In this document: positions 1 to 34,787 of the stretch, one piece after another
How the letters are laid out: each line of letters begins with the position of its first letter
Position numbering within the stretch: position 1 is the stretch's first letter
Source of the DNA: a virus
Taxonomy: Duplodnaviria > Heunggongvirae > Uroviricota > Caudoviricetes
Length of the DNA stretch: 34,787 nucleotides
Virus record (IMG/VR): IMGVR_UViG_2630968342_000019
Direction: 5' to 3' (one strand)
The notes under the pieces: generated by a model
Seen by the model: only the letters and a program-made list of their open reading frames with translations
The model's database searches: none
What the model was told of the DNA's origin: nothing
Translations under genes and position numbers: made by a program

Positions 1-1164
1 TCACTCATCATCTTCTGTTTCGTACTCCACATCAGAAAGCCTGACCTCAAGTTCTAAGGACGTCGTGAAGCCGCTATTATTCAGAAAGTGAGTCACCTTA
101 GTGATTGTCCAGTCCTGCTCGTCTATGACGCGCTTAAAGCCTGACACTTTAACCGGTGTTTCCGTGTAAATATCTGCCCGACCGGTAGCCAGGCTGATGG
201 AGAACTCCGCCACACCCCGTTGCAGTTTATCCCACTTCGCCTGAGCGGCGCGCATGGCCTGCGCTTTCGTGGCATATACCGTGGTCAGGGCAAAAACGTT
301 GTCAGCCTCACCGGCCATGTATTCACCTTCGCGCGCTTCCGGTACTTTTGGCGCTTTCTTCTGCGTGACCGGTTTCGCTTTCGGGTGCTCCAGTGCGCGC
401 AGGTGTTTTTCTTTCTTTTTGCGTTTCAGTTTTACCTTCTGCTTTTGCGGCTTCGGGTCTTTGGTGTGTAACCACTTTGCCGTTACGCCTGTGTAGGCTC
501 CGCGGTCAGCAATCGAAAAATGATGACGGTCACCGTCGCTGCGGGTGATGGTAATCTGCGGGATTTTTTTACCGCTGGCAGTCACCCCCAGCCCCGCTTT
601 GAGAAACAGCAGTTTTCCCATTTTTACCGACACCTCACCGCCGTTGCGTTCAGCAAGACGGGTCAGGAATTTCGCATCGGACTCCTGCGACTGGTCGATG
701 TGCGGGATTTTAATTCCGGCCAGTGACGGCGCGACACTGGCTTCCAGCCTGTTACGGGAGGCTATTGCCTCAACAATCGCACCGAGCGTGGTGTCATGCC
801 AGGAGCCTTCACGGCGGGAATTGAGCGTCCCGCGAAAATCTGCACTCCGGGCGCGGATGGTGACCACATCCGGCGCGCCCCGGTGTTCAACCTCATCAAC
901 GGTAAATTTCCCTTTGCATACCAGGGCAAAGCCTTTCCAGCCGATATACACCGTCAGGACAGCGCCACGAACCGGCAGCCCGACCTGCCCGTCGGCATCG
1001 TTCAGTTCAATATCAAGCTGGTCAGCCTCAAAGCCCCGGTTATCCGTCAGGGTCATGCTCATCAGACGGTCGCTGATATTGCCGGTAATATCCCTGCTGT
1101 CGAGCATCAGCATGTAATCCGGCGTCAGCGTACTGCCTGCATCAAATGTCAGCGCATCCAGCAT
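1..1164 (-). CDS. D: P2 gpD-like tail protein (late gene D)
   Basis: 387-aa ORF whose translation I recognise as P2 gpD along its full length; same length as P2 D; last gene of the tail operon in P2 order. Confidence 0.92.
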   Translation of the reverse strand: MLDALTFDAGSTLTPDYMLMLDSRDITGNISDRLMSMTLTDNRGFEADQLDIELNDADGQVGLPVRGAVLTVYIGWKGFALVCKGKFTVDEVEHRGAPDVVTIRARSADFRGTLNSRREGSWHDTTLGAIVEAIASRNRLEASVAPSLAGIKIPHIDQSQESDAKFLTRLAERNGGEVSVKMGKLLFLKAGLGVTASGKKIPQITITRSDGDRHHFSIADRGAYTGVTAKWLHTKDPKPQKQKVKLKRKKKEKHLRALEHPKAKPVTQKKAPKVPEAREGEYMAGEADNVFALTTVYATKAQAMRAAQAKWDKLQRGVAEFSISLATGRADIYTETPVKVSGFKRVIDEQDWTITKVTHFLNNSGFTTSLELEVRLSDVEYETEDDE

Positions 1165-1643
1165 TATCCCGCCCCCGTCATACCCGTGAATCTGGTCGCC
1201 ATACTGCCAGCCTTACCGATGAGCGATTCCGCCTGTTTACCGATATCGCCATAAAGCGCGGCCAGTGATTCATCAACGCGGGTGAGCGACAGCGTAAAAT
1301 CAATTTTCCGGGGGGTGCCGTCTGCAAAGAAAATACTCCCTGTTTCACTCACCTTGCTGATGACATACATGCCGTAAATCATGCCAGTGCCATCCAGCAA
1401 CGGCCACGCCCGGCCTTCCTCTGCCATCAGCCTGAGCGTGGTCATCGTCAGCTTCCCGCCGGTCAGTTCGGGATAAAGCACGCCGGCAAGCGTCATGTTT
1501 TCCTCACCCACACCGAGAAACTGAAAGGCATCCCGTTTACCGATACGGGAATTTGACGGCCAGCGATAATCTGATTCGCGCTGCATGGTCTGATGTGGCA
1601 GCGTCTGGCGCATAAAAACAAACATACCTAACGCGAGCATCAT
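1164..1643 (-). CDS. U: P2 gpU-like tail protein
   Basis: 159-aa ORF recognised as P2 gpU (N-terminus MMLALGMFVF...); sits between T and D as in P2; stop overlaps the D start. Confidence 0.92.
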   Translation of the reverse strand: MMLALGMFVFMRQTLPHQTMQRESDYRWPSNSRIGKRDAFQFLGVGEENMTLAGVLYPELTGGKLTMTTLRLMAEEGRAWPLLDGTGMIYGMYVISKVSETGSIFFADGTPRKIDFTLSLTRVDESLAALYGDIGKQAESLIGKAGSMATRFTGMTGAG

Positions 1644-1657
1644 TTTTCGTCACCTCC

Positions 1658-4105
1658 TTAACCGTCATGCATCATGCTGGCACGGGCGCGCGCACGTTTA
1701 TCCCGCTCGTATTTTTCGAGCGCATCCTGTAACTGGCGGTCAAGCTGTGTCCCCGGCGCAGTACCACCCGTCAGGCTGATGTGATATTCGTTTTTACTCT
1801 GGTCCACATAAGAGCGGCCAGCCGGTGCCGTGACCGGCTGATAAGCCTGATAGCCTGCATAAGAGCTGGTCGCCGGAATATAACCACCGGTGCCATACGT
1901 GGCGGCATGAGTTCTGGCGGCGGTCTGGTCAAGTGTGTCTGACTCTTTGTTGATAACACCGAGTTTTTCCAGTACCCAGTCAATACCGCTGCGCAGTTTG
2001 TTGAACGCATTAAGCGGCAGCATCAGCGCGTCAGCCAGTGCCTGCCCGAACATGACGCCCGTGTCACGGCAACGGTTCAGGGTGTCCTGTGTGGCTTTAA
2101 CCGGAGCAATCAGGTTTGTAAACCACTGCCACGCGGCCTGTAACTTTTCGCCCAGCCAGTCAAACACCGGCTTAAGTGGCGTGAACAGCTCCCCCACCGG
2201 CGCAAATGCCGCTTTCAGCCCTTCAACCACACCGCCAAAGAATGCGCTGACAGGCTCCCAGTATTTACGGATAAGCAACGCCCCGGCGACAATGGCAGCC
2301 ACCACGGCCACAACCGGCCAGCTAATCGCACCGATGGCCGTCATAACGGCACTACCAACCGTCGTGAAGATTGCCCCCATTGCGCCTGCTGCCGCGATAA
2401 TGGCATTGATGCCGGTGATAACCGGCCAGGCTACAAGGCCAATGGCACCGATGATGCCAGTCAGCGCCAGTGCACCGCCGGCAATGATGCCGATGGTTGA
2501 CGCCAGTGATTTGTTTTTCTGTATCCAGCCGTCGAGTTTTAACACATACTTTGTGGCCGTCTGCGTGAGCTTACGCAGCGCGCCTTCCTGCTGGTCAAAC
2601 AGGTCAGTCCCCACAGCCTCATAAGCGGACTGAAACTCCTTAAAGTCACCGCCGAGGTTATCCTGCATGATTTTAACCAGCTCTTCCGTTTTACTGTCCG
2701 AGGCTTTCAGCGTGGCGGTCAGCGTATCCAGTTTTCCGCTTGCTGCCGCTGCCAGTAAAACGTTCGCTGATTTCAGGGCTTCCTCACCAAAAATGGTTTT
2801 AAGGTATTCCCCCTTCTGAGACGTTCCCAGCTTGTGTTTATCAAAGCTGGCCTGAATCTCTTTCAGAATGGTGACCAACGGACGCATATTTCCCTTTTTG
2901 TCCGAGGTTTTAACGCCAAGCTCTTTGAGTGCATCCCATGCTTTTCCAGTCGGAGCCTGTAATCGGGTGACAACGGCACTACTACCCGTACCCGCCATTG
3001 ACCCCCTGATGTTATTGTCATGCAGCACACCGGTCATGGCTGCTGCCTGCTCAAGACTTACACCTGCCGTTCTTGCGACCGGACCGAGGTAAGTCAGTGC
3101 ATCACTGAGTCCCTGAAAATCAGCCGCCGACTTATTCATCGTTGCCGACAACACGTCGCCCACATGGCTGACATCATCATTTGACAGTTGAAAGGATGCC
3201 TTAGTCCCCAGCAACAGTTGCGCGTTTTCTTCCATCGACCGCTGATTCGCCAGTGCCATATTCAGCGTGACCGGCGTTGCCGCCTGAATAGCCGCAGCAT
3301 CTCCACCCGCTTTCGCAATGATAATCTGCGCACCGGCCGCATCATCCGCCGAGGCGGCGGTATTATCGCCGAGCTGGCGCGCCTGCTTGCGGAGCGCGGC
3401 CATTTCGGCGGAGTCTTTTGCCACTCCGAGCACGGCCTGCAATTCTGAGTTTTTCTGCGCAAACTCATAACCGGGCATCAGCAACTTAACTCCGGCCATC
3501 GTTCCCGCCGCCGCAATCCCCACACCGGCAGCGCCCACCGAGGCCATATTTCCGGCCAGTTCCTTTCCGGCCTGATAACGCTGTTTGACTGCGTTAAGTT
3601 TTGCCTGTTGTGCACTGACACGTGCCAGCGCGTCACGCTGACGGTTAAGCTGTGCGGTGGTTTCACTGATACGGTTTTTCAGCCCTCGTTCATCATGCGC
3701 CAGATTACGGGTATTAATACCCGCCTGACCCAATTCCTGACGCTGGCGCTGTACCGACAATCTCAGGCTGTTATATTTCGCCTGTAACTCAGACGCATTT
3801 TTACGCGCGGCTTCCATTGCCTTTGCCTGTGCATTTGTCGGTCGTTCAGTATTTTTAAACTGGACAGCCAGAGCTGCGGCTTCCTGTCTGGCTTTTTTCA
3901 GTTCCTGACCAGTCACGGCGAGCTGTGCACTGGTCTTGCGAAATCCCTCAATACGGGATGCGTGACCGTTCAGCTCGCGCAGTGATTTTTGTGTGTCCCG
4001 GATATCCCCCGACAGCGATTTGCTCGCTGTGCGGATGGATTTAAACGGGCGGGATGCCAGGTCAACAGCCCTGAGCAATACCTGTAATTTTACATTGTTA
4101 CTCAT
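1658..4105 (-). CDS. T: Tail tape measure protein (P2 gpT-like)
   Basis: 815-aa ORF, same length as P2 T; coiled-coil N-terminal half, Gly/Ala-rich hydrophobic central segment and conserved C-terminus typical of tape measure proteins; position between E/E' and U. Confidence 0.92.
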   Translation of the reverse strand: MSNNVKLQVLLRAVDLASRPFKSIRTASKSLSGDIRDTQKSLRELNGHASRIEGFRKTSAQLAVTGQELKKARQEAAALAVQFKNTERPTNAQAKAMEAARKNASELQAKYNSLRLSVQRQRQELGQAGINTRNLAHDERGLKNRISETTAQLNRQRDALARVSAQQAKLNAVKQRYQAGKELAGNMASVGAAGVGIAAAGTMAGVKLLMPGYEFAQKNSELQAVLGVAKDSAEMAALRKQARQLGDNTAASADDAAGAQIIIAKAGGDAAAIQAATPVTLNMALANQRSMEENAQLLLGTKASFQLSNDDVSHVGDVLSATMNKSAADFQGLSDALTYLGPVARTAGVSLEQAAAMTGVLHDNNIRGSMAGTGSSAVVTRLQAPTGKAWDALKELGVKTSDKKGNMRPLVTILKEIQASFDKHKLGTSQKGEYLKTIFGEEALKSANVLLAAAASGKLDTLTATLKASDSKTEELVKIMQDNLGGDFKEFQSAYEAVGTDLFDQQEGALRKLTQTATKYVLKLDGWIQKNKSLASTIGIIAGGALALTGIIGAIGLVAWPVITGINAIIAAAGAMGAIFTTVGSAVMTAIGAISWPVVAVVAAIVAGALLIRKYWEPVSAFFGGVVEGLKAAFAPVGELFTPLKPVFDWLGEKLQAAWQWFTNLIAPVKATQDTLNRCRDTGVMFGQALADALMLPLNAFNKLRSGIDWVLEKLGVINKESDTLDQTAARTHAATYGTGGYIPATSSYAGYQAYQPVTAPAGRSYVDQSKNEYHISLTGGTAPGTQLDRQLQDALEKYERDKRARARASMMHDG

Positions 4106-4525
4106 TCGTGTTTCCGCTTCGCCGGAGCGCCTTTTCGCGCCATGTGATGAGTTCGGTCAGGCTCATGGGATACAGTTCTGATGGCGGCCAGTGAAATATC
4201 ACTGCCACATCCGCCATCAGGTCATCGACCGACAGATTTTTCGGAAACGTCACTGCACCGAGTTCGGCGACAAAAAACCGACCACCTTACCGGCCAGCGC
4301 CACAAGGTCAGGCAGTTCCAGTGCGGCGACTTCCTGCTCGGTCAGCATCGGTGCCGTCATGCGCGGCAGCACTTTAATCAGTGCATCGACTTCGGAGTTT
4401 GCGACCGCAGCCAGACTGACACCGCGCAGCGTCCCGGCATTGGGTTTCATCAGCGTGACCTGTTCGATAACCTGCTCACCACGCTTGACCGGATTGTCCA
4501 GGGTAATCACATTTTCTTTGTTCAT
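4098..4525 (-). CDS. E+E': gpE+E' tail assembly chaperone made by programmed -1 frameshift
   Basis: After the mRNA heptamer T_TTT_TTG (plus coordinates 4271..4277) the -1 frame stays open and reads VAELGAVTFPKNLSVDDLMADVAVIFHWPPSELYPMSLTELITWREKALRRSGNTNE, ending at a TAA (4098..4100) that overlaps the T start. I translated this by hand from the sequence. Confidence 0.8.
4250..4525 (-). CDS. E: Tail assembly chaperone gpE (zero-frame product)
   Basis: 91-aa ORF recognised as P2 gpE; ends just after the slippery heptamer. Confidence 0.9.
   Translation of the reverse strand: MNKENVITLDNPVKRGEQVIEQVTLMKPNAGTLRGVSLAAVANSEVDALIKVLPRMTAPMLTEQEVAALELPDLVALAGKVVGFLSPNSVQ
4271..4277 (-). promoter_or_regulatory. 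Slippery heptamer for the E/E' -1 ribosomal frameshift
   Basis: Canonical X_XXY_YYZ heptamer T_TTT_TTG on the mRNA (plus strand reads caaaaaa), located near the 3' end of E, as in P2 and the lambda G/GT paradigm. Confidence 0.8.
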
Positions 4526-4581
4526 GGTTTTCTCACTTCTGAATCGGGGTTAACCGGTCAGCCAAGCTGACCGGATGAAAA

Positions 4582-5100
4582 TCACAGGCCGATATTGCGG
4601 CGGTGTTGCTCCAGCCGGTCGACGCCGTTCACCTTCTCAATCATGTTGATGGTGTCGATTTCGACCAGCTCCTTACCGTCCATCGTCAGCCGGAAATAGG
4701 TGCAGACCACGGAGATTTTCGACTCGGTGTCTTCTCCCTGTTTACCCTCTCCGGTGTCGATTTCTTTCTGACGTCCACGCATGACCACTTCGACGGCCAC
4801 CGTTTCGCCGGTATCGTCACGCTGGTAAGAGCCTGCAAAACGAATCGGTACGGCATCCACACCGGTTGCGGCGTAAAGCTCCCAGATAACCGAATCCGGG
4901 AAGCCACCGAGCGACCACTCCATTGACAGCGCATCGTCATCAAGGCCGAGGTCTACCGGTGCGCTGCCGTTCATCCCCGCACCGCGATAGTTTTCGAGCT
5001 TACGGGTCAGTTTTGGCAGCGTGACGGACTTTGCAACGCCCTGATAGCTGTAGCCGTTCAGAAAGACGTTCATTAACTTGAGTTTGCGCGGCATTGCCAT
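4582..5100 (-). CDS. FII: Tail tube protein (P2 gpFII-like)
   Basis: 172-aa ORF recognised as P2 FII; immediately downstream of FI. Confidence 0.92.
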   Translation of the reverse strand: MAMPRKLKLMNVFLNGYSYQGVAKSVTLPKLTRKLENYRGAGMNGSAPVDLGLDDDALSMEWSLGGFPDSVIWELYAATGVDAVPIRFAGSYQRDDTGETVAVEVVMRGRQKEIDTGEGKQGEDTESKISVVCTYFRLTMDGKELVEIDTINMIEKVNGVDRLEQHRRNIGL

Positions 5101-5112
5101 CGGTCAGGCTCC

Positions 5113-6303
5113 TTAATTGCTGTTAACCGAGGTGACCAGATTTGCCAGGTATTTATCGGTAATACGCTGGCGCAGGGTCAGGTTTTCAAGAGGAGGCACC
5201 GGTGTATAGTCGTAGTCGATATACAGTTTTCCGGCCTTGAGGGTTTCCGCATCGTTGGATTCTTCGCTGAACCAGCAGGTCGCATCCACGATATAGCCGT
5301 TTGTTTTCAGCTCACGGAATTTGGCATTGATGCCGTCAACGATGTCGCGAATCAGCGTTGCGGTGATGGGCTTGTCCACCGCCCACATGTGCGCCTCAGC
5401 CATCGTGTCGGCCAGCACCTGCGCGGTGCGGGTGTAGTTTTCAAAGAGGAACAGCGGGTCATCAGAGCAGGTACGGTTACCCCAGAATCGGAAACCGTCG
5501 CGGCGAATCAGCGTAGTGACGCCTGACTCGTTAAGCAGGTCAGCATCGGTGCCGGACTCCTGCAAATCCCAGAATACAGATGCGCTGATGCCGGTAACAC
5601 CGTTTACCCCGACGTTGGACAGCGTTTTATGCCAGCCCTGCTCCTGGTCGATTTTGGCACGCAGACCCAGCGCACGGGCGGTGGCATACGCGGTGGCGGT
5701 GGTACTGGTGACCGTATCCCATGCGAGGAAATCCGGCCAGATGACCATCAGCTCACGCTGGCTGAAATTCTGGCGGTAGGCTTTCACCTCGGAAATGGTT
5801 TTACAGCCCCATGCGCTGATATACCCGAAAGCGCGCAGCTTCTGACAGACTGATGCCAGTGCAACCGCCACCTCTTTGGTGTCCAGTCCCGGCACACCGA
5901 GAATACGCGGTTTAACACCGGTAACCGACTCCGCCGCCAGCAGGGCTTTCAGTCCGGTGTACTGACCGTTTTCGTCGGTGGTGCCGATGATATTGGAAAC
6001 GGTCTGCGCAAGTTTCGTTTCTTCGTCATCGCCGTTGCCGTCTTCCACGCGCACGACAACGGTGACCGGTTTTGACTGGTCAGCGATGGCCTGCAACGAC
6101 GCCGCCAGCGTGCCTTTTTTACCGGCCTTTGCAATTGCGCTCTGCACGTTGGTAATCAGCACCGGTTTATTGAGGGGGAAGGTTTCCGCATCCGCATCGC
6201 TGGCCGTGCAGACCATGCCGACAATGGCAGTGGATACGGTGGAAATGACGCGGGTGCCGTCGTTAATCTCCAGCACCTGCACGCCGTGATGATAGTCACT
6301 CAT
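5113..6303 (-). CDS. FI: Contractile tail sheath protein (P2 gpFI-like)
   Basis: 396-aa ORF recognised as P2 FI (N-terminus MSDYHHGVQVLEINDGTRVI...); same length as P2 FI. Confidence 0.93.
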   Translation of the reverse strand: MSDYHHGVQVLEINDGTRVISTVSTAIVGMVCTASDADAETFPLNKPVLITNVQSAIAKAGKKGTLAASLQAIADQSKPVTVVVRVEDGNGDDEETKLAQTVSNIIGTTDENGQYTGLKALLAAESVTGVKPRILGVPGLDTKEVAVALASVCQKLRAFGYISAWGCKTISEVKAYRQNFSQRELMVIWPDFLAWDTVTSTTATAYATARALGLRAKIDQEQGWHKTLSNVGVNGVTGISASVFWDLQESGTDADLLNESGVTTLIRRDGFRFWGNRTCSDDPLFLFENYTRTAQVLADTMAEAHMWAVDKPITATLIRDIVDGINAKFRELKTNGYIVDATCWFSEESNDAETLKAGKLYIDYDYTPVPPLENLTLRQRITDKYLANLVTSVNSN

Positions 6304-6400
6304 CCGTTTAACTCCGTGGTTAATGGGTGCAACTATTTTCTGTTGTGCAGAGCATGAGACGCTATTTGACCTGGCTGGTCAGTGGATGAAACAACAGATA

Positions 6401-6426
6401 AAGAAAAGGCGGGCAATTCGCCCGCC
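6401..6426 (-). terminator. Rho-independent terminator (minus strand) downstream of the Z/fun-position moron
   Basis: Perfect 7-bp GC stem GGCGGGC / GCCCGCC (6408..6414 and 6420..6426) with a 5-nt loop; on the minus strand the hairpin is followed by TTTTCTT (plus 6401..6407). Confidence 0.6.
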
Positions 6427-6632
6427 TGTCCTGATTTGAACTCACTCATTTTCCGACTGACAATTTACATAGCCCAAAAGTTATCAAATCTGACAGTCTG
6501 CTTTGAACAAGAAGCGGACATTTGCCTGTCAGGGTATATGCCGCTCTGCGGTTATTATCCAGAATCAAAAATTCATCTGAGTTGGATTACATATAAAACA
6601 TAGTTACCCCATGAATAACCATTAGCAGATTA

Positions 6633-7226
6633 TCAATTATGTAAATCTTTTGTTTTATGTTCTTTGGCGTGTTGTGACAACAAATGGCTATAGCGTTTAA
6701 GCAAAATATTAGAAAGATTAAGCTCATTCATGAAGTGTTCTTCTAATAAGTAACCATCAATATCAACTTTAATATCATTACCACTTTTCATCTTCTGTAA
6801 CGTAGATTTTACACGCTCCAGCAGGATGCTTTGCTCATGGTAATAGTCCATAAGAAGAGTAACATCCTCTTTATCAAGCTTACTTAATTCGCTGAAGTAG
6901 GATTTAAACACTTTATCAGTCTGGTTTAATGCAATCTGTAAGCGAGGCCCCCCTAATGATTTGACATTAATGGCAAAAGGCTCGCCAACAAAATGCTCCG
7001 AATTTTCGTCAAAGCCAATATATCTCGTTTTATCAAGAAAAGTGAGAGCGCGATGGTTATTAGCGATTTCATATGCAAACATTGTTCTGATACTGTCCCT
7101 CTCAGCCTCCATGCTTATATCATCACGATGATTTGTATAAAATATATTTCCAACAAAGAGAACCATAGCAAGAATCACTGAACTTGCCTCCCAGTTAATA
7201 TTTTTTAATCGTCGCTTAGTAAACAT
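6633..7226 (-). CDS. Hypothetical membrane-anchored protein (moron at the P2 Z/fun hotspot)
   Basis: 197-aa ORF in a markedly AT-rich block between tail-fibre assembly gene G and sheath gene FI; N-terminal basic stretch then a hydrophobic helix (EASSVILAMVLFVGNIFYT); AAGGTG Shine-Dalgarno 4 nt before the ATG; own terminator downstream; no motif I can assign. Confidence 0.6.
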   Translation of the reverse strand: MFTKRRLKNINWEASSVILAMVLFVGNIFYTNHRDDISMEAERDSIRTMFAYEIANNHRALTFLDKTRYIGFDENSEHFVGEPFAINVKSLGGPRLQIALNQTDKVFKSYFSELSKLDKEDVTLLMDYYHEQSILLERVKSTLQKMKSGNDIKVDIDGYLLEEHFMNELNLSNILLKRYSHLLSQHAKEHKTKDLHN

Positions 7227-7447
7227 ACCGCACCTTAATTATCAAAAATATTCCTTCAGTGTTATCTGGTTAGCCTAAACCAAGTCATTAAAGTCTGCAG
7301 GATATCATATACATAAAATGTATTGATTAGAATTTGCACTAATAAAATAATGCTTTACTAAAATCTACTCCAGACACAGAGCGGCCTGTCAGATTAGGCT
7401 TTACTCTGTGCCATAGATACGTTTGCTCACTCCAGAGATCATACAAC

Positions 7448-7975
7448 TTATTGCGGCATTTCCGGCCATTCAGGATTTGCAGGATCCACACGACTGACCA
7501 GAACGCTGTAGCGTTCCCATGCTTCCAGTCGGCTACGCTCCTCATCTGTTGCCATGTTCAGTCTGACAGCGCGATCCAGCGGCAAAATCACGGATTCAGC
7601 ATCTGCTAGAAGTCTGGCTTTCCGGTTTTCTGCCTGCTGCTGCAATTCCTCTGCCGTATAAATGCGTTTAATCACTTTGCCGTCCTTAAACATCCAGTTC
7701 CCTGAAATGTCCGCCCGTCGGTTAGCAGTAATATCCGCCACTTCAACAACACTTAATCCATCCGGTCTGATAGCTGTCACATCCTTTTCCACATAGCGGA
7801 TGATATTATCTTTGTCGTACGCTATTTTTAGCGTGTCATCAGCAAAATACTTTTGTTCTTCGTACCAGTTCTTACCATCTTCTGAAAAAAACCAGACAAC
7901 ATCAAAGTCTTTTGTCAATTGATATTGTTCAACCGTTTTTGGATTACCTGCCGTTATATTTATCAAATGCTGCAT
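7448..7975 (-). CDS. G: Tail fibre assembly protein (P2 gpG-like)
   Basis: 175-aa ORF, same length as P2 G; immediately downstream of tail-fibre gene H. Confidence 0.88.
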
Positions 7976-7978
7976 AAA

Positions 7979-10108
7979 TTATACCTGCGCCACGTTATAC
8001 CAAGTCCCGTTAATGTATTTCTGCACCGGTCTGTAATATACGCCACCAATGTTATCGGCAGAGTTTGAGCCGGTATCCTGAACAATAATGCCGGAATATA
8101 CACACCCGGATGGTGCCTGATGTGTCCATGTCATGCCATTGTTCGCAGGTTTGTATGTGGCAGCACCACCAAGCCGGATATCCCGGACATAGCGGGAATC
8201 AAAGTTACCGTAATCCGAGGGATTAACACGCCCCGTAATATTTATGGTTTTATTACTTTGAATGCTACCGGAGACAAAGCGCATAACATGGACGTTATTA
8301 GCATAAACATCCAGATTACCGTCGCCATTTTGTTTAAAGCCCGTGTCATTATCACCCAAAACAATCGAGTTACCGCCAAGAGCACTGGATGTTCCGATAC
8401 CCAGTGCACCATTCAATTGACCTCCAGATAATGACAACGCCCCAACATCAGCAGCAGTTGGTTTAATGTGCGAACTGTAAATTATATATACAGTTCCATC
8501 TGTCAGGCCTGTTGGTTTATTCGCTGTATAAGTTGGTGATGTATGAATCGTTACGCTGGCGTTACTGGTATAATCCCACTGAATATTAACACCCGTGGCA
8601 TAATTACCTATTTCAACATAAACATCATAGGTATCACCGGATGTATTCACCCATGCAAAATTAGTAAATCCAACCGATGTCCGTCGCCATAACGCACCAG
8701 TAAGACCTTTTGGATTTCCATTTCCCGCACGAAGAACAAGTTCAGATATACCAGCCTGCATAGGGGAGTTAACATTATATCCAGCACCACCAATCAGACT
8801 TATGTAAACCACGGAACTGGCCTGTGGCATGGTTACAGTTGCCAGCCTGAACCATCCTGTACCACCACTAAAAGACATGGTTGTTGAATTTGTTGCACCA
8901 ATATTGCGCAGGAATAATCTTTTATCAGGAATATCCGCACCGTTCTGATCTTTCTGAAGACGTTTCTCAGCATTGTCATAGGCAGACTTCACCGCTTTTG
9001 GTGTTGCGGCGAGCGTTTCAGACGTGCTGTTAGTCGCACTACTGAGCTGAACAAGGCCTTTTCGCGCCGTGGTGGCATCCTGCGCAGTATATTTCCCGTT
9101 AGCAAGGTCATACGCGACCTTTACCGCCTTTGGTGTTGCCGCAAGCGTTTCTGAATCGCTGTTGGTGGCGCTACTGAGCTGGACAAGACCTTTTCGCGCC
9201 GTGGTGGCATCCTGTGCGGTATATTTCCCGTTAGCGAGGTCATATGCTGCCTTTACCGCCTTTGGCGTTGCCGCAAGCGTTTCAGAATCGCTGTTGGTGG
9301 CGCTACTGAGCTGAGCAAGCCCTTTTCGCGCTGTGGTGGCGTCCTGTGCAGTGTATTTCCCGTTAGCAAGGTCATATGCTGTCTTTACTGCTTTTGGCGT
9401 TGCGGCGAGCGTTTCAGACGTGCTGTTAGTCGCACTACTGAGCTGAACAAGGCCTTTTCGCGCCGTGGTGGCATCCTGCGCAGTATATTTCCCGTTAGCA
9501 AGGTCATATGCGGCCTTTACCGCTTTCGGCGTTGCGGCCAGTGTTTCAGACGTGCTGTTGGTCGCACTGCTTAACTGAGTAAAACCTTTTGCGGTCAGCG
9601 AGGCGTCCGGGTGACGTCGTGACTGTTCGTGCTCTGCAATTTTGTCATCAACGTAATCCTGCGTCGCCATCACCGTTGTGGTGTCAATGGTCAGCGCCAC
9701 TGAGGCCACACTGCTGACGATGATGACCATGCGACAGGTCTGCGAACGCCCTGAGCCTTCGGCAAGAGCTGGCTTATAACTTTCGGCCATGTTCGCCACG
9801 GCAATTAATGTTCCCGCATCATCGTACAGGCCAAGCTCACGCATCCAGAAACCGCCCACCTCCGGCGGAATAACCAGCTCTGCGATAATATAATTACTGT
9901 TTCGTTTGTCCTGACTGATTTTGTTCAGCGCATGTCGCCAGACTTCGTGGATAAGCCCGGTCTGTCCGGCATCCGGGACAGGCAATTTACCACCGCCATC
10001 CCCGACGGCCATCGTGGTAATGTTGACCTTCCGCCCTCCCGGTGCGGTTGCCGCTGCCAGCTTTGCTGCACCGGCAGTGGTGATAACGGTTTTGAATTTT
10101 GTGCTCAT
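7979..10108 (-). CDS. H: Tail fibre protein (P2 gpH-like) with five internal ~44-aa repeats
   Basis: 709-aa ORF; N-terminal ~160 aa recognised as the conserved P2 H baseplate-attachment region; central five-fold repeat LSSATNS(T/D)SETLAATPKAVK.AYDLANGKYTAQDATTARKGL typical of phage tail-fibre repeats; divergent C-terminal receptor-binding part. Confidence 0.9.
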   Translation of the reverse strand: MSTKFKTVITTAGAAKLAAATAPGGRKVNITTMAVGDGGGKLPVPDAGQTGLIHEVWRHALNKISQDKRNSNYIIAELVIPPEVGGFWMRELGLYDDAGTLIAVANMAESYKPALAEGSGRSQTCRMVIIVSSVASVALTIDTTTVMATQDYVDDKIAEHEQSRRHPDASLTAKGFTQLSSATNSTSETLAATPKAVKAAYDLANGKYTAQDATTARKGLVQLSSATNSTSETLAATPKAVKTAYDLANGKYTAQDATTARKGLAQLSSATNSDSETLAATPKAVKAAYDLANGKYTAQDATTARKGLVQLSSATNSDSETLAATPKAVKVAYDLANGKYTAQDATTARKGLVQLSSATNSTSETLAATPKAVKSAYDNAEKRLQKDQNGADIPDKRLFLRNIGATNSTTMSFSGGTGWFRLATVTMPQASSVVYISLIGGAGYNVNSPMQAGISELVLRAGNGNPKGLTGALWRRTSVGFTNFAWVNTSGDTYDVYVEIGNYATGVNIQWDYTSNASVTIHTSPTYTANKPTGLTDGTVYIIYSSHIKPTAADVGALSLSGGQLNGALGIGTSSALGGNSIVLGDNDTGFKQNGDGNLDVYANNVHVMRFVSGSIQSNKTINITGRVNPSDYGNFDSRYVRDIRLGGAATYKPANNGMTWTHQAPSGCVYSGIIVQDTGSNSADNIGGVYYRPVQKYINGTWYNVAQV
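8960..9640 (-). repeat. Tandem ~132-bp coding repeats (about 5 copies) inside tail-fibre gene H
   Basis: Nucleotide motif ttcgcgc(c/t)gtggtggc recurs at 9061, 9193, 9325 and 9457 (period 132 bp); the protein repeat is visible in the H translation. Confidence 0.8.
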
Positions 10109-10118
10109 TATTCCTCAC

Positions 10119-10649
10119 TTATCCGGGGTAAACCGTAATTACATCGCCGTCGTAAGCCACACCACCGGCGAACAGGTAGCCGGGAATGTCCCGGGTAATG
10201 TTCAGGCCAATAAGGTGGCGGCTTGCAGGTTTGGCATCAGCAATCAGCCGTTCCATTTCCTGATACATTGCCTCTGTGATGCCACTTTCCAGTACACCAA
10301 TATCAAGCCGGAAGGTGCCGGGCGGGTCACTGTTTTCCCACCACTCCGTCACGTTGATGAGATAGCCGAGCGGCTCCACCACACGCCGGATTGCACCTAT
10401 AGTGCCTTTATGACAGTGGATGAAATACGCATCGCGGATAACGGCGCGTTTTGTCGCTTCCGGCCACTTTTCATCCCACCTGTCGACCGAAAACGCCCAC
10501 GCCAGCCACGGCAGCAGATTTGCCGGACAGGTGTCCGGGTTCCACAGCTCACGAATACTGACCGGCGTTTTTTCAATTTCCGCACAGGCTTTTGCGGCGG
10601 CGACCTCAAGCGGTGATGAGCCGGTCGGCAGCAGTCGCGAATCACTCAT
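10119..10649 (-). CDS. I: Baseplate assembly protein (P2 gpI-like)
   Basis: 176-aa ORF, same length as P2 I, recognised as gpI. Confidence 0.92.
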   Translation of the reverse strand: MSDSRLLPTGSSPLEVAAAKACAEIEKTPVSIRELWNPDTCPANLLPWLAWAFSVDRWDEKWPEATKRAVIRDAYFIHCHKGTIGAIRRVVEPLGYLINVTEWWENSDPPGTFRLDIGVLESGITEAMYQEMERLIADAKPASRHLIGLNITRDIPGYLFAGGVAYDGDVITVYPG

Positions 10650-11212
10650 CCGAGCCTCCGGTCACGACGCGGTATTCGGTACAGAAAGACGCCTGCGTAC
10701 TGTTGAGCACGATGTCGGCCAGTGGTGCAGCCAGTTCGACACGCTGCACACCTTCCACATGCAAAGCGGCATAAATGGCAGACAGACGGATGTCGCGCCC
10801 CAGCCGGTGCTGTGCCGTGATATACGCTTCCAGTTTTTTCACGGCGGCAGCGCGAATGGGTTCGCTTTCGGGACCAGGGTAAAGGTAAAGCGTGGCGTTT
10901 ATCTGGTATTCAACGATGGCGGCAGACTGCACGGTCACGCGGTCGGCCACCGGCCTGACGTCCTCGCCATTAAGGGCGTTACGCACCACCGCCAGCAGGT
11001 CTTCGGATGCGACACCGTTATTTTCACGTGACAGCACAGAGATGGTGACGCAGGCCGGAGACGGACTGGTTACAGAAATATCCGCGACACGCCCGTCGGC
11101 ACTGCGACCATGATACTGATAGGCCCCCACCGACCCGGCGACGCTTAAACCTTCAAACGCCTGCTGAATACGCAGACGATAATCCGTGTCAGATTCCATC
11201 ACTGCCGGTGTC
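10642..11212 (-). pseudogene. J: Baseplate protein J, C-terminal fragment ('J), separated from its N-terminus by an IS insertion
   Basis: Translation ...TQTPAVMESDTDYRLRIQQAFEGL... is the C-terminal ~190 aa of P2 gpJ. The annotated 201-aa ORF begins inside the IS terminal repeat; genuine J sequence resumes at the target-site duplication. Confidence 0.85.
11207..11212. repeat. Target-site duplication, left copy (GGTGTC)
   Basis: The 6 bp immediately left of the IS terminus TGCGTATT are identical to the 6 bp immediately right of the other terminus (13810..13815). Removing the IS plus one copy restores an open J frame encoding ...STLPPTPAVMESD... Confidence 0.65.
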
Positions 11213-11297
11213 TGCGTATTACCGTGAAGGAGATCGGTGAGTAACATCGATGGAGATCGGTTCGTGTCACTTTCACAGAACCGTTTTTAAATTACCT

Positions 11298-12049
11298 TCA
11301 CTGATCTCCTTCGGTCAACGGAGATTGTATTTTCCGCATTGATTCTCCTTTAAGTTCGATCTTGATACTGCCATGAACCAGTCGATCTAGGATGGCATCC
11401 GCATGTGTGGAGTCTCCGATCATTTTGTACCAGTTTTCCACCGGCAACTGGCTCACTACGATGATTGAGCCTCGTTGGTACATCAGATCCACTATTTCCA
11501 GCAGGTCGCTACGCTGTTCTGATGAGAGAGGTTCCAGCCCCCAGTCATCCAGAAGCAGCAGATCGCTATTATTCAGCCAGGTCAAAAGTTTGCTGTATCT
11601 TCCATCAGCATGCCCCTGATAGCACTGTTCCATCAGCGCTTTAAGGCGATAATAGTAGACCTTGTATCCCTGTCGGCAGGCATTATGACCAAGTGCACAT
11701 GCCAGGAACGTTTTACCGCTGCCGGTGGCCCCGGTCAGTAAAATATTTTGTTTCAGGGTTAACCAGTTTCCCTGACTGAGTGAACGGATGAGGGCCCTGT
11801 CCAGCCCTCTATTGTTACGATAATCCAGCTTTGATAACTCAGCATTAAGTCTGAACCGTGCATGTTTGATCAGACGCTCTGCCTTCCTGTTTTCACGGCA
11901 GGTTAGTTATTCTGCTGTCAGTAATGACAGGCGTTCTTCGAAGCCCCAGCTCCTGGTATGTGCCCGGCTGAGCAAGTTGCTTTTTAAGCGCATCACGGAA
12001 GCCGGTGAGTTTAAGTGCGGTCAGTTGTTCGTAAAGATGATTCATCATT
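11298..12049 (-). pseudogene. istB: istB (IS21-family helper ATPase), apparently disrupted
   Basis: The Walker A region LLTGATGSGKTFLA and the C-terminal 111 aa are IstB-like. Upstream, the frame starting at the ATG (12049; MMNHLYEQLTALKLTGFRDALKKQLAQPGTYQELG...) is out of register with the Walker A frame (apparent +1 base near ctggggcttcgaa), and that frame has an in-frame TAA after ...FEERLSLLTAE. Confidence 0.55.
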
Positions 12050-12059
12050 GGATCCCGTA

Positions 12060-13616
12060 TCAGTGGTAATACTCACTGCCGCGTACGTTTTCGTGTTCCA
12101 TCGTGGATAACAGATCTGGTTTTGGATCCTGAACAGGTTGTTTATCCAGACCTTTTTCCAGGATCGATTTAATACCTGACAGACGCCATACCTTTGTTTT
12201 CAGAGCTCTTGCACATGCTGCATTAAGTCTGGCTTTACTGTATTTTTTATGAAGGTTCAGGAGTCCAAGGCAGAAGCGATAGCTTTGTTCCGGATGTGGA
12301 CGAGAGTTCAGTATATGAAGCACATAACTATGAGTTTCACTGCCTATGTGCCCCGCCCATTCCAGAAGACGCTCTGGCGTCCAGGTGGCATGCTGTCGAT
12401 GAGCTTCAGGCATGTGCGACCCTTCGGGTTCTGTGACCGTACCATAAGTATATGCAAGGTATAAGTCGCTTGCGCGGGGCACAGCAACTCTGCCCCTGAT
12501 TGAAGAGCTTCCATTCTCCGGAGACCATGCTTTTTTCAAGTGGGGCCTAAACGGACCCGGAAACGAGTAGTAATGTTTGTCGATTTCCACGTGGTAATCG
12601 GCATGAACTCTGACTTTCTTCACCAGGGTGTAACTGTAACTGGCTTCAGGAAGAGGCTTCAGTGCGGGTTTATCAAGCTGGATGAAGAGTTCTGCACGTG
12701 AATAACCCAACTTCTGCATTATTTTGTTATTCAGTCTTTCCAGCAACTCCCGAATGCGCTGATTAAGCGATGCAAGGCTGTAGAAGATCTCATGCCTGAT
12801 TCGGGCCATGATCCAGCGTTCAACAACCTGAACGCCAACTTCAGCTTTGGCTTTATCTTTCGGTTTACGTGGCCGCGCAGGCAAAACTGCGACATTATAA
12901 TGCTCAAGCATCTGCTGGTAGGTAGGGTTAACGTCAGGATCATACTTACATGCCCTGGATGTGGCGCTTTTCAGATTGTCCGGAACAACAAGTTCAGGAA
13001 CGCCACCCAACCACTGGAAGCAGCGAACATGACTCATCACCCAGTCTTCAAGCTGCTGAGACCAGGTGGCCTCTGCCCATGTGTAACTTGATGCCCCGAG
13101 AACAGCTACGATGACCTGAGCAGTTCTTATTTCTCCGGTCTCAGGGTCGGTAACGCCAACGGTAGGTCCACAGTAATCAACGAAAAGTTTTTCGCCAGCT
13201 TTATGTACCAGACGCATTGATGGTGAAGTGGTTTTGAGCCATTCACGGTACATCCGGCAGTAATGGTTATAGCTGTAAAAACCGCCTGGATTACGCTCAC
13301 AGTATTCTTCCCAGAGTAGCTGCAGCGTCACGCATTTATTACGCAGTTCCCGGTGTACTGTAGCCCAGTCAGGCAGAGAGTGCTTCTTCATCTTAACCTG
13401 GGTCTGAAGGAACGCATGTTTTAGTTTTGTATCATCCCATCCTGTAGGTAAGGGCCACTGCTTTATGCCAAGTTGAGCCGCCCGATTAGCATATCTGGAT
13501 ACAACGGAAGGGGAGATTGCAAGACTACGACCAATTTGTCGATGGCTGAGTCCAACACCGTATTTAAGCCTAAGAATTTCTTTAAGTTTTCTCATAGAAA
13601 TTGGAACTGTTGGCAT
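12060..13616 (-). CDS. istA: IS21-family transposase IstA
   Basis: 518-aa ORF with an N-terminal helix-turn-helix region, a DDE-type integrase core and the conserved IstA C-terminus (...HYYSFP...WTPERLLEWAGHIG...GIKSILEKGLD...); ATG at 13616. Confidence 0.85.
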   Translation of the reverse strand: MPTVPISMRKLKEILRLKYGVGLSHRQIGRSLAISPSVVSRYANRAAQLGIKQWPLPTGWDDTKLKHAFLQTQVKMKKHSLPDWATVHRELRNKCVTLQLLWEEYCERNPGGFYSYNHYCRMYREWLKTTSPSMRLVHKAGEKLFVDYCGPTVGVTDPETGEIRTAQVIVAVLGASSYTWAEATWSQQLEDWVMSHVRCFQWLGGVPELVVPDNLKSATSRACKYDPDVNPTYQQMLEHYNVAVLPARPRKPKDKAKAEVGVQVVERWIMARIRHEIFYSLASLNQRIRELLERLNNKIMQKLGYSRAELFIQLDKPALKPLPEASYSYTLVKKVRVHADYHVEIDKHYYSFPGPFRPHLKKAWSPENGSSSIRGRVAVPRASDLYLAYTYGTVTEPEGSHMPEAHRQHATWTPERLLEWAGHIGSETHSYVLHILNSRPHPEQSYRFCLGLLNLHKKYSKARLNAACARALKTKVWRLSGIKSILEKGLDKQPVQDPKPDLLSTMEHENVRGSEYYH

Positions 13617-13809
13617 AGGTATCCTTTACCGGAATGGCAAAAGATACAGATCAACACACCTGTGAAGTTCCAATAACATTGATGGAGATCACTGAATAAC
13701 AAAATGAGTCAAAAGTGATCTCCATCGATGTTATTCAGCGATCTGTTCAAATGTTATTACCCGATCTCGATGGAAGTTATTGAGTGATCTCCTTTCATGA
13801 AAATACGCA

Positions 13810-13815
13810 GGTGTC
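13810..13815. repeat. Target-site duplication, right copy (GGTGTC)
   Basis: Identical to 11207..11212 and immediately abutting the IS terminus. Confidence 0.65.
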
Positions 13816-14153
13816 GGCGGGAGGGTCGAATCATCTGCCGGGGTGATAATCAGGCGCGTGGTGTTGTAATTGGCACCAATCACATCAAGGTCATTACCGG
13901 CGGCACAGGCCAGCATTACCGCCCGTGCGGCCTCATTCACACGCTGACGCCAGATAAGCTCACGATAAGCATTTTCCTCCAGCAGTTTGACGAGAGGCTC
14001 GGATTCCAGCGTCAGGGTACGGGCGACCGCCTCCTGCTGGTCTTCCGGGTAAAGGGAAATCAGTGTCGCCTTGCGTTCGGCAAGAATGGTTTCAAAGTCC
14101 AGCTCCTCGACCACATCCGGTGCAGGTAGCTGGTTCAGGTCGATAATCGGCAT
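13810..14153 (-). pseudogene. J: Baseplate protein J, N-terminal fragment (J'), truncated by the IS insertion
   Basis: Translation MPIIDLNQLPAPDVVEELDFETILAERKATLISLYPEDQQEAVARTLTLESEPLVKLLEENAYRELIWRQRVNEAARAVMLACAAGNDLDVIGANYNTTRLIITPADDSTLPPTPA is the gpJ N-terminus; the frame then runs 24 codons into the IS end before a stop at 13731. Confidence 0.85.
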
Positions 14154-14157
14154 GGTT

Positions 14158-14505
14158 TCAACTCACAGGGATGGTTAACGAAAGTGGCTGGCCGGTGTCG
14201 TTGTGCTGGCCGGTCAAAGTGACAGTCATTCGCCCGTCAAAACCGCGCTCAGTGGTGACGGATGACAGGGTGATGCGGGGTTCCCATTTCAGCACCGCCA
14301 TGTAACAGGCGACCTTAATCTGCAACTCAAGCGCCGGGGTCTGCGGCTGGTCAATCATTGACGCCAGCAACGAGCCGTAATCACGACGCATCACCCGTGA
14401 GCCGACCGGTGTGCGCAGGATATCGCCGATACTCTGGCTGATATGCTCAAGGTCAGTGACAGTCAGGCCATCACTGCGATTCATTCCGAGATAACGCGCT
14501 GTCAT
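14158..14505 (-). CDS. W: Baseplate wedge protein (P2 gpW-like, gp25/lysozyme-like fold family)
   Basis: 115-aa ORF, same length as P2 W, recognised as gpW. Confidence 0.92.
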   Translation of the reverse strand: MTARYLGMNRSDGLTVTDLEHISQSIGDILRTPVGSRVMRRDYGSLLASMIDQPQTPALELQIKVACYMAVLKWEPRITLSSVTTERGFDGRMTVTLTGQHNDTGQPLSLTIPVS

Positions 14506-15137
14506 AGAGGACTCCCGGTTGTGCCGCCGCTGTCGCCGGGGTGTTTATGGGTATGCAGTACTTTACCGTTTGATGAGAGTTCACCGCCGGTATGTTCAAT
14601 GTTGCCGCGCATCGTCCCGCCCTTCTGCACTTCCAGCGTGCCGGTAATCAGTTTGTTGGTGCAAACCACCTCCGGTGTGTCCAGGGTGACGCGGGTTGAT
14701 GCTTTCACCATAACCACCGGCACCGTGGCAGTAACAGAATCAGAAGCCGTCACGCTGGCCGTTTTAATTCCGCTTACCGTGAGCGCGCTGGTTTCGGGTT
14801 CATACTCAATCACCGCCCCGTCAGGGAAACGGATATGCAGGGCATCCGCCGACGCAGACGGCGCGGGGTTATCACCGGAATAAATCCCCGGCAGAACGAA
14901 CGCCGTGTCGAGTTCACCGCCCACGGCCAGAATCAGCACCTGTTCACCCACGGAAGGTGCCCACCATGTGCGCGAACGCCCGGCGCGATGGGTCAGCCAC
15001 TGAAGCCAGTCGGTGCACATGCCGCCGGTCTGCACACGGCAGCGACCGGCTTTAAGGTTGGTTTCGACGACAAGACCGGTGCGAATCATGTTGCGCAGTG
15101 CGCGCGCGAGTTCCTGAATATTTGCGAGAGTGTTCAT
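14502..15137 (-). CDS. V: Baseplate central spike protein (P2 gpV-like)
   Basis: 211-aa ORF, same length as P2 V, recognised as gpV; stop overlaps the W start. Confidence 0.92.
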   Translation of the reverse strand: MNTLANIQELARALRNMIRTGLVVETNLKAGRCRVQTGGMCTDWLQWLTHRAGRSRTWWAPSVGEQVLILAVGGELDTAFVLPGIYSGDNPAPSASADALHIRFPDGAVIEYEPETSALTVSGIKTASVTASDSVTATVPVVMVKASTRVTLDTPEVVCTNKLITGTLEVQKGGTMRGNIEHTGGELSSNGKVLHTHKHPGDSGGTTGSPL

Positions 15138-15203
15138 AACGGGAAGGATGCCGCCGGGTCATACCGGCGGCAATGTGACGATGAGGTGTCGGGAATGGCA
15201 CAA

Positions 15204-15656
15204 CTAACGGTCGAGGTGAGCCAGAATAATCTCTTCAATCATCTGCACATCCTCACCGGTAAAGCCGAGCAAAGGACGCGCCGGATAATCAATTTTCTTA
15301 CCGTCTTTCCGGGTTTCTTCCGACAGACCGAACTGATGCACACTGGCGATTTTCGGCGACTTCCCGCCGTAAAATTCCATTGATGCCTGTTCCGGGCTGG
15401 CGCGGATATGCAAAAAACGACTGGTGATAAGTTTCGCAAACATTTTTCGCTTAACACGACCGGTCTTTTTTCTGGCGCTCTGCTGCTGGCGTGGCGCGTA
15501 GGGTGTGCCGTCCGGGGCTTTCTGTGCCATCACCCGACGCTGCTGACTCTGCCGCAGACGCTTCGCCAGCTCTGCACTCAGCCGCCGACGCCCTGACGGT
15601 GACAGCGACTCAATAAGTCCGGTCAGCCGGTCTTCAAAACGCTTAAACTCATTCAT
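15204..15656 (-). CDS. S: Tail completion protein (P2 gpS-like)
   Basis: 150-aa ORF recognised as P2 S; follows R. Confidence 0.9.
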   Translation of the reverse strand: MNEFKRFEDRLTGLIESLSPSGRRRLSAELAKRLRQSQQRRVMAQKAPDGTPYAPRQQQSARKKTGRVKRKMFAKLITSRFLHIRASPEQASMEFYGGKSPKIASVHQFGLSEETRKDGKKIDYPARPLLGFTGEDVQMIEEIILAHLDR

Positions 15657-16116
15657 CCCACTTGCTCACCAGTTCGCCATTGATATAAAGCTCCATCGGG
15701 CGGGTGACCGGTTCCGGCGGCGGGGGTTCCGGGATATTCTTCACATGCAGTGCGCCGTCAACCTCACTGACCAGCGTGCGCTCGGTCAGCATCAGGCTGA
15801 TACTGATATCAAAGCTGCTGTCATTGTTGATGTCTGCATAAAATGTGAAGCCCTTTTTCTGGCCTTCGTCGGTGGTCATGATGTCGGGCTGATTTTCCCG
15901 CAGCCACGCCAGCACCGGCACGATGAGCAGGTCAAAATCACCGGTAAAGTCGGTCACAATGACATTGAGCGTGTAACGCTTTTCGAATGACAGCGACGCA
16001 GCCAGTGTGGAGGCAATACTCCCGTTATCCACGAATATCCGCAGCATCTCGGGGCTGGTTTTCAGCACCGTGACGGCATCAGTCAGTGCCCTGCGCAGGC
16101 TGTCGGGTTTGAGCAT
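15649..16116 (-). CDS. R: Tail completion protein (P2 gpR-like)
   Basis: 155-aa ORF recognised as P2 R; follows the lysis cassette. Confidence 0.9.
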   Translation of the reverse strand: MLKPDSLRRALTDAVTVLKTSPEMLRIFVDNGSIASTLAASLSFEKRYTLNVIVTDFTGDFDLLIVPVLAWLRENQPDIMTTDEGQKKGFTFYADINNDSSFDISISLMLTERTLVSEVDGALHVKNIPEPPPPEPVTRPMELYINGELVSKWDE

Positions 16117-16369
16117 CGTTTTCGTCCTGACAGTGTTTAATCATTTTTACCTGGCTGGCACAGCGTGCCAGCGCGTTCTCAAGCTGCCGGATATCGGCAC
16201 TTAAATCGCCGTTCGTCTCCGGGTCACTGCCCGGCATCGGGCAAAGACTCACTTTCGGGCAGGCGTTGTGGACAATCACTGGCGTCGGTACAGGCCGGGC
16301 GCTGGTGCAACCGGCGCACAGCATCAGGCAGGTCAGCACCGTACCAGCGGCGAAAATCTTCGTTTTCAT
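16079..16369 (-). CDS. lysC: Outer-membrane spanin lipoprotein LysC (Rz1-like), embedded in the lysB/R overlap
   Basis: Internal Met of the 135-aa ORF starts MKTKIFAAGTVLTCLMLCAGCTS, a lipoprotein signal peptide with lipobox LCAGC; Pro-rich mature part; lies in the +1 frame within the 3' part of lysB, the classical embedded spanin arrangement. Confidence 0.75.
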   Translation of the reverse strand: MKTKIFAAGTVLTCLMLCAGCTSARPVPTPVIVHNACPKVSLCPMPGSDPETNGDLSADIRQLENALARCASQVKMIKHCQDENDAQTRQPAQGTD

Positions 16370-16649
16370 TAAGTAACCTCGTGATGGTTTTCTCGCGCTG
16401 TGCTTCACGCTTCGCGGCGTTTTCCAGTTCCTGACGTAGTGCCACCTGCGCCAGCTCGTTTTTGTCTGCCCTGGTGAGGGCAACATGAAGCTGATTTTTC
16501 AGCATGGTGATGGTCGTCTGCTGCCCGTTGGCGACGTTGCTCGCCCTGTCCAGTGAGGTGCGCAGGCTGGCGTTTTCATGCTTCGCCAGAAACAGACCGG
16601 CCACCGCCAGTGATAACAACACAACCAGCACAATCATCAGCTTTGACAT
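16224..16649 (-). CDS. lysB: Inner-membrane spanin LysB (Rz-like)
   Basis: 141-aa ORF with an N-terminal transmembrane helix (LMIVLVVLLSLAVAGLFLA) followed by a coiled-coil periplasmic domain; same length as P2 LysB. Confidence 0.88.
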   Translation of the reverse strand: MSKLMIVLVVLLSLAVAGLFLAKHENASLRTSLDRASNVANGQQTTITMLKNQLHVALTRADKNELAQVALRQELENAAKREAQREKTITRLLNENEDFRRWYGADLPDAVRRLHQRPACTDASDCPQRLPESESLPDAGQ

Positions 16650-17062
16650 GGTTCCCGCCCCTCAAAACGCTGACGACAGGCCGTGCGTATCAGCCGGAAG
16701 AACACCGACGCCACGAGGTAAATCAGCGCGGTAAAAATCCACCCGGCAGCGACCAGCGAGATAAACGTCGCCACCATCACCACCAGAGCCGCCGCCCGTC
16801 TGCGCCACGGCACCGGCTGCAAAAACAGCGACGCGACAATCTTCACGGCCAGCGATTCCGGCGGCAGCTCCCGCCCGTAGCGTTCCAGCACATACTCAGT
16901 GGCATACACGCCGACACCACCGGCAACCACACAGATAACCGTCGCCAGAATCGCCCAGGCGGCGACAAAATTGACGGCCACGCTCTGCGGGTAAATCAGG
17001 GACAGTGCCAGCATCAGCGCCAGCGACACGTTCAGCATCAGTGAAAGGGATAATTTCTTCAT
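16637..17062 (-). CDS. lysA: Lysis timing membrane protein LysA
   Basis: 141-aa polytopic membrane protein immediately downstream of endolysin K, as in P2. Confidence 0.85.
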   Translation of the reverse strand: MKKLSLSLMLNVSLALMLALSLIYPQSVAVNFVAAWAILATVICVVAGGVGVYATEYVLERYGRELPPESLAVKIVASLFLQPVPWRRRAAALVVMVATFISLVAAGWIFTALIYLVASVFFRLIRTACRQRFEGREPCQS

Positions 17063-17076
17063 GGTGTTTACTCCGT

Positions 17077-17574
17077 TTAAGCCGGTACGCCGCCAGCGGT
17101 ACGCCAGACGGTGACCAGTTTTTCCAGTGAATGCTCACGCTGACCGTAACCGGCACCCGGCAGGGACGCCCAGATATTGCGACAGCGTGAAATGGCGCGC
17201 TCAATGCGTCCCGCCCGGATGTCATCCAGTGCACCGCGTTCGCGGATCAACTGAATGGCGAGTCTGTCCTGTGACAACGGGCTGAAATCAGGCAGGGCAA
17301 GCTGTTTACGGTAGTGCGGCCAGAACAGGTAAAGCTGCTGATAGCGACCGGAGGCCGTGGATTTTTCACCGCGACGGTTAAACACCTTCGCCGGTCGGCC
17401 ATGTGCGAACGGGTGGTCACTGTAGTCGGTGAAAATTTCCGGCTTTCCGTCCAGTCCGGTGACTATCACGTCATAGCCCCGGTTTTTTGTCAGCGGATGA
17501 TTCGCCGTCCCTTCGGACACGGCCAGCATGTCGAGAAAGGCGGCGATATTCTGATGCGTGTTAATTACCGGCAT
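17077..17574 (-). CDS. K: Endolysin (P2 gpK-like lysozyme)
   Basis: 165-aa ORF, same length as P2 K, recognised as gpK; follows holin Y. Confidence 0.92.
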   Translation of the reverse strand: MPVINTHQNIAAFLDMLAVSEGTANHPLTKNRGYDVIVTGLDGKPEIFTDYSDHPFAHGRPAKVFNRRGEKSTASGRYQQLYLFWPHYRKQLALPDFSPLSQDRLAIQLIRERGALDDIRAGRIERAISRCRNIWASLPGAGYGQREHSLEKLVTVWRTAGGVPA

Positions 17575-17855
17575 TACGGTTTCCCCCTGCCCTTAAAGCG
17601 GCGCTGAATGGCAATCTCAATCACCTGATAACCGGCGATACCCAGCATGGAGCCGATGCCGCACACCGCAGGCAGTGGCAGGTCAGGAAACTGCACCAGA
17701 ACAACACCGGCAACCATCGAGACAAAACCACCGAGCAACATGCGCCCGATAAACAGACGCGGGGTGATGGGTTCACCACCGGCAAGCACCTTGCCGACAA
17801 CAATCAGCACCCCAATCATGAAAAGCGACAGGACGCTTTTTTCTTCTGCTGTCAT
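17574..17855 (-). CDS. Y: Holin (P2 gpY-like)
   Basis: 93-aa ORF with hydrophobic transmembrane segments and a charged C-terminal tail (RRFKGRGKP); same length as P2 Y. Confidence 0.9.
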   Translation of the reverse strand: MTAEEKSVLSLFMIGVLIVVGKVLAGGEPITPRLFIGRMLLGGFVSMVAGVVLVQFPDLPLPAVCGIGSMLGIAGYQVIEIAIQRRFKGRGKP

Positions 17856-17858
17856 GCG

Positions 17859-18062
17859 TTACTCCCACAGATTGACAGTTTCAGCCACGGGCGCGGTCTG
17901 AACGTCGGGCAGTTCGACGGCGGTGCCATGTGGCAGCACCGCCCCCAGTTCAGCCAGTCCCGGATTTGCGGCGAGCACAGCCTCGACCACGCCCTCAGTG
18001 CGCCCGTAATACCGGACACAAATGGCGTCAAGCGTGTCGCCCTGTAGCGCAAAGGTCTTCAT
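17859..18062 (-). CDS. X: Tail protein X (P2 gpX-like, LysM-like)
   Basis: 67-aa product starting at the internal Met (MKTFALQGDTLDAICVRYYGRTEGVV...), recognised as P2 X; the longer 90-aa ORF in the track is an upstream extension overlapping L. Confidence 0.85.
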   Translation of the reverse strand: MKTFALQGDTLDAICVRYYGRTEGVVEAVLAANPGLAELGAVLPHGTAVELPDVQTAPVAETVNLWE

Positions 18063-18571
18063 CAGATTTGACTCACGATGCAGCGCGGCTTGTCCTGGAT
18101 GCGCGCCACTGCCCAGCGCATATCCCGCCACAGCTCATCAATGGTGCTGTCAATGCTGTCGGCCTTCTTGTCGCCTTTCGCACTGGCATCCACGCCGCGA
18201 TAACGCTCATAAAGCGATGCGGTCGCCATCGCACACACGGCGCGCTCGTAGTAAAAAACTTTGATGCTTTCACCGTCGATGTCGTCCGCCGGGACGTCCG
18301 CCAGACGCGTAAAACCGGCAGCAATTTTCTGTTCGCGGTACTCGTACAGCTCCGCATTCGTTTCAGCCATGCCTGACTTGATGGCCTCACGCAGACGGGC
18401 GGGAGCGACGGTCTGCTCAAGGCGCATACGTTCCCGGACGCGCTTCGGGTCGATATCGGGAAAAAAGAACGTGTTTTTAATCACCGGCTCATCGCCTGCC
18501 GGTTGCGGGATGACCACCGTACCCTCACCGGACACGGGAGCCTCCTTTCGCGGAATAATCAGCGTCATCAT
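18062..18571 (-). CDS. L: Capsid completion protein (P2 gpL-like)
   Basis: 169-aa product from MMTLIIPRKEAP..., recognised as P2 L; the track ORF is extended 20 codons upstream. Confidence 0.88.
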   Translation of the reverse strand: MMTLIIPRKEAPVSGEGTVVIPQPAGDEPVIKNTFFFPDIDPKRVRERMRLEQTVAPARLREAIKSGMAETNAELYEYREQKIAAGFTRLADVPADDIDGESIKVFYYERAVCAMATASLYERYRGVDASAKGDKKADSIDSTIDELWRDMRWAVARIQDKPRCIVSQI

Positions 18572-18670
18572 GACTACCTCTGAAAAGTCGGGCGGTGGAC
18601 GCCGGTACAGTGTCAGGTGATTCACCCTCACAGACCGGCGTGCCGCCCTGGCGCGGGGCGCATTCGGTTG

Positions 18671-19414
18671 TTAACTGGCTTTCTTTTTCGGGCGTCCACG
18701 TTTTGCCGGTGTCGCACTCCGGGTCTTACGCGTGGTACGGGTGGCCGCTTTGGGTTGCGGCTCCGGCTTCGGTTTCAGCTCCCGCTCCAGTCGTTCAATC
18801 TCTTTTTTGACGCCTGCCTGACAGTCGAGCTGTGTCGCACGTTGCAGGTGAGCCAGCGCACCGGCGGCATCACCACCGTCACGCAGAAACAGACCGGTAA
18901 TTTTGTGCAGCTTTGCGCGCACTTCATCAGGCATGTCAGCCGTGGCGGTCAGTTCAAGGGTCTCCGTCAGCAGGCGGGTATCCACAGACTCACCGGCAGC
19001 GTGAGCGCGCATGGCCGCAAGCGCTACCTCCTCGGTGAACATGTACGGCGGGGTACGGCGGTGTTTACCCGGCATGGTCAGACCGTACTTCAGGGCATAA
19101 CGGGCAATCTCCAGCGCACCGGCAATATCGCCGGTATCCAGACGCCACAGCATGACCGTCATCAGAATGTCATCCTGTGCACCTTTGCCCTGCTCCAGCA
19201 CGCCGTTCACCCACGGCAACCAGAACGGCAGCAGTTCGCGTTTTTTCGCGGCCTTCAGCTCTTTTGAATAAATCGCTTTCAGTGTGCGCTGGTCTGCGGC
19301 GAGCTTAACCAGCATCTGCTCATAGACAGTTGCATGTCGCAGCGGGGCGGCTTCCCGCTGCGCGGTCATCGCTGCCGAGACCCGCATCATGTGGCGCTGT
19401 GCGGGACTCGTCAT
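18671..19414 (-). CDS. M: Terminase small (endonuclease) subunit (P2 gpM-like)
   Basis: 247-aa ORF, same length as P2 M; basic Lys/Arg-rich C-terminus. Confidence 0.92.
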   Translation of the reverse strand: MTSPAQRHMMRVSAAMTAQREAAPLRHATVYEQMLVKLAADQRTLKAIYSKELKAAKKRELLPFWLPWVNGVLEQGKGAQDDILMTVMLWRLDTGDIAGALEIARYALKYGLTMPGKHRRTPPYMFTEEVALAAMRAHAAGESVDTRLLTETLELTATADMPDEVRAKLHKITGLFLRDGGDAAGALAHLQRATQLDCQAGVKKEIERLERELKPKPEPQPKAATRTTRKTRSATPAKRGRPKKKAS

Positions 19415-19417
19415 CGG

Positions 19418-20491
19418 TTACGCTCCAGGCTCTGCGGTCGCTTTAGCCAGTGTGGAGAAATCACCGACCTTAATTTTTTCCACCAGACAACCGGCGGCGT
19501 AGTCTTCCACCACGTAATCAATGTTCATTGACTCGTAGTTCTCCACGCGGTCGAGTTTCGGGTTTTCCTCAATCACGCGGCGATGGCTGTCATCCATGTA
19601 GTAGATGGACAGGTTTTCCAGCTTTGTGATGAGCATCGCATCCGCCGGGAAGTACGGGACGCGTACCGCCGGCAGGTTACCGATGCGTTTCTGGCTGATG
19701 ATGACGTCAGCGGCCAGCATTTCGCTGTTGTCCTGCTCCTTGTTGACGATGGGAAAATACTTGTCCGCCAGTAGCTGACGTCCCACAATCACCACAAGGT
19801 CAGGGTCTTCCTGATACCACGGCTCAATCAGGTTGTTGGTCGCATCCATCACCAGTGCGTCAAGGCTGGCATAATCACCGCCCTTACCCACGCGGATAAC
19901 CTCAGAGGTGGTGTGCCCTTCCTCGTCAGTGACCTTGCTCATCACGCGCGCCGGTGCTTCATTGCGGTATTTCTGCAGCCAGCCGACCGCCACATCCTGT
20001 AGCATCGGATTACTGCTGCGGTCAGAGGTTTCGGCACGCCTCACGCCGTTAAAACCGGCCATGATTAAATCAAGGGACTGGCGTTTGATAATGGCGTTAC
20101 GGACACGGAGCTGGAAATCCTGATAACGCGCCCACAGGTCAAGCGTTTTGTAGCGGATATAAAAATCGAAGTTAATCTGGTCGCATTCGTACTTGTTTGA
20201 CGCCAGCTTCGAGAAGTCCTTCGGCTGACGCTCGGTGCCACCGGCGGTGTCGCTGGTGCTGGCGATGGAGCCGGTGACACCAATACCAATTTTTTCCCCT
20301 TTCATTTCGCTGACCGGCACAATGTTGATGCGGGTCAGAAAGTCAGAGGACTCCTGCATGGTGTTCATCAGGGTCTGGGTGACCGACGGTTCAACGGTGA
20401 ATTTTTTCGACACATCACCGGCGTCGATGCCGTTCAGTTCGGCAACACGGGACAGGTAGGCATTAAATTTAAAGCGGGTTTCCTGGCGCAT
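19418..20491 (-). CDS. N: Major capsid protein (P2 gpN-like)
   Basis: 357-aa ORF, same length as P2 N, recognised as the major capsid precursor. Confidence 0.93.
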   Translation of the reverse strand: MRQETRFKFNAYLSRVAELNGIDAGDVSKKFTVEPSVTQTLMNTMQESSDFLTRINIVPVSEMKGEKIGIGVTGSIASTSDTAGGTERQPKDFSKLASNKYECDQINFDFYIRYKTLDLWARYQDFQLRVRNAIIKRQSLDLIMAGFNGVRRAETSDRSSNPMLQDVAVGWLQKYRNEAPARVMSKVTDEEGHTTSEVIRVGKGGDYASLDALVMDATNNLIEPWYQEDPDLVVIVGRQLLADKYFPIVNKEQDNSEMLAADVIISQKRIGNLPAVRVPYFPADAMLITKLENLSIYYMDDSHRRVIEENPKLDRVENYESMNIDYVVEDYAAGCLVEKIKVGDFSTLAKATAEPGA

Positions 20492-20549
20492 AGTTTTTCC
20501 TGAAATTAAGGGTTAATCGTGAAGGTTTTCCCGGACTGACTGACACCGG

Positions 20550-21404
20550 TCAGCAGTTCGTCATCAGGGCGTCACCGCCACCGCCGGTGGCTTTACTGCG
20601 GCGCTGCTGGGTCAGACTTTCGGTGTGGTCGAGACTGTTTTTCAGGCGGGTGAATGCCTGACTGGTTTCATCCGCCCTGTCAGTCACATCCTGCTTAAGT
20701 GCGGAAAAGGCGGTTTCCATCTCAGCAAGGCGCTGCTCAGTGGCGCTCAGTTTTTCCTGCACATGCTCAGCGACAGCGGTCACCGCTTCATGCACGTCAT
20801 TCAGACGGGCGTCATCGCTGGCCTGTTTGCGGCCAAAAATGGATTTCACCTTTTCGGTCAGGGCTGTGAACACGGTTTCAGGCAGGTCTTCAAATTCCAG
20901 CTCAACAGGCGTTGCCACTGAAATCAGGTTTTCAGGGCTTAATTTGAAGCGGTTCAGGGGGTTGTGTTTTGCCGTGCGGCAGAATTCCAGGTATTCCGTA
21001 CCGAGGCTTGCCGGGTCATCGGTGACGGCCAGCCCCACCAGATAACATTTGCCGGTGTTGGCAAAGTTCGGCTGAATTTCCATTGAGGTGTAGACCTTCT
21101 GCGCGGCCTTGTTCATCGCGATAAGGTCATCGGTCGGGGTGATTTTCGCAAACAGCGCCCATTTGCCTTTCAGCGCCGAATCGTCATCAATCTTTTCGGC
21201 CTTCAGTTCGACCACATCGCCATAACGTTTAAAAATGCCGTCAGGCAGGATGCCGCGCAGATGTTCCAGGTTAATGCGGCAACCATAGACTCGCGGGTCA
21301 AAGGTTTCGGCCATTTCCTGAATATCCTGCGCACTGATGACACGCCCGTCACAGGTGTCACCCTCAACGCCGATACGAAAGAATTTTGAGACTTTTTTTG
21401 CCAT
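20550..21404 (-). CDS. O: Capsid scaffolding protein (P2 gpO-like)
   Basis: 284-aa product from MAKKVSKFFRIGVEGDTCDGRVISAQD..., recognised as P2 O; the track ORF is extended 22 codons upstream. Confidence 0.9.
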   Translation of the reverse strand: MAKKVSKFFRIGVEGDTCDGRVISAQDIQEMAETFDPRVYGCRINLEHLRGILPDGIFKRYGDVVELKAEKIDDDSALKGKWALFAKITPTDDLIAMNKAAQKVYTSMEIQPNFANTGKCYLVGLAVTDDPASLGTEYLEFCRTAKHNPLNRFKLSPENLISVATPVELEFEDLPETVFTALTEKVKSIFGRKQASDDARLNDVHEAVTAVAEHVQEKLSATEQRLAEMETAFSALKQDVTDRADETSQAFTRLKNSLDHTESLTQQRRSKATGGGGDALMTNC

Positions 21405-21577
21405 TGTCAGGAGTCCTGAATAGTGATTAGAGGAGTCACATGTCGGCATCAGTTTCCCGACGATGCGCATCCTCCGCCATCAGTCCCGGATGGCTTATCA
21501 CTGACACAACAGCACCTTAGCGAATCGCGGGGCGCGACTCAGTAGCCTTGCCGTGTATTCATCACGGCGAGGTATTC

Positions 21578-23350
21578 ATGACCATCACCACAGACACCAC
21601 TCTTTTGCACGACCCGCGTCGTCAGGCGGCGCTGCTGTACTGGCAGGGGTTTTCCGTGCCGCAGATTGCCGCCATGTTGCAGATGAAACGCCCGACGGTG
21701 CAGAGCTGGAAACAGCGCGACGGCTGGGACAGCGTTGCCCCCATCAGCCGTGTCGAAATGAGTCTGGAAGCGCGGCTGACCCAGCTCATTATCAAACCGC
21801 AGAAAACCGGCGGTGACTTCAAGGAAATTGACCTGCTCGGACGCCAGATTGAACGACTGGCACGGGTAAACCGCTACAGCCAGACCGGCAACGAGGCAGA
21901 CCTTAATCCGAACGTCGCTAACCGCAACAAAGGCGGGCGTCGCAAACCGAAAAAGAATTTTTTCAGCGACGAGGCTATCGAAAAGCTGGAGCAGATTTTC
22001 TTTGAGCAGTCTTTCGAATATCAGTTGCACTGGTATCGCGCCGGGCTTGAGCACCGCATCCGCGATATCCTGAAATCCCGCCAGATTGGCGCGACGTTTT
22101 ATTTTTCCCGCGAGGCGCTGCTGCGCGCCCTGAAAACAGGTCATAACCAGATTTTTCTGTCGGCCAGTAAAACGCAGGCGTATGTGTTCCGCGAATACAT
22201 CATCGCCTTTGCCCGTCTGGTTGACGTTGACCTTACCGGTGACCCGATTGTCCTGGGCAATAACGGCGCAAAACTGATTTTTCTCGGCACCAACTCCAAC
22301 ACCGCACAAAGTCATAACGGCGACCTGTACGTCGACGAGATTTTCTGGATCCCGAATTTTCAGGTACTGCGTAAGGTGGCATCAGGTATGGCCTCACAGA
22401 GTCACCTGCGCTCGACCTATTTCTCCACCCCGTCCACGCTGGCGCACGACGCCTACCCGTTCTGGTCGGGTGAACTGTTTAACCGGGGACGCGCCAGCGC
22501 CGCCGAACGCGTGGAAATCGACGTCAGTCATAACGCCCTTGCCGGTGGGCTTCTCTGTGCGGACGGCCAGTGGCGGCAGATTGTCACCATTGAGGACGCC
22601 CTGAAAGGCGGCTGCACGCTGTTCGACATTGAACAGCTCAAACGTGAAAACAGCGCCGACGATTTTAAAAACCTGTTCATGTGTGAATTTGTTGACGACA
22701 AGGCGTCGGTGTTCCCGTTCGAGGAGCTGCAACGCTGCATGGTCGACACGCTGGAAGAATGGGAAGACTATGCGCCGTTTGCCGCCAATCCGTTCGGCTC
22801 ACGTCCGGTATGGATTGGTTACGACCCGTCACACCGTGGCGACAGCGCCGGATGCGTGGTACTGGCACCGCCGGTGGTGGCCGGTGGCAAATTCAGAATA
22901 CTTGAGCGTCACCAGTGGAAAGGCATGGACTTTGCCACTCAGGCGGAATCCATCCGCAAACTCACCGAAAAATACAACGTCGAATACATCGGTATTGATG
23001 CCACCGGCCTCGGTGTCGGCGTGTTCCAGCTCGTGCGCTCGTTCTATCCTGCCGCGCGCGATATCCGCTACACGCCGGAAATGAAAACCGCAATGGTGCT
23101 CAAGGCCAAAGACGTTATCCGCCGTGGCTGTCTGGAATATGACGTCAGCGCCACCGATATCACCAGCTCGTTTATGGCTATCCGCAAGACCATGACCAGC
23201 AGCGGACGCAGCGCCACCTATGAGGCCAGCCGTAGCGAGGAAGCCAGCCACGCCGACCTCGCCTGGGCGACCATGCACGCCCTGTTAAATGAGCCACTCA
23301 CCGCCGGTATCAGCACCCCGCTGACATCCACCATTCTGGAGTTTTACTGA
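21578..23350 (+). CDS. P: Terminase large (ATPase) subunit (P2 gpP-like)
   Basis: 590-aa product from MTITTDTTLLHD..., recognised as P2 P; GGCGAGG Shine-Dalgarno just upstream; divergent from O as in P2. Confidence 0.92.
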   Translation: MTITTDTTLLHDPRRQAALLYWQGFSVPQIAAMLQMKRPTVQSWKQRDGWDSVAPISRVEMSLEARLTQLIIKPQKTGGDFKEIDLLGRQIERLARVNRYSQTGNEADLNPNVANRNKGGRRKPKKNFFSDEAIEKLEQIFFEQSFEYQLHWYRAGLEHRIRDILKSRQIGATFYFSREALLRALKTGHNQIFLSASKTQAYVFREYIIAFARLVDVDLTGDPIVLGNNGAKLIFLGTNSNTAQSHNGDLYVDEIFWIPNFQVLRKVASGMASQSHLRSTYFSTPSTLAHDAYPFWSGELFNRGRASAAERVEIDVSHNALAGGLLCADGQWRQIVTIEDALKGGCTLFDIEQLKRENSADDFKNLFMCEFVDDKASVFPFEELQRCMVDTLEEWEDYAPFAANPFGSRPVWIGYDPSHRGDSAGCVVLAPPVVAGGKFRILERHQWKGMDFATQAESIRKLTEKYNVEYIGIDATGLGVGVFQLVRSFYPAARDIRYTPEMKTAMVLKAKDVIRRGCLEYDVSATDITSSFMAIRKTMTSSGRSATYEASRSEEASHADLAWATMHALLNEPLTAGISTPLTSTILEFY

Positions 23351-24384
23351 TGAGCAAGAAAAAAGGGAAAACACAGCAACCTGCGGAAAAAAAAATGACC
23401 GCCAGCGCCCCGAAAATGGAAGCATTCACCTTTGGTGAGCCGGTGCCGGTACTCGACCGCCGTGACATTCTGGATTACGTCGAGTGCATCAGTAACGGCA
23501 GATGGTATGAGCCACCGGTCAGCTTTACCGGTCTGGCAAAAAGCCTGCGTGCTGCCGTACATCACAGCTCACCGATTTACGTCAAACGTAATATTCTGGC
23601 TTCAACGTTTATCCCGCACCCGTGGCTGTCCCAGCAGGATTTCAGCCGCTTTGTGCTGGATTTTCTGGTGTTCGGTAATGCGTTTCTGGAAAAGCGTTAC
23701 AGCACCACCGGTAAGGTCATCAGACTGGAAACCTCACCGGCAAAATATACCCGCCGTGGCGTGGAGGAGAATGTTTACTGGTGGGTGCCGTCCTTCAACG
23801 AGCCGACAGCCTTCGCGCCCGGCTCCGTGTTTCACCTGCTGGAGCCGGATATCAATCAGGAGCTGTACGGCCTGCCGGAATATCTCAGCGCCCTTAACTC
23901 TGCCTGGCTGAATGAGTCGGCCACGCTGTTCCGCCGCAAGTATTACGAAAACGGCGCTCATGCCGGATATATCATGTACGTCACTGATGCCGTGCAGGAT
24001 CGCAACGATATCGAAATGCTCCGCGAAAACATGGTGAAGTCGAAAGGCCGCAACAACTTTAAAAACCTATTTCTCTACGCCCCACAGGGAAAAGCCGACG
24101 GTATTAAAATTATCCCGCTCAGTGAAGTGGCAACGAAGGACGATTTTTTTAATATCAAAAAAGCCAGCGCCGCAGACCTGCTGGACGCGCACCGCATCCC
24201 CTTTCAGTTGATGGGCGGCAAGCCGGAGAACGTCGGGTCGCTGGGTGATATTGAGAAAGTGGCAAAGGTCTTTGTCCGCAATGAGCTTATCCCGTTACAG
24301 GACAGGATCCGCGAGATAAACGGCTGGCTCGGTCAGGAGGTCATCCGATTTAAAAACTACTCACTGGACACTGACAACGGCTGA
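23350..24384 (+). CDS. Q: Portal protein (P2 gpQ-like)
   Basis: 344-aa ORF, same length as P2 Q; start overlaps the P stop (ATGA). Confidence 0.93.
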   Translation: MSKKKGKTQQPAEKKMTASAPKMEAFTFGEPVPVLDRRDILDYVECISNGRWYEPPVSFTGLAKSLRAAVHHSSPIYVKRNILASTFIPHPWLSQQDFSRFVLDFLVFGNAFLEKRYSTTGKVIRLETSPAKYTRRGVEENVYWWVPSFNEPTAFAPGSVFHLLEPDINQELYGLPEYLSALNSAWLNESATLFRRKYYENGAHAGYIMYVTDAVQDRNDIEMLRENMVKSKGRNNFKNLFLYAPQGKADGIKIIPLSEVATKDDFFNIKKASAADLLDAHRIPFQLMGGKPENVGSLGDIEKVAKVFVRNELIPLQDRIREINGWLGQEVIRFKNYSLDTDNG

Positions 24385-24389
24385 ACATC

Positions 24390-24411
24390 GCCGCCTGCGG
24401 GCGGCTTTTTT
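24390..24411 (+). terminator. Rho-independent terminator downstream of Q
   Basis: Stem GCCGCC / GGCGGC (24390..24395 and 24400..24405) with loop TGCG, followed by TTTTTT (24406..24411). Confidence 0.65.
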
Positions 24412-24553
24412 ACACCCCGTCATCACGCCCTCACACGCTCACCACCGCACAAAACACCCCGCAGACACACCAACGCCTCAACGGGCAGACTAAGCGCCGT
24501 CACGACGCGCTGAGACGCTGAAAAAATAAAATCAGCACCACCGCCAGCGCGCA

Positions 24554-24572
24554 GTGCTTTCCCCGCCTCGCC
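24554..24572. promoter_or_regulatory. cos site (P2-type 19-nt cohesive-end sequence)
   Basis: Plus strand gtgctttccccgcctcgcc is the reverse complement of GGCGAGGCGGGGAAAGCAC, which I recall as the P2 19-nt cohesive end; it lies between Q and the A side of the genome, as in P2. Confidence 0.7.
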
Positions 24573-24815
24573 CGCCCGCTTCATGGGGCGGTTTTAATGC
24601 AGTTGCACAGCCATGTCAAAGCCATGTCAACACTAGCAGTATGTAAAAAGAGCAGATATAAGAAACAAATGCAGTTTCATGCAAAAAGCGACACACATCA
24701 TGTCATGAAACAAAGCCGCTAATGAACACTTGCTTTGGTTATCTTAAGGTTTTATCTTCAGCCTAACCTATTGATTGCATGAAACTAAAATGAACTCTCA
24801 GCAAGGAACGACTAT

Positions 24816-26774
24816 ATGTCAGATTTCGAAATTAAAATTGATTTGAATGTGCTAAATCACCTAGGGATGAGTCTCTATTCCAATACTCCCGCGGTACTAA
24901 CTGAGATTATATCAAATGCATGGGATGCAGATGCTCAAAATGTAGAAATTACACTTGATGTTGAGAAAGGAGAGGTCATCATTAAAGATGATGGTCATGG
25001 CATGTCTAAAGATGACATTATTAATAAGTTCCTAAAAGTCGGTTATGCTCGCAGGGAACATGGAAGAGCCAAAAGCGATCATCTAAAACGTCAAGTTATG
25101 GGCAGAAAAGGTATTGGTAAGCTTGCCATGTTTTCACTTGCCAATAAAATCCAAGTTTATTCTTACAAAAAGGGGGAACAGCCTCAGGCCTTTGAGGTAG
25201 ATGTCAAAGATTTACAGCAAAGTATCAAAGAATCAAAAAACTATATTGCTGACTCCCTTGAAATACCCGAAAATCTTGCTTACGGCACTACAATTAAATT
25301 ATTTGAACTAAAAAAAGCCATTGATAGGACTCAAACTTACCTCAGAAAGCGAATAGCTCGTCGATTTAGCATTATTGGCCCCAACCATAACTTTACAGTT
25401 AAAATTAATGGGACCGATATTACACCGGCAGATAGAGATTTCCTTTCAGATCTCGAGTTCATTTGGGAATTTGGCGAATCCGACCCTGAAAGGATAAAAT
25501 CCTGCACAAACATCACACAAAAAAACATATTACCAAATACTATTACCTTTGAAGGAAAAGATGTAAAAGTTAGTGGGTACATTGGCAGTGTAGTTAAGCC
25601 ATCACAGTTAAAGAAAGACCCTGAAATATCTAACAACAGCATTACTGTAATCTCTCACGGACGTGTTTTTGAGGAGGACATATTATTAGAATTTGGAAGT
25701 GCTAAAGTATTCACCAATTATCTGGTCGGTGAAATAGTCGCCGATTTTCTAGATGATAACGAAAAGCCTGATATGGCAACATCTTCTCGTCAAAAACTAC
25801 AACAGAATGATCCAAGATACCCTGTACTTAAAGGTTTTCTGGAAAGAACGCTACAACTAATCGATAAAGATTGGGATAAATGGAGACGCGAAAAAGGAGT
25901 AAATGAAGTTAAAAGCAATACTCCAATAGTAAGTGAATGGCTGAATTCTCTCAAAAAACATGAGAGAGAAAGTGCCGAAAAGTTAATTGGACGAGTAAAC
26001 ACATTCCGTTTTTCTGGTAATGAGGAAGAACAAAAAGCAGCAAGAAAAACCGTATTAAAAAATACGGTATTAGCCTTTGAAAGACTTAGAATTCAAGACA
26101 ACCTTGATGCATTAGATAAAATAAGCAACCTTCAATCAGAAAATTTTAAAGATGTATTTGCATCTGTCAATGACATTGAAGCAAGCATGTTTTATGAAAT
26201 TACTTCGCAACGCCTTAAAGTAATTGAAAAATTCCAAAAAATAACTGATGAAAATCAGCTTGAAAGAGCTGTACAAATGTATTTATATGATCATTTATGG
26301 TTATTGGATCCTTCATGGGAAAGAGTCACAGGCACATCTGTTATGGAGCAAACATTGACCAAGGAACTAAAACAGATAAACCCTGATGCTGCTAGCGGTG
26401 CTCGTATTGATATCGCTTTCAAAACCGTTTCTGGCAAGCATGTAATTATTGAGATGAAACGACCTAAAGTGCACCCAGATATAATGAACCTAGTCGCACA
26501 AGGTAATAAATATGTACAGGCAACGACACAATGGTTCTCCAATAACCCTAAAAATTGCCCAGGTGGAAATATACCGCATATAGAAGTAATATTCCTGGTT
26601 GGCTCTGGATATTTACAAGAGAACCAACACTTTATAAATATGCAATTACTTTCTATCAATGGAAAAATATTGACATATAATGACCTAATCGTGCAATCAA
26701 AACAAGCCTATGCTGAATATCAAGACAAAAAGAATGATGCAGCTAGAATTATGAAAATAGTTGAGGGAATCTAA
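24816..26774 (+). CDS. GHKL-type (Bergerat-fold) ATPase fused to a predicted PD-(D/E)xK-like nuclease domain; cargo at the P2 tin/old position
   Basis: 652-aa ORF with an AAGGA Shine-Dalgarno. N-terminal GHKL motifs read directly: N-box E-IIS-NAWDA, G1 box DDGHGM, G2 box GRKGIG. C-terminal region contains ...GARIDIAF-x11-VIIEMKRPK..., consistent with a D...E-x-K nuclease core. AT-rich composition contrasts with the phage core. Confidence 0.75.
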   Translation: MSDFEIKIDLNVLNHLGMSLYSNTPAVLTEIISNAWDADAQNVEITLDVEKGEVIIKDDGHGMSKDDIINKFLKVGYARREHGRAKSDHLKRQVMGRKGIGKLAMFSLANKIQVYSYKKGEQPQAFEVDVKDLQQSIKESKNYIADSLEIPENLAYGTTIKLFELKKAIDRTQTYLRKRIARRFSIIGPNHNFTVKINGTDITPADRDFLSDLEFIWEFGESDPERIKSCTNITQKNILPNTITFEGKDVKVSGYIGSVVKPSQLKKDPEISNNSITVISHGRVFEEDILLEFGSAKVFTNYLVGEIVADFLDDNEKPDMATSSRQKLQQNDPRYPVLKGFLERTLQLIDKDWDKWRREKGVNEVKSNTPIVSEWLNSLKKHERESAEKLIGRVNTFRFSGNEEEQKAARKTVLKNTVLAFERLRIQDNLDALDKISNLQSENFKDVFASVNDIEASMFYEITSQRLKVIEKFQKITDENQLERAVQMYLYDHLWLLDPSWERVTGTSVMEQTLTKELKQINPDAASGARIDIAFKTVSGKHVIIEMKRPKVHPDIMNLVAQGNKYVQATTQWFSNNPKNCPGGNIPHIEVIFLVGSGYLQENQHFINMQLLSINGKILTYNDLIVQSKQAYAEYQDKKNDAARIMKIVEGI

Positions 26775-26779
26775 TTATA

Positions 26780-26803
26780 CCCCCCTGTTTTTTGACAGGG
26801 GGG
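26780..26803. terminator. GC-rich hairpin between convergent genes (probable bidirectional terminator)
   Basis: Perfect 9-bp stem CCCCCCTGT / ACAGGGGGG with loop TTTTTG, placed between the stop of the GHKL gene (26774) and the stop of the methyltransferase (26816); flanking U-tracts are weak. Confidence 0.5.
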
Positions 26804-26815
26804 ATGACATAAGTT

Positions 26816-27865
26816 TTAAATATTCATTTCTGACAAATGTTTTAAAATAGTTTCACCTACGACCTCACCAAGCCTAACAGGAACAGCATTACCTATTAAA
26901 CGCGCAACTGTTCTCATTTCAATTTTTACATCATCAGGCCAAAACTCATACTTTTCTGGGAATGACTGTAATAGCGCAGCCTCTCTTAAACTTAATGCTC
27001 TATTTTGGACAGGGTGCCCAAAGCGTCCATTCCCATATCCAATACATTGAGTTGTAATTGTCGGTCCAAGTTTATCCCAACACATTCTCCCATATACAGC
27101 AGTATATGTAGAACCACTTTCTTTTGTATGACATTTTGCTCTTAGCTCTTCTGGCCAATCACGCCATGTTCCACCAGGTTTTGATGCCATTATTCTTTTT
27201 ATATTAATATCAGATAATGATGCAGAGCGATGTAGTTTATCTCCAGCGTGAACAGCACCGGCACTAATTTCAGGAAGATTACCGATTATATCTCGCACCG
27301 TTTTATAATCATTCTTCTCATGAGTTGGTGGAATTATTTCTATTTCTCCATATTTTGATGCCAATAACACTAATCTTGAACGACTTTGTGCCATTCCATA
27401 GTCTGGACAAAACACCACCCCATACCAAACAAAATAGCCATCATTTTTAAGAGACTTAATGAAGTCCTTAAAAACCTTATGATTCACCACTCGGGGAACG
27501 TTTTCCATTGTAATAATATCTGGCTTTGCAAATTTAATTTGCTTAGCAAAGCTATAAAGCAAAGACCATCTTTTATCTTTTGAACGTACTACCCCTAATT
27601 TAGCACTATTAGTATAGCTTGAAAAAGGTTGGCATGGGGCACAACCAGCCAAAACTCGAACCTTCGCTCCTTCGAAATATTTAACTAATTCGCCGTCCTC
27701 AATGTCTGTAACACTTTTCTGGACAAAGAGTGATTTATTATTTGTCTCATAGGCAAATCGACAGGCTGCATCTATATCATAACCTGCAACTACATTAAGC
27801 CCCGACTTCTGAAGACCGTGAGTCAAGCCACCCGCGCCACAGAATAAATCAACAACCTTAATCAA
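26816..27865 (-). CDS. DNA (cytosine-5)-methyltransferase, Dcm-type
   Basis: C5-MTase motifs read from the translation: motif I DLFCGAGG, motif IV PCQPFS, motif VI ENV (TMENVPRVV), motif VIII QSRSR. Likely start is the TTG at 27865 (M/L-IKVVDLFCGAGG) preceded by AAGGAGG with a 6-nt spacer; the track ORF is extended to an upstream TTG at 27967. Confidence 0.85.
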   Translation of the reverse strand: MIKVVDLFCGAGGLTHGLQKSGLNVVAGYDIDAACRFAYETNNKSLFVQKSVTDIEDGELVKYFEGAKVRVLAGCAPCQPFSSYTNSAKLGVVRSKDKRWSLLYSFAKQIKFAKPDIITMENVPRVVNHKVFKDFIKSLKNDGYFVWYGVVFCPDYGMAQSRSRLVLLASKYGEIEIIPPTHEKNDYKTVRDIIGNLPEISAGAVHAGDKLHRSASLSDINIKRIMASKPGGTWRDWPEELRAKCHTKESGSTYTAVYGRMCWDKLGPTITTQCIGYGNGRFGHPVQNRALSLREAALLQSFPEKYEFWPDDVKIEMRTVARLIGNAVPVRLGEVVGETILKHLSEMNI

Positions 27866-27933
27866 GATAAACCTCCTTCTAATGCTGTGGGGATTGTAGC
27901 ATTGTTCTTTCTCATCATCGATGTTTACTTGAT

Positions 27934-27960
27934 GCTTGATTTGTGAATACAAAATCAAGC
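27934..27960. promoter_or_regulatory. 9-bp inverted repeat in the A-methyltransferase intergenic region (candidate operator or attenuator)
   Basis: GCTTGATTT (27934..27942) and AAATCAAGC (27952..27960) with a 9-bp spacer, between the A stop and the methyltransferase ribosome-binding site; no U-tract follows. Confidence 0.35.
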
Positions 27961-27976
27961 ATGTCAATCATTATTG

Positions 27977-30256
27977 TTAGTTTGTTTCAAATCCCGCCCA
28001 ACCATCAGAAATCGGATATGAAAACGTTTTCCCATCATAATTTACGGTCGCGCCACGCGCCAGCGCCTCAAGCTCCCATCGCTGCGGCCTGATACCGTTC
28101 TGAGCAAGGTCAACGCGGATACGGGTAATTTGCATTCTTTCCGACCGGGTCAGTCTGGCCGATGGTGCAATTTCATGTGGTTTTAACGAGCTTCCGTTTC
28201 TTTGCTGACGACTTGGCGTTCTCCGACCGTGTTTTAATGCACCTCTGAGCGCCCTCACGACCTCCGGGTCACTCCATTCGATAACACCGTCATCAACCAG
28301 ATTAAGCACTGCTGCGGCGTGCTCAGAAGGTGTGGGAGCCGGTAACGAAGTATCACCACCGGTGAGTTTTCCACAGTTATTGACAGGACTCCGAGGCGCG
28401 GCGATGCCGCTTTTTAAAGTCAAAGGCTCAACGACCGGCACTTTCGGAACAATGCGCCAGTCCGTCGTTCTGGTGATATGAATATGACGCGCGCCGAGAT
28501 GCGGCGCGTAAATGCCGACCACTCTCTCGACTTCTTCCTCGTACTCGTTAACTTCATCCGACGGACTACGGGCAACCCTGACAGTCTGACAATCGCGCGG
28601 AACATTTGCTCCACCCTGCGCGCTGATATACAACGCAAAATCACCACTGTCTGCGGCAGCGCGTGCAGCCTCGACGCGTTCGTCAAACTCATCAGCAATG
28701 CTGACGCCGCGAGGCAATTTGCGTAGTTCACGGTAAGCCCCCATTGTCGGCAGGCCAACCGTTTTAAATTGCGGAATGCGCCACGTTGACGCCCATGCGG
28801 TAACAGCCGCGGCAGTGTCTTTCAGCGGCCTGCCGGTATCGTTATCGAGCTGACCATCCAGTGCATAGCCATCGATGTTTTTTGAAATGTATTTCGCGAT
28901 ATACCCCGCAGCACCGCCCCGGTTAAGGTGTTTTGCCTGAAAACGGTTTCGCGCAGCTCCTCTTTCGTCGCCATCCTCTTTGAGCGCGTAGCGACGCATG
29001 ATTTCAATAATCTGGTTACGCTGGCGTGGATTACAAAAAAGCATCATATGCCAGTGCGGCGTTCCGTCGTGGTGTGGCTCGACGACTCGCAAACCGTAGA
29101 CCTGTAAATCATTATCCTTGAATGCCGTGCGCATCAGGCTCCAGATACGGCAGAGATAACGCTGCGCATCCTTTGGATTAAATGCCTCATCGTTCCAGCC
29201 GTGATTTAGCTGGACGGTTTTACTTTCTCCTTTTCCGACCTGACGTGTCGGGTGATACTTTGACGGCGCGGTCAGCGTGATAAACATCCCCACATCACCC
29301 TCTGCTGCGGCGTAACGCTCAATACCGGCGATGGTGTTCATCAGCTCCATCCGGCGAATTTCTGGATTAGAAATACTGCCCATCACCTTACTGATAAGGT
29401 CGATGCGCTCGCCGGTTTCCTTGTTTTCAAGGTCACACGATTTAAGAAACTCCAGATTTGCCTGGCGGCGCGCACGCACATCACGAATGGCATGTTTACT
29501 GGCATAAGGAGAACGGTCTTTATTGACCTCCCCGACAGCAATCAGTAACGCCTCATGCCAGCGCATACGCTGGCCTTTAAGCTGATGAGTCCACCACTCA
29601 TCGTTAAACAGACGGGCAATGGCAGAATATGCCTGCCTCGTGGTTATCTGTCCTTTACGGTATTTTTTCCAGTAGAGCGGGGAAATATTGAAAGCACGTG
29701 CAGCGCCAGCAACATGACCATACAGGTGAGTCTGCGCCTCATCCGTAAACAGCGATTCTTTTTCGCCATGTGCATCAACCCATGCATCGCAGAGTTCCTC
29801 ATACATCATGAAAAGCTGCGATGAGATACGGGCGGCAAACTTTTTCAGCTCCTTGTCATTCATTCCAGGCAGGCGCGCATAGTGGTCACGCTCTGCCAGA
29901 AACAGCAACGACGCGTCGGTGTTCATTTCATGGCGCTGATTCACGCGCTCAATGCGCGGCCATAAACGACGCTGAAAAGTGGATGTGAGGAAATAAAACC
30001 CGTGCACCGGGCTTTTATTGCGCCGGATGTAGTCATAGCGTGAAGTAAACAGCGAGCGCAAAAAGTAAGGCAGGCGGTTAATCGTGGATAAAACACCTTG
30101 CACCTGACGCATCTCGTCACGTGTAAGGGGTCTTTCGCGCCCGACGGCCTCGCGTGGCGCGTTCCATGCATAAGCACCGGTAAACGCCTTACCGGTGCCT
30201 GCAGCAAATGCTGACGGAGGTACGCAGGTGTATTGCTCCTGGAAAGAATGACTCAT
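27977..30256 (-). CDS. A: Replication initiation protein (P2 gpA-like rolling-circle endonuclease)
   Basis: 759-aa ORF (P2 A is about 761 aa) recognised as gpA; last gene of the early operon on this strand. Confidence 0.92.
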   Translation of the reverse strand: MSHSFQEQYTCVPPSAFAAGTGKAFTGAYAWNAPREAVGRERPLTRDEMRQVQGVLSTINRLPYFLRSLFTSRYDYIRRNKSPVHGFYFLTSTFQRRLWPRIERVNQRHEMNTDASLLFLAERDHYARLPGMNDKELKKFAARISSQLFMMYEELCDAWVDAHGEKESLFTDEAQTHLYGHVAGAARAFNISPLYWKKYRKGQITTRQAYSAIARLFNDEWWTHQLKGQRMRWHEALLIAVGEVNKDRSPYASKHAIRDVRARRQANLEFLKSCDLENKETGERIDLISKVMGSISNPEIRRMELMNTIAGIERYAAAEGDVGMFITLTAPSKYHPTRQVGKGESKTVQLNHGWNDEAFNPKDAQRYLCRIWSLMRTAFKDNDLQVYGLRVVEPHHDGTPHWHMMLFCNPRQRNQIIEIMRRYALKEDGDERGAARNRFQAKHLNRGGAAGYIAKYISKNIDGYALDGQLDNDTGRPLKDTAAAVTAWASTWRIPQFKTVGLPTMGAYRELRKLPRGVSIADEFDERVEAARAAADSGDFALYISAQGGANVPRDCQTVRVARSPSDEVNEYEEEVERVVGIYAPHLGARHIHITRTTDWRIVPKVPVVEPLTLKSGIAAPRSPVNNCGKLTGGDTSLPAPTPSEHAAAVLNLVDDGVIEWSDPEVVRALRGALKHGRRTPSRQQRNGSSLKPHEIAPSARLTRSERMQITRIRVDLAQNGIRPQRWELEALARGATVNYDGKTFSYPISDGWAGFETN

Positions 30257-31260
30257 TCACATACACCGGCATAGACACTACTGCAAACTGACTTATCATT
30301 CACCGAAGCCAGCAAATCAAACTGTGCCCCGCCACGCGTGGTCATCGCCCAGTCACGATAAGACTCAATTCCGTAAGCATCGACAGTAATAATATCAATG
30401 CGGCGTTCCGCACGACGCGGGTCATGAGTTGACGGGAAGAAAGTAGAATTTCCGCGTCTGGAGCATGCGGCGACAAGTCGCTCCCATTCCGCAACACGCT
30501 TAACCTCTTCCGGCCAGCGACTAAAAATTTCAGCTAATTCAGACTTTCTGGCGTGGATGCAGGGCATACAACCGACACGACTGCATCCCTGCTGGTATAA
30601 CGGATTAGGTTTAATTCCATGACGTCTTGCAAATGCAAATACCTCCTCATGCGTCCAGTTCAGAATAGGACGGTATACATGGAGCCCGGGCGTATTGTCC
30701 GCATCCTCTTCCCAGGCAGGCAGACCCGCGCGCGCAGGAGACTCCTGAGCGCGAACCCCCTGCCAGCTAATTACCTCATCAAACTCATTAAGCGCAGGTA
30801 ACACGACCTGAGTACGTACTGGCTCATGTTTAAGGTCAAAAGTGCAAAATCTGGCTTTAGTGGAAGGAAATCGCCCTTTCCACATGCACAAATCAAGAAA
30901 TGGGATACCAGTAGGCTTGAGAATTTCCAGCGCACAATTGATGCGCTCTGCCGCTTCCCCCGGAGACATTCCGCACTCTTCAACCAGAGAAACAGGCCAT
31001 TTCTCAGCAATAAACTTGCGCTTACCTTCAATCTGTCGGGAGAAGTCAGCTTTAACCCGTTTAACCGGCCCGAGTCGGTTCTCCAGATAATCGAGATACT
31101 CCATTGTCTGCGGATGCTCATGCCCGGTGTCTGCAAAAACCGGCAAAAAATGCACACCGCTTTCAATACCAACAAGCCATTGAGCAAGGCTATCCTTTCC
31201 GCCAGAAACAGAAATAATATTGATAGAGCTTTCAGCTCGGCAGCGGGTATCAACTATCAT
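30253..31260 (-). CDS. PAPS reductase family (PP-loop ATP pyrophosphatase) protein, DndC/CysH-like
   Basis: 335-aa ORF with PP-loop SGGKDS near the N-terminus, DTGHEHPQT motif and a C-terminal cysteine cluster (CSRVGCMPC); stop overlaps the A start, so it is translationally coupled in the early operon. Not part of the P2 reference gene set as I recall it. Confidence 0.8.
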   Translation of the reverse strand: MIVDTRCRAESSINIISVSGGKDSLAQWLVGIESGVHFLPVFADTGHEHPQTMEYLDYLENRLGPVKRVKADFSRQIEGKRKFIAEKWPVSLVEECGMSPGEAAERINCALEILKPTGIPFLDLCMWKGRFPSTKARFCTFDLKHEPVRTQVVLPALNEFDEVISWQGVRAQESPARAGLPAWEEDADNTPGLHVYRPILNWTHEEVFAFARRHGIKPNPLYQQGCSRVGCMPCIHARKSELAEIFSRWPEEVKRVAEWERLVAACSRRGNSTFFPSTHDPRRAERRIDIITVDAYGIESYRDWAMTTRGGAQFDLLASVNDKSVCSSVYAGVCE

Positions 31261-31538
31261 TTAGATTTCCCCGCACAGAGAAACGCAGTCAGACACTGCT
31301 GACCGAGCTGCTCAACCTGAGAGCTCAGCGCCTCAAAAGAGACAGCGTTACCGCTCAAAATATCGTGATGGATCAGACCGGAAACGAGCTGGTTTAATTT
31401 GGGGTAATAGCCGACAACATCCAGCCACTCTTTACCGGCATTCTTCCCGGTTTCAGCGATCTTTCTCTCCTGCAAAATGAACTGAAAACGGTCATTTGTG
31501 ACGACATAACGCTCGCCAATCTCGATACGAATGCTCAT
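31257..31538 (-). CDS. P2-type early-operon small protein (Orf83-like)
   Basis: 93-aa ORF in the B-to-A interval where P2 carries orf80-83; start overlaps the preceding stop. Confidence 0.55.
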   Translation of the reverse strand: MSIRIEIGERYVVTNDRFQFILQERKIAETGKNAGKEWLDVVGYYPKLNQLVSGLIHHDILSGNAVSFEALSSQVEQLGQQCLTAFLCAGKSK

Positions 31539-31759
31539 GCCATTCTCCGGTAATGCTTGTTTTTTGCTTCAAAGACTGACTGGCAGGAAACACAACGCGT
31601 GGCTGACGGATAAGCCGCACGACGGGCAGCAGGTATTGGCGCGTTACACTCTTCGCAAACCAGCGCAGAAGCACCGCAATGTTTTACCCTTGCCGCGTTA
31701 ATCTGGCGCTCCAGTAATTCAGCCTGTTGTTCCTGAATAAAATCTACGTTGTCCGGCAT
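31535..31759 (-). CDS. TraR/DksA-family C4 zinc-finger protein (P2 Orf82-like)
   Basis: 74-aa ORF with C-x2-C...C-x2-C (CEECNAPIPAARRAAYPSATRCVSC), the typical TraR/DksA-type zinc finger of P2-like early operons. Confidence 0.7.
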   Translation of the reverse strand: MPDNVDFIQEQQAELLERQINAARVKHCGASALVCEECNAPIPAARRAAYPSATRCVSCQSVFEAKNKHYRRMA

Positions 31760-31761
31760 TA

Positions 31762-32064
31762 TCAGCTCCTTTTATCGTTAAGTTTCCTGGATACATCAGC
31801 GCAATAACTGGCAAGTTCTGTCGTTAATTTTGTCAGTTCATCCACGGAGGAAATTTGCTTGTGGAATACAGCGCGTTTAACAAGTAAATTGACCACATCA
31901 GACAGGAGGTTTAATTCATTCTGATAAATCGCGATAACAGATTCAGTTATGTCACGTTTTTCTTTATCAAGACAAAGTTGAATAAGAGACAAATCGCCAT
32001 TTTTCATAACGGCGATTTTTAAGGCGTTATTCAGTAATACAACTGAATGAGAACAGGACATCAA
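31762..32064 (-). CDS. P2-type early-operon small protein (Orf81-like)
   Basis: 100-aa ORF, translationally coupled within the early operon. Confidence 0.5.
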
Positions 32065-32285
32065 AGTACCTCCCCGCGAGACAATCCGATATTGTGAAAT
32101 TTTTCCGACTCCTGACTGAGCAGCTCGACTATCTCCACGCGGGATAACTCCGCCTTTGTGATATGGCGAATCATGGCGTCAAGATGAGAAGAAAAGCGCG
32201 TCGCAGCGTCGGCCTGTGCTTCGGTTCTGGCCTGTTGCAGCAGTAATGCGTATTTACCGCACTGATTTTCAGAAACTGTATGCAT
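32061..32285 (-). CDS. P2-type early-operon small protein (Orf80-like)
   Basis: 74-aa ORF directly downstream of B; stop overlaps the next start. Confidence 0.5.
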
Positions 32286-32348
32286 GACTTTCTCCAGGCA
32301 AAAAGAAGCCCCGCACGATTAAGTGCGTTAAAAACTCTGGTTAATTAC

Positions 32349-32855
32349 TTAATGCAGATATTGCTCTGGTTTTACCGACGTCAGAATTGTCGGTGCATAC
32401 TCAAACAGACTGAATAATTCACGTAATGCACGGAATAAAGCATCACGCCAGTAACATGACTCTTCATTAATTCGCCAGTATGGCTGGTTGAATTCTTTTT
32501 CAGTCAATCCGGCATGCATAAATAAAGTACGACGCTGACTGACTGTTAAAAAACTAATATATGCATACTCACTTGCGCCAACCTGACGGCGTTTTGAGAA
32601 TGCCCCACGCAATTCATCAATTGCACAAACCAGCCGTTCACGTTCGACGTCGTTCATTTCTTCAAAACGCATCGTTGCGTGACGTTGTTTTAACTGCGCA
32701 TGAAAGCAAACTGTTAGCCGTTCGCGCTCCATCATCTGATTATAATAATCACATGTATCCTGCCAGCGAGGAACGGCAAGATGCTTACCAATTATCCGGC
32801 GCATAGCTGCTGGCTGTTTTTCAACGAGATTGAGCGTCATCACTGTCATTTCCAT
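32349..32855 (-). CDS. B: Replication protein B (P2 gpB-like)
   Basis: 168-aa ORF recognised as P2 gpB, which is of similar size; exact start (MEMTVMTLNL...) uncertain by a few codons. Confidence 0.85.
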   Translation of the reverse strand: MEMTVMTLNLVEKQPAAMRRIIGKHLAVPRWQDTCDYYNQMMERERLTVCFHAQLKQRHATMRFEEMNDVERERLVCAIDELRGAFSKRRQVGASEYAYISFLTVSQRRTLFMHAGLTEKEFNQPYWRINEESCYWRDALFRALRELFSLFEYAPTILTSVKPEQYLH

Positions 32856-33016
32856 ACCCTCCGGCTTTTCAGAAAGGTCAGAGCCTTTTTTAACGGACTC
32901 TGTTTTTTGGTGCGGATAATGATTCCCTTACGCCCCTTACCGTGGGTGATGGTGAAGTCAATCGCCCTTGGGCTTTCGTTACGCAGTAACTGAGCAATAC
33001 AACGCGGTTCACTCAT
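32846..33016 (-). CDS. Small protein between cox and B (P2 Orf78-like)
   Basis: Short ORF between cox and B; I chose the internal Met (MSEPRC...) so that it begins just after the cox stop; support is positional only. Confidence 0.4.
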   Translation of the reverse strand: MSEPRCIAQLLRNESPRAIDFTITHGKGRKGIIIRTKKQSPLKKALTFLKSRRVWK

Positions 33017-33018
33017 AA

Positions 33019-33291
33019 TCACAACCCCATCCACAAAAGCCATGCATCACGCTGTTCAACTGGTCGGTTATAAAACGCCTCTCGTACAGCGCGATTAAAC
33101 TCTGGAATGAAAACCCACTTCTCACCGACACGAGCGTTCGGCTTACTTGGATCACGAAGCTCAATAACTGGCAATTTATTCTCTTTTACCATCTTGACTA
33201 CAGCCGTTTCTGGCTTACCAAGTAACTCTGCAAACTTAACCGTATGTACCGCATCAATCGGGTACTGAATCACATAGTCATTGACTTCCAT
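33019..33291 (-). CDS. cox: Cox-like excisionase and transcriptional regulator
   Basis: 90-aa ORF, first gene of the early operon, divergent from C; C-terminus ...RDAWLLWMGL resembles P2 Cox (...WLMWLGL). Confidence 0.8.
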   Translation of the reverse strand: MEVNDYVIQYPIDAVHTVKFAELLGKPETAVVKMVKENKLPVIELRDPSKPNARVGEKWVFIPEFNRAVREAFYNRPVEQRDAWLLWMGL

Positions 33292-33387
33292 TGATTAGCC
33301 CTTTTTGCTTTCGTGTTACCCTTATTAGATCCAGTCCCTTCTAGGTCGCCCCTGTCCTTTCTAGGGACTGGCTAACACACTCAAAAG

Positions 33388-33431
33388 GTCACCAATACAC
33401 AACCTTTTGACGGGAATATAAGTCACCAATA
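33388..33431. promoter_or_regulatory. Direct repeats GTCACCAATA (x2) in the C/cox divergent promoter region; candidate immunity operator
   Basis: Identical 10-bp repeats at 33388..33397 and 33422..33431 in the 152-bp interval between the cox and C starts, where the P2 Pe/Pc switch lies. Confidence 0.35.
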
Positions 33432-33443
33432 GGTTACTGTCAA

Positions 33444-33737
33444 ATGCAGACATTCGAAAAACTGAAAGCGATTAGGAAAGCAGAAGGCTTAACACAGGCG
33501 AAATTCAGCGAAATTAGCGGGATAGCTCTAGGAACAGTCAAAAATTACGAAAGTGGGCATAAAGACCCTGGTCTCAGCATCGTTATGCGAGTCACAAATA
33601 CGCCTTTATTTAAAAAATATACGCTCTGGTTAATGACTGGTGATACGTCACCACAAGCTGGTCAGATCGCGCCGGCTCTCGCACACATTGGGCAAAAACC
33701 AACAGAATCAGACCACTCCGAAAAACGGACTGGTTAA
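33444..33737 (+). CDS. C: Immunity repressor (P2 C-like, helix-turn-helix)
   Basis: 97-aa ORF (P2 C is 99 aa) with an N-terminal HTH-like region (LTQAKFSEISGIALGTVKNYESG); divergent from cox and upstream of int. Confidence 0.8.
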   Translation: MQTFEKLKAIRKAEGLTQAKFSEISGIALGTVKNYESGHKDPGLSIVMRVTNTPLFKKYTLWLMTGDTSPQAGQIAPALAHIGQKPTESDHSEKRTG

Positions 33738-33806
33738 CACTCTATAAACATTATATTTTCACCATTTGTTACCAAGATGGTGAATACAGCGTCAGAGGGC
33801 TTTCTT

Positions 33807-34787
33807 ATGTCAATTAAGAAGCTCGATGATGGACGCTATGAAGTGGACATTAGACCTCGCGGTCGCGACGGAAAACGCATCCGCAGGAAATTTGAAAGAA
33901 AAGCTGAGGCTGTAGCATTTGAGCGATACACAATCGCCTACGCCAGCCAGAAAGAATGGGCAGGTCAGCGAGCAGATCGCAGAACTTTGAGTGAGTTGCT
34001 GGACATCTGGTGGAAATATCACGGGCAAAACCACGAGCATGGAACAAAAGAGTTTAATCATCTGCTCAAAACCATCAGCGGCATAGGTGATATACCAGTG
34101 AGCCGGATGAGCAAAAGAGCTTTGATGGATTATCGTTCCATGCGACTACGTGATGGTATCAGTGCCGCAACGATAAACCGTGACATGTACCGATTATCCG
34201 GCATGTTCACAAAATTAATTCAATTGGATGAATTTTCCGGGCAACACCCAATTCACGGACTGCCGCCACTGGCGGAGGCCAACCCTGAAATGACGTTCCT
34301 GGAAAAAGCAGAAATCGAAAAACTGTTAAATGTTTTGGATGGTGATGACTTACTTGTCGCACTTTTATGTCTGAGCACTGGAGGAAGATGGACGGAAGTT
34401 GCCACGCTAAAACCAGCACAGATTACAAATTGCAGGGTTACCTTCCTGAAAACCAAAAACGGTAAAAAGCGAACCGTGCCGATTTCTGAGGAACTGGAGA
34501 AAAAAGTTAAAGAGGAGGCCAGCGCTAAATTATTCAAAGTTGATTATGAGAAGTTTTGCGGGATTTTACGCAGAGTGAAGCCAGATATACCACCCAATCA
34601 GGCAACCCACATCCTGCGGCATACATTCGCAAGCCATTTCATGATGAATGGGGGCAATATAATCGCACTGCAACAGATTCTGGGACATGCGAGCATTCAG
34701 CAGACGATGGCCTATGCGCACCTTGCGCCTGACTACCTGCAAAATGCCGTCGCGCTGAATCCTCTAAAAGGCGGAGTGACGTTATAA
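33807..34787 (+). CDS. int: Tyrosine integrase (P2 Int-like)
   Basis: Recognised as P2 Int from MSIKKLDDGRYEVDIRPRGRDGKRIRRKF...; C-terminal catalytic region with HILRH and ...GHASIQQTMAYAH (catalytic Tyr); start chosen at the ATG at 33807 with an AGAGGG Shine-Dalgarno rather than the upstream ATG at 33777. Confidence 0.9.
   Translation: MSIKKLDDGRYEVDIRPRGRDGKRIRRKFERKAEAVAFERYTIAYASQKEWAGQRADRRTLSELLDIWWKYHGQNHEHGTKEFNHLLKTISGIGDIPVSRMSKRALMDYRSMRLRDGISAATINRDMYRLSGMFTKLIQLDEFSGQHPIHGLPPLAEANPEMTFLEKAEIEKLLNVLDGDDLLVALLCLSTGGRWTEVATLKPAQITNCRVTFLKTKNGKKRTVPISEELEKKVKEEASAKLFKVDYEKFCGILRRVKPDIPPNQATHILRHTFASHFMMNGGNIIALQQILGHASIQQTMAYAHLAPDYLQNAVALNPLKGGVTL

Follow-up and report, generated by a model that had tools for sequence, protein, structure and literature searches.

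Introduction

The tail fibre repeat family treated here was reportedly known by the early 1990s, as were its occurrence in P2 gpH and the mosaic evolution of such fibre genes; Haggard-Ljungquist et al. are said to have described them in 1992. In-frame repeat shafts are also found in the fibres of phages of lactic acid bacteria, where relatives differ by whole units. The present analysis concerns a stretch of 34,787 nucleotides (the window) and the repeat array in its tail fibre gene H.

The units of the window H belong to PF03406 (Phage_fiber_2, IPR005068), the 'Pf2' repeat, which also occurs in Mu tail fibre S and in the side tail fibres of lambdoid prophages. Mu S and the window H share the DNA(x)xRLxKDxNGADIP junction behind the repeats, but Mu S carries a single unit (residues 112-154) and the window H five, in strict tandem without spacers. 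The collagen-like fibre proteins of EHEC prophages also contain Pf2 units (PMC3368898); in the EPclB proteins, unlike the window H, the Pf2-type repeat lies between two collagen domains (PMC3368898). The collagen-like and heptad-repeat shafts of lambdoid fibres resemble the array in being in-frame arrays in trimeric fibres whose length varies by whole units (PMC3368898), but those units are low-complexity and of 3 or 7 residues, against a folded domain of 44 residues in H.

In P2, gpH forms a homotrimeric fibre of ~54 nm that is joined to the C-terminus of gpI and has "two repeat domains (RBPseg-D19)" past the adaptor domain (bioRxiv 10.64898/2026.09.14.750843). Unit number was not addressed in the RBPseg paper or in the paper on P2-like diversity.

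Prophage and fibre locus

The window was identical (100%) to positions 5069154-5103940 of the E. coli G6/7 chromosome (NZ_CP060061.1), and likewise to the corresponding DNA of strain G8. By annotation this is a P2-like prophage site, with fieF/ogrK on one side, cpxP on the other and the usual P2 late genes present. The fibre genes and the adjoining insertion were placed as follows.

7448..7975, minus strand: gene G, tail fibre assembly chaperone, 175 aa, downstream of H (PF02413, E 1.2e-34)
7979..10108, minus strand: gene H, P2-type tail fibre protein, 709 aa, WP_047660222.1 (open reading frame; PF12571 plus five PF03406 matches); annotated in NZ_CP060061.1 as 'tail fiber protein'
10119..10649, minus strand: gene I, baseplate wedge protein holding the fibre, upstream of H (PF09684, E 6e-56)
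11213..13809, minus strand: ISEc12, IS21 family, 2597 bp, inside baseplate gene J (annotation, comparison with intact J, junction sequences)

The role of gene I as the fibre attachment protein was taken from the P2 cryo-EM preprint (bioRxiv 10.64898/2026.09.14.750843). A first-pass annotation of the same DNA had called the gene tail fibre H of a P2-like prophage, which was borne out by the J-I-H-G gene order, by PF12571 and by the PF02413 gene downstream. Synteny with P2 was kept on both sides of H (J and I upstream, G downstream), with J split by ISEc12. The element was flanked by a 6-bp target duplication, GGTGTC, at 11207-11212 and 13810-13815, and its istA was frameshifted. The disruption of J was absent from the first-pass annotation. 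A prophage with J split in this way is defective and should not produce tails; because of the split, the G6/7 fibre is probably out of use, and its H, intact and idle, is probably an allele in storage, not a fibre at work.

Repeat array in gene H

Tandem Repeats Finder reported a single array with a period of 132 nt and 4.5 copies at 8975-9568 (matches 87%, score 873), and a repeat search of the window gave four 264-nt copies at exact 132-nt spacing. Read in protein register, the array consisted of five in-frame, head-to-tail units of 132 nt (44 aa), running from 9604 to 8945 on the minus strand and covering H residues 169-388. Five 132-bp copies had previously been placed in H at 8960-9640, which was right in number and place, with edges ~15-35 nt off. 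H was divided as follows.

9656..10108, minus strand: N-terminal baseplate-attachment (tail-collar fibre) domain, residues 1-151 (PF12571, E 1.9e-58; nearly identical to P2 H)
9473..9604, minus strand: repeat unit 1, residues 169-212 (PF03406; most divergent at its N-terminal edge, ASLTAKGFT...)
9341..9472, minus strand: repeat unit 2, residues 213-256 (PF03406)
9209..9340, minus strand: repeat unit 3, residues 257-300 (PF03406)
9077..9208, minus strand: repeat unit 4, residues 301-344 (PF03406)
8945..9076, minus strand: repeat unit 5, residues 345-388 (PF03406; aligns with Mu tail fibre S residues 105-175)
7979..8944, minus strand: H residues 389-709, the distal part of the shaft with the receptor-binding tip, low in GC (~42%) and horizontally exchanged (GC profile, pDEC12A-1 identity, PDB matches)

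PF03406, "Phage tail fibre repeat", matched H five separate times (323.2 bits against a gathering cut-off of 22, E 9.5e-99), and each unit covered model positions 1-41 of 42. For a family of ~40-residue fibre repeats the period was exactly 44 aa (132 nt), with PF12571 in the same protein, and H had many matches to PHROG tail fibre families. The final 11 codons of unit 5 were already within the Mu S-like junction (DNAEKRLQKDQ).

The earlier description of the units as nearly identical did not hold for the DNA: nucleotide identity of unit pairs was 65-91% over all five and 84-91% among internal units 2-4, and each pair differed at at least 12 of 132 positions. As protein the internal units were 93-95% identical, with 8-15 synonymous and 2-3 non-synonymous codon differences per pair. 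This DNA divergence between units argues against very frequent expansion and contraction. Plus-strand open reading frames inside the array (e.g. 9069-9314) were considered as genes and rejected as repeat echoes opposite the well-supported H.

Searches of the PDB with the whole protein and with a five-unit profile found the unit only in deposited chains of Mu fibre S (cryo-EM entry 9KI1; crystal entries 5YVQ and 8JU3). In the cryo-EM entry the fibre is built at its N-terminus only. An AlphaFold2 monomer model of residues 154-408, made with a 44-sequence alignment, had a mean pLDDT of 39 and a pTM of 0.16, too low for use with a fibre that is a trimer in P2.

Comparison with P2 gpH

The window H and P2 gpH (AAD03286.1, 669 aa) share the gene order, a chaperone gene of the same type downstream of H, nearly identical first 168 residues, the start of the repeats at residue 169 and an extreme C-terminal motif, QKYINGTWYNVAQV. 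The near identity, which takes in the PF12571 attachment domain, extended over residues 1-242. P2 gpH has two units against five in the window H, and the two proteins diverged directly after TPKAVK of unit two. Past the array P2 gpH has another and longer middle part, the distal part being 426 aa in P2 and 334 aa in the window H. Overall protein identity was 64% for H, and 74% for the window G against P2 gpG.

It had been proposed that the repeats make H about 40 residues longer than P2 H. The difference itself stands (709 against 669), but its proposed cause does not: three more units (+132 aa) are set against a distal part shorter by 92 aa, and the 40-residue excess is a coincidence of opposite length changes.

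The two repeat domains of the P2 preprint correspond to the two PF03406 units of P2 H, from which we infer one unit per serial shaft domain. If each unit adds one 'repeat domain', as in the P2 model, copy number would translate into fibre length (bioRxiv 10.64898/2026.09.14.750843), and 54 nm spread over 669 residues suggests, very roughly, ~3.5 nm per unit.

Unit number among relatives

Unit number was compared in four sets of relatives. The IMG/VR sample comprised 80 loci with a 98-100% identical N-terminal domain, among which 76 H genes were complete. For the E. coli genomes units were counted from match spans, 59 of the 60 covering at least 80% of the query. Database relatives of the N-terminal 212 aa (the best 120 listed) were all 194-371 aa long and mostly 'partial', and were unfit for the census.

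IMG/VR, 76 complete H genes: 2 units (15), 3 units (2), 4 units (46), 5 units (13)
60 best-matching complete E. coli genomes: 5 units (38), 4 units (19), unclear (3)
Isolated Peduovirus phages: P24C9, 1 unit; P2, 2 units; fiAA91-ss and P37, 3 units; 9W and vB_YpM_46, 4 units
GTDB species representatives (n = 22): 1-4 units

With the window, L001, L002 and P2 added to the IMG/VR count, the figures were 2 units (16), 3 (2), 4 (47) and 5 (15). Across 108 P2-type H genes the number ran from 1 to 5, and in 108/108 the array started at residue 168-169, directly after PF12571. Comparison among related prophages, proposed earlier as a check, thus gave a variable number. Five units was the highest in the sample and common in E. 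coli, and was found only in prophages and viral contigs; other Peduovirus isolates differed from the window H in this respect, those checked having 1-4 units and none five. Of the 60 complete E. coli genomes closest to the window, 38 had the 709-aa five-unit allele (36 besides G6/7 and G8), as did 10 of the 80 IMG/VR P2-type loci. Other 709-aa alleles (WP_062888819.1 and those of IMG/VR loci L004, L008 and L011) agreed with WP_047660222.1 in length, in having five units and in distal module.

The first-pass annotation had held that such arrays expand and contract by recombination, and the relatives supported this in exact 132-nt steps. The GDAR2-2 protein was 99% identical to the window H and shorter by exactly one unit (132 nt); the missing unit of this four-copy allele was placed at gene offset 954-956, in the region of units 4/5. 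Each of four distal-module classes had alleles of n and n+1 units (665/709, 657/701, 749/793 and 772/816 aa), and all length variants observed stayed in frame. Some alleles had adjacent identical units, in-register exact repeats of 140-197 nt, which look like fresh duplications. At a threshold of 97% identity the units fell into 91 types, a resolution too fine for a unit phylogeny, and this clustering served only to spot adjacent identical units.

Unit number was also strongly correlated with what followed the array. Genes with a P2-type distal part always had two units (17/17), and classes with the Mu S-like junction had 4-5. Because number is tied this strongly to distal-module type, it may largely be inherited with the distal module, or be neutral.

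Exchange between units

A 110-nt exact direct repeat lay within the array, its copies three units (396 nt) apart; other in-register exact runs were only 23-29 nt.

9399..9508, minus strand: donor in the 110-nt exact direct repeat, covering the unit 1 end and most of unit 2
9003..9112, minus strand: recipient in the 110-nt exact direct repeat, covering the unit 4 end and most of unit 5

Compared with any one of the four nearest 709-aa alleles, the window had 13-14 substitutions within the downstream 110-nt copy, and at all diagnostic sites in 9003-9112 the window base was the base 396 nt upstream (14/14). By this pattern of bases, 9112-9003 is a gene-conversion tract with 9508-9399 as its source (unit 1/2 boundary to unit 4/5 boundary). 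In unit 5 it replaces S with T at one residue and D with T at another. E. coli E275a (Chile) had the same tract with one mismatch and differed by 1 nt across the whole array; in lacking this tract, the other 709-aa alleles differed from those of G6/7, G8 and E275a.

Among ten 709-aa alleles, synonymous codon differences numbered 343 in 2200 codons of the array against 229 in 4890 codons of the flanks. They were thus 3.3 times denser in the array, an excess that fits continual shuffling of unit variants. The E. coli genomes with a match to this H region had a median of 2 and a maximum of 12 matching places, so donors for conversion are available.

Distal edge of the array

GC content was ~55% across proximal H and the array and dropped to ~42% at ~8980, the distal edge of unit 5. 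Beyond the edge, window positions 8187-8884 had 94.8% nucleotide identity to a fibre gene of the P1-like phage-plasmid pDEC12A-1, in which a recombinase gene adjoins several tail-fibre and tail-fibre-assembly genes with alternative fibre ends. The array with ~450 nt of distal sequence matched lambdoid side tail fibre genes at ~78%, and in the PDB sequence search the H tip matched Mu S and the short tail fibre of phiTE. By the GC drop and these matches, the distal edge of the array is a module junction. It is reasonable to see distal H and G as an exchangeable host-range module, the classic picture for such genes. This had been the first-pass proposal for the array together with the C-terminal tip and G, and the GC drop, the pDEC12A-1 identity and the divergence of G from P2 G agreed with it.

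Interpretation and alternatives

With a probability of about 85%, the five PF03406 copies are taken to form the proximal shaft of the gpH trimer, with units that recombine and distal modules that are swapped, in an allele that sits in a defective prophage. The array would be the proximal shaft between the N-terminal baseplate-attachment domain and the exchangeable distal receptor-binding part. The 44-residue units of the three chains would together make one discrete 'repeat domain', and copy number would set the length of the proximal shaft. By their genetic behaviour, the in-frame 132-nt units, with exact runs of 23-110 nt, act as substrates of homologous recombination: unequal exchange adds or removes whole units with the frame kept, and gene conversion shuffles silent variants between units, and between the arrays of co-resident prophages. 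Distal host-range modules of P2-, Mu-, P1- and lambdoid-type fibres are swapped at the conserved last unit, which acts as their joint.

Copy number could instead be a neutral by-product of module swapping, the units serving mainly as homology patches or linkers, each joining event leaving more or fewer of them and length not being selected; this is plausible, but we lean against it. Copy number does follow distal class, which favours the by-product account, and the point at which P2 H and the window H diverge falls exactly at a unit end, as the GC break falls at the array edge. Plaque-forming Peduovirus isolates, moreover, function with 1, 2, 3 or 4 units. Yet the internal units are conserved as protein while their DNA differences are mostly silent, which indicates purifying selection on the protein and not merely on DNA homology, and one-unit changes also occur within a single distal class without a module swap; together these favour a real structural role. 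A further proposal makes unit number an evolvable length adjuster co-selected with the receptor-binding module, with silent divergence selected to damp recombination. We consider this unlikely. If it were true, fibre reach would be matched, for example, to the depth of O-antigen or capsule, high silent divergence would stabilise the chosen length, and five units would be the long-reach extreme of the P2-type series.

That the five-copy count is an assembly artefact, an expansion or mis-join in G6/7, is highly improbable. This repeat family does break short-read assemblies (the best 120 relatives listed were short, and most of the source-named ones were 'partial'), and the matched E. coli genomes have a median of 2 matching places and up to 12. 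Every unit pair differs at enough positions for reads to be placed, however, the identical array stands in two complete genomes (G6/7 and G8) with E275a 1 nt away, and five units in the same frame and length recur in 38 of the 60 closest complete genomes and in ten IMG/VR contigs. A programmed high-frequency switch (a contingency locus, or an invertible or diversity-generating host-range system) is less probable still. It would account for copy number being polymorphic among close relatives, and the related fibre genes of P1-like plasmids lie in an invertase-controlled segment. Against a contingency locus, the 132-nt units are long, divisible by 3 and diverged and all variants are in frame, so that frame or expression is never switched, and just two unit counts prevail in the 60 closest genomes. 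No invertase or reverse transcriptase gene was found between I and FI in the ORF list and the RefSeq annotation, as an invertible fibre segment or diversity-generating retroelement would have, and the surroundings of H and G carry no annotated recombinase, reverse transcriptase or alternative fibre end.

Implications

The array belongs to a familiar repeat family and lies in a well-described gene, its allele is common and its prophage defective, and its importance beyond careful annotation is small. As the exchange joint, its distal edge offers natural fusion points to those who design chimeric P2 or tailocin fibres, and 1-4 units were tolerated in the plaque-forming isolates checked. Caution is advised with short-read assemblies, which the H gene often fragments. 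The usable additions are the census of 1-5 units, the direct evidence of one-unit gain and loss, and the 110-nt conversion tract. In E275a, the same H allele adjoins a G gene cut by IS2.

Tail fibre, repeat array and tail module

For the distal part of the tail fibre gene H, window positions 8187-8884 were matched at 94.8% nucleotide identity by positions 5001-5698 of the locus taken from pDEC12A-1, a 97-kb P1-like phage-plasmid, where the match falls in part of a 1439-aa tail fibre gene. Such high identity indicates that P2-like and P1-like fibres have recently exchanged sequence. On pDEC12A-1, a recombinase gene adjoins several tail-fibre and tail-fibre-assembly genes.

Adjacent identical repeat units were observed in three P2-type H genes from IMG/VR (type strings, one character per unit clustered at 97% identity: L024, nMMo; L045, FGHHI; L040, 1GMM2). 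In-register exact repeats extended over 197 nt, 140 nt and 71 nt, respectively, and these alleles look like very recent duplications of a single unit. For residues 1-212 of H, the 120 best-scoring relatives listed from the database (P0001-P0120) were all short (194-371 aa), and most of the source-named entries among them were labelled 'partial'. This pattern suggests that the repeat array of H, or sequence close to it, is where many short-read assemblies break; the array is also common to other prophage fibre genes within the same genomes.

Baseplate gene J is interrupted by an insertion sequence.

Insertion in gene J
11213-13809: ISEc12 (IS21 family, 2597 bp), a clean insertion within J
11207-11212 and 13810-13815: 6-bp target duplication GGTGTC, flanking ISEc12

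As J is interrupted, the prophage is predicted to be defective for tail assembly; istA of this ISEc12 copy is itself frameshifted. The nearest non-clonal relative of the window H allele was that of E. coli E275a (L113), with 19 nt differences over 2130. In E275a, the adjoining tail fibre assembly chaperone gene G (L113 1-714) is cut short by IS2, and thus, with ISEc12 in J of the window, both lineages carrying the converted H allele have IS-inactivated tail modules.

Accessory genes

Further genes were located between G and the sheath gene, between the portal gene and replication gene A, and beside gene A.

Accessory genes in the window
6633-7226 (-): 197-aa ORF, 35% GC, hydrophobic segment at the N-terminus
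24816-27967: type II restriction-modification pair, between the portal gene and gene A
within 24816-27967 (+): BbrUII/HgiDII-family endonuclease
within 24816-27967 (-): C5 cytosine methyltransferase
30253-31260 (-): PAPS-reductase-family protein, adjoining gene A

The restriction-modification pair lies at the position that tin and old take up in the P2 gene order. Against defence-system models, the PAPS-reductase-family protein matched SspD (E = 8.6e-22), BrxP (E = 1.1e-15) and, weakly, DndC, and it may have a DNA-modification or anti-defence function. The 197-aa ORF, between G and the sheath gene, occupies the slot held by fun(Z) in P2, and could be cargo that serves in lysogenic conversion or defence; it had no Pfam or PADLOC match, and its sole match was phrog_3829, a family annotated as of unknown function.

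Follow-up and report, generated by a model that had tools for sequence, protein, structure and literature searches.

ISEc12 insertion in the baseplate gene J of a Wphi-type prophage of the E. coli G6/7-G8 clone

A P2-like prophage of E. coli G6/7 carries an insertion sequence within J, the gene for a baseplate wedge subunit. This locus raises the question of whether the split gene records a genuine transposition, whether the prophage can still form infectious particles, and whether loss of J reflects domestication by the host. The window, which is the whole 34.8-kb stretch of DNA that was analyzed, is JPMZ01000054.1 from the 2015 draft of E. coli G6/7. The prophage is a Wphi-type Peduovirus located between fieF and cpxP in the chromosome of the G6/7-G8 clone. 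G6/7 and G8 were regarded in the genome paper as probably one clone, and finished genomes are available for both (CP060061 for G6/7 and CP060057 for G8). Symbioflor 2, a probiotic, contains this clone.

The prophage has the late gene order Q P / O N M L X Y K R S / V W J I H G / FI FII E T U D, and the early region int C cox B A is also present; the P2 order was recovered both by tblastn with Wphi and in the annotation that PGAP gives for the identical G6/7 sequence. Gene-by-gene tblastn found the other Wphi genes from Q to A, as well as int, C and cox, at full length or nearly so with 71-100% identity. The exception is H, in which tblastn revealed that the C-terminal part has been swapped for sequence divergent from that of Wphi. 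PGAP flagged no pseudogene besides J in the identical G6/7 sequence. Judged against phage Wphi, J is the only visible lesion among the core genes. A second J-I region is absent from both G6/7 and G8, each record containing the region in one place at megablast sensitivity. The cargo genes, a Type II restriction-modification system and a PAPS-reductase-like gene, are intact.

The interrupting element, which a preliminary description of the window had placed at 11213..13809 and assigned to the IS21 family, is ISEc12 (Table 1). More than 1,300 E. coli genomes carry annotated ISEc12 copies to which it is 98.0% identical from end to end; the reference for comparison was a RefSeq copy so named by PGAP, in place of the ISfinder entry. 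Outside of 12418-12563, 4 positions differ from this reference copy (~99.9% identity). The gene layout is that of IS21 elements, with istA (DDE, rve core) followed by istB (IstB_IS21 AAA+ ATPase), and both genes are transcribed on the minus strand in the direction of J. The TG...CA ends, imperfect inverted repeats and subterminal motifs of the original account are all present. The element begins with TGCGTATT and finishes with AATACGCA, the same ends as those of an independent ISEc12 copy within allS (L001). Both ends share the same terminal 8 nt, TGCGTATT, beyond which the inverted repeat is imperfect. Subterminal repeats with a 23-bp period, three direct and one inverted, lie near 13673-13790, and two direct repeats and one inverted repeat lie near 11218-11312; repeat families D1 and D2 and inverted repeats I1-I8 were detected. 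All six GGAGATC heptamers of the window fall in the two IS ends. From the known architecture of the IS21 family, the subterminal repeats are presumed to be putative IstA binding sites.

Table 1. Features of the interrupted J locus (positions refer to the window).
Feature	Position	Strand	Details
J N-terminal fragment	13810..14153	-	Codons 1 to ~114, including the right duplication copy
Target-site duplication, right copy GGTGTC	13810..13815	.	Read directly; single copy in the E275a empty site
istA-proximal IS end	13673..13809	-	TGCGTATT read inward plus 23-bp-spaced repeats with GGAGATC-like cores, one copy inverted
istA transposase gene	12060..13616	-	518 aa here vs 513 aa canonical
Garbled istA patch	12418..12563	.	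145 bp, ~50 codons; dense substitutions and 1-3-nt indels
istB helper ATPase gene	11298..12045	-	Broken here: extra C at 11944, Glu-to-stop at 11909
istB-proximal IS end	11213..11312	-	TGCGTATT plus two direct GGAGATC-containing repeats and a further, inverted one
ISEc12 (IS21 family)	11213..13809	-	2597 bp here vs 2581 bp canonical; 98.0% identity over 100% length
Target-site duplication, left copy GGTGTC	11207..11212	.	Read directly; single copy in the E275a empty site
J C-terminal fragment	10642..11212	-	Residues ~115-302 plus stop

Elements of the IS21 family generate target-site duplications of 4-8 bp. The duplication reported for this insertion, GGTGTC, is 6 bp long, and the uninterrupted J genes in the prophages of E. 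coli E275a (CP035865) and MMC-J-0020 (CM128549) each contain one GGTGTC at the insertion point. Clean duplication of 6 bp that occur once in the empty site is the signature of a real transposition. It had also been proposed that removal of the element and one repeat copy restores an open J frame. Indeed, when 10642..11212 is joined to 13816..14153, an open frame of 909 nt results that encodes 302 aa, including ...STLPPTPAVMESD..., and is identical to E275a J at 908 of 909 nt, the one nucleotide change resulting in one amino acid change. At the protein level, restored J is 99% identical to its counterparts in Wphi, L-413C and P2, all of them viable phages. In tblastn alignments with intact Wphi gpJ, residues 1-116 match 14153..13806 at 99% and residues 114-302 match 11211..10645 at 100%. 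J is not naturally two genes in this lineage. Related prophages and viable peduoviruses have it as one gene, and J (about 302 aa) is contiguous in 506 phage records at a coverage of at least 80%, including Wphi, L-413C and P2.

The insertion breaks gpJ after approximately residue 114, which corresponds to the boundary between the N-terminal domain and the middle and C-terminal domains. The N-terminal frame continues into the IS end to 13731, resulting in a 140-aa product that bears Pfam Baseplate_J_N in the public record, and PGAP labels this piece in G6/7 and G8 as incomplete with a missing C-terminus. The C-terminal fragment matches Pfam Baseplate_J with 84.7 bits and bears Baseplate_J_M and Baseplate_J_C in the public record. 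Among 5,426 complete E. coli genomes, the J::ISEc12 junction is found in G6/7 and G8 only. The junctions in these two finished genomes are identical to those of the window, and J is marked as a pseudogene in both. The insertion reads as a single recent event confined to one clone.

Both istA and istB are present, as originally described, but damage to both genes in the draft record had been overlooked: istB is broken and istA is garbled. IstA encoded by the window matches Pfam rve at residues 139-252 with 40.8 bits, above the cut-off, and is identical to the reference except in the garbled patch and at one residue, where an ambiguous base causes a substitution. The patch holds an insertion of ~16-21 nt, with two alignments differing in gap placement, and has a net length change of +15 nt, in frame, with zero stops in ~50 garbled codons. 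It ruins the second half of Mu-transpos_C_2, lowering the Pfam score from 59.6 to 24.4 bits. The istB lesions were located by three-frame translation against reference IstB, which matches Pfam IstB_IS21 with 227 bits; the istB region of the window translates to the reference protein, with a single frameshift and a single stop as the only departures. The public draft contig lists both the gene for the 518-aa IstA and a 111-aa istB remnant. In finished G6/7 and G8, PGAP annotates istB at the J locus as intact. In finished G6/7, istA is frameshifted by a separate 2-bp deletion, whereas G8 lacks this deletion and has intact copies of both istA and istB.

The istB frameshift and stop, the istA patch and two odd bases are probably sequencing artefacts from gap closure in the 2015 draft. 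All 66 differences between the window and finished G6/7 lie inside the IS, and none are found in the other 32.2 kb. Finished G6/7 and G8 are canonical at every patch and istB-lesion position, and two of the 66 differing bases, given as A in the window, are N in the public record. According to the genome paper, gaps in the drafts were bridged by PCR, and the products were sequenced from primers at their termini. On this reading, the IS-sized gap was filled from a PCR product that was read inward from its ends. The centre of the istA patch is 20 nt from the IS midpoint, and the patch is 1.2-1.4 kb from each junction, where end-primed reads run out. The patch was not found in complete E. coli genomes, in plasmids (distant mode) or in GTDB species representatives (exact 33-mer), and the istB variants were not found in other ISEc12 copies, the best match still differing at 2-3 of 406 nt. 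Two other origins of the patch were considered and rejected. An inversion of the canonical sequence is contradicted by alignment scores of 124 for the forward orientation and -106 for the reverse complement; gene conversion from an IS21 relative would have to draw on a donor, and no match appeared in the genome, plasmid and GTDB searches, while at the protein level the patch is frame-scrambled, unlike a diverged homologue. Alternatively, the IS copy may be truly decayed, with real mutations, in which case the insertion would be immobile and locked in place. The window itself reads as damaged, the patch preserves the istA frame without a stop, and istA of finished G6/7 is frameshifted too. However, given the canonical bases in both finished genomes, the confinement of every difference to the IS, the ambiguous bases behind two apparent SNPs, the location of the patch at the limit of end-primed reads, and the failure to find another ISEc12 copy with the patch or the istB variants in three collections, true decay is quite unlikely. 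Misassembly of a repeat copy could in principle have placed the IS in J, as the draft behind the window was built from short reads, its gaps being closed by PCR, and ISEc12 ends occur at approximately six places in the G6/7-G8 chromosome. Yet two later complete assemblies match the junctions to the base, and the clean 6-bp duplication is of a sequence that is single in the empty site, leaving this explanation next to no probability.

What the insertion means for the prophage depends on the function of J. gpJ is a gp6-like protein of the baseplate wedge, homologous to T4 gp6, and the wedge is a heterotrimer of two gpJ and one gpI. Because gpJ forms the baseplate wedges, failure of tail assembly is expected. 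It is proposed that ISEc12, by means of the IstA DDE transposase and the IstB AAA+ helper, transposed into J, where a 6-bp staggered cut at GGTGTC would have duplicated the target. Splitting J at the domain boundary would leave no full-length gpJ, without which the prophage should fail to build functional tails or to release infectious particles, while it would retain its immunity, integration, replication, lysis, head and cargo genes. A tail-assembly defect and loss of infectivity are thus likely consequences of the loss of full-length gpJ. No minus-strand terminator-like site that would bear on polarity over I, H and G was predicted within the IS. The literature on phages and prophages of the Symbioflor 2 E. 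coli yielded nothing relevant, with no induction or plaque data found. P2-type prophages are very stable and not SOS-inducible; therefore, mitomycin C would be a poor test of this prophage. It could be argued that both J fragments are made and form a working wedge, or that the IS excises precisely, so that the prophage is viable. The split falls between Baseplate_J_N and Baseplate_J_M/C, a 201-aa ORF covering the C-terminal fragment starts at an ATG at 11247 within the IS end, and the 6-bp direct repeats could allow rare precise excision. Nevertheless, no Shine-Dalgarno sequence was seen before this ATG on reading the sequence, 26 and 11 foreign residues are attached to the fragments where they are broken, J is contiguous in every viable relative, and repeats of 6 bp normally support precise excision very rarely. 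A viable prophage is therefore very unlikely. The preliminary description also saw a pattern of domestication, with the prophage keeping its cargo genes while probably unable to make infectious particles. On such a reading, knockout of J would have been selected because the host keeps the immunity and defence cargo without the risk of lytic loss. The restriction-modification and PAPS-reductase-like cargo is intact, J is the sole lesion, and the insertion has been kept in both G6/7 and G8. Against this, there is one event in one clone (two of 5,426 genomes), with no parallel insertion and no further gene decay, and these data give no indication of selection or long-term retention. The prophage data likewise contain no sign of selection for keeping the cargo genes. 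The benefit would also be small, since P2-type prophages are already stable and non-inducible, and the tail-gene lesions of sister prophages look haphazard, with IS2 in the tail-fibre assembly gene G of E275a and a fragmented H in MMC-J-0020. Domestication is therefore unlikely and was not borne out as a description of the locus. It is highly improbable that J::ISEc12 is a selected or reversible off-switch that keeps immunity and restriction-modification without phage shedding, or that gpJ functions in two pieces. The explanation as a whole, in which ISEc12 recently inserted into a Wphi-type J, the damage inside the element is artefactual, and functional tails were presumably lost, is very probably correct.

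The insertion is real but ordinary, and it is already annotated in the public G6/7 and G8 records. IS knockouts of prophage structural genes are commonplace, and the present case involves a known IS in one clone. The results do suggest that in G6/7 and G8 the P2-like prophage is unable to spread as a phage, which bears on probiotic safety dossiers, and the J::ISEc12 junction provides a specific marker of the G6/7-G8 clone. Caution is warranted in reading the window, as the apparent decay of the IS is probably an artefact of the draft assembly and not biology.

Phage Wphi (AY135739) has the same gene order from Q to A as the prophage in the window. The products of int, C and cox are 99-100% identical to those of Wphi, and for most structural proteins the identity is 93-100%. 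J is contiguous in Wphi and 99-100% identical over both fragments in the window. The window differs from Wphi in the C-terminal part of H and in G (74%). The cargo also differs: a 197-aa ORF is found in place of orf44, an REase/Dcm pair is found in place of orf91-98, and a PAPS-reductase-family gene precedes A. In the prophages of E275a and MMC-J-0020, I and the C-terminal part of J are 100% identical to the window, and J is without the IS.

Finally, the insertion can be compared with other ISEc12 insertions. The same element, with the same ends and istA-istB layout, is found in tssM of E. coli ST131 clade C/H30, where it is flanked by a 5-bp duplication, ACTGC (PMC10711316). The duplication of the allS copy is also 5 bp (CCAGC). 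With two cases of 5 bp and one of 6 bp, the length of the ISEc12 duplication varies between 5 and 6 bp. Like the insertion in J, the tssM insertion is clone-specific and splits a structural gene of a contractile-tail-like machine (PMC10711316). The two cases differ in the target, which is a baseplate gene of a prophage in the G6/7-G8 clone and a gene for the membrane complex of the T6SS in ST131 (tssM, PMC10711316).

Gene J, which encodes a baseplate component of this P2-like prophage, is interrupted by an ordinary insertion of ISEc12 that is already annotated in finished genomes. The preliminary description, an IS21-family element inserted in J, is confirmed and its core interpretation was right. 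The element contains a 518-aa ORF bearing an rve integrase core, and after this come the remnants of a gene for an IstB-type ATPase. By megablast, 1,366 of the 5,426 complete E. coli genomes, as well as 609 plasmids, have full-length matches to it at 98.0%, and PGAP consistently names the matched copies "IS21-like element ISEc12 family transposase" and "helper ATPase IstB". Repeats spaced by 23 bp are present at both ends: the istA end has three direct copies and one inverted copy, the istB end two direct copies and one inverted copy. GGAGATC occurs six times in the 34.8-kb window, each time inside one of the two IS ends. End repeats of this layout are typical of IS21-family elements, whose ends carry multiple transposase binding sites.

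Coordinates of the features discussed (window positions)
Feature	Coordinates	Strand	Remarks
P2-type baseplate genes V, W, J, I	10119..15137	-	
J, N-terminal part	14153..13810	-	~114 codons
J, remainder	11212..10642	-	
IS element	11213..13809	same orientation as J operon	2597 bp; starts TGCGTATT, ends AATACGCA
Tail fibre gene H	7979-10108		709 aa; repeats about 8969-9593
BbrUII/HgiDII-family Type II restriction enzyme	24816-26774	+	652 aa; GHKL (HATPase_c_3) domain
C5-cytosine methyltransferase	26816-27865	-	349 aa
PAPS-reductase-family gene	30253-31260	-	335 aa; between orf83 and A
ORF at P2 Z/fun cargo position	6633-7226	-	197 aa; between G and FI

Sister prophages with an empty insertion site, in E. 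coli E275a and MMC-J-0020, are 100% identical to the window across gene I and the J C-terminus, and in both J is an uninterrupted 909 nt. E275a has a single GGTGTC at the insertion point (...CACTGCCGGTGTCGGCGGG...), whereas a copy stands on either side of the element in the window. Removal of 11213..13815 restores an open J frame, as had been proposed; this frame is 909 nt long and differs from E275a J by 1 nt. Independent copies define the canonical ends of the IS, which makes the 6-bp length of the duplication unambiguous. The canonical ISEc12 copy in allS (2581 bp) shares the termini of the window copy and has a 5-bp duplication, and the copy in tssM of ST131 has a 5-bp duplication as well (PMC10711316). 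The alternative that J is naturally two genes is excluded, since alignment to intact P2-like J reveals a single gene of 302 aa, with 99% identity, in viable phages (Wphi, L-413C, P2, fiAA91-ss and others).

The insertion is restricted to one clone. A 90-bp left-junction probe fully matched only G6/7 (CP060061) and G8 (CP060057), both Symbioflor 2 strains, among 5,426 genomes, and PGAP annotates the J pieces in both as pseudogene fragments flanking ISEc12. The entire window, from gene D to integrase, aligns with G6/7 5069154..5103922, between fieF and cpxP. The 140-aa ORF at the J N-terminus has an exact-product match in JPMZ01000054.1 (GCA_000768465.1), 6.4 kb of which is identical to the window save two N positions; the genome announcement identifies JPMZ as the G6/7 draft of 2015.

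Compared with canonical ISEc12, the element in the window seems damaged. An extra C at 11944 causes an istB frameshift, C>A at 11909 converts an istB Glu codon to a stop, and single-base changes occur at 11579 and 13210, where the window has A and the public record N. A 145-bp patch in istA (12418..12563) contains dense substitutions, 1-3-nt indels and an insertion of ~16-21 nt. It scrambles ~50 codons, and with the second half of the Mu-transpos_C_2 domain lost, the domain score falls from 59.6 to 24.4 bits, under the cut-off. This damage could be read as decay of the IS. However, the 66 differences that separate the window from finished G6/7 are all within the IS, with none in the remaining 32.2 kb, and the finished G6/7 and G8 copies are canonical at every damaged position, differing from the reference copy by only three substitutions plus a 2-bp istA deletion in G6/7. 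The patch and the istB variants were absent from every other ISEc12 copy searched. The chromosome has ISEc12 ends at about six places, and an IS with that many sites would leave an IS-sized assembly gap. Gaps in the draft were closed by sequencing PCR products with terminal primers; the tails of two such end-primed reads would meet mid-IS. The patch centre is 20 nt off the exact IS midpoint, 1.2-1.4 kb from each junction. The istB frameshift, istB stop and istA patch are very probably gap-closure read errors rather than biology, and given this evidence of sequencing error the IS is treated here as canonical ISEc12. The copy at J is intact in G8. The 2-bp (AG) deletion in finished G6/7 (7509-7510 of that locus, window 12625-12626), absent from the draft window and from G8, may be either a genuine mutation or an error in the long-read consensus. 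Beyond what was already annotated, the sole additions are where the window comes from and the reading of the internal "decay" as a very probable draft-sequencing artefact.

In the baseplate, gpJ is a subunit of the six wedges, which are heterotrimers with two gpJ and one gpI apiece, and it is the gp6-like component of the minimal contractile-tail baseplate. The break in J falls between the Baseplate_J_N and Baseplate_J_M/C domains, and the only start available to the C-terminal piece is an IS-borne ATG lacking a Shine-Dalgarno sequence. As to polarity on I, H and G, the IS runs in the direction of the operon, and no minus-strand terminator-like site was predicted in it. At the sensitivity of megablast, G6/7 and G8 have no further J-I region. 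Judged from the sequence, tail assembly, and hence infectivity, has most likely been lost; experimental data on phage release from G6/7 or G8 were not found in the literature.

The suggestion of a domestication pattern is not supported, as the event is limited to one clone, the remaining prophage is pristine and parallel events are absent. By gene-by-gene tblastn against Wphi, Q, P, O, N, M, L, X, Y, K, lysA/B/C, R, S, V, W, I, G, FI, FII, E, T, U, D, int, C, cox, B, orf78-83 and A are full length or nearly so (71-100% identity), and J is the sole gene in two pieces. PGAP flagged no further pseudogenes in the identical G6/7 sequence. E275a, with J intact, carries IS2 in the tail-fibre assembly gene G (NZ_CP035865 locus, 1013-2876), indicating that tail genes in this prophage lineage are hit by IS elements repeatedly, at different sites; in MMC-J-0020 the tail fibre gene H is fragmented. 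These lesions of the sister prophages are haphazard. The pattern looks like sporadic IS traffic and is no evidence of selection.

Differences from Wphi are found in the tail fibre and cargo genes. H matches Wphi H well over its first 251 residues only, because the C-terminal, receptor-binding part is a different sequence. H also contains five tandem ~44-aa repeats (...YDLANGKYTAQDATTARKGLVQLSSATNS.SETLAATPKAVK...), with ~87% self-matches at a 132-nt offset. The restriction enzyme and methyltransferase genes are convergent and occupy the P2 tin/old position between portal gene Q and replication gene A, where Wphi has mth, orf96 and orf98. The PAPS-reductase-family gene, which partially matches the PADLOC models SspD, BrxP and DndC, has no counterpart at this position in Wphi. 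The 197-aa ORF has no match in Pfam or PADLOC; its slot is occupied by orf44 in Wphi and, in both E275a and MMC-J-0020, by a HEPN-domain protein, and these differing contents mark the Z/fun position as a variable cargo hotspot.

Follow-up and report, generated by a model that had tools for sequence, protein, structure and literature searches.

Apparent decay of an ISEc12 copy in baseplate gene J of a P2-like Escherichia coli prophage: very probably an assembly artefact

The ISEc12 insertion in baseplate gene J

The window analysed here, that is, the whole stretch of 34,787 nt of IMG/VR record IMGVR_UViG_2630968342_000019, contains a P2-like prophage in which the baseplate gene J is split by an insertion sequence. 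The 5' part of J, recognised by Pfam as Baseplate_J_N, occupies 344 nt of the minus strand (13810..14153), and its ORF continues into the inserted element, to position 13731. The 3' part (10642..11212, minus strand, 571 nt) matches Baseplate_J_M and Baseplate_J_C. Both pieces together reconstitute the gene, 344 + 571 - 6 = 909 nt being the length of intact J.

The element itself, a copy of ISEc12 belonging to the IS21 family, extends from 11213 to 13809 on the minus strand. These boundaries were established by means of the uninterrupted J gene of phage fiAA91-ss and the copies present in the E. coli strains G8 and 14EC020. Comparison with J of fiAA91-ss, in which the empty site ccgccGACACCggcagtg appears once, also revealed the target-site duplication: the hexamer GACACC is found on either side of the IS, the upstream copy (in the sense of the minus strand) at 13810..13815 and the downstream copy at 11207..11212, both read on the minus strand. 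The duplication generated by the ISEc12 copy of 14EC020 is the 5-bp GTCAC, as against 6 bp here. In the IS21 family, target-site duplications range from 4 to 8 bp.

The ends of the element, 5'-TGCGTA...TACGCA-3', have the TG...CA termini of the IS21 family, with the terminal sequences TGCGTATTTTCATGAAAGGAGATC... at one end and ...GATCTCCTTCACGGTAATACGCA at the other. The left terminal inverted repeat region (13742..13809, minus strand) contains internal repeats of the GATCTCC type, and the right one is located at 11213..11279 (minus strand); within the IS ends, the inverted pairs I1, I2 and I7 and the direct families D1 and D2 can be distinguished. Both terminal regions are intact and do not show a single difference from those of the G8 copy. 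Over its full length, the element is 97.9-98.0% identical at the nucleotide level to copies named ISEc12 by PGAP, which labels the matching E. coli elements as ISEc12, IS21-like, comprising the transposase gene istA and the helper ATPase gene istB. The gene order is that of the IS21 family, istA (a DDE transposase with the rve core) being followed on the same strand by istB (an AAA+ ATPase, IstB_IS21). Thus, all the features of the IS21 family and of ISEc12 that can be tested, namely gene order, termini, target duplication and identity, are present, and this ISEc12 copy is a normal member of its family, located in a known kind of place, a structural gene of a prophage.

The closest comparison is provided by the ISEc12 copy of 14EC020 (NZ_CP024138.1; IstA WP_001298859.1, IstB WP_001016257.1), with which the window copy shares its ends, the istA-istB order and the internal repeats, being 98.0% identical over the full length. 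The two copies are separated by 52 difference columns, which correspond to one scrambled patch in istA and just four isolated positions outside it: A to T at 13210, an extra G at 11944-11947, G to T at 11909 and A to T at 11579. The window copy is 16 nt longer than that of 14EC020 (2597 bp versus the 2581 bp of consensus copies), and carries the istA patch, the extra G, a TAA codon and two bases for which the source record gives N, all of these differences being private to that record. With regard to the IstA-IstB system described for IS21 and IS5376, a DDE transposase IstA and an AAA+ helper IstB, both of them needed for transposition, are shared with it, as are terminal inverted repeats built of repeated elements (PMC11208146). 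The IstA of ISEc12 has 513 aa and a C-terminal domain of the Mu-transposase type.

Interruption of istB and state of istA

When delimited by the reference gene, istB covers positions 11298..12048 of the minus strand. It starts at 12048 and not at 12049, as had been stated in the initial annotation of this DNA, and consists of 751 nt, in an interrupted reading frame, as opposed to the 747 nt (248 aa) of intact copies. The same annotation had reported a frameshift and an in-frame stop in the gene. Both are present in the text of the window and do not derive from a wrong choice of frame by the reader; alignment to intact ISEc12 traces them to a single extra G and a single substitution. The first lesion is a run GGGG at 11944..11947 (minus strand), where all the other copies have GGG, which causes a +1 frameshift after IstB codon 35. 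Consequently, the frame opened by the istB ATG on the minus strand encodes MMNHLYEQLTALKLTGFRDALKKQLAQPGTYQELG, leaves the IstB frame, and reaches a stop after 51 aa. The second lesion is a G to T change at 11909, by which the GAA codon of other copies, encoding IstB E47, becomes TAA (11907..11909, minus strand); it interrupts the frame that contains the Walker A motif, which reads ...WGFEERLSLLTAE up to the stop at 11909-11907 and LTCRENRK... beyond it.

The longest ORF past the istB stop has 111 aa (11298-11633), and its first possible in-frame start is the ATG at 11633. In the 248-aa reference IstB, Walker A corresponds to residues 106-113, and the 111-aa ORF begins downstream of this motif. 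Since the first start available after the stop lies past Walker A, no product of the window istB, as it is written, could be ATPase-competent. The C-terminal fragment still matches IstB_IS21 in Pfam (E = 3.5e-28; the intact IstB of G8 reaches 227.5 bits). A further apparent change in the gene, A to T at 11579 (minus strand), would turn CCAGG into CCTGG and lead to IstB R157W; this position is an N in the public draft record.

The istA gene (12060..13616, minus strand) had been considered to look intact in the initial annotation. Pfam searches and alignment offer a different picture: the ORF is indeed open, with 518 aa versus 513 aa in the reference, but it is internally garbled. A patch of 146 nt (12418..12563, minus strand) is scrambled with respect to consensus ISEc12, with 48 differing alignment columns made up of small indels and mismatches and a net gain of 15 nt, so that some 54 residues are affected. 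Thus, IstA residues ~352-405 are replaced, SFPGPFRPHLKKAWSPENGSSSIRGRVAVPRASDLYLAYTYGTVTEPEGS being found in the window where the reference has SVPCSLLGQQLEAWISGELVRLFNQGQEVAVHPRKRTYGYSTRNE. The rve domain is recognised at residues 139-252 of the window IstA. The score of the Mu-transpos_C_2 domain falls from 59.6 bits in the intact IstA of G8 to 24.4 bits, below the Pfam cut-off of 27 bits, and the match is cut at residue 353. An apparent A to T change at 13210 (minus strand), which would give IstA Q136L, is also an N in the public draft record.

The composition and the position of the patch are both peculiar. Its differences from the consensus are mostly indels of 1-6 nt rather than substitutions, a profile unlike that of natural divergence. 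It is located 1205 nt from one end of the IS and 1246 nt from the other, its centre lying only 20 nt off the midpoint of the element, a centring whose probability by chance is ~1.7%. It is there that the distance to the unique contigs on either side, and to any terminal primer, is greatest.

The same insertion in later complete genomes

A search of 5,426 complete E. coli genomes located the J::ISEc12 junction in only two of them, those of strains G6/7 (CP060061.1) and G8 (CP060057.1). Both strains originate from faecal material of a healthy individual in Germany, and they are two of the six strains that compose the probiotic Symbioflor 2 (PMC4358396). Their complete genomes (NZ_CP060061.1 and NZ_CP060057.1, respectively) are dated 2020. 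Compared with the J::ISEc12 of G6/7 and G8, the window has the same insertion site, the same target duplication and identical flanks. However, istB is intact at the J locus of both 2020 genomes, where it encodes the consensus 248-aa IstB (WP_001016257.1). The proposal that istB has decayed, and that the IS would hence be immobile, is therefore not supported by the same insertion in its own lineage. When the whole window was aligned to G8, where it is bounded by the ends of gene D and of the integrase gene, 54 difference columns were obtained, all of them inside the IS, as opposed to 0 differences over the ~32.2 kb of the flanks. The real feature at this locus is an ordinary insertion of ISEc12 in the baseplate gene J of a P2-like prophage from the Symbioflor 2 G6/7 and G8 lineage.

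The 2020 copies are not identical to the consensus either. In that of G6/7, the sole departure from consensus ISEc12 is a 2-bp deletion within istA (IS positions 1184-1185), which makes PGAP label this gene as 'frameshifted', and in that of G8 it is a 2-nt change at IS positions 1636 and 1638 (window 12159 and 12157), where CCTGG is converted to CCTCG with a shift, giving IstA E482G. The private changes of both copies fall inside the Dcm motif CCTGG, of which the element contains only 10 sites, accounting for 1.9% of its bases. It has been described that consensus errors of nanopore assemblies in Enterobacteriaceae are found mostly in Dcm motifs and homopolymers (PMC6591954). Since these private changes lie in Dcm motifs and resemble long-read consensus errors that have persisted in a repeat, the 'frameshifted' istA of CP060061.1, like the private change of G8, is probably an error of the 2020 assemblies.

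Distribution of the lesions among other copies

A 121-nt query spanning both istB lesions matched 4,154 places in the 5,426 E. coli genomes, distributed over 1,846 records and 1,423 genomes. Neither lesion was present at any of these places or in any of these records; the best identity was 98.3%, and none of the matches reached 99%. Exact patterns for both lesions together, for the stop with or without the frameshift, and for the frameshift alone were absent from viral, genome and metagenome contigs, the wild-type istB pattern, used as a positive control, having been found in 26 viral contigs. In the other ISEc12 copies compared, GGG was found in 32 of 32, G at the position equivalent to 11909 also in 32 of 32, A at 13210 in 30 of 30, and A at 11579 in 31 of 31. 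Viral contigs contained neither a 30-mer specific to the istA patch nor the J::ISEc12 junction pattern. Look-ups of the exact products of istA (518 aa) and of the istB remnant (111 aa) returned no entry because the draft has an N in both genes and its products contain X.

If these changes were the result of real decay, a mutation load like that of the neighbouring DNA and reproducibility would be expected. As for the first, 54 difference columns were counted in 2.6 kb of IS and none in ~32.2 kb of flanks; under uniform mutation, the probability that the six events all fall in the same 7.5% of the window is ~2e-7. As for the second, the same junction in G6/7 and G8 is accompanied by a consensus istB.

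The source draft and the origin of the lesions

The 140-aa N-terminal fragment of J and the 51-aa product of the frameshifted istB each occur on one contig only, JPMZ01000054.1 (GCA_000768465.1), on which the gene calls within the IS are of 518, 51 and 111 aa. This contig agrees throughout with window positions 9731-18153, save that two T of the window are N in it. These N correspond to window positions 13210 and 11579, both of which are among the four isolated positions at which the window departs from consensus ISEc12. It appears, then, that the ambiguity symbols were replaced by a plain base in the text of the window, thus creating two false substitutions, IstA Q136L and IstB R157W. JPMZ00000000 is the 2015 draft genome of E. 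coli G6/7, and CP060061.1, in which istB is intact, is a later, complete version of the same genome. The draft was obtained by Velvet assembly of Illumina GAIIx reads, and its gaps were closed by sequencing PCR products (PMC4358396). Signs of an artefact coincide in this segment: uncertain base calls, a multi-copy repeat that the assembly method cannot resolve, and a published manual closure of gaps.

Taking all this into account, the istB frameshift, the stop, the two apparent SNPs and the istA patch very probably constitute, as a whole, an artefact of assembly or gap closure, and not biological decay. Five observations support this reading: the lesions were not recovered when G6/7 and its near-clonal sibling G8 were independently sequenced, ambiguity symbols are present in the segment as deposited, the changes are confined to 7.5% of the window, the patch is centred close to the IS midpoint, and the types of change (one over-called homopolymer, isolated miscalls and a stretch rich in indels) fit poor reads and not natural divergence. 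As the alternative to decay, the initial annotation had raised errors of sequencing or of assembly within a G-run, and it is this alternative that is now supported by the intact later assemblies, the ambiguity symbols of the draft and the confinement of the differences to the IS. It had also been anticipated there that raw reads exposing the lesions as assembly errors would overturn the decay; this has come about in part, and by way of an independent assembly.

The artefact would have arisen from the way in which an IS present in several copies was rebuilt when the short reads of the 2015 draft were assembled. The IS query matches six places in the genome of G8 and likewise six in that of G6/7. 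A repeat present at six genomic places could not be assembled by Velvet from short reads, and hence the stretch must have been filled by other means. We infer that the errors entered through low-quality Sanger sequencing or PCR gap closure across this repeat. A model based exclusively on two terminal Sanger reads faces a counterpoint in the segment 11948-12417, which is located at least 735 nt from either end of the IS and is nonetheless error-free. Since two reads leave this clean segment unexplained, some further source, for instance a collapsed IS contig or walking primers, must have been drawn on there, and part of the interior of the IS probably has such an origin.

The errors proposed here resemble those already known from the assembly of repeats, be it by short-read gap closure of collapsed IS copies or as long-read errors at Dcm motifs and homopolymers (PMC6591954). 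They are confined to a multi-copy repeat, and share with the known cases an error in homopolymer length, ambiguity codes and an indel-rich stretch of low quality, the base-by-base technical route in JPMZ01000054.1 being the part that we infer. The location of window position 11579 within a CCAGG sequence led to the consideration of nanopore errors at Dcm motifs as a cause of the changes in the window; this idea was rejected, given that the source predates such data and is based on Illumina and Sanger sequencing (PMC4358396), and the link to Dcm motifs is retained for the 2020 assemblies only.

Alternative explanations

The first alternative, real pseudogenisation in the 2015 culture, has a slim chance of being correct. 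According to it, the istB of this copy would have acquired a nonsense mutation in addition to a +1 frameshift, and its istA would have been scrambled; the copy would no longer produce IstB and would rely on other copies in order to move. Decay of IS copies does occur in nature. Moreover, the istB lesions were deposited as unambiguous bases, unlike positions 13210 and 11579, and would strip Walker A from any product, and the initial annotation was right in stating that IS21 transposition needs IstB (PMC11208146). It could also be argued that, in principle, short-read polishing from other IS copies overwrote real private variants in the 2020 assemblies, or that the stock sequenced in 2015 differs from that of 2020. 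With respect to the former, the 2020 copies have kept private differences of their own, which suggests that the J-locus copy was not overwritten by the consensus. Against real decay stand the consensus istB at this locus in the resequenced G6/7 and in its sibling G8, the accumulation of 54 columns in the IS and none in the ~32.2 kb of flanks, the ambiguity codes in the same segment together with the patch at the IS midpoint, and the fact that neither lesion occurs in any other copy examined. That the lesions were real in the 2015 G6/7 culture, with both genes of one ISEc12 copy wrecked, is a slimmer chance still. It would mean that the wrecking proceeded faster than one substitution in ~32.2 kb of flanking prophage, and would imply either some mutagenic process that is directed at the IS and rich in indels, or abortive recombination occurring repeatedly at this copy.

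Less probable again, and very unlikely to be correct, is a gene conversion in which a diverged or decayed relative of the IS21 family overwrote part of the copy in one or a few recombination events. Such a mechanism would account for differences limited to the IS with identical flanks, and each of the genomes of G8 and G6/7 offers six places matching the IS query. However, a donor for the patch was sought in the 5,426 E. coli genomes ('distant' mode), and no record covered 80% of the patch query, the best E. coli match being ISEc12 itself, with ~80% identity over 68% of the query. Furthermore, no E. coli record has either istB lesion, the indels of 1-6 nt by which the patch differs are unlike the differences between diverged homologues, and the patch is missing from the 2020 genome of G6/7. 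As the donor search found ISEc12 only, gene conversion was discarded.

Recoding, in which the extra G would be a programmed frameshift site and the TAA would be read through so that full IstB is still made, has a practically negligible probability: programmed -1 frameshifting is used by some IS families (IS1, IS3), but all the other copies examined have istB as one ORF without interruptions, a site in use would be conserved and the GGGG site is unique to one record (the reason why this candidate was rejected), and the insertion of +1 nt would need a correcting frameshift plus readthrough of a TAA 35 nt downstream.

Mobility of the element and state of gene J

If the lesions are, as we consider, an artefact of the 2015 draft, what exists in the cells is most likely an ISEc12 copy with consensus istA and istB, as mobile as the other ISEc12 copies. 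The apparent decay is not a biological feature, and no new biology follows from it. From the loss of IstB, it had also been deduced in the initial annotation that the disruption of J is stable. This deduction is weak even on its own terms: the IS query matches six places in each of the two genomes, so that other ISEc12 copies could supply IstA and IstB in trans to the copy at the J locus. Restoration of J, on the other hand, needs the precise loss of the IS together with one copy of the duplication, which the IS21 transposase is not known to carry out. The split in J does not depend on the state of istB, and most likely leaves the prophage incapable of assembling a baseplate.

Two practical considerations can be drawn. 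Pseudogene calls within multi-copy IS of short-read drafts have to be taken with caution, as they may be products of gap closure, and a useful check is whether a comparison with a sister genome yields differences in the repeat only. Moreover, G6/7 and G8 being component strains of Symbioflor 2, the ISEc12 copy of this prophage should be treated as potentially active, and not as dead.

Other features of the prophage

In G8, the prophage is located between ogrK/fieF and cpxP. In the G8 annotation, the CDS of gene D and that of the integrase end exactly at the first (1) and the last (34787) position of the window, respectively. Since its edges are CDS ends, the window is, judging from these coordinates, a prophage call trimmed to gene limits, with the attachment sites outside it.

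Between the portal and the replication genes, the prophage carries as cargo a restriction-modification pair (24816-26774, plus strand, and 26816-27865, minus strand), annotated in G8, in a region identical to that of the window, as a restriction enzyme of the BbrUII/HgiDII family and a DNA cytosine methyltransferase. A gene of the phosphoadenosine-phosphosulfate-reductase family (30253-31260, minus strand) is found directly upstream of the P2-type replication endonuclease gene (27977-30256, minus strand), with which it overlaps by 4 nt; the names of both genes are those of the G8 annotation.

The tail fibre gene H (7979-10108, minus strand) contains, at 8975-9568, a 132-nt (44-aa) unit repeated 4.5 times in tandem with 87% identity, which encodes ...AQDATTARKGLVQLSSATNS(T/D)SETLAATPKAVKAAYDLANGKYT. 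Finally, a hypothetical protein of 197 aa (6633-7226, minus strand) is encoded between the tail fibre assembly and the tail sheath genes, a usual spot for cargo in P2-like phages.

What the first reader, a model, noticed from the sequence alone, without database searches (positions are those of the whole stretch)
24573..27970. Cargo island at the P2 tin/old hotspot: GHKL ATPase fused to a PD-(D/E)xK-like nuclease, convergent with a Dcm-type C5-methyltransferase
Where P2 carries tin and old (between cos and A), this prophage has an AT-rich block with two convergent genes separated by a GC-rich hairpin. The 652-aa plus-strand protein has textbook GHKL motifs (E-x3-NAxDA, DxGxG, GxxGxG as in MutL, Hsp90 and MORC) and a C-terminal region with a D...E-x-K signature (IDIAF...VIIEMKRPK). 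The partner is a bona fide C5-MTase (FCGAGG, PCQ, ENV, QxRxR). This P2 locus is a known hotspot for anti-phage cargo, and MORC-like GHKL ATPases have been reported from comparative genomics in restriction-modification-like neighbourhoods, but I do not recognise this exact fused architecture as a named system. Hypotheses: (i) an ATP-dependent restriction-like nuclease with a protective methylase; (ii) a modification-dependent nuclease with an unrelated phage methylase; (iii) a MutL/Vsr-like mismatch-nicking module coupled to cytosine methylation. All three are inference.
Basis: partly seen in the sequence, partly recalled or inferred. Interest (0 to 1): 0.88.

Follow-up and report, generated by a model that had tools for sequence, protein, structure and literature searches.

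The report
Known HgiDII-type restriction-modification cassette in P2 prophage
The two convergent genes are a restriction enzyme and its protective cytosine methylase, of a family already named in NCBI's NCBIfam protein-family models (BbrUII/HgiDII, probable target GTCGAC), carried as cargo in the known variable slot of a P2-like E. coli prophage, so the finding is real but ordinary.

Summary
An AT-rich block of about 3.4 kb lies between P2 gpQ/cos and gpA. It carries a 652-aa GHKL ATPase fused to a nuclease and a convergent C5 methyltransferase, separated by a strong hairpin.

The architecture is already named. The 652-aa protein matches NCBIfam NF050001, "BbrUII/HgiDII family restriction enzyme", over its full length (751 bits, cut-off 550). 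PADLOC calls the pair Type II REase plus MTase. RefSeq uses these names in 30 of 5,426 complete E. coli genomes. Phage PhiR44_1 carries the same cassette annotated "ParaMORC3 + Dcm". Rousset et al. 2022 list exactly this protein pair at the P2 gpA–gpQ hotspot.

In 80 distant homologue loci from many phyla, 63 have an orthologous C5 methylase directly adjacent. The methylase's target-recognition region is as conserved as its catalytic core, which fits one shared specificity. GTCGAC is inferred from M.HgiDII.

The role of the ATPase, and how nine intact methylase-less homologues avoid self-cleavage, remain open.

The parts
24608..24815 (+). AT-rich non-coding leader upstream of the restriction gene. 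It presumably holds the promoter and operator, and marks the left edge of the cargo.
   Evidence: Similarity to the P2 backbone stops at query position about 35. The leader contains the direct repeat GCCATGTCAA twice (24610-24619 and 24621-24630) and a perfect 12-nt inverted repeat at 24673-24684 / 24775-24786. The consensus scan found no sigma-70-like site in this stretch.
24816..25325 (+). Restriction enzyme, GHKL (Bergerat-fold) ATPase domain, aa 1-170.
   Evidence: Pfam HATPase_c_3 covers aa 26-149 with E = 2.3e-25. E30, N34, D58, G60, G62, G96, G99 and G101 are invariant in the 22-sequence alignment and in all aligned homologues from the 80 loci. Foldseek matches Hsp90-family N-terminal domains.
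25326..25805 (+). Restriction enzyme, beta-rich middle (transducer, Hsp90-M/S5-like) domain, aa ~171-330.
   Evidence: The AlphaFold2 model has pLDDT 80-94 here. Foldseek alignments of about 400-450 columns span the N-terminal plus middle domains of Hsp90, TRAP1 and GRP94. The domain limits are approximate.
25806..26303 (+). Restriction enzyme, long helical linker, aa ~331-496.
   Evidence: DSSP assigns helices 334-496, and confidence is low over aa 427-464. The function of this segment is inferred only.
26304..26774 (+). Restriction enzyme, C-terminal Shedu-like PD-(D/E)xK nuclease domain, aa ~497-652, plus the stop codon.
26780..26803 (.). GC-rich hairpin between the two convergent stop codons, likely a bidirectional terminator.
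   Evidence: The sequence is shown. The fold has -21.9 kcal/mol and z = -3.5.
26816..27865 (-). C5 cytosine DNA methyltransferase, 349 aa from TTG 27865; the cognate modification enzyme.
   Evidence: Pfam DNA_methylase gives E = 1.3e-55, PADLOC MTase_II 3e-88 and TIGR00675 (dcm) 1.8e-37. RefSeq WP_000598783 and the PhiR44_1 'Dcm protein' have the same 1050 nt. Orthologues at 44-58% identity lie next to the restriction-enzyme homologue in 63 of 80 loci.
27866..27976 (-). Methylase leader and promoter region, up to the stop codon of gpA; the right edge of the cargo.
   Evidence: A TTGACA hexamer lies at 27966-27961 on the minus strand, upstream of the TTG start. gpA ends at 27977. Promoter function is inferred.

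Best explanation
The island is a two-gene Type II restriction-modification cassette of the BbrUII/HgiDII family, carried in the gpQ/cos-gpA cargo slot of a P2-like E. coli prophage.

**Shown here**
- Family membership of both genes.
- Domain architecture of the restriction enzyme.
- Conserved linkage of the two genes across phyla.
- Invariant catalytic residues in both enzymatic domains of the restriction enzyme.

**Inferred**
- The 349-aa m5C methyltransferase marks host and prophage DNA at the family's target. This is most likely GTCGAC, the SalI site, by homology with M.HgiDII and from the conserved target-recognition region.
- The 652-aa enzyme cuts unmodified incoming DNA at that site with its C-terminal Shedu-like PD-(D/E)xK domain.
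- The N-terminal GHKL ATPase and middle domain probably dimerise on ATP binding, as in MutL, MORC and Hsp90. This would form a DNA clamp that positions or licenses two nuclease domains on the palindrome.
- In the lysogen the cassette excludes unmodified phages and plasmids that carry the site. It may also stabilise the prophage by post-segregational killing.
- The convergent layout with a shared hairpin terminator keeps the two transcripts separate.
For: **Family assignment**
- NCBIfam NF050001 (equivalog) matches aa 4-651 at 751 bits against a cut-off of 550, E = 9e-226.
- PADLOC REase_II gives 2e-91 and MTase_II 3e-88.
- An identical E. coli protein is named 'BbrUII/HgiDII family restriction enzyme'.
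- One submitter names the methylase M.HgiDII.

**Linkage**
- Among 80 homologue loci at 34-43% identity from many bacterial phyla and archaea, 63 have an orthologous C5 methylase within 500 bp and 4 have a divergent C5 methylase.
- The methylases, at 44-58% identity, are more conserved than the nucleases.
- In closer relatives, at least 17 restriction-enzyme/methylase pairs have the same longest-contig length, which suggests each pair lies on one contig.
- In E. coli the cassette is always complete: 30 genomes carry all of it and none carries only part.

**Specificity**
- The methylase target-recognition region (aa 176-295) is as conserved as the catalytic motifs across 59 co-located methylases.
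- M.HgiDII is an experimentally characterised m5C methylase for GTCGAC (PMC5867850).

**Catalytic domains**
- All GHKL and nuclease catalytic residues are invariant.
- The GHKL N-terminus of R.HgiDII was described in PMC2441816.
Against: - No experiment on this E. coli/P2 cassette was found in the searchable literature.
- I could not align R.HgiDII, R.BbrUII or their methylases directly, because no sequences are held. GTCGAC therefore rests on the NCBIfam name and on conservation of the recognition region.
- GTCGAC is not depleted in the window: 4 sites against 6.9 ± 2.9 expected.
- Nine of 76 informative homologue loci have no methylase within 6 kb, yet keep every catalytic residue and score 657-785 bits on NF050001. 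The family therefore does not strictly need an adjacent methylase.
- The one experimentally studied protein of this architecture, VcSduA, defends E. coli without any methylase and is not toxic (PMC12137116).
- The role of ATP is entirely inferred.
Confidence: 0.85

Rival explanations
1. The 652-aa protein is a stand-alone Shedu type 1D immune nuclease like VcSduA. In this reading it is activated by an infection cue through its GHKL domain. The adjacent methylase is an independent phage gene that protects P2 DNA from other hosts' restriction systems.
For: - The C-terminal domain resembles the Shedu nuclease.
- VcSduA, with the same architecture, works alone and needs both its ATPase and nuclease residues.
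- Nine intact homologues have no methylase nearby, and some sit beside GmrSD-like or HNH Type IV genes in apparent defence islands.
Against: - An orthologous methylase is adjacent in 63 of 80 distant loci, and its recognition region is conserved. That linkage across phyla is the signature of a cognate pair.
- The methylase-less loci are scattered through the tree rather than forming a separate clade.
- In E. coli the two genes never occur apart.
- The protein passes the equivalog cut-off of a family named for two restriction enzymes.
- The spacing between the catalytic Glu and Lys is 530 residues in VcSduA but 515-524 in 118 close homologues. This is a weak hint that VcSduA belongs to another branch.
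Confidence: 0.08
2. The nuclease is modification-dependent (Type IV-like) and attacks foreign methylated DNA. The methylase would then be unrelated to it.
For: GHKL/MORC-type ATPases occur in varied restriction contexts (PMC2292703). Some homologues lie next to Type IV genes.
Against: A nuclease that cuts modified DNA would not be stably and tightly linked across phyla to one orthologous methylase. The Pfam scan of the 652-aa protein found no modification-reader domain such as SRA, EVE or DUF262; it found only GHKL and weak nuclease hits.
Confidence: 0.03
3. The pair is a MutL/Vsr-like mismatch-nicking repair module coupled to cytosine methylation.
Against: MutL models score about 25 bits against cut-offs of 180-937. 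There is no Vsr-like ORF in the island. NucS resembles Shedu and restriction-enzyme folds generally. The family is named for restriction enzymes.
Confidence: 0.01

Closest known systems
HgiDII (Herpetosiphon) and BbrUII (Bifidobacterium breve UCC2003) Type II restriction-modification systems; NCBIfam NF050001
   Same: The match to the family model is full-length and above the equivalog cut-off. The architecture is a GHKL N-terminus plus a C-terminal domain, as described for R.HgiDII. The partner is an m5C methylase.
   Different: The host is E. coli and the carrier is a P2-like prophage hotspot. Here the genes are convergent, whereas 58 of the 63 loci with an adjacent orthologous methylase have it upstream on the same strand. 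Specificity and cleavage have not been tested for this member. Identity to the two prototype proteins was not measured.
paraMORC3 family (Iyer, Abhiman & Aravind 2008, PMC2292703)
   Same: The architecture is a GHKL domain, an S5-like middle domain and a C-terminal restriction-endonuclease-fold domain with an E-D-ExK motif (here E511, D532, E546-x-K548). The family is associated with Dcm-type methylases and prevalent in proteobacteria. The identical cassette in phage PhiR44_1 is annotated ParaMORC3.
   Different: paraMORC3 is a computational family name without a demonstrated activity. I had no reference paraMORC3 sequence to compare with.
Shedu type 1D with a GHKL N-terminal domain; VcSduA of Vibrio cholerae (PMC12137116; bioRxiv 10.1101/2023.08.10.552793)
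   Same: Both combine a GHKL ATPase, a middle domain and a DUF4263-like PD-(D/E)xK nuclease. In VcSduA the equivalent Glu (E27A) and Lys (K557A) are both essential for defence.
   Different: VcSduA acts alone, without a methylase. The window protein scores below the Pfam SduA_C threshold (17.5 against 27 bits). Its family is tightly linked to a methylase. The Glu-Lys spacing differs.
P2 old and tin, and other cargo of the gpA-gpQ hotspot (Rousset et al. 2022, PMC9122126)
   Same: The cassette occupies the same slot next to cos. [quoted passage not shown]
   Different: The genes and mechanism are unrelated to old (OLD-family ATPase-Toprim nuclease) and tin. I found no sign that Rousset et al. 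tested this cassette.

Membership tests
BbrUII/HgiDII Type II restriction-modification system | The restriction enzyme matches the family model NF050001 above its curated cut-off over its full length. | tested here: met
   751.4 bits against a cut-off of 550; aa 4-651 align to model positions 1-658 of 659.
BbrUII/HgiDII Type II restriction-modification system | A cognate C5 cytosine methyltransferase lies next to the restriction gene. | tested here: met
   Pfam DNA_methylase gives 1.3e-55. The two genes are 41 nt apart. Orthologous methylases are adjacent in 63 of 80 homologue loci.
BbrUII/HgiDII Type II restriction-modification system | The restriction enzyme has an N-terminal GHKL domain and a separate C-terminal domain, as in R.HgiDII. 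| tested here: met
   the literature description is.
BbrUII/HgiDII Type II restriction-modification system | Cleavage is site-specific (GTCGAC) and blocked by the partner's m5C methylation. | not testable with these tools
   This is inferred only, from the conserved methylase recognition region and the published M.HgiDII specificity. BbrUII being a SalI-type enzyme rests on my memory of O'Connell Motherway et al. 2009, a paper that is not held.
paraMORC3 | A GHKL ATPase with intact ATP-binding motifs followed by an S5-like middle domain. | tested here: met
   The GHKL motifs are invariant. Foldseek alignments cover the Hsp90-family N-terminal plus middle domains. The S5 fold itself was not tested separately.
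paraMORC3 | A conserved C-terminal restriction-endonuclease-fold domain with an E-D-ExK motif. | tested here: met
Shedu (SduA) | The DUF4263 / SduA_C nuclease domain (PF14082) is present. | tested here: inconclusive
Shedu (SduA) | A single-gene system that acts without a modification partner. | tested here: not met
   The methylase is adjacent here, and a C5 methylase is adjacent in 67 of 76 informative homologue loci.
MutL mismatch-repair protein with Vsr | A match to MutL family models and the presence of a Vsr endonuclease gene. | tested here: not met
   MutL models score 20-25 bits against cut-offs of 180-937. There is no Vsr-like ORF in 24573-27970.
P2 old/tin hotspot cargo | The cargo lies between gpQ/cos and gpA of a P2-like prophage. 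| tested here: met
   the hotspot is defined in PMC9122126 and this pair is listed there.

The most novel reading that the evidence does not exclude
The BbrUII/HgiDII 'Type II restriction enzymes' and the GHKL-type Shedu nucleases such as VcSduA could be one continuum of ATP-gated nucleases. In this reading the methylase is an optional self-marker rather than an obligatory antidote.

The window enzyme would then be licensed by ATP-driven clamp closure or by an infection cue, not only by an unmethylated GTCGAC site. The intact methylase-less homologues (9 of 76 informative loci) and the tandem paralogues would work in a Shedu-like mode.

My evidence does not exclude this, because neither specificity, ATP dependence nor toxicity was tested.
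Probability: 0.2. Interest if true: 0.45.

Novelty: already known. Interest (0 to 1): 0.15.

Why it matters
The practical value is small.
- It is a clean example of a Type II restriction-modification cassette carried in the P2 cos-proximal defence hotspot.
- It suggests that lysogens such as E. coli G6/7 or APEC O2-211 restrict unmodified DNA carrying the target site, probably GTCGAC. That would matter for transformation and phage work with those strains.

One general point is worth a sentence. Three literatures describe the same architecture: REBASE-type restriction enzymes (HgiDII), paraMORC3, and Shedu type 1D (VcSduA). None of the papers I read links the HgiDII name to the other two.

The role of the GHKL ATPase in a palindrome-cutting restriction enzyme is still unknown. 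No member of the family has a solved structure.

Tried and rejected
- **GTCGAC avoidance in the window.** There are 4 sites against 6.9 ± 2.9 expected, which is not informative.
- **Flanking repeats as insertion scars.** None were convincing.
- **Foldseek with the full-length model.** The Hsp90 family dominated the hits and hid the C-terminal domain, so a separate domain model was needed.
- **Obtaining the VcSduA sequence or homologue list.** Supplementary Table 7 is truncated in the held copy, so the relationship to VcSduA could only be guessed from residue spacing.
- **Primary BbrII paper.** PMC3815753 is not held, and text searches for 'BbrII' with 'neoschizomer' found nothing.
- **Promoter scan.** It found no more sites than the shuffled controls, and none in either leader.
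- **MutL/Vsr and Type IV readings.** Both were considered and rejected.
- **A controller (C) protein.** The island holds no ORF that could encode one; the 126-nt ORF annotated in PhiR44_1 upstream of the restriction gene was not examined.
Full report
**1. The observation**

All the described features are present.
- ORF 24816..26774 (+) encodes 652 aa. It carries the GHKL motifs E30-x3-N34, D58-x-G60-x-G62 and G96-x2-G99-x-G101. It also carries a nuclease-like D532 and E546-x-K548.
- The convergent ORF 26816..27967 (-) carries all C5 methyltransferase motifs. Its 383-aa reading is over-extended. An AGGAGG site followed by TTG at 27865 gives 349 aa, which matches the RefSeq and phage annotations.
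- GC falls from about 0.55 to 0.34-0.40 between about 24600 and 27950.
- A 10-bp G/C hairpin at 26780-26803 lies between the two stop codons. Its free energy is -21.9 kcal/mol, z = -3.5.
- The flanks are P2 gpP, gpQ and gpA.
- The window is 100% identical to a P2-like prophage next to cpxP in E. coli G6/7.
- P2 backbone similarity ends about 35 nt into the stated interval, so the cargo begins near 24608.

**2. Identity of the genes**

The 652-aa protein matches NCBIfam NF050001, the equivalog "BbrUII/HgiDII family restriction enzyme". The match runs end to end at 751 bits against a cut-off of 550.

PADLOC's REBASE-derived models call it REase_II (2e-91) and call its partner MTase_II (3e-88). 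A standard defence-system annotator would therefore report a Type II restriction-modification system.

Pfam sees only HATPase_c_3 in the nuclease protein and DNA_methylase in the partner.

The identical protein, WP_001279022, is already named this way in RefSeq and UniRef. One submitter names the partner, WP_000598783, M.HgiDII.

**3. Distribution**

The complete cassette, at 99.8% identity or more, is in 30 of 5,426 complete E. coli genomes. It is never partial. The other roughly 280 blast hits cover only the 35-nt P2 backbone edge.

Phage PhiR44_1 (PV340563.1) carries it between gpQ and gpA, annotated "ParaMORC3" and "Dcm protein".

Rousset et al. 2022 defined the gpA-gpQ locus as a defence hotspot. 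[quoted passage not shown]

**4. Is the methylase a true partner?**

I fetched 80 loci that encode full-length homologues at 34-43% identity. They come from Proteobacteria, Acidobacteria, Chloroflexi, Actinobacteria, Bacteroidota, Firmicutes, candidate phyla (CPR) and archaea. Results by locus:

| Category | Loci |
|---|---|
| Orthologous C5 methylase (44-58% identity) within 500 bp | 63 |
| More divergent C5 methylase adjacent | 4 |
| Cut by a contig end | 4 |
| No methylase within 6 kb | 9 |

- In 58 of the 63 loci the methylase lies upstream on the same strand, mostly 5-90 bp away.
- The methylases are more conserved than the nucleases.
- Their target-recognition region (aa 176-295) is as conserved as the catalytic core. 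That is not expected if specificities differed.
- M.HgiDII is a characterised m5C methylase for GTCGAC (PMC5867850).
- I recall that BbrUII is a SalI-type enzyme, but I could not check this.

GTCGAC is therefore the likely target. This is an inference.

**5. Structure of the restriction enzyme**
- The full-length AlphaFold2 model has mean pLDDT 76. Its first roughly 330 residues match the Hsp90, TRAP1 and GRP94 N-terminal plus middle domains at about 1e-12.
- A helical linker follows, at aa 334-496.
- Pfam SduA_C hits 17 of 18 family C-termini below threshold.
- E511, D532, E546, K548 and Q562 are invariant, as are the eight checked GHKL motif residues, in the aligned homologues from the 80 loci.
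- In 2008 the C-terminal domain of R.HgiDII was "unassigned to any known fold". The same year paraMORC3 was described with an E-D-ExK restriction-endonuclease-fold C-terminus. Shedu type 1D with a GHKL domain was described in 2023.
- The fold assignment here is therefore a confirmation, not a discovery.

**6. Mechanism**

Shown: family membership, architecture, conserved linkage and intact catalytic residues.

Inferred:
- The methylase protects GTCGAC in host and prophage DNA.
- The nuclease cuts unmodified sites.
- ATP-driven dimerisation of the GHKL domains forms a clamp that positions or licenses two nuclease domains.
- The cassette excludes unmodified invaders and may also act as an addiction module for the prophage.

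From general knowledge, nucleotide-hydrolysing restriction enzymes paired with m5C methylases (CglI, NgoAVII) are a precedent for the ATPase role.

**7. What does not fit neatly**
- Nine methylase-less homologues keep every catalytic residue and score 657-785 bits on NF050001. They are scattered through the tree. Some lie beside GmrSD-like or HNH Type IV genes.
- One Cenarchaeum MAG contributes five of the fetched loci. Several loci, including two of these, hold tandem paralogues.
- VcSduA, with the same architecture, defends alone. Its Glu-Lys spacing of 530 lies outside the 515-524 seen in 118 close homologues, which hints at a different branch.
- An unlinked methylase would explain the orphans, but I could not test that.

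**8. Verdict**

The system is already named, annotated and catalogued at this very locus. I rate novelty as "already known" and interest as low.

Noticed in passing
window 30253-31260 (-): A 335-aa PAPS-reductase-family protein (Pfam PF01507, E = 1e-35) overlaps the start of gpA by 4 nt. It has partial PADLOC hits to SspD, BrxP and DndC. The phage PhiR44_1 lacks it: there gpA is followed directly by orf83. It looks like a second cargo gene, possibly involved in DNA modification.
   Followed up: partly
L010 3784-7986; L012 3534-7962; L026 1131-11025; L031 6001-10446: Some loci carry two or three full-length paralogues of the GHKL-nuclease. In L010 and L012 they lie directly behind the methylase (order M-R-R'). 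One Cenarchaeum MAG (OY282369.1) contributes five of the fetched loci, and only one of them (L026) has an orthologous methylase next to a copy.
   Followed up: partly
L021, L031, L037, L038, L042, L053, L061, L071, L078: These homologues have no methylase within 6 kb. They keep all GHKL and nuclease catalytic residues and pass the NF050001 cut-off. Neighbours include GmrSD_N (L038), an AspBHI-like HNH enzyme (L042) and PDDEXK_1 (L078). How they avoid cutting their own DNA is unexplained.
   Followed up: partly
L002 8001-9979 (Vibrio cholerae GCA_026766275.1): A homologue at 61% identity sits directly after a CI-type repressor gene in a prophage that has gpA and Ogr-like genes. That is a different slot from the one used in E. 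coli, which suggests the cassette moves between prophage cargo sites. The contig ends inside the gene, so the methylase could not be checked.
   Followed up: no
window 24610-24630 and 24673-24786: The leader upstream of the restriction gene has the tandem repeat GCCATGTCAA twice. It also has a perfect 12-nt inverted repeat, AGTTTCATGCAA / TTGCATGAAACT, with arms 90 nt apart. These may be operator sites. The island encodes no controller protein.
   Followed up: no
Rousset et al. 2022, supplementary file 7: [quoted passage not shown] This is another pairing of a GHKL protein with a methylase in a prophage hotspot.
   Followed up: no
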